This document shows, piece after piece, positions 1 through 42,614 of a stretch of DNA of 42,614 bases; within the stretch, counting starts at the first letter, position 1, and every line of letters starts with the position of its first letter. The stretch lies in sequence record SRR31156797_3011; one strand, 5' to 3'. The notes below the pieces were generated by a model, which saw only the letters and a program-made list of their open reading frames with translations, had not been told where the DNA came from and searched no databases. A program made the translations under genes and the position numbers.

Positions 1-30
1 TGGCATTCTAACCATCTGAACTACCGGGCC
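1..30 (-). tRNA. 5' part of a tRNA, probably tRNA-Asp (truncated by the window edge)
   Basis: The reverse complement GGCCCGGTAGTTCAGATGGTTAGAATGCCA is an acceptor 5' strand plus D-arm typical of Firmicute tRNA-Asp(GUC). It lies just downstream of tRNA-Val, a common pairing. The anticodon is outside the window. Confidence 0.75.
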
Positions 31-60
31 ATATAAAAAATTAATGCAGATTGGTAATGT

Positions 61-136
61 TGGTGGGAACAGTTGGGCTCGAACCAACGACCCCTTGCTT
101 GTAAGGCAAGTGCTCTCCCAGCTGAGCTATGCTCCC
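61..136 (-). tRNA. tRNA-Val (anticodon UAC), CCA encoded
   Basis: Reverse complement GGGAGCATAGCTCAGCTGGGAGAGCACTTGCCTTACAAGCAAGGGGTCGTTGGTTCGAGCCCAACTGTTCCCACCA forms a full cloverleaf, with anticodon stem CTTGC/GCAAG, loop CT-TAC-AA and a GTTCGAG T-loop. Confidence 0.97.
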
Positions 137-194
137 GAAAATTACTTCCTCTGCATAAACTATTAACACTTTACTTTTCTCAAGTGCGATATCA

Positions 195-223
195 ATTATA
201 TAATAACAATATCGAATTGTCAA
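195..223 (-). promoter_or_regulatory. sigma-A promoter of the tRNA operon
   Basis: Minus-strand TTGACA (223-218), 17 bp spacer, TATAAT (200-195): perfect consensus, about 60 bp upstream of tRNA-Val. Confidence 0.88.
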
Positions 224-392
224 CACTTAATTTACACTTTTATAATATAAAAAATGCTGTTTTTTGCTACAGTAAAATACACAGTTTTTGATGCTATGAT
301 GCTTTGATTTTCTTGTAGAATATACTATATATTTTGAATAAATATTTGTTTATTAAAGCATTATTTCGTGATGTTTCTAAATAAGCATTTAA

Positions 393-421
393 TTGACATA
401 TCTTTAGGTTAATTCTATAAT
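393..421 (+). promoter_or_regulatory. sigma-A promoter of the SBP/two-component operon
   Basis: TTGACA (393-398), 17 bp spacer, TATAAT (416-421): perfect consensus, 100 bp upstream of the ATG at 522. Confidence 0.82.
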
Positions 422-521
422 AATACTATTATACTTTTTAGCAGATGATTTATTGGTTGTTTGCCAACATAATTATTCTTTGTATTTTTTTATACTTTAA
501 TCTGCGCAAAAAGGAGAGAAA

Positions 522-1799
522 ATGAAAAAAATCATAATTATCATCCTTATAGTCGCTGTAGCAGCAGTTACATTTTTTAGCTGTAGGGCGAATATTGACG
601 GTACTGAATTGATTCAGCCGGAGGATGGTGAAAGTGTTACAGTACGATTTGTAAATTCATGGGGCGGAGTTGATTCTAACGCTGATGCATTAGACGGTAT
701 TTTCCGTAATTTTATGCAGGAGAATCCTGACATCACTATAATAAATGACTCAGTAGGCGGCAGTGATTTCCTGAATAAAATAAAGACTGACTTTGCTACT
801 AATAACGACCCTGACGTATTTGGACTATGGCCAGGTTCTGATATTAATACATTAATTGAAGCAGGAAAAATAGCAGATCTAACAGACCTTATTAATTCTG
901 ATCCGGAGTGGAAAGCATCCTTTGGTGAGGATGCATGGAACTATTGTACAGTTGATGGAAGAATCTACGGTCTGCCTGTCGAAATAATCTATGAAGCACT
1001 TTTTGTAAATACTCAAATACTTGATAAGTACAAATTGGACTCGCCACAAACATATACTGATTTGTGTGTATTAATCAGAGTACTCCACAACCAAGGTATT
1101 GTACCTATAGCTTATAACTATGAAGCTGAAGGCTCATATATCTATCAGAATATTGTCGCACAACTAATGAGTGAAGATAATGGGAATGATTTTGAAGAAT
1201 GCCTAAAAGAAGGTATGTATTATATGTTGGACTTATATGAAAGATATGCTTTCCCTGAGAATGCATACTCTTTAAGTAATACTCAACGGAATGATTTGTT
1301 CCTATCCGGCGAAGCAGCAATGATAGTACAGGGGTCATGGTTTACCAGAGATATTTATTCATCTGGCATGGGAGCAAAGGTTGATATTATACCGTTTCCT
1401 GCGCTTGATGACAGCAAAAGCGGTGAGTATTCTATGATTTATGGGCTAGGATGCGGTACTTTTTATATTAGTCAAAAAGCATGGGAAGATGAGAGTAAAA
1501 AAGAAGCTTGTATTAGGGTGCTTCGTGACTTAACGTCCATAGAAACCTCGGATATCCTGTCAGAAGAATCAGGATTTTTAAGTAATATTGATATGAAAGA
1601 TAATCAAAAGGGAGTTAGTACACTTCGAAAAAAAGGAATTGAACTGATTGAAGGGGCGGATCATTTAGTTCCACCAATAGATTCAATTATAGACAGAGAC
1701 TTGTGGGAAGAAGTAATAGTTGATGAATTCAGCGAAATTTACAGATTTGGCAATTCTCGAATTGAAAGACTATGGAGAGATATTAGTGTGGATTATTGA
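522..1799 (+). CDS. extracellular sugar-binding lipoprotein (family 1 SBP), probably the sensing partner of the adjacent kinase
   Basis: AAGGAGAG RBS; signal peptide ending FFSC; SBP family 1 motifs (PDVF, DGRIYGLP, FLSGEAAMIVQGSW); overlaps the kinase start. Confidence 0.88.
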   Translation: MKKIIIIILIVAVAAVTFFSCRANIDGTELIQPEDGESVTVRFVNSWGGVDSNADALDGIFRNFMQENPDITIINDSVGGSDFLNKIKTDFATNNDPDVFGLWPGSDINTLIEAGKIADLTDLINSDPEWKASFGEDAWNYCTVDGRIYGLPVEIIYEALFVNTQILDKYKLDSPQTYTDLCVLIRVLHNQGIVPIAYNYEAEGSYIYQNIVAQLMSEDNGNDFEECLKEGMYYMLDLYERYAFPENAYSLSNTQRNDLFLSGEAAMIVQGSWFTRDIYSSGMGAKVDIIPFPALDDSKSGEYSMIYGLGCGTFYISQKAWEDESKKEACIRVLRDLTSIETSDILSEESGFLSNIDMKDNQKGVSTLRKKGIELIEGADHLVPPIDSIIDRDLWEEVIVDEFSEIYRFGNSRIERLWRDISVDY

Positions 1800-3630
1800 C
1801 AGAATACTGCATTTGGTAAGGTCAAAAGAACTACGTGAGAGCATGTGGAAATTTATGGTGCTTCAAGCTCTTATTATTGTTCTTGCTGTCAGCATATCCA
1901 CCTACCTTAGTACCTATTCTGCAATGCAGAAGCAGGCAATTAGTTTTTCCAATGAAATATTAAAGATGAAGGCAAGTGATATAGATAGCTATATTGAGGG
2001 CATGGAGCAGCAAAGCCAATATATTCTCCAACAGTTATCTGTTTACAAAGTACTAGACAGTGTAAAGAACCTAGATAAAAGAGACCCTTATTATGATGCT
2101 GTTGCCAGCGGTCTGCTTTCAGATAGCGATAGTGACGAACTAGAAACAGTAATGGATGCTATGGTTACCGGAAAGGAAATCCAGTCTGTTGCAATACTTG
2201 ATAATGATGGGACAATCTGGGCATATGATAATCATGGTTCCAAGGATTTAGAAATCCAGACAATTTTGGATACAGAGGAGATTTCTAATTTAATGAGGTT
2301 GGCTAATGATTCTGACGGTGGATTAGAAGCACATCTATACAGCTTAGACAGCAACGAAAACATTCTATTTTTTACAAGATGTATATATAGTCCTGAGGAT
2401 TATAAGCAGGTAGGATATTTAATGCTTATAGCAAATATGGATTCATTAGCTGATATTTTGGCAAGCGGAATCGATAACGAAAGCTTCGATATTATGGTAT
2501 ATACAGATGATGGAGAGCCAGTATATAAGGGGCAAAATGAGGTTTCAACTACCAGTATTCTGTCATTTATCAATAAAAATATTGCATGGCAGGTGAATAA
2601 TACTGAAGGTGTGCTCTTTGTACGTGCATTAAGTCAAAACGAAAAATGGTCAGTTGTTTCGACTCAAAAGCTTAGCCGTTTGTTATATGATGTGATATCA
2701 TTCAGGAAGATCACAATCGGCTTATCCCTTATAATAATTTTTATATTCACTGTTGCATCATGGCATTTTGCAAAGAGCATAGTTCAGCCGATTTTGGCTG
2801 TAACGGATGCAATGCATAAATTCAGAGAGGGAGTAACCAACGTAGATGTTACAACTGACCGAGAAGATGAACTGGGATATTTGACGCACTCGTTTAATGA
2901 AATGGTTCAGGAAAATAAACGTCTTGTCAATGATATATATAGAGAGCAGATTACAAAAAAGGAGGCAGAGCTGCAGGCTTTGCAGTCGCAGATTAATCCC
3001 CACTTCTTATTTAATACCCTTGAAACGATTTCATGGAAGGCGCGCCTAAGCCATGTAGATGACATAAGCGAAATGGTGGAGGATTTATCTGATATTATGA
3101 AGGTATCCATAGGTAAAAGCTCCGCTATGACCGAACTAAAGCAGGAAATGCTATATATAAAAAAATATTTGGATATAATGGAGAAACGTTTTGGTGATCG
3201 GCTGACAGTTAAACAAAGCATAGACGAGTCTCTGAATTCGTATATGGTGCCAAGGCTCTTGATACAGCCGATTATTGAAAATGCTATATATCACGGTATA
3301 GAGAAATCCCGTCGGGGAGGTATAATATTTGTTAGTGCAAAAGAATATAATGATTTTGTTAGGATACAAGTGTGCAATACAGGAACAGGTATTCCAAAAG
3401 AGGTGGTGGAGCAGATAAATATTGGTTTGCAGCGTGCATCGGATGAATACTTCTATAATCTAAATTCGGACAACAATCATAATGTGGGACTTGAAAATGT
3501 TAATAGACGGATAAAGTTATTTTACGGCGAAGAGTATGGTGTGGAGCTAAAAAGCAAGTATGGTTACTATTCTAATGTTATAATGTATCTGCCAAGAAAG
3601 GCGAAAGAAGAAGGAGAAACGTATGTATAA
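1786..3630 (+). CDS. YesM/LytS-type sensor histidine kinase (2 TM, extracellular sensor, HAMP, His_kinase, HATPase)
   Basis: ELQALQSQINPHFLFNTLE H-box, IQPIIENAIYHG N-box, DELGYLTHSFNEM HAMP. Start placed at GTG 1786 after GGAGA; the ORF track starts at 1720. Confidence 0.93.
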   Translation: MWIIDRILHLVRSKELRESMWKFMVLQALIIVLAVSISTYLSTYSAMQKQAISFSNEILKMKASDIDSYIEGMEQQSQYILQQLSVYKVLDSVKNLDKRDPYYDAVASGLLSDSDSDELETVMDAMVTGKEIQSVAILDNDGTIWAYDNHGSKDLEIQTILDTEEISNLMRLANDSDGGLEAHLYSLDSNENILFFTRCIYSPEDYKQVGYLMLIANMDSLADILASGIDNESFDIMVYTDDGEPVYKGQNEVSTTSILSFINKNIAWQVNNTEGVLFVRALSQNEKWSVVSTQKLSRLLYDVISFRKITIGLSLIIIFIFTVASWHFAKSIVQPILAVTDAMHKFREGVTNVDVTTDREDELGYLTHSFNEMVQENKRLVNDIYREQITKKEAELQALQSQINPHFLFNTLETISWKARLSHVDDISEMVEDLSDIMKVSIGKSSAMTELKQEMLYIKKYLDIMEKRFGDRLTVKQSIDESLNSYMVPRLLIQPIIENAIYHGIEKSRRGGIIFVSAKEYNDFVRIQVCNTGTGIPKEVVEQINIGLQRASDEYFYNLNSDNNHNVGLENVNRRIKLFYGEEYGVELKSKYGYYSNVIMYLPRKAKEEGETYV

Positions 3631-5155
3631 GGTGCTGCTGGCTGATGACGAATCGATTATACGTAAGGGACTAAAGAATATTATTAACTGGGATGATTAC
3701 GACTGTGAAGTAGTAGCAGAAGCCGCTGATGGTTATGAAGGACTGGAAATGATAGAAAAATATCAACCTGATATTATCTTTACTGATATTAGGATGCCGG
3801 TTATGGATGGACTGGAAATGGTAGAACAAATTGAGCGAGATTCGTACTCTCCAAAGGTAATAATACTAACTGGATTTTCTGACTTTGGTTATGCAAAGGA
3901 AGCAATTGCTCTAGGGGTTTCGGAATTCCTCCTTAAGCCAACTAAGCTGGAGGAAATAAAATCCACTATTTCTAAGGTTGTTAAAGAGATTAATAAAGAA
4001 GCTGAAGAAAGTCGTGAGATTGAGAAAATATACAATAGATATAATAAATCGGTTATACTGCTGCAGGAGAAGCTGCTGTATGAGGTGATGGTTGGAATCA
4101 CTCGTGAAAAAGATGAAATAATCAGTCAGGCAAAAGAATTGGAATTAAATATTCAGGATTATTATCTGGTAGTAGTAGGTTTTTCCGGCGAAGAGAAAGA
4201 AACTTCCGTAGAAAATATGGGGGTAATGCATACGTTTATTGATATGCTTTTAGAGGCTCATGATGCTTATTCCATTGTTCTGGATGAATGCAAATATGCA
4301 CTCATTATTAATGCCGGCGAAGAGGATGACAACAATTTACGAAAACAAATAAATAATCTTCAGCAAAGTGTTTCAGATAATTTAGGGCTTGATGTTGCGG
4401 TTACCCTCAGCAGTAAGCACTCAAAGATTGAAACACTGAACCAAAGCTACAGTGAGTGCAGATATATTATGGAGTATGATAGTCTCTTTGACAAAAAAAA
4501 TATCTATGCATCTGACAGCAGAAAAAATTCAGCAGATACATCCGCCATATATGCAGGGATAAAAAAGATAATACTAGATACAATATCTTATGGAGTTGAG
4601 ACCACTACTAAACAGACTGTAAGAGAACTATTAAGTCAAGTTCACAGTGATGATGACACGGTAATAGCTTGGCTTATCAGCATTATTAATGAAATCGGTG
4701 CTATGCTTCCAGATTGGGAAAAAAATATAGAAACAGAAGACATTGATTCGCTTAAAACAGAGATAACAAGTCTCGCGGTCAGAGCAACACAGTTCGCTAT
4801 TGAGGATACAAATGAGCAGACAAAATTAATTGTTAAAAAGGCACAGGAGTATCTTAAGGAAAATTATTATAGGCATGTTACCTTAGCTGAAGTGTCCAAG
4901 ACTGTATATGTGAGCACATACTACATCAGCCGTGTTTTTCGCAAGGAAACAGGTATGACTATTACTGAATACATTAATCAGATTAGGATTGAAAAGGCAT
5001 GTACACTACTGAAGGATATTAAACTAAAGGTTTACCAGATTGGAGATATGGTTGGCATTGCCGATCCTCATTATTTTTCTAGATTGTTCAAAAAGAGTCT
5101 GGGTATGACACCTAGTGAATATAGAAATACTCATATTGAAGATACAAATGGCTAA
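3623..5155 (+). CDS. YesN-type response regulator (REC + AraC HTH)
   Basis: MYKVLLADDE, PDIIFTDIRMPVMDG, FLLKP; C-terminal AraC motif YFSRLFKKSLGMTPSEYR; overlaps the kinase stop. Confidence 0.95.
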   Translation: MYKVLLADDESIIRKGLKNIINWDDYDCEVVAEAADGYEGLEMIEKYQPDIIFTDIRMPVMDGLEMVEQIERDSYSPKVIILTGFSDFGYAKEAIALGVSEFLLKPTKLEEIKSTISKVVKEINKEAEESREIEKIYNRYNKSVILLQEKLLYEVMVGITREKDEIISQAKELELNIQDYYLVVVGFSGEEKETSVENMGVMHTFIDMLLEAHDAYSIVLDECKYALIINAGEEDDNNLRKQINNLQQSVSDNLGLDVAVTLSSKHSKIETLNQSYSECRYIMEYDSLFDKKNIYASDSRKNSADTSAIYAGIKKIILDTISYGVETTTKQTVRELLSQVHSDDDTVIAWLISIINEIGAMLPDWEKNIETEDIDSLKTEITSLAVRATQFAIEDTNEQTKLIVKKAQEYLKENYYRHVTLAEVSKTVYVSTYYISRVFRKETGMTITEYINQIRIEKACTLLKDIKLKVYQIGDMVGIADPHYFSRLFKKSLGMTPSEYRNTHIEDTNG

Positions 5156-5472
5156 ATAACTTGCGCTAAGAAAAAAGTAATCATTTTACCCTAATATTGA
5201 TATCAATATTAAATGTGCAGACAGACACAAAATTGCAACATTTCCACATAATGCTATTGACTTTGTTGGATGATTTGCATATTTTATCTTGACGTAATTT
5301 ATAAGATTTATCACTATAGCACAATTTTGTTGCATTAATTTGCTCTCAACCGATTAAGCAATATTGTCCAGTATTTAGCAACTGAGTGTATTTTATTTAG
5401 GTTCTCATAGTAGTAACATTTTATATAAGATATATAAGAGCGTTTGATTATATGAAGTAGGAGAATTGTACT

Positions 5473-6444
5473 ATGAGGAAAAAAAGGAAAAAGCAGGAGC
5501 TTAGTTCTGCCAGTTTAGCTGCAAAGGAAAGAACTTTCTTTCAGGAAATTATAAAGAACAGAGCACTGTATCTGATGATGTTGCCGACTGTAGCATTTTT
5601 GTTTATAAACAACTATCTGCCTATGGCAGGCTTATCACTGGCGTTTTTGAAATATCGTCCTGCTCTAGGGCTCTTTAATTCTGAGTTTGTAGGATTTTCA
5701 AATTTTGAATACTTTTTCTCAACACCAGATTTTATTACAATCACACGAAACACAGTTCTATATAATGTAGTATATATAATTTTGGATATATCTGTTGCTG
5801 TAGTATTAGCCATCGCACTAAACGAGATGAGAAAGAAAACAGCAAAAAAGGTATATCAGTCATTTATGTTGATGCCCTACTTCCTGTCTTGGGTTGTAGT
5901 AAATTACATTTTTTATTCATTCCTAAGTTTTGACAAAGGTTTTATAAATAATAAACTCCTTGAATTTATAGGCGTTGAGGCCGTTCAGTGGTATAGAAAT
6001 ACAAATGCATGGCCATTCATACTGGTATTTGCTCAGTTGTGGAGATACACAGGATATAATACCATTTTGATGTATGCAGGATTGATGGGAATAGACAATA
6101 CTGTCTATGAAGCTGCAGTAATGGACGGTGCTAGTAAGTGGAAACAAATCACTCGAATTACTATACCGTTACTTTCACCGGTTATCATAGTCATGTTCCT
6201 GATGCTGGTGGGCAGGATATTCTATGCAGACTTCGGACTCCACTTCCAGGTTCCTAATAATTCTGGTTCACTCTATCCTGTGACGGACGTGCTGGACACA
6301 TATGTATATCGCTCACTGCGACAATTAGGTAATATCTCAATGGCTGCCGCTGCAGGCTTCTATCAGGCTGTAGTAGGTATGGTTATAGTAGTTGTAGCCA
6401 ACAAGGTAGTACAGCGTGTGGACCCTTCAAAGTCAATATTCTAG
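5473..6444 (+). CDS. carbohydrate ABC transporter permease (LplB-like)
   Basis: Multiple TM helices, EAA loop YEAAVMDGASKWKQITRITIP, and the DVLDTYVYR motif. Confidence 0.93.
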   Translation: MRKKRKKQELSSASLAAKERTFFQEIIKNRALYLMMLPTVAFLFINNYLPMAGLSLAFLKYRPALGLFNSEFVGFSNFEYFFSTPDFITITRNTVLYNVVYIILDISVAVVLAIALNEMRKKTAKKVYQSFMLMPYFLSWVVVNYIFYSFLSFDKGFINNKLLEFIGVEAVQWYRNTNAWPFILVFAQLWRYTGYNTILMYAGLMGIDNTVYEAAVMDGASKWKQITRITIPLLSPVIIVMFLMLVGRIFYADFGLHFQVPNNSGSLYPVTDVLDTYVYRSLRQLGNISMAAAAGFYQAVVGMVIVVVANKVVQRVDPSKSIF

Positions 6445-6467
6445 AAACACGAAATCATTGAAAGGCA

Positions 6468-7385
6468 ATGGATAAAATGAAAAAAAAGAAGGTAAATTTA
6501 CAAGAGATTAATATGATCTCACCGTTCACAGATATAGTTCTGAAGCTGATATTCGCTATAGTGATAATTGCAACATGCGTCTATCCGCTGCTGGTAATAC
6601 TGGGAACATCCTTTACAGAAAATAATACAATCCTAAGTGAAGGATACAATGTTATACCAAAGGTATTTTCACTGGATGCATATAAATATGTATTAGTTAG
6701 TACAAAGAATCTAATTAATGCTTATGGTGTAACCGTTTTGGTGACTGCAGTTGGAACACTGACAGGTGTAGCTATGATGAGTATGTATGCATATGCACTG
6801 AGCAGAAAGGACTTGAAGTATTCTAGGTTCTTCTCGATGTTTGCATATATTACATTTGTATTCAATGGAGGATTAGTACCATTTTACTTCGTATACTCAA
6901 GGGTACTGAACCTGAGCGATACGCTTGCAGTATTAATAGTACCGTATCTGGTGGATGTATGGTATATCGTAATCCTTAGAACATTTTTCGCATCCAGCAT
7001 ACCGGATTCAATCATTGATTCTGCGAAAATTGACGGAGCAGGTGAGTTCAGAACATTTTCACAGATTGTATTGCCGCTGGCAATACCCGGTATTGCAACA
7101 GTAACACTTTTTACAGTGCTCAAGTATTGGAATGACTTTCAGCTACCTCTATATTTTATAGAGAGTGCAGATAAATCAAATATACAGTATCTGCTGTACC
7201 GTATAATGGGTAACATGCAGTTTATAGCAACAAACACACAGTCAATCAATCTATCTGGTCCTCTGCCTATAGAGTCCTCTAGAATGGCGATGTGTGTACT
7301 GGGAACAGGACCATTATTAATCGCTTATCCATTCTTCCAGAAGTATTTTATCAAGGGATTAACAATGGGGTCAGTAAAGGGATAA
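6468..7385 (+). CDS. carbohydrate ABC transporter permease (LplC-like)
   Basis: FNGGLVPFY, DSAKIDGAGEFRTF EAA loop, C-terminal YPFFQKYFIKGLTMGSVKG. Confidence 0.93.
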   Translation: MDKMKKKKVNLQEINMISPFTDIVLKLIFAIVIIATCVYPLLVILGTSFTENNTILSEGYNVIPKVFSLDAYKYVLVSTKNLINAYGVTVLVTAVGTLTGVAMMSMYAYALSRKDLKYSRFFSMFAYITFVFNGGLVPFYFVYSRVLNLSDTLAVLIVPYLVDVWYIVILRTFFASSIPDSIIDSAKIDGAGEFRTFSQIVLPLAIPGIATVTLFTVLKYWNDFQLPLYFIESADKSNIQYLLYRIMGNMQFIATNTQSINLSGPLPIESSRMAMCVLGTGPLLIAYPFFQKYFIKGLTMGSVKG

Positions 7386-7436
7386 AGATTTATTGGTAAT
7401 AGTGCCAATATTATTAATTATATTTGGAGGTAAGAG

Positions 7437-8981
7437 ATGAAACACTTGAAGGTAACTACATTAGTTTTAGTACTAGTACTTGCTATGAGCTTTGCATTTA
7501 CAGCATGTACAAGTTCAGAACCAACAGAAGCTGAAACATCAACAGAAGCTGAAGCAACAGAAGAAGCAACGGAAGAAGCAACGGAAGAGCCAAAAGAAGA
7601 AGCTGTTGAATTGAAATGGTATGTAATCGGTTCTATAGAGCAAGCTGACCAAGATATGGTTGAGGAAAAAATCAACGAGTACACTTTAGAGAAGATTAAC
7701 TGTACAGTTGATATTATCTTTGTAGACTACGGTGATTATTCAGATGTTGTTGGTCCAAAACTAGCAACGGGTGAAGCAGTTGATATCGTATTCACATCTA
7801 ACTGGACAGGCGCAGCAAGCTATAGAGTTAATGCACCAATCGGTAACTTCGTAGACTTGACTGACTATTTGGCAGAAGGCGGAGTTCTATATGAAACTCG
7901 TCAAATACTAGGAGACGATTTCTGTGACGCAACAAAAATCGATGGTAAAAACTATGCTATACCATGTAACAAAGAGAAAGCTCACAACTGGGGTTTCTTG
8001 TTCAGAAAAGACATAGTTGAAGAACTAAGCTTAGATATTGACAGCGTAGAAACAACTGAAGACTTAGAGCCAATCCTTGCACAAGTTAAAGAAGCATATC
8101 CAGATATGATAGGCGTAGTAACAGCTACAGGTGAAGCACCATTCCGTCTGCTTGACTGGAATACATTCGTATCTGACAGCGTACCTGGAGCACTATACCC
8201 TGACAACCGTGACGATGTAGTAGTAAACCAATTTGCTACAGAAGAAGCAATCGCTCATTATAAGACAATGAAGGCTTACTATGATGCAGGTTATATCCGT
8301 GCAGACGCAGACACATATACTGACTGGAGTGGTGATTTAGCTTCAGGTAATGGTTTCTGTGTATCAGCATCAATGAAACCAGGTAAAGACATAGAGTTCT
8401 CATCAGGTTATGACTATGAATTCGTTCAAGTTGACTGTACAGATCCTGTTATGTCTAACCGTGAAACTGACGGTTCAATGATGGCTATTCCAATCGGATC
8501 AAAGAACCCAGAAAAAGCTGCTGAATTAATTAATCTAGCAAATACTGATAAGTATCTAAACAACTTACTAAACTATGGTATCGAAGACTATCACTTCACA
8601 AAGGTATCTGACAATGTTATCGAGCTAAGTGAAGATAATTCAGGTTGGAGACCAAACATCACTTGGGTATTCCCTAACCAGTTCATGAACTACACATTGA
8701 GCTCAGAAGACCCAGACAAGTTCGTAGAATTTGAAGCATACAATGGCTCTGCAATTCCTCTAAACAACTTAGGTTTCGTTTATGACAGTTCAGATATGGA
8801 AAACGTTGTAGCTGCTCTGACAGCTATTACAGACGAGTACACACCTAGACTTTACTCTGGTGCTGTAGACGATGTAGATACAGTTGTAGCTGAAATGAAC
8901 GATAAAATGGAAGCTGCAGGAATGGCTGATTTATTAGCTGACATCCAATCTCAATATGATGAGTGGTTAGCAGCTCAATAA
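7437..8981 (+). CDS. oligosaccharide ABC transporter substrate-binding lipoprotein (LplA/DUF3502-like C-terminus)
   Basis: Lipobox FTAC, acidic EATEE linker, NNLLNYGIEDYHF, C-terminal AAGMADLLADIQSQYDEW; GGAGG RBS. Confidence 0.9.
   Translation: MKHLKVTTLVLVLVLAMSFAFTACTSSEPTEAETSTEAEATEEATEEATEEPKEEAVELKWYVIGSIEQADQDMVEEKINEYTLEKINCTVDIIFVDYGDYSDVVGPKLATGEAVDIVFTSNWTGAASYRVNAPIGNFVDLTDYLAEGGVLYETRQILGDDFCDATKIDGKNYAIPCNKEKAHNWGFLFRKDIVEELSLDIDSVETTEDLEPILAQVKEAYPDMIGVVTATGEAPFRLLDWNTFVSDSVPGALYPDNRDDVVVNQFATEEAIAHYKTMKAYYDAGYIRADADTYTDWSGDLASGNGFCVSASMKPGKDIEFSSGYDYEFVQVDCTDPVMSNRETDGSMMAIPIGSKNPEKAAELINLANTDKYLNNLLNYGIEDYHFTKVSDNVIELSEDNSGWRPNITWVFPNQFMNYTLSSEDPDKFVEFEAYNGSAIPLNNLGFVYDSSDMENVVAALTAITDEYTPRLYSGAVDDVDTVVAEMNDKMEAAGMADLLADIQSQYDEWLAAQ
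7519..7600 (+). repeat. low-complexity 12-bp tandem repeat encoding the EATEE linker
   Basis: GAAGCAACAGAA/GAAGCAACGGAA units encode TEEATEEATEE after the lipobox. Confidence 0.7.
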
Positions 8982-9012
8982 TTTCAAAGTCAGAAATTAA
9001 TTAAATAAACAC

Positions 9013-9049
9013 AAAAAGAGAAGTCGTCCTTAATGGATGGCTTCTTTTT
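9013..9049. terminator. intrinsic terminator, probably bidirectional
   Basis: AAAAA-GAGAAGTCGTCC-TTAAT-GGATGGCTTCTT-TTT between the convergent SBP and AraC genes. Confidence 0.8.
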
Positions 9050-9118
9050 CAGTATTACAAAATCCTATAATTTTTTATACAAGCGTTTGTATAGTATCAG
9101 ATAAATAGATGTTATTTA

Positions 9119-9850
9119 TCACTTTATAATTTTTTCATCTTCTCTATACAGTTTCCTAAATTCCACAGGTGTATAGCCAGTATGTTTTTTGAAAACTTTA
9201 GAGTAATATCCATGATTGCAAAAATCGAAAATTGCTGCAATGTCTGTTATGCTGATGTCCCTGAATAGAAGAAATGATTTGGATGCTTCAACTTTCTTTC
9301 TTTGTATATAATCAGTAATTGACATGCCTACTTCTTTGTTGAATATTCGAGATATATAATCAGGTGATAGATGTGTTAAATCACTTAAATCACTTACTGA
9401 GATACTGGCTGTTACATTCTGATAAATATATTCAACCATTTTTGATACTGGATATTTATATTTGTTTTCAGTAGCATTATTCACCAGATCGGTAAAAATT
9501 CTCACCATATGTAATTCGTATTTCTTCAACTCTTTAACGGTATTTATGGTTTCTATGTTTCTGATGACCACATCACTCATATCGAATGCTTCCTCAGTAT
9601 ACACTCCTCCTTTTATTGCAGCACGAGTCAAAATAGTGCAGAGAGCTATCAGAGAGTTTCTTACTGAACGAACAGCATCGTAGGCTAATTGAGGTCTTTC
9701 CATCAGCAAAAAGCGGTTTATAACCGTCATTGCTGTATCATAATCACCTCTGGCGACATTTCGTACTAATTCAAGTTCTAATGAGTATGAAGGGTGAATA
9801 TATTGATAATTTATGTTTTTTATTTTTTCTCCAACAAGTGAATTCTTCAT
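9119..9850 (-). CDS. AraC-family transcriptional regulator, divergent from the second ABC operon
   Basis: C-terminal LSPDYISRIFNKEVG and YYSKVFKKHTGYTPVEFR; upstream minus-strand TGTTATAAT extended -10 (9892-9884). Confidence 0.9.
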   Translation of the reverse strand: MKNSLVGEKIKNINYQYIHPSYSLELELVRNVARGDYDTAMTVINRFLLMERPQLAYDAVRSVRNSLIALCTILTRAAIKGGVYTEEAFDMSDVVIRNIETINTVKELKKYELHMVRIFTDLVNNATENKYKYPVSKMVEYIYQNVTASISVSDLSDLTHLSPDYISRIFNKEVGMSITDYIQRKKVEASKSFLLFRDISITDIAAIFDFCNHGYYSKVFKKHTGYTPVEFRKLYREDEKIIK

Positions 9851-10068
9851 AAAACAGTTAAAAATAACCTCGCATTTTTGTTCATTATAACAGAATTTTA
9901 TAAGAAATTAAAGAAGTTAGCTATTATAATGACAATATAACAATCGTTTTACAGACACATACAGTAATTTCATCCTATGACATAATTCCTTTGTCAGAGC
10001 ATACATTTACTAGTAAATATGTTATGTAGAACAACAAATCGAAAGATTTGTAGAAAGAGGAGGAAAAA

Positions 10069-11319
10069 GTGAAAAAAACGGTCAAAGTATTAGCAGCACT
10101 GCTAGTTCTTCTTATGGCAGTAGGCGTATTCGCAGGCTGTGCAAAAGAGGAAGAAAGCGTAGTAATCTACCAGAACAAAGTAGAGATTCACGAGCAACTA
10201 TCAGCATTTGCAGCATTGTATGAAGAGGAAACAGGCGTGAAAGTGGAAGTTAAAACAGCAGGTGGTGACACACCATATGCTGAGAACCTGAAAGCTGAGT
10301 TTCAGTCAGATCGTCAGCCTGACATCTTTGTAATTGAAGGTATGGGCGGTTACAATACATGGCAGGATAAACTGGCTACATTTGAAAATGAAGAGTGGAT
10401 GGATGTAACTAGTTTGGAATTTGTAGTTGACGGAAATACATATGGTTTCCCAGTAGCTGTTGAAGCATGGGGTATTGGATATAATGCTGAAATGTTGGAA
10501 AAAGCAGGCGTAGATCCAGCATCATTAACAACACTTGACGCATATAAAGAAGCATTTGAAAAAATTGATTCAATGAAAGACGAACTAGGAATTGATTCTG
10601 TAATTGCTATGGCTGCTGGTCCAGATATATACTGGGTAACTGGATTACACAATTTCAACGGATATTTATCAGCAGGCTTACCATACGGTGATACAACTGT
10701 ATTAGACAAATTGAATGCCGGCGAAGTAGACATGGAAAGATTGACAGAATATGCTGACTGGGTAGAACTATTATTCCAATATGCTGACCCAACAGTATTA
10801 ACAACAGGTAACTATGATGCACAGGTTGGTCAGTTTGGCAACCAAAAGGCAGCATTTGTACATCAAGGTAACTGGATTGATCCATGGTTAACTGAACAGG
10901 GTATTGACTTTGAAATGGGTTATGCTCCACACTGTTCAGTATCAGGTGAACACAATGCAATCTTTATTGGTGCTCCATCATACTATGTACTAAATAGTGA
11001 TAGTGAAAATCTAGAGGCAGCTAAAGCATTCCTAAATTATATGGCAATGAACACAAACGGACATGAGTACATGGTTAACGAAGCAAGCATGCTTCCTGCA
11101 TTCACAAATGTAACCTTGACTCCAGAAACACCATTGACATCATCAGTTGCTGACTGGCTAAAGGTTGAAAACGGTGCATATACATGGCTGCAAAATGACA
11201 TGCCTGATGGATTTGGCATGGGTACATTGGGTCCAATCTTTGAGAGCTTTGCAAAAGGCGACTTAACAAAAGATGAATTTATCACAAAAGTAGCTGAAGC
11301 TATTGAAAGCATAGCATAA
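10069..11319 (+). CDS. sugar ABC transporter substrate-binding lipoprotein (MsmE-like)
   Basis: GAGGAGG RBS + GTG start; lipobox FAGC; QPDIF, YGFPVAVEAWG, AAFVHQGNW. Confidence 0.92.
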   Translation: MKKTVKVLAALLVLLMAVGVFAGCAKEEESVVIYQNKVEIHEQLSAFAALYEEETGVKVEVKTAGGDTPYAENLKAEFQSDRQPDIFVIEGMGGYNTWQDKLATFENEEWMDVTSLEFVVDGNTYGFPVAVEAWGIGYNAEMLEKAGVDPASLTTLDAYKEAFEKIDSMKDELGIDSVIAMAAGPDIYWVTGLHNFNGYLSAGLPYGDTTVLDKLNAGEVDMERLTEYADWVELLFQYADPTVLTTGNYDAQVGQFGNQKAAFVHQGNWIDPWLTEQGIDFEMGYAPHCSVSGEHNAIFIGAPSYYVLNSDSENLEAAKAFLNYMAMNTNGHEYMVNEASMLPAFTNVTLTPETPLTSSVADWLKVENGAYTWLQNDMPDGFGMGTLGPIFESFAKGDLTKDEFITKVAEAIESIA

Positions 11320-11332
11320 ATTTTACTGCGGT

Positions 11333-11364
11333 GAAGGTGTAGGTCGCTGGATCTACACCTTTTT
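11333..11364 (+). terminator. hairpin with U-tract after the SBP gene (terminator or mRNA stabiliser)
   Basis: GAAGGTGTAGGTC-GCTG-GATCTACACCTTTTT. Confidence 0.75.
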
Positions 11365-11455
11365 CCATAAGCTAATAACTATAAGTTTGTAGTGTATAAG
11401 CAATTGTTTGTAAAAGTGTTCATAAACTGCAGACTAAAAAGAAGGAGAGAATATT

Positions 11456-12367
11456 ATGAATAGATATTCAAAGGACAAAACAGTATTTTGGCTATTTCTT
11501 CTTCCTGCTTTGCTAGCATTTCTTATTGTAGTAGTAATTCCGTTTTTTATGGGCATTTATTATTCTATGACGGACTGGACAGCAATTTCAGGCAGAGAGG
11601 TCAGCTGGGTTGGATTACAGAACTATGCTAACATGTGGGATGATGTCCAATTCAGATATTCATTTATGAGAACATTCATATTTACATTATTGAGTGTAGT
11701 AACAATAAACTTTGTTGCACTGTTTCTGGCATATCTGGTTACCAGAGAAATTAAATTTAGGAATTTTTTTCGTGCAGGTTTTTTCCTGCCTAACTTGATC
11801 GGTGGTCTGGTTCTTGGATATATATGGCAGTTTATATTCAAAAGTATTATTCCTCCGCTGGGAGGATTACTGGGAATAAAAGCTATGGAGGAGATGGTTA
11901 TTCTTGGTGATGCTACTCTAACACTTTTTGGACTGGTATTTGCATATACATGGCAGTATGCTGGCTATATTATGATGATTTATGTTGCAGCTATCTTAAA
12001 TGTTCCTAAATCATTAATAGAAGCAAGCGAAATTGACGGAGCTAATTTCTGGCAGAAGTTCAGGAATATTACCATTCCTATGATTGCACAGGCAATAACT
12101 ATAACATCATTTTTGACTTTGGTTAACTCCTTTAAGCAGTATGATATTATTGTTGCCTTGACTGGTGGCGGTCCTACAACAGTATATGGGGCAGCAAAGG
12201 ATGTTGTTAATTCTACTGAGCTTCTTGCAGTTCATATATATGAGGTAGCCTTTGTGTACAACGATATGGCAGGAGGCCAGGCAAAAGCAATTGTATTCTT
12301 CTTAGTATTATCAATAGTATCAATTGCTCAGGTTGTATATAATAAGAGAAGAGAGGTGGAATTATAA
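11456..12367 (+). CDS. sugar ABC transporter permease (MsmF/MalF-like)
   Basis: VGLQNY, FFLPNLIGGLVLGYIWQFIF, EASEIDGANFWQKFRNITIP. Confidence 0.93.
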   Translation: MNRYSKDKTVFWLFLLPALLAFLIVVVIPFFMGIYYSMTDWTAISGREVSWVGLQNYANMWDDVQFRYSFMRTFIFTLLSVVTINFVALFLAYLVTREIKFRNFFRAGFFLPNLIGGLVLGYIWQFIFKSIIPPLGGLLGIKAMEEMVILGDATLTLFGLVFAYTWQYAGYIMMIYVAAILNVPKSLIEASEIDGANFWQKFRNITIPMIAQAITITSFLTLVNSFKQYDIIVALTGGGPTTVYGAAKDVVNSTELLAVHIYEVAFVYNDMAGGQAKAIVFFLVLSIVSIAQVVYNKRREVEL

Positions 12368-13248
12368 TGACAGCAAAAGCTAATAATGCACCATTGAGAA
12401 AAAGAATTTCTGGTATAGTTGCGCTGATAATTGTAATCATCTGTTTTGCTGTTACTGTATTTCCATTTTTCATTGTTGTTATAAACTCCGCTAAATCTTC
12501 TATGGAAATAATTAATCAGCCAATTGCAATGCCTGCTCAATGGAGTCAGCTATTTAGAAACATTGCAGAAGTATGGTCCAGTAATACAGTACGCTATCCA
12601 GGTTCATTACTGTCTTCATTGGTAATTACAGTATTTTCATTGTTTTTAATTACAATATTTTCATCAATGGCAGCATGGGCACTGGTTCGCACAAAGACAA
12701 AGATGTCTGCATTTATATTTTTATTGTTTATCAGCGGACTAATCATTCCATTTCAGGTAGTAATGTTTCCATTAGTACAGCTTTTTAGTGCATCGTACAA
12801 GGTGTTGGGAATAAAAATGCTTCGAACTTATCATGGTATGATTTTGGCTTATATTGGATTTGGTGCACCGTTATCAGTATTCATGTTCCATGGCTTTATC
12901 AAGTCTATTCCATTGGAACTGGAGGAAGCAGCTACTATAGAGGGCTACAGTAGATGGAAAATTTATTTAAAGATTATTCTGCCTATTCTACAGCCAATAG
13001 TTGTTACAGTACTTATATTAAATGGTATTTGGATTTGGAATGACTTCCTTCTGCCTTCACTGATTCTGGGCATAGGCAATAGAATACAAACAATACCATT
13101 GGCGGTTCGTTTCTTTGCTGGTTCATTTGTAAAGAAGTGGGATTTGATAATGACAGCTGTTCTGATGGCAGCATTGCCAATTATTATCGGATTCTTATTC
13201 GGACAGAAATATATAATTTCAGGAATGGTATCAGGAGCTATCAAATAG
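12367..13248 (+). CDS. sugar ABC transporter permease (MsmG/MalG-like)
   Basis: IPFQVVMFPL, ELEEAATIEG, WIWNDFLLP, QKYIISGMVSGAIK; TAATG stop/start coupling with the upstream permease. Confidence 0.93.
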   Translation: MTAKANNAPLRKRISGIVALIIVIICFAVTVFPFFIVVINSAKSSMEIINQPIAMPAQWSQLFRNIAEVWSSNTVRYPGSLLSSLVITVFSLFLITIFSSMAAWALVRTKTKMSAFIFLLFISGLIIPFQVVMFPLVQLFSASYKVLGIKMLRTYHGMILAYIGFGAPLSVFMFHGFIKSIPLELEEAATIEGYSRWKIYLKIILPILQPIVVTVLILNGIWIWNDFLLPSLILGIGNRIQTIPLAVRFFAGSFVKKWDLIMTAVLMAALPIIIGFLFGQKYIISGMVSGAIK

Positions 13249-13357
13249 AAATATCAATTAATTTAAGGTTATAAGACTGCTGAAAGTAATATTAAGTGAT
13301 GGAAATATCGTTAATAGGATTTTCAGTAGTCTATATTTTACAATAAAGGTGTAAAAA

Positions 13358-15614
13358 ATGACTCAGCTAGACAATAATAAGCTATTAAATCAGGAAACCC
13401 TGCTCTCAACATCCAATGGATATGTGGGTATGAGGGCTAATTTTGAAGAGGGTTATTGTGATAATTTTAGGACGATTACAGGAACTTATATTAATGGATT
13501 CTATGATAACCATGATATCTGTTATGACGAAGATATGCTATGGCTTTCCAAATTCAGCACAGAAAATGGTTAATGTAAATAATGCTCAGGGGTTATGGAT
13601 TGATGTTGATGGCGATGTGTTTAATTGTTTTAGGGGACACCTTGTTGATATATACAGAAAACTAGATATAAAGAATGGATATGCAGTAAGAAAAGTAAAA
13701 TGGCAATCAAGAAAAGGACATAACTTTGAGATTGTATTTAAACGTATGGCATCGTTTACTCAGCTTGAATTAATAACTATTGAAGTTGAAATCAAGTCAA
13801 TAGATTTTAATGGTGATGTAAAAATCGTATCAAGGATTGATAGTCCGATACAAAATGATATTGATAATGATGATCCACGTGTTGGTGCAGGGCATCAAAT
13901 GCTGCTTGTTGATAATGTTAAGTCATTTGACAATATTCATATGATGACAAGCCATACAACTAATTCACATCTGTCAACGACAACTGCATGTTCATACAGT
14001 GAAAAGATGAAATTCGTTAACGAAAACCAGAATACAAAGGCAGTATTCTATAAGCAGATACGAACAGACGAAACAATTAGCATAGTTAAGTACATAGCTT
14101 ATACAGATAGTATTCGTCATGATGATATTGAGACATGTGCAGCAAAGATACTAAATGAAGCGGTTTCACATGGAGTAGAGTATTACTATAAAATGCAAAA
14201 AGAGTATTTAGACGATTTCTGGAAATACGCATATATAAATGTATATGGCGATGAAGATGTAGAATATGCTTTGAATTATAGTATGTATCAGCTCTTATCA
14301 TCAGCTGGAAAAGACGAATATAGCAATATCTGTGCGAAGGGACTAAGCGGAGGAGGATATGAGGGGCATTATTTCTGGGACACAGAGATTTACATGGTTC
14401 CTTTCTTTATGCTTACCAAACCAGATGTTGCAAAAAATCTGCTGAAATTCAGGTATAACGTACTGGATAAAGCGAAAATTAGAACTTTTGATATGGGTCA
14501 TACTAAGGGAGCGAAATTACCTTGGCGCACAATAAATGGTAATGAATGTTCTTCATATTTTCCAGCAGGCAGTGCACAGTATCATATTAACGCAGATGTA
14601 GCATATGCTAATATTCAGTACTATCTTTTTACAAAAGATATTGGTATGTTGAGTGAATTTGGCTATGAGGTAATATATGAAACAGCCAGGATTTGGCTTG
14701 AAGTCGGTAATTATAATAGCAAGGGGGCATTCTGTATAAACACAGTAACAGGTCCAGACGAATATACAGCTATTGTAAATAATAATTATTATACAAATTC
14801 TATGGCGAAATATCATCTAGAGTATGTAGTAAAACTTGGTGAAATACTTCAAACTGCAGATTACGCATCATATAAAAGCCTTAAAAATAAAATAGGAATT
14901 ACTGATAGTGAAATTGAAGATATGAAAAAGGCAGCAGATAATATGCTTTTGCCATTTGATGATAAACTTAATATCTATTTACAGGATGATTGCTTTTTAA
15001 ATAAGAAAGATTGGGATTTTGATAATACTCCTATAGACAAGTATCCGCTGCTTTTGAATTTTCATCCACTGCATCTATACAGACATAAGGTGCTCAAGCA
15101 GGCTGATACAATATTATCCTATATGCTTCTTGATAATGTAAAGGATGATATTATGATTGATTCCTATAATTATTACAAAGAAATAACAACCCATGACTCC
15201 AGCTTGTCTCCATGTGTCCATAGCGTAATGGCGTCTAGGATAGGGAATGTGGAGGAAGCGTATGATTATTTTATGAGTACAATCAGGTTGGATTTAGATG
15301 ATTTAAATAAAAATACAAAGGATGGATTGCATATTGCTAATGCTGGCGGTGCATATATGGCGATGGTTTATGGCTTTGGCGGTGTTCGGATAAAAGATAA
15401 TGGTCTGTATATTAACCCAATTAAACCAAAGCAGTGGAAAGGGTATAGCTTTAGCATAAACCTTGATGGACAGATATTAAGAATAGATGTATCAGATGAA
15501 ATAACAGTATCCTGCGAAAAACCTGCTGAAATATTTATATATAATAAATATTATAAACTGGACAATATATTGAAAATAGGCATAAAAGAAAGTGGACTAA
15601 AAAATGAAAATTAA
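13358..15614 (+). pseudogene. GH65 disaccharide phosphorylase (trehalose-phosphorylase-like), split by a +1 frameshift near 13525-13540
   Basis: ORF 13358-13573 carries the GH65 N-terminus (ETLLSTSNGYVGMRANFEEG...GTYINGFY). The overlapping frame continues YGFP... with GYEGHYFWDTEIY, WRTINGNECSSYFPAGSAQYHINAD, GPDEY, KQAD and HDSSLS. Confidence 0.85.
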
Positions 15615-17046
15615 AAATCAAGTAATGCTAATTACATATGCTAATGCATTGGGTAATGATTTAAAGGATTTAAAAACAGTTATCGATAAGTACTTTGATA
15701 ATGCTATTAGTGGTGTTCATATATTGCCGTTTTTTCCATCATCAGCAGACAGAGGATTTGCTCCAATTACCTATAGGGAAGTGGACAAGGATTTTGGTGA
15801 CTGGAGTGACATAGCTGAATTGGCAAAAGATAGGTACTTGATGTTTGACTTTATGGCTAATCATATTTCTCGGTCATCACATTATTTTAATGATTATATT
15901 AGGAAAAAGAATGATTCAGAATACGCAGGTTTATTCATTCCTTATAGTAGTTTTTGGCCTGAGGATGAACCAACTGCTGAGCAGATAGATTTGATATACA
16001 AAAGAAAAGCCAGAGCTCCATATATTGATATAACATTTGCTGACGGTACTAAGGATAAAATTTGGTGTACTTTTGATGAAGAGCAGATTGACTTGAATGT
16101 TACGACAGATACAACAAAGAGATTTTTTAAGGATAATCTAGAATTTTTATCCAGTAATAATGCAGCTATTATACGACTTGATGCATTTGCCTACGTAACG
16201 AAAAAAAAGAATACAAACTGCTTTTTTGTTGAACCTGAAGTATGGGAGAATCTGGAGTATATCGACAACATATTAAATACTTATGATGTTCAATTACTGC
16301 CTGAAATTCATGAGCACCATAGTATGCAGCTAAAAATAGCAGAAAGAGGATATTATGTATATGATTTTGCTCTGCCAATGCTTATACTTCATGCCTTGTA
16401 TTCAGGTAAAAAGCATAATTTGGTAAATTGGCTTAATATATGTCCACGTAAGCAGTTCACTACATTGGATACTCATGATGGAATTGGTATTGTAGATGTA
16501 CAGGGGCTAATGTCAGAGGAAGAGATTGAATTCACAAAAAACAAGATGTACTCTCAGGGTGCGAATGCGAAGAAAATATATAGCTCAGAAAAATACAATA
16601 ATCTTGATATATATCAGATTAACTGTACATACTATTCTGCTTTAGGAGATGATGATGATGCATATTTATTATCCAGAGCAATTCAATGCTTTGCTCCTGG
16701 AATACCTCAGGTGTATTATGTAGGACTATTGGCTGGCAAAAATGATATTGAGCTGGTCGAGAAAACAAAGACGGGAAGAGATATAAATCGTCATAATTAC
16801 ACACTCGAAGAAATTGATGAGGAAGTAAAAAGACCGATTGTACAGAAATTAAAACTATTATTTGAGTTCAGGAATGAACATCCTGCTTTTAATGGTGAAT
16901 TCGCTATATTAGATACTGAGTATGGTAACAAACTGAAATTAAGATGGGAAAATAATGGTGATTATGCAGTTCTTGAAGCAGACTTAATTGATAAAAAGAT
17001 TCATATCAATTATACTGATAATTATAAAACAAAAGTGTTGTTCTAA
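15604..17046 (+). CDS. gtfA: sucrose phosphorylase (GH13_18)
   Basis: MKIKNQVMLITY, GVHILPFFPSSADRGFAP, RLDAFAY (nucleophile), LPEIHE (acid/base), DTHDGIG. Specificity loops IYKRK and NLDIYQ are of the sucrose-phosphorylase type, not the GFDVHQ sucrose-6F-phosphate type. Confidence 0.9.
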   Translation: MKIKNQVMLITYANALGNDLKDLKTVIDKYFDNAISGVHILPFFPSSADRGFAPITYREVDKDFGDWSDIAELAKDRYLMFDFMANHISRSSHYFNDYIRKKNDSEYAGLFIPYSSFWPEDEPTAEQIDLIYKRKARAPYIDITFADGTKDKIWCTFDEEQIDLNVTTDTTKRFFKDNLEFLSSNNAAIIRLDAFAYVTKKKNTNCFFVEPEVWENLEYIDNILNTYDVQLLPEIHEHHSMQLKIAERGYYVYDFALPMLILHALYSGKKHNLVNWLNICPRKQFTTLDTHDGIGIVDVQGLMSEEEIEFTKNKMYSQGANAKKIYSSEKYNNLDIYQINCTYYSALGDDDDAYLLSRAIQCFAPGIPQVYYVGLLAGKNDIELVEKTKTGRDINRHNYTLEEIDEEVKRPIVQKLKLLFEFRNEHPAFNGEFAILDTEYGNKLKLRWENNGDYAVLEADLIDKKIHINYTDNYKTKVLF

Positions 17047-17112
17047 TATAAAAGAAATGAACGTCTATTTCTATAGTAATAATACTTAATAATAGAATAT
17101 AAGGAGTATCGG

Positions 17113-17988
17113 ATGCTTTTTGGAGCGATTGAAGCAGGAGGCACAAAATTCGTTTGTGCTGTTGCTGATGAAAATTTAAATATTATTGATAAAGTGAAAA
17201 TTGACACACTTGTACCACATTACACAATGGAGAAAACAAAGGAATTCTTTAGGAATCATGAGATTGTGTCTTTAGGGATTGGTACTTTTGGTCCAGTGGA
17301 TATTCATACAGAATCGAAAAAATATGGGACTATACTGAACACACCAAAACTTATGTGGAGAAATTTCAATATTATTAAATCTCTTAAGGAAGAGATAAAT
17401 GTACCAATCAGACTGGACACAGATGTAAATGCGGCCGCATTAGGTGAACTTAAGAGGGGGCATGGAGTAGGGAAGCGAAGTGTATTGTATATCACAATAG
17501 GCACAGGTGTAGGTGCAGGTTTAGCTATAGATGGAAAGACATTATATGGATTAACTCATCCAGAAATGGGACATATACTAGTTAGACAATTGGCAGAAGA
17601 TGAGTTTGAGGGTAATTGTCCGTCTCACAGAAATTGCTTGGAAGGACTTGTAGCTGGACCGGCGATTGAAAAACGTTATGGGGTTAAAGGAAATATGCTT
17701 TCTCCGGAACATGAAGTATGGGACTTTATTGCTGACTATTTAGGACAGGCACTAATGACGTATGCTTTGGTTTTATCACCGGAGATTATATTGATAGGCG
17801 GAGGAGTGAGTCAGCAGCAGCATTTATTTCCTAAGATTCGTAATGCATTTAAAAAGCATATGAATGGATATATACAAAATGATGTACTTGATGGGAATTT
17901 AAAAGACTATATTAAATATCCAAAAAATGGGCAGCAGGCAGGATTGTATGGTGCTTTTCAATTAGCATTTGATAATATTATTGATTGA
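17113..17988 (+). CDS. scrK: ROK-family fructokinase
   Basis: GAIEAGGTKFVCA, GIGTFGP, DTDVNAAALGE, HPEMGH, CPSHRNCLEG; directly follows sucrose phosphorylase. Confidence 0.88.
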   Translation: MLFGAIEAGGTKFVCAVADENLNIIDKVKIDTLVPHYTMEKTKEFFRNHEIVSLGIGTFGPVDIHTESKKYGTILNTPKLMWRNFNIIKSLKEEINVPIRLDTDVNAAALGELKRGHGVGKRSVLYITIGTGVGAGLAIDGKTLYGLTHPEMGHILVRQLAEDEFEGNCPSHRNCLEGLVAGPAIEKRYGVKGNMLSPEHEVWDFIADYLGQALMTYALVLSPEIILIGGGVSQQQHLFPKIRNAFKKHMNGYIQNDVLDGNLKDYIKYPKNGQQAGLYGAFQLAFDNIID

Positions 17989-18119
17989 TTCAAATATGTA
18001 TATAACGATTAGTTATACACTCATATAGAATTCCGACTAAATACAATTTAACATTCATATAATGACTTATCTGTCAGTTGTAAAATTGATGGTAAACTAA
18101 TATAAAAGAACTTTGACAG

Positions 18120-18148
18120 TTGAATGCTTCAAAAAATTTATGTAGAAT
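18120..18148 (+). promoter_or_regulatory. possible sigma-A promoter
   Basis: TTGAAT, 17 bp spacer, TAGAAT; a TGTTATAAT extended -10 also lies at 18192-18200. Confidence 0.45.
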
Positions 18149-18317
18149 GTAGAATAAGCTCGACTTGAGATATGATTAACCAGATAGATAATGTTATAAT
18201 ATCTTTTATGGATACAATACGAGATAATGATTAGGCTCTATCTATTATTAACGATTCTGTTAATATAATTAGAACATTGGTATGAAATAATCGTAATTGT
18301 AAACTTAGGGAGTTAAA

Positions 18318-19481
18318 ATGACAAATAAATTGCAAATGCCAAAATATAAATGCTCAATAGTTAATCTAGTATCATCAATTCTTAATCATTACGGTGTGAG
18401 TACAAAATATGATACTATTGATGAAGTTAGTAGGGAATTCGAGAAGAACTACAGTCATATTGTATTATTTGTGTTTGATGGTTTAGGATCTAAGTCTCTG
18501 AATTATCATCTAGATAATAATTCATGCCTGAGAAAACATATTAAGCAGGAGATTCAATCAGTATTTCCACCAACTACTACTGCAGCAATGACTAGCTATT
18601 ACACTGGAGAAGCTCCCTGTTATCATGGATGGCTAGGATGGTCTTTGTATTTTAGGCGCTATGGGACAATGATAGATGTTTTTACTAATGCAAACTCTTA
18701 TACTGGGGATTCAATGAAAACCCAAGGCATAGCGTATAAGGAACTTCCTTATACGAATATTTTTGAAAAAATTGATAGAATGAAACATGATAAACTTAAA
18801 ATTCATAGTATAATGCCTGAAGAAATCAAATTTCAAAGCAACCCCAATATTCATCACCCAGTTACAAGTTTGAATGATATTTTAGAGACACTTAAATCAA
18901 TTACTTCTGAAAAAGATGATTCATTTACTATGGCATATTGGGATGAGCTGGATGCAATTATGCATAAAAAAGGACCATATGATGATGAGGTTGGTGAAGA
19001 AATTGGACGGATTGACGATTTTGTAAAGTCTTTAAGTGGTGAACTTAACGATTCCTTAATTATTGTATGTGCAGATCATGGTCAAATTGAAATACATAAA
19101 GAATACTATATTGATGAAGATAATGAAATAGATGAAATGCTGGTAATTCCACCCTGTATTGAGCCTAGATGTGTAAGTTTTTTTGTTAAGGATGAGTTCA
19201 AAGAAGTCTTTAGGGATAGATTTAATGCTAAATATGGAGATGAGTTCAAACTATTTAGCAACACTGAGGTTAAAGATATGGGACTCTTTGGGAGAGACAG
19301 TTATAACAGGAAATTCAGCAACTTTGTAGGTGATTATATCGCTTGCGGAATTGGGAATAGTCTTTTAAGATATAAGACTATTGATGGAAGAAAAGGGAAC
19401 TCCTATAAAGGACATCATGCAGGATTAACTGAAGAAGAAATGTTAATACCGCTGATATTAATTAACAGTAATGAGAACTAA
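18318..19481 (+). CDS. alkaline-phosphatase-superfamily protein (type I phosphodiesterase/nucleotide pyrophosphatase-like)
   Basis: LFVFDGLG, SVFPPTTTAAMTS (Thr nucleophile), DAIMH, CADHGQ, GHHAGLTEEEMLIPL. Confidence 0.88.
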   Translation: MTNKLQMPKYKCSIVNLVSSILNHYGVSTKYDTIDEVSREFEKNYSHIVLFVFDGLGSKSLNYHLDNNSCLRKHIKQEIQSVFPPTTTAAMTSYYTGEAPCYHGWLGWSLYFRRYGTMIDVFTNANSYTGDSMKTQGIAYKELPYTNIFEKIDRMKHDKLKIHSIMPEEIKFQSNPNIHHPVTSLNDILETLKSITSEKDDSFTMAYWDELDAIMHKKGPYDDEVGEEIGRIDDFVKSLSGELNDSLIIVCADHGQIEIHKEYYIDEDNEIDEMLVIPPCIEPRCVSFFVKDEFKEVFRDRFNAKYGDEFKLFSNTEVKDMGLFGRDSYNRKFSNFVGDYIACGIGNSLLRYKTIDGRKGNSYKGHHAGLTEEEMLIPLILINSNEN

Positions 19482-19701
19482 CAATTATTGGTGTTTATTG
19501 TGGTTCATATACTAAAAAAGATGAAAAATCTCTTTGTATAAATATTATGCTTAATACAATAAATATAAATACCAAATTGACCTAAATATAGATGTTTTAT
19601 TAATAATAAATATATAAAACGTATAATGTATCAATAAGCAGATTTACCAAGTAAACGTCAAGTGCGTTTATAATATCTTTGTATTATAAAATGACTCATT
19701 A

Positions 19702-21072
19702 TTATTTGCTATTTATCAGATTTATGCCTGCATCGACTTCCTCATCTGATATTTTATGATTAGAATATCTAGCTTTTTCATATCCGTTCAAAAAAATTTC
19801 TTTATCACTTGTAAATTCATCGTGGGTGAGCAGTTCTCTTGCTGTAGTATTATTCTCAACAGGTTTGTTTTTGTCTTTTTCTTTTTGCAGTATAAATTTG
19901 TATATCAGCCGAACTTTTTGTCTATTATTTTTCAGATCTGAAAGTTTAGGTTTTGCTTTTAAGCGTTTTTTAAATTTATCAAACCGATTGCGTATAATTT
20001 CATTAAGTGTTGTTCTGTCAAACGTACTCTCCTCAGCATCGCTAAATTCAAGACGTGATGTATTTTCATCATTTCTATTTAAATAATTAAGTAGTGCTAC
20101 AAATGCTTTTTTCAACTTTTTAAATACTAAACGCAGTAAATAAAACAATAATATCACCGTTATTAATACACCAATTATAATTAGTATTTTCTCCATAATT
20201 TGCATAAATAATGATGTTTTTTTTGCTTCTCCTAGCAGACTAATGTCCATATTAACTTGCTGATCTAGGGTTTCCGTTGGTACTTCCTGTGCATTTGAAC
20301 CCGAGAATAGAAATACTATTATTTTTTTGATTATATTCATAATAAAAGCTTTAATGTGATCTATTGAAGATATTATTAGTACCAGTCCAATAAACAAAGC
20401 AGACATTGTGATATTGCCGTATAGTAAACCCTTTGAAAGTTTCCGATTTGTATTTGATATCCTCTTTACATTAATGATATTTAGCATAAATACTGAAATG
20501 ATTATCCAGATAATACCTGTCGTAATCATTATAGGCTTTAACTGCATGGAAGAGTCACATTTAAAAACATCTATTGAAAACAGGATTTGTACGATACAAA
20601 ATGAAACACATGATATTATAATAAGTGTATGAGATAACCCAATCTTTTCGGGTAATTTCATTCTGGAAAATGAAATAAGTGCAGTGACAAACTGCAGAAC
20701 TGAAAAAATAATAGTTAATAGTATACTATATGGCGATATAAAAAATGATAATGAAATAGCGACAAGTATAATTAAAAGTTTATATATGTTTTTCACGTGT
20801 TCAAGTAATATGGTTGTTCCCCATACTATTATCATTATTGCAAAAGACATAAATATGATAAAATGCATTTCATTAAAATATAAAAGTGGCGAAAAGATAA
20901 CAAGCTGTATACTGAGAGATATAACATATATAATGAATCCTGTCAGCAGTTTTACAAACTTACCTATTTTTCCTGGTATATAGTCTGTGCTTGAATACAT
21001 CTCATTATTTCTGCTTTTTCCGCTGCGATTGCTGCTGTCATAGGCATCATAATATTTTTTTGGATTACTCAT
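19702..21072 (-). CDS. multi-pass membrane protein with DUF4129-like C-terminus
   Basis: About 8 hydrophobic segments; C-terminal TAREL...YEKARYS; third gene of the MoxR/DUF58 operon. Confidence 0.7.
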   Translation of the reverse strand: MSNPKKYYDAYDSSNRSGKSRNNEMYSSTDYIPGKIGKFVKLLTGFIIYVISLSIQLVIFSPLLYFNEMHFIIFMSFAIMIIVWGTTILLEHVKNIYKLLIILVAISLSFFISPYSILLTIIFSVLQFVTALISFSRMKLPEKIGLSHTLIIISCVSFCIVQILFSIDVFKCDSSMQLKPIMITTGIIWIIISVFMLNIINVKRISNTNRKLSKGLLYGNITMSALFIGLVLIISSIDHIKAFIMNIIKKIIVFLFSGSNAQEVPTETLDQQVNMDISLLGEAKKTSLFMQIMEKILIIIGVLITVILLFYLLRLVFKKLKKAFVALLNYLNRNDENTSRLEFSDAEESTFDRTTLNEIIRNRFDKFKKRLKAKPKLSDLKNNRQKVRLIYKFILQKEKDKNKPVENNTTARELLTHDEFTSDKEIFLNGYEKARYSNHKISDEEVDAGINLINSK

Positions 21073-22156
21073 CTGAAGCAGTACCTCTTATTTCATGAAT
21101 GTATATTGAGTTCCCCATTTGCTTAAGTCGATTTATTTGTTCTTCAAGTCGACTTGACATATATGTTGACAGTATTATTATGTCTAAGTCTTTTATCTTT
21201 TTTTTAATTAAAGTATCTATATAAGTAAAGAATGTGAGCTTTCTAGAAATAACTATTCTGCTCATTACTTCCAGCATATTATTGATGCCGCCTGCACCTC
21301 CGTCCTGTGATATGTACACAGGCTTTTTCTCTTCATCATCACATAGATATCCGTTCGTTCCAAAGCCTGCCATAAGACCATTTTTCATAGCCCATATCAG
21401 CATAGTGGCTGCAAGGGATATTCCATATTCGATAGGGCCTGTTTCATTTTCCAAAATAACATCCCATTGATTTTCCGATATTTCAGTGTTAAGCAGGACA
21501 AGTAAACTGGGCGATGCAGAAAAATCTTTACTTTTTATTTTCAGCTCTCCTGTTTTGGCTGTTGCTCCCCAGTGTACATCCTTGAGATTGTCTCCCTTTG
21601 AATATGAACGTATACCGTTAATCAAAAATGGATCAGGAGCTATCCATCTCTTTACAAGTATATCGCCCAGTAATTGTTTTGATAGTTTTGGGATATCGTC
21701 AAATGATAGTAATTTCGGATAAATTGATATTTGTGCATTTAACTCAAAGTCTTGTAAAATCGCTGATGTTCCCAAGAAATTCCCGGTGGTAATGGCTGCA
21801 GAGCTTAAATTACATCTTCCTCTACGTACACATAAGGCATAATGAGTTCTTGTTATTTTTTTATATGAGCCCATAAAAAAAACGCTGTTATGATACATTT
21901 CTGAATTTATTGTGAGATTTTCCTGTGCGCTAAATGACAGTATACGAGATATTCTGGATTCGACTTTCAGCCATGATACAGGCATTAATTTATTGTTGGA
22001 GATTTCCTCAATCATGGTTATTTTATCACCAACGAAAGCAGACCTTGAACTGAAATGTCTGCTGTATGTGATGTTTTTAAAGCACAAATAATTAAATAGA
22101 GTATTATGTATTACTAAAATTATAAACAGAGTAAACGCTACTCGAATTATTGTCAT
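21065..22156 (-). CDS. DUF58 domain protein (MoxR-associated)
   Basis: N-terminal TM; RRG motif; GIRSYSKGDNLKDVHWGATAKTGELKIK. Confidence 0.88.
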   Translation of the reverse strand: MTIIRVAFTLFIILVIHNTLFNYLCFKNITYSRHFSSRSAFVGDKITMIEEISNNKLMPVSWLKVESRISRILSFSAQENLTINSEMYHNSVFFMGSYKKITRTHYALCVRRGRCNLSSAAITTGNFLGTSAILQDFELNAQISIYPKLLSFDDIPKLSKQLLGDILVKRWIAPDPFLINGIRSYSKGDNLKDVHWGATAKTGELKIKSKDFSASPSLLVLLNTEISENQWDVILENETGPIEYGISLAATMLIWAMKNGLMAGFGTNGYLCDDEEKKPVYISQDGGAGGINNMLEVMSRIVISRKLTFFTYIDTLIKKKIKDLDIIILSTYMSSRLEEQINRLKQMGNSIYIHEIRGTASDE

Positions 22157-23112
22157 TTCTCGTCCTTGCTCTCTGTTGGAACCTGTACATTCTCAAGTGA
22201 CTGTAACACTGCTTTTTGACCGTTTTCACTAGTAGTACCGTACCCTGCGGAGCATATTATTCTGTGAGATAATACGGGAACAGCGACTTCCTTGACATCG
22301 TCAGGGATTACAAAATCTCGTCCCTTTATAGCAGCGATCGCCTGACACATTACAAGCAGTGCCAAAAGCCCCCTAGGCGATACACCCAGCATGACACCAT
22401 CAATATTTCTTGTCATATCTACTATATCAACCATATATTCACGAACAACATCGGATACTTCTACAGTTTTTATAGCTTCCTGAGCATTCACTATGTCCTG
22501 CTTTGAAGCTACACTTTTTAATTCATCCAAAGGATCGTCATTAATAAATCTATCAATTATTTTCTTTGCATTAACTTTATCGGGATAACCCATTTTGGTT
22601 TTAATTATGAATCTGTCAAGCTGTGCTTCAGGCAGCTGAAATGTTCCGCTTGTGTCAATTGGATTTTGTGTTGCAAGCACAATGAAAGGTTCCTCCAGAT
22701 TATATGTTACATTATCCATAGTTACTTGTTTTTCCTGCATACACTCAAGTAAAGCTGATTGCGTTCTTGGAGTTGCACGATTTATTTCATCTGCCAATAA
22801 TATATTTGTGAATACAGGTCCTTTTATAAACACGAACTCATTATTTGATTGGTTAAAAACACTCGTTCCAGTAATATCAAAAGGCAATAAGTCAGGTGTA
22901 AACTGTATTCTGGAGAATTCGCAGTCTATAGATTTCGCCAGTGCTTTTGACAGTAGTGTCTTTCCAGTGCCGGGTACATCTTCTAGCAGTACGTGACCTC
23001 TGCAGAACAGAGCAGCCAGCATAAGATTTATTGTATTTTCGCTGCCAATTATTACACTCGATATATTCTTTTTTATAATCTGTGCTAATGTACTGATTTC
23101 ATTTATTTTCAT
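22153..23112 (-). CDS. moxR: MoxR-family AAA+ ATPase
   Basis: GHVLLEDVPGTGKT, RIQFTPDLLP, LLADEINRATPRTQSALLECM, ATQNP, LPEAQLDRF, SPRG. Confidence 0.95.
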   Translation of the reverse strand: MKINEISTLAQIIKKNISSVIIGSENTINLMLAALFCRGHVLLEDVPGTGKTLLSKALAKSIDCEFSRIQFTPDLLPFDITGTSVFNQSNNEFVFIKGPVFTNILLADEINRATPRTQSALLECMQEKQVTMDNVTYNLEEPFIVLATQNPIDTSGTFQLPEAQLDRFIIKTKMGYPDKVNAKKIIDRFINDDPLDELKSVASKQDIVNAQEAIKTVEVSDVVREYMVDIVDMTRNIDGVMLGVSPRGLLALLVMCQAIAAIKGRDFVIPDDVKEVAVPVLSHRIICSAGYGTTSENGQKAVLQSLENVQVPTESKDEK

Positions 23113-23500
23113 ATAAGAACCACCTTTATATCTCTAATGGATTGATTTAGTATTCACGTGATAATTTTGTTATTTAATAGTATCTATATATTTGTAAAAG
23201 TGTAGAATGTTTCTATGTAATTATATATTAATAAAAGTCATTATTCAAATTATTGTTGTATAAACTGTAACGAAGTGAATTGTAAATATTATTTTGGAGT
23301 TGTAAAATGAATCACAATCTGATACTCAATATTTTCATATAGGAATTTAATCCATTTAACTTATATGAGTTTAATACGATTAGCACAATGGTGCAAGTAG
23401 AGGGAACTCCTCAAATAGTATAACTATTAAACTATTAGTTTAATGTGAAATTCAGTGACAATGAAGTTATATTTATAGTATTATTTTTACGAGGTAGAAT

Positions 23501-24230
23501 ATGGATATTAGTGATTTAATTTATATAAACTGCAATTATAAAACATCAATAGTAATAACAAGCGGCATATCGTTTCATGAGTTTATTGAAGCAATTGAAA
23601 AGAAACCAAAGAATATATTGATAATAGATGACGCAAGTTATGGGGTGAATCGTGATAAACGTACAAATTGTGATTATTGTCTTGGTGAAGAAGTTATAAC
23701 TTTTTCTTAAAAAAATAATACTATTGAAATAGGCGATTTTAATTGGATTGAATTTAACAATCTTAAGTCTCTTGCTAAACTTACATCTGAAGAAATTGCC
23801 GAGCTGTATTATATTTCTAGGCAATGGGAACCAATAAATAGTTTTTACTTCGAAAAATTAATAATAACTATTTATACCTATCTCACGATGATGACTTTAT
23901 TAGTACAATTTGGTATAAAGATATTGATTATTATCACTCATTACTTGGCAGAGAAATTAGTAATAAGATTAGTTATTTATATGATTTAGTAATAGAACAT
24001 TTTGATTAGAACATAGCAGAACAATTGAGTACTTTATGTGGTGAAGGTATTTATATGAATTTTTCTACACCTTGCACCGATAAAGATAATTGTGTACTAA
24101 TTCCAATTTATCTTATGAAAAAGAGGGGAAATCTTGATCAGATTTGTTCCAAAATCAGAAAAAATAATTAGTACCAAGTCATATTCTTAAGTACAAAAAC
24201 AAATGGGGAATTATTGAAAACAATGAATGA
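23501..24230 (+). pseudogene. disrupted conserved hypothetical Firmicute protein
   Basis: GAGGT RBS + ATG. After an in-frame TAA at 23708-23710 the frame continues GDFNWIEF...LTSEEIAELYY. A frameshift near 23860 gives NNYLYLSHDD, a TAG follows at 24007-24009, and a further shift leads to ...KWGIIENNE*. Confidence 0.7.
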
Positions 24231-24357
24231 GTATCTTTGATTGTTTAATAATATCTGGTAGTTATCATATTCTGTTTTACAATATACTTATAAGAAAATA
24301 TATATTACTTATTTGTGCCTATCGTAATAATTCTATAGTTAATAAAAAATAACATCA

Positions 24358-26586
24358 TCATGCCATATCATCAGATGCTGAATCATTTTTATCTAATGGC
24401 TTAGCTTTAATTTCATAGGCTTTGATTTCTTTTAGTTTATATGGCTTTTCACTTTCTACATGGGACAGGAATTCAATATCATGCATTTTGTACTTGGTTT
24501 TACTATGCTTTGCAAGTTCTATGGTAATGTCATATTTATTAGTAATCAGACCTTCACCGTTTAATTTTACAGTTCTGTTTTTATTAGTTTCATTCTGGTC
24601 GCTGTAATCACATGAAATTGTAGCATCAGATAATTTGCATAATTGATCTACGACTGTATGTTCATTTTTGTATTGACTTTCCGATGCAGTAAAAATAACA
24701 TCAATACCGTAGTTTTTCATGATGTGTACAAGTGCAGATAGAAACAATCTGCCTGATGTTGGACTTTCGACTAAAAATGGGTAGCTTATTTCCATTAGTT
24801 TTAAATCCAATATAGTTATTCTTCCGATTTCATAAGCATGAATAATCTCACTTATTTCATTTATGAAGGTTTCGGGGCTTAAAGCACCGCTTTTGAATAT
24901 AATCTCATATAATTTAGCTTTGGGAGGGATGTGATTAACCTTATCCATGCTATTTTTAATACTCCAGCCAGATAGAACATATTTATGTGGTTTAAAACCG
25001 TTATAGACCTCTAAGGGTTCGAATTGGATAGTTTTTTGCTTTGAATTAGAAAATTCCATTCTGTCTAATAAATTACTGCAAAGGCGTACTCCTCTTGTTT
25101 TGAGGTTATCTTTATCTGCCATTCTGATTATTAGACCATTGCAGTTATCGTTATAAATACCAGATATTAATGATCCTATTGCTATATCGGATTTATATAA
25201 ACCGCTTTTGCCAACGATAGAGATTATTTTAGCTGTAGACTTTTCATTGTCTTTTCCCCATGTGAAGTGACTAGGCAGTACATAGTTCATTTCCTTTATA
25301 CCAAATAAATTACTAGCAGACATATCATCTTTGTTTTTTCCATCATTATTATTAGAGATTATATTCTTTCGCTCAAGTATATTCCCTAAGCCGTCGGTTC
25401 CAAATACTATGTAATGTAAGGAGGGCAAAACTCTTAATTCCTTTTTTAACATTAAGTCAGGAAATGGATTTTCTAACAAAGGCCCTTTTTTTCTATGTGA
25501 TGAGGTACATTCCTCAATTTTGTAAAGGTGTCTTCCAAGAACATGCTTTACATGGCGAGATTTTGTTACCTCAAGGTAGGATACATTATAATCATGTACA
25601 TGGGTTTTTGTAAGGTTTATAATTACATCACATAGAAATTGTGCTGCTGACATATCAACACTCTCATATTTAATATAATCGTTGCTAAATTTCCCCAGTG
25701 TAAACACACCAATGATTTTATTTCTCTTGAATAAGGAAAATAGTCGATGAAGCTGTTCATGCTTCAGGATTTTCTCACCGAAGTTATTTAAACTATCAAT
25801 TACAAAAAGCTTGATTCTACAGGTTTCATTATTTTGTTTGCTGCAGGCTTCATTATACTTCCTTGCTGCTTTTACGATAGTTTCTAGTTCCTCAAATCGC
25901 TTTTGAAACAAATTGTCCCGTTCATCATCATTTATAGTAATACCGCGGGGGCTAAGCTGAGGCATCAATATCTGAGGTGTAATTTCATTATTATACTCTA
26001 GTATTTCACTGATATTATTTACTATATCAGCGCTGTCATTACGTGTGATAGGACACATGAAATTGATTTTTAACTGGTCACTTTTGTCTATGTTATTTCT
26101 TACCATGCTTTTACATAACAGACGATTATCCATATCTAATGAGTAGTAAATGGAAATTCCGTTGTTAAACTCCGAGGTGCAAGCGGCTGCAAATTGAAAA
26201 GCAAGTGTAGATTTGCCAACTCCCGGCTCTCCAATTATTAATATATTGCCAGAACCTTCATCCAGGCTGGTGCTTGGGATTTTGATTCCTCCTGTATATA
26301 CAAAAGAGTTATAATCATTCATATCTTCTATTGAAGCGTCAGATGGAATAGAGTCACCTGAACCATATATAATATGTTCATATTGATTCAGACGAGTTGA
26401 TTTTCTTATCTTACCATGAATCATAATGTTATTAGTCTGATTGTACTCTTTTATACAATTGCCTGGACAATTACTATCTCCAGCACTTTCTGCATTCATA
26501 ATAATATCTAAGTAGTTTCCTAGAATAATACTATTGTTTGTATCGAAGTTTACTATAGTAGTTTTTTCATTATTTATATTTTTCAT
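24358..26586 (-). CDS. tandem KaiC/RecA-superfamily ATPase (first domain intact, second degenerate)
   Basis: Domain 1: ILIIGEPGVGKST (Walker A), LFVIDSL (Walker B), QFLCDVIINL, LEVTKSRHVKHVLGRH, RVLPSL. Domain 2: FGIKEMNYVL, SIVGKSGLYKS, LSDATI. Confidence 0.8.
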   Translation of the reverse strand: MKNINNEKTTIVNFDTNNSIILGNYLDIIMNAESAGDSNCPGNCIKEYNQTNNIMIHGKIRKSTRLNQYEHIIYGSGDSIPSDASIEDMNDYNSFVYTGGIKIPSTSLDEGSGNILIIGEPGVGKSTLAFQFAAACTSEFNNGISIYYSLDMDNRLLCKSMVRNNIDKSDQLKINFMCPITRNDSADIVNNISEILEYNNEITPQILMPQLSPRGITINDDERDNLFQKRFEELETIVKAARKYNEACSKQNNETCRIKLFVIDSLNNFGEKILKHEQLHRLFSLFKRNKIIGVFTLGKFSNDYIKYESVDMSAAQFLCDVIINLTKTHVHDYNVSYLEVTKSRHVKHVLGRHLYKIEECTSSHRKKGPLLENPFPDLMLKKELRVLPSLHYIVFGTDGLGNILERKNIISNNNDGKNKDDMSASNLFGIKEMNYVLPSHFTWGKDNEKSTAKIISIVGKSGLYKSDIAIGSLISGIYNDNCNGLIIRMADKDNLKTRGVRLCSNLLDRMEFSNSKQKTIQFEPLEVYNGFKPHKYVLSGWSIKNSMDKVNHIPPKAKLYEIIFKSGALSPETFINEISEIIHAYEIGRITILDLKLMEISYPFLVESPTSGRLFLSALVHIMKNYGIDVIFTASESQYKNEHTVVDQLCKLSDATISCDYSDQNETNKNRTVKLNGEGLITNKYDITIELAKHSKTKYKMHDIEFLSHVESEKPYKLKEIKAYEIKAKPLDKNDSASDDMA

Positions 26587-26597
26587 TAATTCTACCC

Positions 26598-27929
26598 CTA
26601 GTCTTTTATTAAGTTAAGTATCTTCTCCCATCGCTTATCAATGTACTTATCTATATAAACAGCATCAAATTGAGAGTCAGCAAGATCTTTATAGATAGTT
26701 TTATTATCATTACTCATTGGCTTATATTGAATGCTCCAGACATTTTCATCGCAGTATATATCAAAATCAACTTCTTTTTCTATGAATTTATTTAATAATG
26801 ATAAGCGTCTTACAGCACACTTAACTTTATCAGTATCTTTTATATCTTCATGGATGCAGTTTACGATTGAATTATAATACTGGTAGCCTGCTTCAAAAAT
26901 ACCAATATTCAGCATGAACATAGCACGGAATACGTCGTAGCAATAATCTTCATCTAGTATTGGCTCTATAGCAAGTTTCGTAAAAAGTTGCTTAGTAGAT
27001 TCGTTCTTTTCTACTTTGAACAAGTGGCTATTGCACTCTATATACCATTGAGCTATAGGTATATGCATTATGTGCAGCTCATTTCGTATAAGCTTTATAT
27101 CCTTAGAATTCTTATATAAATCGTTCGCTAAAACATAAGCTCTTGATTTTTCATATACTTCTACTGCAGCATGTTCACTACCATTTGAGCAAGTTTGCAG
27201 GTAGTCTCTTAATATGCCATGTATATCAAGCTCTCCGTCAAAATCACTGGCAGAAAAGCTGTTTTTGTTTATGACAGTACAAGCCATTTTACTATATTTA
27301 TCAAAATATGTACTGGCTATATGATTCCTAAAGTCACCAACAATACCTTTTTTGTCATTAATATAGTCGGGAACAACACGAGTATATGAACTATCAAGCC
27401 TATCTGCTAAAAATAACAAAGCACTTAATAATTTTTCTCTAACAAAACCATATGAGTAAACAGATGCATTGTCTTCACGCATAACTATTATGTTTTTTTG
27501 TGAGTATTGAGATTCGCTGTAATCATGGAATATAGCAATTCTAGCTATAATGGCAGCCATACGCTGAGATTCTATTCCTAGTACTGCCCAACTCTTTCGA
27601 ATCATATTATAGGACTTTGCGGCATGACTAGTCTTTTTATCGCCCGTACTATTGCACTTGCCAATATCGTGGAATAAAATTGAGTTTAATAAAATATATA
27701 GCTCCAAAGCGTTTAACTCAATTTCAGCATGTCCAAATTCTTCGTTGTACAACAGCATATTTACATTCTTTGTTACTCCGAGAATATGAGGGAGCGAATT
27801 ATACGAATCAAGTTTAGGGATTACATTTGGAAGCCATTCTTCTGTAGCTTTTTTTAAGCTTTTTTCATATGTTGCATAAAGCTGTGGATCCAAATTCTTT
27901 AAATCTATTTCCATAGTTCTCATTTTCAT
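26598..27929 (-). CDS. HD-superfamily phosphohydrolase of the HD-CE type, with an uncharacterised C-terminal region
   Basis: PHILGV...ELYILLNSILFHDIGK...SHAAKS...IAIFHD...LLSALLFLADRLD..R follows the HD-CE motif order; GAGGTAGG RBS; 11 bp upstream of the ATPase. Confidence 0.78.
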   Translation of the reverse strand: MKMRTMEIDLKNLDPQLYATYEKSLKKATEEWLPNVIPKLDSYNSLPHILGVTKNVNMLLYNEEFGHAEIELNALELYILLNSILFHDIGKCNSTGDKKTSHAAKSYNMIRKSWAVLGIESQRMAAIIARIAIFHDYSESQYSQKNIIVMREDNASVYSYGFVREKLLSALLFLADRLDSSYTRVVPDYINDKKGIVGDFRNHIASTYFDKYSKMACTVINKNSFSASDFDGELDIHGILRDYLQTCSNGSEHAAVEVYEKSRAYVLANDLYKNSKDIKLIRNELHIMHIPIAQWYIECNSHLFKVEKNESTKQLFTKLAIEPILDEDYCYDVFRAMFMLNIGIFEAGYQYYNSIVNCIHEDIKDTDKVKCAVRRLSLLNKFIEKEVDFDIYCDENVWSIQYKPMSNDNKTIYKDLADSQFDAVYIDKYIDKRWEKILNLIKD

Positions 27930-28265
27930 ACCTACCTCAAATATATACTATGATACTATCATATTTTCGCTAATATGTAACCATATATTACTATAAATAA
28001 TAGAAAAATACAAATGATGTTAGTAAGCACTATAAATGTATTATAAAAGGAAACGGCAGAAGAAAGAAAACACCAATACATAGTACTAAATATTAGGCGA
28101 TTGGGATATAGGATACGGGACAGAGCCGACGGAGAAGAAAAAAGATAATTATTTATTATTAGCACAAGAAAATAGACATTTTTTTATAAATCATTATCAA
28201 GAGTACAAAAATATATGGTAAGATATTATTTATAAAAATAAAACTAATAAAAACAAGGAGTAAAA

Positions 28266-29111
28266 ATGCAGGCACTGTTCCAAAAATATGTGTTTGAAGA
28301 ACACTTCCCGTTCAATGTCCTTATAGCAGATGATATAGAATTCCCACCTCATTGGCATGAAGACTATGAGATAATTTATAATCTTGATGAACCATTTGAA
28401 ATAACCATAGCAGATGAAATCTATAAGGTTGAAAACAGAGACATTGTTATTATCAGCGGTAATGTAGTACATTCCTTTGTCTTTCAGCCAAAACCTCGAA
28501 AGCGAATAATACTTCAGTTCAATGCTGATTTATTAGGGATGTATTCTGATTTTGATAAGCACATAAGAATAGTAAATCCGCTTCTAAAGAAAGAGAATGA
28601 TATAAACAATACTTATAGTCTTTTGGAAAATCAGATATTAGCAATAGAGAAAGAAAACCGAGATAAGAAAAATGGATATAAGCTTGCAATAATGGCGAGA
28701 TTGTATGACTTGGTTTCTATCTTCATACGTAATGTTGAGATACAAAAATGCAGCGATGATGAATTAAAGAATAATACTTCTAGACTTGCCCGTCTGGATA
28801 AAGTATTTACCTATATTGATAAAAACTATAATAAAAAAATCTCATTGGACAAAATAGCAGAGATTGCAGGCTACAGTACATATCATTTCACCAGATTCTT
28901 TAAAGATGCAACATGCATGACTTTTGTTTCTTATCTAAATAACTATAGAATATATAAGGCATCCGTAATGCTGAAAGAGAGCGATGAAATGATTACAGAG
29001 ATTGCATACAGCGTAGGATATGAGAGCATAAAGACTTTTAACAGAGTATTTAAAGAATTGAAGAAAATCTCTCCAACTGAATACAGAAAGCAAAATATGA
29101 GAAGTGAATAG
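28266..29111 (+). CDS. AraC-family regulator with N-terminal cupin ligand-binding domain
   Basis: FPPHWHEDYEIIY cupin motif; YSTYHFTRFFK, VGYESIKTFNRVFK; AAGGAG RBS. Confidence 0.93.
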   Translation: MQALFQKYVFEEHFPFNVLIADDIEFPPHWHEDYEIIYNLDEPFEITIADEIYKVENRDIVIISGNVVHSFVFQPKPRKRIILQFNADLLGMYSDFDKHIRIVNPLLKKENDINNTYSLLENQILAIEKENRDKKNGYKLAIMARLYDLVSIFIRNVEIQKCSDDELKNNTSRLARLDKVFTYIDKNYNKKISLDKIAEIAGYSTYHFTRFFKDATCMTFVSYLNNYRIYKASVMLKESDEMITEIAYSVGYESIKTFNRVFKELKKISPTEYRKQNMRSE

Positions 29112-29138
29112 CAATAGATGTCGTGCACAAAATGTCTG

Positions 29139-29175
29139 AACTGTTATAATTTTAGTAGTAGAAATTATAACAGTT
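29139..29175. promoter_or_regulatory. 14-bp perfect inverted repeat overlapping an extended -10
   Basis: AACTGTTATAATTT-(9 nt)-AAATTATAACAGTT; the left arm contains TGTTATAAT. Confidence 0.55.
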
Positions 29176-29193
29176 TTATTTTTGGAGATAATT

Positions 29194-30903
29194 ATGAGCT
29201 ATAAAAACTTTAGAACAAGCATATATTGTACTCAATATGACATTGAAGCTATAGAAGACATTCAGATATTTGCTTCACAGATTCAAAACATTCTTAAATA
29301 CATGGATATTGACAAATTCTATCTTGAGACGATTCGGTCAGAACAATTAGTTGATGATATCAAAATAAGAGAAGTGAAAGCGTATGTAAATTCTATAGGT
29401 ATTAAAACATCCGGAGGCATTACGCTAAATGCAAATTATAATAAAGGATTTAAGTCACTGTGTTATTCAAATAAAAAACATATGAAAACACTGGAATATG
29501 CGATTTCATATACTGCAGGATTATTTGATGAAGTTATACTTGATGATTTCTATTTTACTAACTGCAGGTGCAAAGACTGCATTGCTAGTAAAGGGGAGAG
29601 AAGCTGGACTGAATTCAGAGTCGATAAGCTTAGGGAAACGTCTGAATGGATTATGGAAATAGCTAAAAAACGCAATCCTAATGCAGTTATTATAATAAAA
29701 TATCCAAACTGGTATGAGGATTACCAGAGAACGGGATATGATTTAATCAAAGCTCCTGATATATTTGATAGGGTATATACTGGAACTGAGGTGCGCAACA
29801 GCAAGTATACCCAGCAGTCATTGCAGCCATACTTAAGTTATTTCCTGATGCGCTATCTGGATAATGTCAGCAATAACAGAAATAATGGAGGCTGGTTCGA
29901 CACTTTTGACTGCACAAGTAATCTTAATATATTTCTTCATCAGCTGAATCTGACACTTTTTGCAAAGGCAAAAGAATCCACTATGTTCTGTTTAGGAATG
30001 CTGACAGGTTATAATGATGTTTTTATCCCTTTGGCAGGATATGCATATGAGAGAATTGATAAGATTTTAGGCGAACTGGGTAATCCTTGTGGGATATCCT
30101 GCTATAAACCTCATAATAGCTGCGGAGAGAATTATATTCATAATTATATAGGTATGCTTGGAATACCTATTGAAGCTACTGATAAATTTGATGATAAAGA
30201 GAGTACAATTATACTGACTGCAAGTGCAGCCTATGACAATCAAATTATTAGTAAAATAAAGAATTATCTGCAACAAGGCGGCAATATTATTATGACATCT
30301 GGCTTGATTGATAAACTATCAAAAAATGATAATGAGAATCAATTAACTCAACTATGTGAAGTGTATTATACTGATAGAAAAGCCGATATCGATATTATTT
30401 CTTTTGATACTCAGATATGTGCATTTGCGAATTATTCTAAAACGGCTAAAGATATCACTATTCCTCAGATTGAGTTTAGTACAAATGACGTTTGGCAGCA
30501 TGTGTGCGGTATATCAGGTGAAAAATCCTATCCTATTTTGCTGTCAACATCATATGGCTGCGGAAAACTTTGTATTATTACAATACCAGATGACTTTTGC
30601 CAGCTTTATGATTTGCCAAAGGATGCACTTGATTATATCAGAGATTCAGTCATGTATGACAGGGCTGTCAGGATTCATGCACCATCAAAAGTTTCACTAT
30701 TCACATATGATAACGGAAGTTTTGTAATTCAATCGTTCCTAGATCATAAGACTTATGTAGATATAATAATAAAGAAGGATAATTCAGCAATAGTTGATAT
30801 ATTAACTAATGAGAAACAAACAGGAATCAATATTGATGGTGAAACACATATTAGGATACTGCAAGAAGCAAGGACATATACTGCCTATCGTATAGCTGAT
30901 TAA
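29194..30903 (+). CDS. conserved hypothetical protein with glycoside-hydrolase-like (TIM barrel + GATase-like) layout
   Basis: GGAG RBS before ATG 29194. Soluble protein with VILDDFYFTNCRCKDC, IIKYPNWYE, YTGTE and GGWFD. The CxCxxC motif and C-terminal alpha/beta region recall GH42-like enzymes (inference). Confidence 0.55.
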   Translation: MSYKNFRTSIYCTQYDIEAIEDIQIFASQIQNILKYMDIDKFYLETIRSEQLVDDIKIREVKAYVNSIGIKTSGGITLNANYNKGFKSLCYSNKKHMKTLEYAISYTAGLFDEVILDDFYFTNCRCKDCIASKGERSWTEFRVDKLRETSEWIMEIAKKRNPNAVIIIKYPNWYEDYQRTGYDLIKAPDIFDRVYTGTEVRNSKYTQQSLQPYLSYFLMRYLDNVSNNRNNGGWFDTFDCTSNLNIFLHQLNLTLFAKAKESTMFCLGMLTGYNDVFIPLAGYAYERIDKILGELGNPCGISCYKPHNSCGENYIHNYIGMLGIPIEATDKFDDKESTIILTASAAYDNQIISKIKNYLQQGGNIIMTSGLIDKLSKNDNENQLTQLCEVYYTDRKADIDIISFDTQICAFANYSKTAKDITIPQIEFSTNDVWQHVCGISGEKSYPILLSTSYGCGKLCIITIPDDFCQLYDLPKDALDYIRDSVMYDRAVRIHAPSKVSLFTYDNGSFVIQSFLDHKTYVDIIIKKDNSAIVDILTNEKQTGINIDGETHIRILQEARTYTAYRIAD

Positions 30904-30913
30904 TGGTATATCC

Positions 30914-32266
30914 ATGCTTAAAATTGATAAAGGATTTATAAATACTTTCCTTAAGATAGCAATACCTATGTCGTTACAGCAGCTGATGCTTGCATCCCTC
31001 AGTATGTTAGATACGATAATGGTAGGGCAGCTAGGTGATGCTGCTATAGCAGCAGTAGGTATTGGTAATCAGGTATACTTTCTTGTTTATCTATTGCTGT
31101 TGGGAATAAGCGGTGGATGCTCATTATTTGCATCGCAGTTTTATGGTAAAGGTGACTATAGAAGCATTAAGAGTGTGATAGGTTTGGGATTGCTTATTGG
31201 TGTATTGCTTATTTCTATGTATTCTGTATTTACTATTCTTTTCCCTATTGAAGTTATTGGAATATTTACCAGCGATAATATGGTAATAGAATATGGAGCA
31301 GATTACCTTAGGATAATATCCTTCTCATTTGTAATTGTAACTATTACTACGGTCTATTCAACTGTTGTAAGAAGTACAGGAAATGCTCTCCTTCCTATGG
31401 TTATCAGCTTTTTTGGAATCGGGTTGAATACTTTTCTCAACTATATAATGATATTTGGTAAGTTTGGATTGTCACCTATGGGGGTCAGGGGAGCAGCATA
31501 CGCAACATTGATATCCAGAATTGTTGAAATGCTACTGCTTATTGTTTTGATTTATACCAGAAATAGATTAATCGCAGGAAATATAAAGGAAATGTTCACA
31601 CTCCCAAGAAAATTGATAAATAGTTTCTTGACTCAATCAGGGTTGATGATTGTCAAAGATTTAGTATGGGGATTAGGAATAACACTGTATTTAGTTATTT
31701 ATGGCAGGTTAGGGACAATGGCATTGGCTGCAACTAATATCCAACAGACAGTTGGAAATATGATGTATGTATTTATACACGGTATAGCTCAGGCGTGCCT
31801 GATACTGGTTGGACAGAAGTTAGGCGAAGGACAAAGAGATACTGCAAATGAGTATGCTATGTTCTTTACTAGAATAACTATATATGTAGCTATTGTAGTT
31901 TCTGCTGTGATGCTGCTAATACGTCCAATAATACTAATGCCATTTAATGTTTCCCAAAGCGTACGACTATTAGCAAATGATATGTTGCTAGTAAAAGGTC
32001 TTATATTTACTATAGTCTGCTATAATACTGTGGCGGTTATTGGGATAATGAGAAGCGGCGGAGATACTAAGTTCAGCTTAGTTATGGATATATTTGCAGT
32101 ATGGGGAATCGGGCTGATTTTGGCTGTTGTAACAGGATTAGTATTGAAGTTATCTGCGGCTTGGGTTTTAGCTACTATTTCTAGTCAGGAAATTTTTAAG
32201 TATTTCTGTCTGAGAAAGAGAGTTGCTTCAAAGAAGTGGATGAATAATCTGGTAAATGAATTGTAG
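30914..32266 (+). CDS. MATE-family efflux transporter
   Basis: IAIPMSLQQL, DTIMVGQLGDAAIAAVG, MGVRGAAYATLISR, RSGGDTK; about 12 TM. Confidence 0.93.
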   Translation: MLKIDKGFINTFLKIAIPMSLQQLMLASLSMLDTIMVGQLGDAAIAAVGIGNQVYFLVYLLLLGISGGCSLFASQFYGKGDYRSIKSVIGLGLLIGVLLISMYSVFTILFPIEVIGIFTSDNMVIEYGADYLRIISFSFVIVTITTVYSTVVRSTGNALLPMVISFFGIGLNTFLNYIMIFGKFGLSPMGVRGAAYATLISRIVEMLLLIVLIYTRNRLIAGNIKEMFTLPRKLINSFLTQSGLMIVKDLVWGLGITLYLVIYGRLGTMALAATNIQQTVGNMMYVFIHGIAQACLILVGQKLGEGQRDTANEYAMFFTRITIYVAIVVSAVMLLIRPIILMPFNVSQSVRLLANDMLLVKGLIFTIVCYNTVAVIGIMRSGGDTKFSLVMDIFAVWGIGLILAVVTGLVLKLSAAWVLATISSQEIFKYFCLRKRVASKKWMNNLVNEL

Positions 32267-32316
32267 ACAGTCAAGGTATTGTGATATAAAATATCTGTTA
32301 AAAAGGAGCGGGCGTT

Positions 32317-33114
32317 ATGCATACTTTTGGTACTATTTATTATGATTTGCAAAAAGCATCAATAGATACACATAAACCGTTGATGGTTCATTCATCTATG
32401 AAGGCGATTGGACAAGTTAGCGGCGGAGCTGATACGGTCATAGATGCACTAATGGCATATATGAGAGATGGATTGCTTTTGCTTCCTACTCATTCTTGGA
32501 GTGATAGCAGTCTACAAGGCGGAGTGTATGACCCAAAGATTGAACCTGCATGTGTAGGTATTATACCCAATCTGTTTATGAAAAGACCAAACGTATATCG
32601 ATCAATTCATCCTACGCATTCTGTTGCCGCTTATGGGAATAGAGCACAATCCTATGTAAGTTTTGATGATTATATACTAAATGAGCAAAAAGCTACCCCA
32701 TGCGATTGGAGAGGGTGCTTTGGGAGATTATACAGCGAGGATGCAAATATACTATTTTTGGGAGCTCCTCTTACTACTAATACTTTTCTTCATGGCGTTG
32801 AAGAATATATAGGCATAGACAACAGAATAAATAATAAGTATAGAATCATAAAAATCAAAACAGATAATAATACGGATATAGAAGTCAAGGTATACGGACA
32901 TCATTCAACTGGTGGTGATGTTTCGCAGAATTTTGATAAGATAAAGGATGCATTGCTATACAAGAATTATATGCACTATGCTAAAATAGGAGATGCAGAC
33001 TGCTATGTGCTCAAAGCAAGAGAAACAGCTGATGTTGTTATGCATTTGCTGAAAAAAGATAAGGATTTATTTCTTGACAAGAGGGAAGTGCCCAAAAGCT
33101 GGTATATGGAGTAG
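32317..33114 (+). CDS. AAC(3)/Antibiotic_NAT-family N-acetyltransferase (YokD-like)
   Basis: LMVHSSMKAIG, GGADTVIDAL, LLLPT, RSIHPTHSVAAYG, NTFLHGVEE; AAGGAG RBS. Confidence 0.9.
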   Translation: MHTFGTIYYDLQKASIDTHKPLMVHSSMKAIGQVSGGADTVIDALMAYMRDGLLLLPTHSWSDSSLQGGVYDPKIEPACVGIIPNLFMKRPNVYRSIHPTHSVAAYGNRAQSYVSFDDYILNEQKATPCDWRGCFGRLYSEDANILFLGAPLTTNTFLHGVEEYIGIDNRINNKYRIIKIKTDNNTDIEVKVYGHHSTGGDVSQNFDKIKDALLYKNYMHYAKIGDADCYVLKARETADVVMHLLKKDKDLFLDKREVPKSWYME

Positions 33115-33122
33115 AGCCAAAC

Positions 33123-33420
33123 TGTATTGCTCTACAAATACTGCATTTTTATATCAGACTAGAGGATTTAAGTCTATACTGTAAAGGACTCAATTTACTT
33201 ATTTTTGCCGCAAGACTAATGTTACTACAATAGTAAATATTTCTACCATTTCCGTTTATGAATTCTTCTGAAGAATCAAAGATTATGATGCAGAAAAATT
33301 CTGATTTTATTATTCTGAAGAAATCTCGATTACTCAAAATATCTTAACTGCTGTCTTTTCTATATTTTTTATTCGTAGTACCTTTTCATTTTCACATATT
33401 TTCATATTTTGCAGTGTGTA
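33123..33420 (-). mobile_element. decayed IS3-family element (C-terminal integrase fragment and possible right IR)
   Basis: Across stops and frameshifts the minus strand reads RKDSS*DI..VIE/FFRIIKSEFF...FDSSEEF...IYY...AK..LSPLQYR, matching the IS3 consensus RKGNCLDNAVIENFFGILKSE...YYN...LSPVQYR. TGTATTGCTC at 33123 resembles an IS3 TG...CA end. Boundaries are approximate. Confidence 0.72.
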
Positions 33421-33756
33421 AAGCATATATCTCATATTATTTGATAAAATCATACTTTAGTATGATGTTTATTTATATAGAAAATGATATTTTATATATA
33501 TTGATATAGCTAAATTAGAATAGTTTTTTATGCAACAAACTTCAATAAAGCAATATGAGAGATATAAGCGTTCTTAAATGATAAAAACTGCATGGATTAT
33601 CTATTCCTTTGTAGTGGAAATATGCCGATTAATCAGCGGGACAAACTGTACATAATTATTGGAAATCACAATGGTAAATGTGCGAGCAGTCTTTTTGTTT
33701 ACCTGTTTGGGGAAGCCGTAAATAAGAAGCAGCTATATATTATGCTTATACCCTTT

Positions 33757-33900
33757 GGGTGAGATGCCAGACTTAGGTGGATTTTTCTGGCAAAACAAGT
33801 GATAGATAATGGTTAATCATGCCATTGAGAATAGCTGAATATCGGCTGGATGATAAGAAGATTTTTATCCAGCCTATCTATCATTTATCTGGATGAGAGA
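33757..33900 (+). other. structured non-coding segment in the leader of the surface-protein gene
   Basis: Hairpin TGCCAGA/TCTGGCA. Outer stem AAGTGATAGATA (33797-33808)/TATCTATCATTT (33875-33886) encloses the AATGGT/GCCATT and GGCTGGATGA/TTATCCAGCC hairpins. Confidence 0.45.
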
Positions 33901-33972
33901 TTTGAAATATGTGTAATCAGATAAATTACTGAATTTGTGAAATGAAAAAAATTAATATATAAGGTAGAAATT

Positions 33973-36504
33973 ATGAAAAAGAGATTTATATTTATTGTTG
34001 TATTGGTATCATTTATTATTATATTGATACCTAGTGCTGCATTAGCAGACGTAGGAGAAACAGGGCAAGACTCAAATGGCTTTGCTTGGGTGGAAACACC
34101 AAACAATACAGCCAAGATAATCTATTATTCGGGATCTACAGCAGATATTGTAGTTCCCAGTACTGTTACAAATGCATTAGGTACAAGCCTAACCGTAACA
34201 GAGATTGATTCCCGTGCATTTCATTCAAGCTCTCTAACTGGCAGTGTAACTATACCAGCTGCAGTTACAACGATTAATCCTCAGGCATTTGGCTTTAATG
34301 CCAGTCTTACTGCTGTAGTGTTTGAAAGTGGAAGCGTTCTACAGTCTATTGGGGTTGATGCATTCTATGGTTGTGATTTATCAAGTATCACCATACCAGC
34401 TAGTGTTACTGAAATTCTAGATGGTGCTTTTGCGAGAAACTCAAACCTAACACAATTATTGTTCGAAAGCGGAAGCAGCCTTACATCTATAGGGCAATCT
34501 GCATTTAATGGATGTGATATAAACAGTGTAATAATACCATCTAGTGTGCAGAGTATTGGTGGTGACGCTTTCGAATCTAATTCCAGTCTAAGCAGTTTGA
34601 CATTTGAAAACGGAAGCGTTCTACAGTTTATTGGGATGGGTGCATTCAGTAACTGTAATCTATCAACTGTGACTATGCCGGATAGCCTTATATACCTGGA
34701 TAATCAAGTGTATTACAACAATCCGATGACATCATTTGTTTTGCCAAATAGCGGTACATGGGAGACAGGAATATGGGCAGGTCCTTCAACTACAGAACAT
34801 AATGCAGGTGATACTGTTACTGATTTGGAGGTATCCTATGTTCATAATCCCTCTGTAGTAATTAGCTCTACGGCACCTGACCCTGTTACCAGTGATTTTG
34901 ATATCACTATCACCTTTAGTGAAGATGTAAATGATTTTTATATTGGAGATGTTACTGTAATGAATGGAGTAGCGTACAATCTGCTTGGCAGCGGTACAAT
35001 TTATACAGCTAGTATTGCCACATCAGATGATGGTATAATAAATGTAGACATTGCTGAAAAAGTATGCGGAAATATGTATGGAGGACGAAATACCGAGGCT
35101 GTACAGCTATCCAGAACATATGATACTACAGCACCTACGGTTGAAATAACAGCACCAGATCCTGTATCTGGAATGTTTATAGCTACATTTACATTCAGCG
35201 AAGATGTAATTGGATTTGAGTTAGGCGATATAACAGTAGGGAATGGCACAGCGGCGAATCTAAGCTCAACCACCGCTACAAGTAATATATATACAGCCGA
35301 GATTACTCCATTATCAGATGGTGAAGTAACTATAGATGTTTTGGAAAGTGTCTGTCAGGACGCAGCAGGACACAATAATAGAGCTTCGCAGTATAGAGTA
35401 ATGTGTGAAACAGTTGAGCCTAGATTGGAAATTACTGCACCGGATGATACGACAAACGGTGATTTCGTAGCTACATTTACATTTAGTGAAGACGTAACAG
35501 GGTTTGAATTGAGTGATATACTTGTTACAAATGGAACACCAAGCAATTTTACAGGCAGTGGTGCGGTGTATACAGTAGATATAGCGGCTGCTCTTGGGGA
35601 TTGGGTAGATATTAATGTTGCATATGGTTCAGCACAGGATGATGCAGGAAACAACAGTCAGCATGGTGGTCTTAGGACTAGATATTGTACATTGACATAT
35701 GATTCAAACGGCGGTAGTGGCTCAGCACCACCTATTATAAAGGCAGTAGGGGCTTCAGTTACGCTTCATAATGGAGTAGGATTTACCAGAGATGGGTTTA
35801 TAATTGATGGATGGCAGATAGAATCTAATACAGTAATGCTTGGTTCTTTGGTTTATAGTGATGGTTTTGACCATACTGCAATGGCTATCTGGGCAGCAGA
35901 CAGTGATGGTGATGGTATTAGTGATGAAGATGAATTAAACTGCGGTACTTATCCAAATGATGCTGATGATATTCCTCATTTAATCGATATTAACGGTAAT
36001 GTAAGCCAATTAAACGGAGCACCTGCATCAGGTATTGAGGTAGTGCTAAACTCAACACCAAGGATAACTGTAACAGATGCAAACGGCAACTTTTCTTTCA
36101 GTAATGTTTATGCTCATGAGCATACAATATCATTTAGGAGAAGCGATTCAGTTTTAGCTTTATACACGCTTAATCTTAATAACACTGGTTCAAGCTCTGT
36201 AAGTATCACAGATGATGCATCTACAGACAGCGTAGGCGCTGTTAGCGGAACACTTGGCAGTAACGTAACTTCTCTGAATATATCCTTTGCACAAAATGGG
36301 CTAAGTCATTGGCAGATACTAGGAGCAGAATATTCATTCATACCTTTGAATACATCAGACACAAAGCTGCTTATTACGAATCCCAAAACAGGGGATGCTA
36401 ATAGAAACAATCTGTGGTGGATATGGATTCTTGCAGGCATTTGCCTGATGGGACTTGGTATCTTTACTTATCAATTCTTTAAGAGGAAACATGTAAATAG
36501 ATAA
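33973..36504 (+). CDS. sortase-anchored surface protein: BspA-type LRRs, three Ig-like repeats, InlB-B/Flg_new-like repeat, Ca-binding motif
   Basis: Signal peptide ending ALA; repeats TIPASVTEI..GAF and LQSIG..AF; three TFSEDV.GF...DI.V.NG units; LTYDSNGGSG; DSDGDGISDEDE; NPKTG + TM + KRKH tail. Confidence 0.88.
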   Translation: MKKRFIFIVVLVSFIIILIPSAALADVGETGQDSNGFAWVETPNNTAKIIYYSGSTADIVVPSTVTNALGTSLTVTEIDSRAFHSSSLTGSVTIPAAVTTINPQAFGFNASLTAVVFESGSVLQSIGVDAFYGCDLSSITIPASVTEILDGAFARNSNLTQLLFESGSSLTSIGQSAFNGCDINSVIIPSSVQSIGGDAFESNSSLSSLTFENGSVLQFIGMGAFSNCNLSTVTMPDSLIYLDNQVYYNNPMTSFVLPNSGTWETGIWAGPSTTEHNAGDTVTDLEVSYVHNPSVVISSTAPDPVTSDFDITITFSEDVNDFYIGDVTVMNGVAYNLLGSGTIYTASIATSDDGIINVDIAEKVCGNMYGGRNTEAVQLSRTYDTTAPTVEITAPDPVSGMFIATFTFSEDVIGFELGDITVGNGTAANLSSTTATSNIYTAEITPLSDGEVTIDVLESVCQDAAGHNNRASQYRVMCETVEPRLEITAPDDTTNGDFVATFTFSEDVTGFELSDILVTNGTPSNFTGSGAVYTVDIAAALGDWVDINVAYGSAQDDAGNNSQHGGLRTRYCTLTYDSNGGSGSAPPIIKAVGASVTLHNGVGFTRDGFIIDGWQIESNTVMLGSLVYSDGFDHTAMAIWAADSDGDGISDEDELNCGTYPNDADDIPHLIDINGNVSQLNGAPASGIEVVLNSTPRITVTDANGNFSFSNVYAHEHTISFRRSDSVLALYTLNLNNTGSSSVSITDDASTDSVGAVSGTLGSNVTSLNISFAQNGLSHWQILGAEYSFIPLNTSDTKLLITNPKTGDANRNNLWWIWILAGICLMGLGIFTYQFFKRKHVNR

Positions 36505-36520
36505 AAGAATAAGATTAACA

Positions 36521-36563
36521 GAAACGCTGCTTTGTATATTTTTTGTACAGGGCAGCATTTTTT
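36521..36563 (+). terminator. intrinsic terminator
   Basis: GCTGCTTTGTATA / TGTACAGGGCAGC stem followed by ATTTTTT, about 20 bp after the stop. Confidence 0.75.
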
Positions 36564-37035
36564 GATTCAAATAATTTGTCCAGAGATATTTTGGATTTAG
36601 TTAAGACAGGCACTATAAGGTGCTAAGTGGTGATTTCTTATATATACAATTATTTAAACTAAATTCATTGGAATTAACTAAACAGTATAACAATTTTAAA
36701 AACTCATTGAAACTTATTAAGTGCATTTATTTATTGTTGAAACACTATTGAAGCAGTTATTTGGCAATAGATATTATATAAACTATTTGACTCTGCGATA
36801 GTAATAATTATCTAAACCATCAGTATATACTAAGCAAGCATGAAAACGACCACTAATTATATAATAATACCTCAAATACATAATAATGCAAATAAAGAAT
36901 ATAATTATATAGTTTGATAAAATAAGATAAATAATGTAATATATTAATATAGTGTTTAATTTTATTGTATTAATGTATATAATTAATATATGTATTATTA
37001 AGAAAAATATGGCAATATATTAAGGGAGAAGGATT

Positions 37036-40000
37036 GTGTATAAATTGATACGAATATGGAAAACTCTTATTATACTGTGCTTAATCTGGTTAGCCGGATT
37101 TATTTTTTCAAGTCCAGCTTTGGCAATTGGTATCATTCAGATTAGCAGCAGTGATTTCACGTCTGCTCAGACAGAGTACAATATGTATACTGATGCTGAT
37201 GGAACCAATTTTACAGTAACATATATACCGCCTTCAACGGGTACGGATGAAACAGTATTGGTAGTAAAGTGCCCGGAATATGGTGCGCGATTTGCAGTTA
37301 CACCAGTTCTTCACGGTGCTATTATTGACGCACAATATCTGAACAGTGAACATACAGAAATAGCTGTGGTTATAAGTGATGGTGAAACTAATGATGTTAC
37401 AATTGAGTTTACACTGGAAACGGCAATGCTTTCACAAGCAGATGCCATTACATGGATGGACACAGGCAGCCTGACAACATCAATTTCTGCAACAGAATAC
37501 AAAGGAACTGTATCAGGGGGAGTATTGACTGAGGATACTTCATTTACAGGAGCTGATTTTACATTCTGTACAATGAGTCCGGAGAGTACAGGAAGCACAT
37601 CGGTTAGTAATACACATTCATATAATTATACCGTATCATCCCAACCATTGGTTACTAACTATATGTTGCTTAATGCAGGATTGTATATAAGTAATAATGG
37701 TATTTATTGTGGTCCAAATCAGAATGGTTCTATACGATATGAAATACCAACAGTTAATAACGGCAACCCATTGATTGAAATAACAGGCATGAAGATATAT
37801 GTTCCAGACGAAAGACTGGAACTGACAGGACTGGATATAACTCAGACTTATAATGGTCTACGAAGACGTGGTCGTGTACTTGACGGCAGTGATTTTGATG
37901 AAATGTGGAATGGATGGGTAATTGGAACAAGACAAACGGAGACAAGCGGTCCGAATATAGGCAGAAGCTATTATATTATTACACCAGACAGTCGGTGGTT
38001 CAATAATGGTAACGATGATACATATACCAATGCATTCTATGGTATGCGATTTGTTTGGCAGCTTAGTGATACATCTCTTCCATTAAACTACAGCACTACA
38101 GCAGGTACGCTGACAGATTTTGATGCGCCTGACACGGAGTTAATATACCAGGAACTAAGCAGCTCAACAGGAAGCCCATCAGCAGGTACGTTTACGCATA
38201 CTGGACCTAGGGTACAAACTCGTTCACGTGTAGATGGGGAAATTACCAATGCCTATCAAAAAAATCGCAGAGATGATCTTGCATATCTATCACCAGTAGT
38301 AAAGGGAGCAGACTATTCAGATGATGTATTTTCCTACACAAATAATAATCACTGGTTAAATAGCGAAACAACTGAGAGTGTTCCTTCATATTCTAATACT
38401 GTGACACAAAAGTATGATTTTCCATATGAAATACAGCCTACATTACTGTACATCAAGCAATATAGGCATTCTCAGTTACATTACAGGGAAATAGATATGG
38501 AATTGGCATCAGTTGTATATTATACATCTGATGCACCTACAGTTGCAAAATACGCAACTACTACAGAAATAACCGCTGCAAATGAATACTTTAGTTATAC
38601 AAGCTCTACAGAACCCACTATAGCATTGGATATTCCATCAACAGAGCGAGTGCTTAGCGTTCAACTGAATTGGAATGGTTTGTCTGCACTTCAGACAGGT
38701 GGATACTATGCAATAACTGGTCCTTGTACTAACGACGCTACTACTGGTGAATTGTCTGGCACGTATCTGGAAGCTGTAGCATTTGATTATATTGTGCCTT
38801 CCGATGCATCATCAGGTCATACTCAAGTACCCTATACCATGACTGCAGGTGTTAATTACTATGATTCGAATTATATATATTTCAATGTTACTGACCCATT
38901 GCCCCCAAGGCTGGTAGGTTCCATAGGAACTGTGCCTGAAGTTAGCAGAAGCAGCGGACAGTATTCTGTTTTTGCTGAAAATACTACAAGGTCATCTTAT
39001 AATACAGGTTCATTGCATTTTAGTATCGGTGATCTTAATTCTCGTGTTTCACCTGTTGTAAATCCTGTAATTGATTTAGGAATGAAATTTGACAGACAAT
39101 ATAGTAACGGTGCATATTATAATACAAACACTATGGTTGGAATGACCGAAGCGGAGGGGATTGCTTTCTTGACAGGTACAATGACTGCTACTGAGTATCT
39201 TTCCGGCTGGGTATTTACTTATACAACTAATATGCAAACAACTGCTACTACGTATACTGTTCCTACGTTAACTGCAGATACACAGATACAGATACCATTG
39301 GCATCAGATGAGTATTTCACATCTTTATCAATGTCTTATCCTGGCGATTTTTATCTTTATGATGACTATGCTAATACTGGTTCAAACTTGTACTTAATAA
39401 AAAGTATAGATATGCAAACTCTAACGCATAATCCGTTTACGGGTGCAGCACTTAGCTCATCTTCATCGGTTTTCGGATACTGTCCAATTGTACTGCAGGC
39501 AGAATGGCAGAGTGACAATTGCTACACAACCGGTGCTCAGGAAATGGACGTGTCATATCGTGGTAATAGGTATGAAGAAGAAGGACCACAGTGTCTGATA
39601 TATTGGAACAGACAGGCAGCATTGCCTAAACCTACCACTTCGCTGGATACTACAGTTGATATAGTACCTCAGGGAGACAGCAGTCAGTTTAGTGCTGACT
39701 TTACATTAACAGGACTTGCTTCAACAAGTGATCTTCGTCCATTTAATCAGCGCTTCTATGACATATATGGGCTTACTAGTTCAACATGGAACTACCTCTG
39801 CTTAGGTATACCATGGGCGCATCAGGAAGCTGTGTATATTGAACTGACAGATAATGAATTTGTTGTAGATTTAAGTAATACATACCTATTGGGGGTTTGT
39901 GCTGACACTGCGGATGTAGAGCATGCTATAGTTACAGTCGGTTCATCAAAATATTTAAAGCTATGGTTTGCTGATAGTTATTTCAGGACTTCCAATAATG

Positions 40001-42614
40001 GTTGGCGTGGAGCTTTTGAAAATGCTTACGTGTTCTATGGCAATAATTATAACCTTGCTGGTAATGTGTCAGTAGGTTTCAAAACAATGCCTGGCTGTAC
40101 AACAGGAATGCACTATCCAATAGGAAAAATATATCTGGACTTTTCTCATTCACTTGATGAATTTGATGCACCTAATGATACATTTGCAGAAAATCCTACT
40201 AGAACCGATTTAGTTTTTAATAATGCTGTAACAGATTCACTGGGGCTGTCATCATCACTAACAACAGAAGATAAGCTATGGGAATACGATGCCAGCAGTA
40301 CTTCAACAACTCCATATACAGTTGAGGTAACTCTTCAGTCTGTTCAGGGAGCTAACCTGACACCTGGTACAAATGAAGTATATGAATGGACTACATACGA
40401 AACTCAGTTCTATGGTGAACATAAAAATAATCTGGATTGTATATTCTCTGTAACAAGTCCTACTAACAATGCAATGTATAATTATGAGGGATATATATAT
40501 ATCCCAAGAGCAGGTAGCTCGGTTGATTATATGGATTCAACTGCAACATTACAGACAGCAACCAGCGAATACAACATGTATCTAAATGGAATTGAGGAGC
40601 TGGGAAATGCAGCATCTATGAATCCTGTTTATTCGTATACTACTGACCCAGCACCGGATGAAACTTCCGTATATACAACCACTACACCAACTACTACGGC
40701 CCAATGGAATGCAGTTACTGCAGTAAAGGTTGAAATATCTGAAATTCCTCAAGCTACAGGATTTAATATAAATCTGAATATGAGTGCGGATAAACAGGTG
40801 TTAGGAAGTCAGTTTGCATACATTGGCGGTATTGTCTACTATGATTTATCCACTACACAGACAACTCCGTATTCAGCATATATCTCGCTAGGTTCATATG
40901 AGTACCTTGATTATGATTTTATAAATTCATCAAGGATATGGTACGATACATTTGATGAAAATGGTACACAGGGACAGACTGTGGCAGAGGGTTCTGCATA
41001 TGAAACAGCAGTAGAAAATATTACAATAAATCTATATGATACTGATGGTACTACGCTGATAAACAGCTCAACGTCAAATTCTAGCGGTAAGTTCACCATG
41101 TCCAGCTACAAACATGATGCAGGACAGATTCTGGAGTTTGTTCTGCCTACTTATGTAGTGCCGGGCAATAACGCCTCTGGTTCAGCGGATTGGATACTAA
41201 CACAGCTGTCAGTGGCAGGAATGGAAATAAACTTAACTGATTCTGATTTTGACAGAACTACAAATAGACTGATACTACCTGAACTAACTACTGCAGGACT
41301 GGATAATATTAGTGCAGGTATTGCACGGCTTCCTGAGCTTGATGCTGGCGTATTTACGCAGGGAACACCGCCTTCAGGATATACAGGGCATATGTTTAGT
41401 AATGTAGGTGGTACGGGTGCACCAATTTATCAGCGTGATACTAGTGGCGATTACTATGTAGGTGTTCTAGAGATGTACATAGGAGAGACAAAATCAATTA
41501 CAGCAGCATTAAGGGATTACTATGATGATGATTTACCAGCTGGAAGCGCATATAATATTACATATGTTCATGTAAATGATACTTCTATTGCAACTGCGGC
41601 TCCATTAGCCGGCGATGATATAGAGCTAACTGGTACTTCGACTACTGCGTATAATCATGATATCAGCATTACCGGCGTATCTCCTGGAGATACATATATC
41701 GAGTTTCAGACTACTAATGTGTTAGGAGATGTTTTTACTACTAGAGCGTATATAAGGGTTAGTGGATACTCACTAGGTGATCGTGTATGGGTAGATGCAG
41801 ATATGGATGGCACACAGGATATAGGTGAAGAGTATCTAAATGGTGTAACTGCAGCATTGTATGACAGCACCGGAACACAAATTGGTACATCAGTAACAAC
41901 AGGCAGCGGTACATGGGCAGATGGATATTATGAATTCAGTTCCTTGTCAGGCGGAGATTACTATGTAGTGTTTGATTTGCCGTCAGAATATCACTTTGCT
42001 TCACAGAACACAGGAACAGATGATACTGACGACAGTGATGTAGACCCAAGTACAGGGCAGTCAGACACTGTTACACTAAATGATACGAATACAGACAGCA
42101 GCAGGCGCTATCTGCTTCTGGATGCAGGAGCTTATCAGTATGGTACAGTAACACTGACAAAGACGGATCAAAATGATGTACCTATTATTGGAAGCAGTGC
42201 GGTATTCCAGCTGTACAGAAGTGATGATACTGCAGTTACTATGACAGCTGCCGGCAGTATATATACATACAGCGGATTAGGCACAGCAACAGATATGTCT
42301 ACTGATATTGCCTCGGGACAGATAATAATAAATGAATTACCGTATGGAGACTATTATTTCAGAGAAATATCAGCACCTGCAGAGTATATAATATTGACAG
42401 CAAGTACTGCATTTACAGTGGATGAATCAGCAGAGAGTATAGGAATTCAAAACGACAGACTATATTCACTAGGTGATTATGTATGGATAGACGAAGATGC
42501 AGACGGAATACAAGACGCTCTGGAAGAGCGCATAAATGGTGTAACAGTAACATTGTATGACAGTACTGATGTACAAGTTGGTACACCGGTAATAACAGGC
42601 AGCGGTACATGGGC
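37036..42614 (+). CDS. very large secreted adhesin-like protein (>1850 aa, 3' truncated) with SdrD-B and SpaA/Cna-B domains
   Basis: GGGAG RBS + GTG start; signal peptide MYKLIRIWKTLIILCLIWLAGFIFSSPALA; frame apparently open to the window end. SdrD-B: SLGDRVWVDADMDGTQD...DGYYEFSSL..GDYYVVF...DSDVD. SpaA-like: TLTKTD...FQLY...LPYGDYYFREISAPAEY. Confidence 0.88.
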   Translation, partial: MYKLIRIWKTLIILCLIWLAGFIFSSPALAIGIIQISSSDFTSAQTEYNMYTDADGTNFTVTYIPPSTGTDETVLVVKCPEYGARFAVTPVLHGAIIDAQYLNSEHTEIAVVISDGETNDVTIEFTLETAMLSQADAITWMDTGSLTTSISATEYKGTVSGGVLTEDTSFTGADFTFCTMSPESTGSTSVSNTHSYNYTVSSQPLVTNYMLLNAGLYISNNGIYCGPNQNGSIRYEIPTVNNGNPLIEITGMKIYVPDERLELTGLDITQTYNGLRRRGRVLDGSDFDEMWNGWVIGTRQTETSGPNIGRSYYIITPDSRWFNNGNDDTYTNAFYGMRFVWQLSDTSLPLNYSTTAGTLTDFDAPDTELIYQELSSSTGSPSAGTFTHTGPRVQTRSRVDGEITNAYQKNRRDDLAYLSPVVKGADYSDDVFSYTNNNHWLNSETTESVPSYSNTVTQKYDFPYEIQPTLLYIKQYRHSQLHYREIDMELASVVYYTSDAPTVAKYATTTEITAANEYFSYTSSTEPTIALDIPSTERVLSVQLNWNGLSALQTGGYYAITGPCTNDATTGELSGTYLEAVAFDYIVPSDASSGHTQVPYTMTAGVNYYDSNYIYFNVTDPLPPRLVGSIGTVPEVSRSSGQYSVFAENTTRSSYNTGSLHFSIGDLNSRVSPVVNPVIDLGMKFDRQYSNGAYYNTNTMVGMTEAEGIAFLTGTMTATEYLSGWVFTYTTNMQTTATTYTVPTLTADTQIQIPLASDEYFTSLSMSYPGDFYLYDDYANTGSNLYLIKSIDMQTLTHNPFTGAALSSSSSVFGYCPIVLQAEWQSDNCYTTGAQEMDVSYRGNRYEEEGPQCLIYWNRQAALPKPTTSLDTTVDIVPQGDSSQFSADFTLTGLASTSDLRPFNQRFYDIYGLTSSTWNYLCLGIPWAHQEAVYIELTDNEFVVDLSNTYLLGVCADTADVEHAIVTVGSSKYLKLWFADSYFRTSNNGWRGAFENAYVFYGNNYNLAGNVSVGFKTMPGCTTGMHYPIGKIYLDFSHSLDEFDAPNDTFAENPTRTDLVFNNAVTDSLGLSSSLTTEDKLWEYDASSTSTTPYTVEVTLQSVQGANLTPGTNEVYEWTTYETQFYGEHKNNLDCIFSVTSPTNNAMYNYEGYIYIPRAGSSVDYMDSTATLQTATSEYNMYLNGIEELGNAASMNPVYSYTTDPAPDETSVYTTTTPTTTAQWNAVTAVKVEISEIPQATGFNINLNMSADKQVLGSQFAYIGGIVYYDLSTTQTTPYSAYISLGSYEYLDYDFINSSRIWYDTFDENGTQGQTVAEGSAYETAVENITINLYDTDGTTLINSSTSNSSGKFTMSSYKHDAGQILEFVLPTYVVPGNNASGSADWILTQLSVAGMEINLTDSDFDRTTNRLILPELTTAGLDNISAGIARLPELDAGVFTQGTPPSGYTGHMFSNVGGTGAPIYQRDTSGDYYVGVLEMYIGETKSITAALRDYYDDDLPAGSAYNITYVHVNDTSIATAAPLAGDDIELTGTSTTAYNHDISITGVSPGDTYIEFQTTNVLGDVFTTRAYIRVSGYSLGDRVWVDADMDGTQDIGEEYLNGVTAALYDSTGTQIGTSVTTGSGTWADGYYEFSSLSGGDYYVVFDLPSEYHFASQNTGTDDTDDSDVDPSTGQSDTVTLNDTNTDSSRRYLLLDAGAYQYGTVTLTKTDQNDVPIIGSSAVFQLYRSDDTAVTMTAAGSIYTYSGLGTATDMSTDIASGQIIINELPYGDYYFREISAPAEYIILTASTAFTVDESAESIGIQNDRLYSLGDYVWIDEDADGIQDALEERINGVTVTLYDSTDVQVGTPVITGSGTW
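41770..42614 (+). repeat. intragenic direct repeat with a 696-bp period (SdrD-B + SpaA unit)
   Basis: 41770-41918 and 42466-42614 both start TCACTAGGTGAT and end ACAGGCAGCGGTACATGGGC. Confidence 0.85.

Follow-up and report, generated by a model that had tools for sequence, protein, structure and literature searches.

An HD-CE phosphohydrolase gene paired with a tandem KaiC-like ATPase gene: a possible new conflict or defence system gated by an ATPase

HD-CE is also found at the N-terminus of NTPase-based architectures that differ from the one described here. Scanning of six such HD-CE proteins revealed HATPase_c_3 in three, NACHT in one and no further domain in two. The HATPase_c_3 matches agree with the link between HD-CE and Hsp90-like GHKL ATPases that was stated in an earlier reading of the present DNA, made from its letters and open reading frames (the sequence-only reading). 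The NACHT protein consists of HD-CE, NA-iREase1, NACHT and pentapeptide repeats (L062 type). A preprint states that in tripartite systems of this sort a different NTPase switch can stand in for the STAND NTPase. An OLD-family nuclease gene and an Eco57I-type methylase gene adjoin two of the scanned HD-CE proteins, and a search for KaiC-like neighbours of the other HD-CE proteins gave 0 matches in 20 fetched regions.

Elsewhere the KaiC-like double-domain fold is familiar in the role of a slow timer and phospho-switch. Archaeal KaiC-like ATPases have reportedly been proposed as signal-transduction hubs. In the literature searched, no tested function was found for the HD-CE effector domain or for KaiC-like proteins of bacteria outside the clock, and the pair of genes described below would provide a first handle on both.

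Gene order and flanking DNA

The window, that is, the whole stretch of 42,614 nucleotides that was analysed (sequence record SRR31156797_3011), contains two co-oriented ORFs on the minus strand. The first gene (26598..27929) encodes an HD-CE phosphohydrolase of 443 aa, a putative effector, and the second (24358..26586) encodes a tandem KaiC-like ATPase of the RecA superfamily of 742 aa, a putative oligomeric switch or sensor; both assignments draw on the ORFs, Pfam matches, homologues and structure models. The ORFs confirm the arrangement given in the sequence-only reading, with the genes 11 bp apart. The spacer (26587..26597, minus strand) contains by direct reading the Shine-Dalgarno-like, or ribosome-binding-like, stretch GGGGTAGAA, and GAGGTAGGT is found ahead of the HD-CE gene. 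The two genes form one operon. Its promoter is presumed, from position only, to lie in the upstream intergenic region that the HD-CE gene has in common with a divergent AraC-family gene (27930..28265), where a scan found 40 promoter-like sequences against 36.6 +/- 6.7 expected, which is no excess over chance.

The AraC-type regulator (28266..29111, plus strand) was identified in a scan of the window neighbours. On the other side of the operon, ORF pieces interrupted by stops and frameshifts (23498..24171, plus strand) look like a pseudogene, and no Pfam family matched them. These are the two flanks that had been named from the letters, and the pair does stand alone between them as claimed; the description holds locally only, in that the ATPase is part of a far larger family. 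Imperfect direct repeats of 40 nt flank the operon on both sides (24176..24215 and 28188..28227, plus strand), with 70% identity and a spacing of 4012 nt; the likeness of the two copies ends at about 40 nt, and the repeat pair may be due to chance in AT-rich DNA. Besides AraC, the neighbours within the window include MoxR/DUF58, MatE and acetyltransferase. The claim that no Hsp90-like gene, kaiA, kaiB or kinase lies beside the pair also stood, as none of these domains was found among the 10 window neighbours scanned.

Domains of the two proteins

The Pfam HD-CE profile (PF24391) matched residues 48–244 of the HD-CE protein, corresponding to profile positions 11–253 of 263, with E 5.4e-13 and 49.7 bits (cut-off 27). 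A search with this protein found 27 homologues, and residues H48, H87, D88, K91, H102, H135, D176, and D179 were invariant in 16 of 16 aligned homologues. Metal binding in the HD superfamily follows the pattern H...HD...H...H...D, and the residues H48, H87, D88, H102, H135, D176, and D179 are present in the protein. Judged by these residues the catalytic motif is intact, and the motif series that had been read earlier, an HD pair with downstream H and D residues, is thereby substantiated. The catalytic domain covers approximately aa 1–244 (27198..27929, minus strand) on the basis of the conserved residues and the HD fold. The AlphaFold2 model of the protein has a mean pLDDT of 76.3. Foldseek on this model by itself gave weak matches (best E 0.012), and the HD fold is supported by VIA-align, which matched the model to PPX/GppA C-terminal domains with Z 11.1–11.9 (188 aligned and rmsd 4.7 at Z 11.9), to cyclic-nucleotide phosphodiesterases with Z of about 9–10, to the HD domains of Cas3 and Cas10d with Z 7.5–9.1, and to SpoT and HD-GYP with Z 7.3–7.4. 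Such matches of a model to an HD fold do not identify the substrate of the enzyme.

The remainder of the HD-CE protein, approximately aa 245–443 (26601..27197, minus strand), is by homologue conservation a subfamily-specific C-terminal region in which E284, W295, E298, E322, C371, and R375 are invariant. Other HD-CE proteins match the profile of the window subfamily only to position ~225, and the HD-CE partners of long ATPase forms retain the C-terminal region (hhalign probability 100, E 7e-58). Residues 324–420 of the model weakly resemble the winged helices of ScpB (70–84 aligned) at Z 7.1–7.7, a range that may be chance, and the region may contain a winged helix. It is a candidate adaptor or docking region.

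The ATPase matched the Pfam KaiC profile (PF06745) in three stretches with E 2.7e-17 and 63.4 bits against a cut-off of 26.6. A homologue search with the ATPase found 67 proteins, many of which also match DnaB_C (PF03796) and AAA_25. The best PDB sequence match is KaiC 8db3 (E 2.1e-15), with DnaB and RadA also among the PDB matches; the matches to DnaB and RadA are confined to the P-loop region and fall under the Pfam cut-offs. The structure model (pLDDT 75.5, pTM 0.79) has the full two-domain KaiC 3k0c_D as its top Foldseek match (E 2.8e-20), with ~610 columns aligned and a TM of 0.60 on the target. The two RecA/KaiC-type domains of the sequence-only reading are thus supported by profile and fold alike, with the refinement that a canonical Walker A is present in the first domain only.

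Column conservation marks off an N-terminal region peculiar to the short ATPase forms, approximately aa 1–105 (26272..26586, minus strand), with the conserved motifs DYLD..LLN and Y.GGI..P; with long ATPase forms the alignment starts no earlier than about query position 97. The two domains that follow were delimited by residue conservation in 25 sequences. The first, approximately aa 106–395 (25402..26271, minus strand), contains the Walker A motif GEPGVGKST, an acidic residue at 151, the Walker B residue D264, and K342-S-R344, a block which aligns with the K-Y-R-G block of KaiC. Residues G122, G124, K125, T127, D264, K342, and R344 occur in all 25 sequences, 22 of which have D or E at position 151, and the domain is predicted to be catalytically active. 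The second, approximately aa 449–735 (24382..25242, minus strand), has the deviant P-loop GKSGLYKSD and D594, and the K-x-R block is absent. G459, S461, G462, K465, S466, D467, and D594 are found in 25/25 sequences. In this P-loop, of the form G-x-S-G-L-[Y/F]-K-S-D, an aromatic residue at 464 (Y in 14/25, F in 11/25) replaces the expected glycine, and the second domain is predicted to be non-canonical, with a regulatory or ligand-binding role.

Conservation and distribution of the pair

In 18 of 20 related loci the HD-CE gene is either fused to the ATPase gene or its direct upstream neighbour. In genomes it was immediately upstream on the same strand at all 10 loci, and at 10 metagenome loci it was adjacent in six, fused in two and absent in two. 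An HD-CE neighbour is absent beside two divergent ATPase relatives (L081 and L082). The two ORFs overlap in 11/14 related loci when longest-ORF starts are used. Three single proteins contain both PF24391 and PF06745, two fused loci (one encoding 1264 aa) match the ATPase and HD-CE subfamily profiles together, and a quick tree requires at least two separate fusion events. One fused locus adjoins an RHS/PT-HINT polymorphic-toxin gene. Because they are adjacent or fused in 18 of the 20 loci, the two genes are supported as a conserved functional unit at the level of gene order. Their co-divergence is strong (Mantel r = 0.979 over 16 pairs, a value reached in 0 of 5000 permutations), a correlation which would equally be expected for any two co-inherited genes. 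No third gene beyond HD-CE was common to the loci among 11 compared, and no conserved integrase or transposase was found beside the pair across the loci compared.

The pair is a rare and patchy accessory module. The ATPase was present in one of 401 genomes of one family, the sole carrier being the seed, and in two of 28 species of one genus, all 28 of which have the flanking gene. In one locus the pair, together with two small ORFs, is enclosed by genes of 159 aa and 452 aa. These two enclosing genes are 41–48 bp apart in two other loci, which represent the empty site, and the junction is filled with other cargo in five more, including a large serine recombinase in one of them. The pair sits in a variable hotspot open to mobile DNA. 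The module is known in gut and anaerobic Clostridia and in other phyla. Searches of plasmids, phages and IMG/VR contigs gave no match to it.

Ten loci gave 115 neighbours, and the Pfam families listed foremost for these were housekeeping or metabolic (among them YqfD, PhoH, YbeY, enolase, ArgRS, and beta-galactosidase); Kai families were absent among the 25 foremost Pfam families listed. PADLOC matches in these 115 neighbours, taken without a background rate, were one each of PDC-S02, MTase_I, mad3, PDC-M51A and PD_DExK and two of mad2. The sequence-only reading had looked to homologue neighbourhoods for pair conservation, patchiness and defence-island enrichment; the first two were found, and enrichment was not seen in these few PADLOC matches.

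The ATPase family comprises 259 representative clusters (50% identity, E<=1e-30), most of which are long forms of 1100–1500 aa with a C-terminal extension. Six of 14 family members looked up appear to have an HD-CE partner on the same contig. The long forms share the aromatic-before-lysine P-loop (GPRGTFK.T). Their extension resembles solute-binding proteins in an Atlas feature search (score 0.95) and gives weak matches to MalE-type binding proteins (E 0.0019 and 0.0098), and it may be solute-binding-like.

Possible function and relation to known systems

The pair has the look of a conflict or defence system that is gated by an ATPase and has not been described before. The preferred reading, which is given an even chance, is that of a self-contained and horizontally mobile two-gene conflict module of the defence type, combining an NTPase switch of a new kind with an HD effector. 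A defence role is suggested and not asserted, because most of the neighbouring genes are ordinary chromosomal ones and searches of phages and plasmids did not turn up the module; the physical complex, ring formation, the identity of the sensing domain and the substrate are put forward in the same spirit. The tandem KaiC-like protein would form an oligomeric ring, probably a hexamer, in which the first ATPase domain would hydrolyse ATP and the degenerate second domain would serve in regulation or in the sensing of a ligand, a task to which the C-terminal solute-binding-like domain of the long relatives may contribute. The ring would hold the metal-dependent HD-CE phosphohydrolase, probably by way of the C-terminal region of that enzyme, and on a trigger such as infection it would turn on the enzyme, leading to degradation of nucleotides or nucleic acids. 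A wider claim is made tentatively, its chances being put somewhat short of even: the pair would be the founding example of an undescribed multi-phylum immune family in which a ring of KaiC-like double-domain ATPases takes the place of the STAND, Hsp90-like or GTPase switch of known systems and gates an HD-CE enzyme whose destruction of nucleotides or nucleic acids kills or arrests the infected cell, and in which long forms sense an infection-made small molecule through a cytoplasmic domain.

Small-molecule signalling would account for a solute-binding-like sensor no less well than phage sensing. The pair could be an accessory signalling or stress module and not immunity. Its ATPase would sense a metabolite or nucleotide by way of the degenerate second domain or, in the long forms, the solute-binding-like domain, and would control an HD hydrolase that degrades a nucleotide messenger, for example of the (p)ppGpp, cyclic di-nucleotide or polyphosphate type. 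The closest structural neighbours of the HD domain, PPX/GppA C-terminal domains and cyclic-nucleotide phosphodiesterases, with SpoT and HD-GYP also present, would suit such a role, as would the extension of the long forms, the chiefly metabolic and housekeeping neighbourhoods, and the hub proposal reportedly made for archaeal KaiC-like ATPases (Makarova 2017). Extreme patchiness and a mobile-DNA hotspot are nevertheless unusual for a metabolic regulator, the scanned HD-CE domains are N-terminal in GHKL or NACHT proteins, one of them beside an OLD-family nuclease gene, and the pair has no conserved third gene for a target, transporter or cyclase. This role is considered rather unlikely. A Cas3-like motor-nuclease, in which a KaiC/DnaB/RadA-like ring translocates on nucleic acid, HD-CE cuts the threaded strand and the winged-helix-like part aids DNA binding, would also be defence, acting on foreign DNA and not through abortive infection. 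Matches of many homologues to DnaB_C and AAA_25, the DnaB and RadA sequence matches in the PDB, the Cas3/Cas10d HD structures and the ScpB likeness are consistent with it. It is nonetheless judged distinctly improbable: the DnaB and RadA matches are limited to the P-loop region and are sub-cut-off in Pfam, the winged-helix match is in a Z range that can be chance, the Cas3 HD models reach only E 0.04–0.17, the second P-loop is deviant, and the best overall match is two-domain KaiC. KaiC is not known to be a translocase.

The tight operon with overlapping ORFs, the hotspot taking in mobile DNA and the polymorphic-toxin gene next to one fused locus would also be in keeping with an addiction module of the toxin-antitoxin kind, belonging to a mobile element, in which an HD-CE toxin and a neutralising ATPase together stabilise the carrier island. 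Stable fusions of the partners fit a labile antitoxin poorly, however, and a double ATPase of 742 aa is much bigger than typical antitoxins; with no match in the plasmid and phage searches and no conserved adjoining integrase or transposase, such a module is regarded as very unlikely. A housekeeping role under vertical inheritance, as in nucleotide metabolism or DNA repair, would agree with the chromosomal site amid ordinary genes, but it is contradicted by the patchy distribution (1/401 and 2/28, against 28/28 for flanking genes, with the site empty in congeners) and is hardly credible.

If the ATPase-gated conflict module is confirmed, the tandem KaiC-like ring would bring the kinds of NTPase switch in the effector-NTPase-sensor immunity of prokaryotes to four or five. 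If the role is not defence, the pair would be a compact, mobile, ATPase-controlled hydrolase of nucleotides or nucleic acids. The 259 clusters, the natural fusions and the sensor-bearing long forms suit structural and biochemical work.

The sequence-only reading did not recognise the pairing as a named system, and that view has survived comparison. Neither protein has a significant match in PADLOC-DB v2.0.0 (best mad8, E 3.4e-4, and Cas3 HD, E 0.04), a comparison that leaves out systems described after 2023 and the DefenseFinder models, and a literature search for the HD-CE/KaiC-like pairing found no paper describing it. The sole PADLOC model weakly matching the ATPase family is mad8 of the MADS system (PDLC04140), to which the window ATPase scores E 3.4e-4 and the long forms score 1e-5 to 1e-7, mainly in the P-loop part. 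The pair resembles Cas3 in coupling an HD-fold domain to an ATP-driven protein, and the fold comparison of the HD-CE model also brought up HD structures of Cas3; the Cas3 HD models of PADLOC and NCBIfam gave the HD-CE protein only E 0.04–0.17, the window ATPase is not an SF2 helicase, and CRISPR-Cas genes are not conserved near the pair. With circadian KaiC the ATPase has in common tandem RecA-like domains and the Walker A, Walker B and K-x-R features of the first domain, and it differs in its deviant second P-loop, an extra N-terminal ~105 aa and an HD hydrolase as partner. Identity with clock KaiC was rejected (NCBIfam equivalog NF006799, 31.7 bits against a cut-off of 408), the second Walker A being aromatic (Y/F) in 25/25 sequences where circadian KaiC is canonical in both domains.

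HD-CE proteins with an NTPase in cis also come close in architecture. The HD-CE-GHKL proteins (~680–940 aa) likewise have an N-terminal PF24391 domain coupled to an NTPase and, like the window pair, are rare accessory genes, one of which adjoins an OLD-family nuclease gene. Their NTPase is a GHKL domain fused in cis in contrast to the separate tandem RecA/KaiC-like protein of the window, where no HATPase_c family matched either protein in Pfam, and they are without the C-terminal region of the window HD-CE subfamily. NACHT/STAND and NB-ARC profiles reached the window proteins only in the P-loop region and below their cut-offs (nSTAND3 19.8 against 27.2 bits, NACHT 13.6 against 26.7, NB-ARC 14.3 against 23.5). 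The STAND/NACHT L062 type nevertheless has the same combination of an HD-CE effector with an NTPase switch, and the long relatives of the window ATPase have a putative sensor as well; this type is one protein, whereas the window module is divided between two genes, with a double RecA-fold protein as its NTPase.

The two-gene operon and its surroundings

Two minus-strand ORFs are present in the window at the positions assigned to them by the sequence-only reading, an HD-CE gene at 26598..27929 (443 aa; Pfam HD-CE PF24391, E 5.4e-13, 49.7 bits against a cut-off of 27) and a KaiC-like ATPase gene at 24358..26586 (742 aa; Pfam KaiC PF06745, E 2.7e-17, in three stretches). The 11-bp spacing reported between them was also borne out by the sequence. 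The spacer contains the Shine-Dalgarno-like GGGGTAGAA, and GAGGTAGGT stands ahead of the HD-CE gene, the first of the pair. Promoter and terminator scans of the relevant strand gave nothing above chance. An imperfect 40-nt direct repeat with 70% identity (24176-24215 and 28188-28227) brackets the operon almost exactly; the similarity does not reach beyond 40 nt, and the repeat may be due to chance in AT-rich DNA.

On one side of the operon, an AraC-type regulator gene (28266..29111, +) is followed by genes for a 573-aa protein of no assigned family, a MatE efflux transporter (30914-32266, +) and, adjoining the latter, an aminoglycoside 3-N-acetyltransferase-family protein (32317-33114, +; PF02522, E 1.6e-52). 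On the other side, four consecutive broken ORF pieces (23498..24171, +), with an in-frame stop at 23708-23710 and frame changes, are convergent with the ATPase gene. Pfam gives none of the pieces a family, even at E<=1; together they look like the remains of a gene some 220 aa long. Beyond them, just downstream of the pair, a three-gene operon (19702-23112, -) encodes a MoxR-type AAA+ ATPase (AAA_3, E 2.6e-64; bpMoxR also matches, less strongly), a protein with a weak DUF58 match (E 0.0033, under the cut-off) and a multi-pass membrane protein of 456 aa that belongs to no family. The MoxR/DUF58 operon is not kept next to the pair in other loci. The product of the gene at 18318-19481 (+), 387 aa long, has a domain of the type I phosphodiesterase/nucleotide pyrophosphatase family and, more weakly, matches PglZ (E 2.3e-07). 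BREX-type systems include PglZ; no other BREX-type gene was seen among the window neighbours scanned.

The HD-CE protein and the KaiC-like ATPase

Residues H48, H87, D88, K91, H102, H135, D176 and D179 are invariant in 16 aligned HD-CE homologues. In an AlphaFold2 model of the protein (mean pLDDT 76.3), the HD fold makes up the N-terminal two thirds (VIA wide). The model was most similar to the C-terminal domain of exopolyphosphatase/GppA (Z 11.9), followed by cyclic-nucleotide phosphodiesterases (Z about 9-10) and the HD domains of Cas3 and Cas10d (Z 7.5-9.1; all VIA), and a Foldseek search with it returned nothing at E<=0.001. About 200 C-terminal residues, with E284, W295, E298, E322, C371 and R375 invariant, are particular to this HD-CE subfamily; residues 324-420 of the model weakly resemble the winged helices of ScpB (Z 7.1-7.7).

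HD-CE domains also occur in other settings. Of 401 genomes sampled from the phylum, 19 contain PF24391 (17 above cut-off), as against 0 of 14 control genomes. Twenty of the 23 PF24391 places were fetched, all but the pair itself and two very short fragments, and none of the ORFs at these 20 places encodes an ATPase of the pair's family. Six other HD-CE proteins were scanned. Three have a GHKL domain (HATPase_c_3), which confirms, in this sample, the link between HD-CE and Hsp90-like ATPases stated in the sequence-only reading; two have no other family, and one combines HD-CE with NA-iREase1, NACHT and pentapeptide repeats. The direct neighbours of two of the six include an OLD-family nuclease and an Eco57I-type methylase. 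Overall, HD-CE acts as the N-terminal 'business end' in architectures built around an NTPase. In two loci the HD-CE gene is 410-417 aa long and overlaps the next gene, downstream of it, whose product of 817-949 aa has no Pfam family (L066:12-2462 (-); L067:2666-5512 (-)), and this arrangement may be a second uncharacterised HD-CE two-gene module. Genome G001, the source of locus L002, has one copy of the pair and two more HD-CE proteins (C41:193456-194400 and C29:438-1292), whose open frames span 1192 and 955 aa; an Eco57I-type methylase gene adjoins one of them.

The model of the ATPase (pLDDT 75.5, pTM 0.79) aligns with the two-domain full-length KaiC 3k0c_D over about 610 columns (E 2.8e-20), and the best sequence match in the PDB is also KaiC (E 2.1e-15). 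The Walker A motif, the Walker B residue D264 and the K342-S-R344 block, which aligns with K-Y-R-G of KaiC, are kept in the first domain of 25 of 25 ATPases, and position 151 is acidic in 22 of the 25. The P-loop of the second domain is invariant yet deviant (G-x-S-G-L-[Y/F]-K-S-D), and the K-x-R block is absent from this domain. Because the motifs are kept in the first domain, whereas the second has a deviant P-loop without K-x-R, the first domain probably hydrolyses ATP and the second may be regulatory.

When 1.84 billion representatives were searched in full with HMMER, the ATPase profile matched 259 proteins at E<=1e-30; the number rose to 500 at 1e-10 and to 1266 at 1e-3. The top matches are short forms similar to the ATPase in the window (about 690-780 aa) and N-terminal HD-CE fusions. 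Among the 150 matches listed, most are long forms of 1100-1500 aa: the tandem ATPase occupies the N-terminus, and the extension at the C-terminus (450-800 aa) matches no Pfam or PADLOC family. The aromatic-before-lysine second P-loop is kept in the long forms. Language-model features liken the extension to solute-binding proteins (score 0.95, graded a lead by the tool itself), and at about positions 772-858 of the profile there are weak matches to MalE-type binding proteins (E 0.0019 and 0.0098); these two weak, concordant hints point to a solute-binding-like extension. The alignment of P0025, a 571-aa HD-CE protein, covers the partner subfamily from end to end and takes in its C-terminal region (probability 100, E 7e-58). 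For six of 14 long forms looked up, the longest contig has the same size as that of one of 46 relatives of P0025 (26708, 12353, 18601, 399000, 36497 and 12128), and these identical contig sizes suggest an HD-CE partner for the long forms too. Anaerolineales is the label of one long form and Candidatus Sumerlaeota that of one HD-CE homologue, so the ATPase/HD-CE family spans phyla.

Linkage, distribution and genomic site of the module

A pattern scan of one genome per species yielded 10 loci with the ATPase, all from metagenome-assembled genomes labelled Clostridia, Lachnospiraceae, Eubacteriales or Eubacterium, save one labelled only 'uncultured bacterium'. The neighbourhood survey proposed by the sequence-only reading found the pairing conserved, with HD-CE directly upstream on the same strand in 10/10 loci. 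No further gene is common to these loci, except where the close relatives L005 and L007 are syntenic. Among 10 metagenome loci, six have the same arrangement, two are fused (L080, 1264 aa, and L079, which ends at a contig edge) and two, with divergent ATPases of 28-30% identity on short contigs, have no HD-CE gene. The database proteins P0088, P0097 and P0102 carry both Pfam domains and are also fusions. In a quick maximum-likelihood tree of the ATPase parts, with 'sep_' rows taken from the ATPase alignment and context checked for some of them only, one clade holds five fusions and P0097 is placed elsewhere; P0304 is on a long branch and its placement is unsafe. Well-supported branches of this tree force at least two fusion events.

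The divergences of both proteins are closely correlated across 16 pairs (Mantel r 0.979, reached by 0 of 5000 permutations). The two ORFs overlap in 11 of 14 pairs if longest-ORF starts are assumed, and 12 of 27 HD-CE homologues have a longest contig identical in size to that of an ATPase homologue. A complex prediction with residues 1-400 of the KaiC-like protein and the full HD-CE protein, run without alignments and with an uncertain HD-CE fold, scored 0.00, a value that speaks neither for nor against binding.

Two metagenome contigs carry other genes beside members of the family. In L080, an RHS-repeat protein with a PT-HINT pretoxin domain (2-5764, +; RHS_repeat E 1.1e-121) is encoded directly upstream of the fused gene, so that a polymorphic-toxin locus adjoins the module in this contig. 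L082, the source of P0090, forms a clade of its own with L081, P0101 and P0104 in the quick tree. A calcineurin-like phosphoesterase (3-857, +; Metallophos E 5.8e-08) takes the place of HD-CE in L082, 115 bp upstream of a divergent KaiC-like gene (975-3155). It may have taken over from HD-CE as effector or be a neighbour with no connection; given this spacing and no region in common with the HD-CE partners (hhalign probability 0.2), an effector swap was set aside as a lead only.

The distribution of the module is sparse. At E<=1e-40 the ATPase profile matched one genome, the seed, among 401 sampled from the family of G001. In the Bacillota sample of 401 genomes no long form was found; the long-form profile matched just the short-form ATPase gene of the seed genome. 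In the genus of genome G002 the pair is present in 2 of 28 species and a flanking gene in 28 of 28. Relatives were not found on plasmids, phages or IMG/VR contigs. The site was compared in genomes of related loci, with 20 of the 26 pair-lacking species fetched (G391, G409, G413, G416, G417 and G431 were left out). A conserved 159-aa gene abuts the flank gene x12664 in L019, L021, L022, L024, L025 and L031, with gaps of 7-78 bp, and is separated from it by 249 bp in L020; in L027, L028 and L030 its direct neighbour is a conserved 452-aa-type gene, 41-48 bp away. The pair and two small unassigned ORFs (about 4.6 kb) lie exactly between the 159-aa and 452-aa genes in L007, and in L005 a further 5.7 kb of small genes precede the pair. 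Other DNA occupies the pair's junction elsewhere: a Sel1-repeat protein gene in L015 (5061-7271, +), ORFs without an assigned family in L018 and L029, and in L026 6.3 kb of inserted DNA that encodes a large serine recombinase (8284-9510, +; TP901-1 type, E 1.6e-24). The junction downstream of the 159-aa gene is a variable hotspot in this genus. Since the pair is found at the sites of few species and other cargo at the same junction, the module is accessory DNA at a site where mobile DNA enters, and parsimony suggests that it was gained rather than lost there.

Candidate roles and comparison with known systems

The pair may be an effector-plus-NTPase-switch conflict module, in which a KaiC-like ring would gate the HD-CE hydrolase, a reading to which we give about even credence. 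It is tempered by the ordinary genes that predominate near the pair, by the few of 115 neighbours that match PADLOC models and by the lack of plasmid, phage or IMG/VR relatives. The PPX/GppA and PDE-like fold neighbours of HD-CE and the solute-binding-like domain would also suit a small-molecule signalling module with no role in immunity, which we consider somewhat unlikely. A Cas3-like motor-nuclease is quite doubtful. We regard a toxin-antitoxin-like addiction module as improbable, and a housekeeping pair, contradicted by the distribution, is hardly credible.

From the sequence alone the pair was not recognised as a named system, and this has held so far. PADLOC v2 gave no match, and a pair of HD and KaiC-like proteins was not found described in the literature, with supplements and subscription journals outside the scope. 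Searches with PADLOC-DB v2 and NCBIfam gave both proteins no match beyond P-loop-level noise. Literature searches for 'HD-CE' returned unrelated uses only, and those for KaiC with conflict, defence or antiphage likewise returned no description of the pair. Both 'HD-CE' and 'KaiC' are absent from the main text of Kaur 2020 and Kaur 2021, the supplements of which could list such architectures. Neither window protein has the defining features of circadian KaiC, of HD-CE-GHKL proteins, of STAND/NACHT proteins, of Cas3 or of any PADLOC v2 system. The pair, an earlier listing of which is possible in supplements, subscription journals or DefenseFinder models, would follow the logic of effector, NTPase and sensor with a new NTPase.
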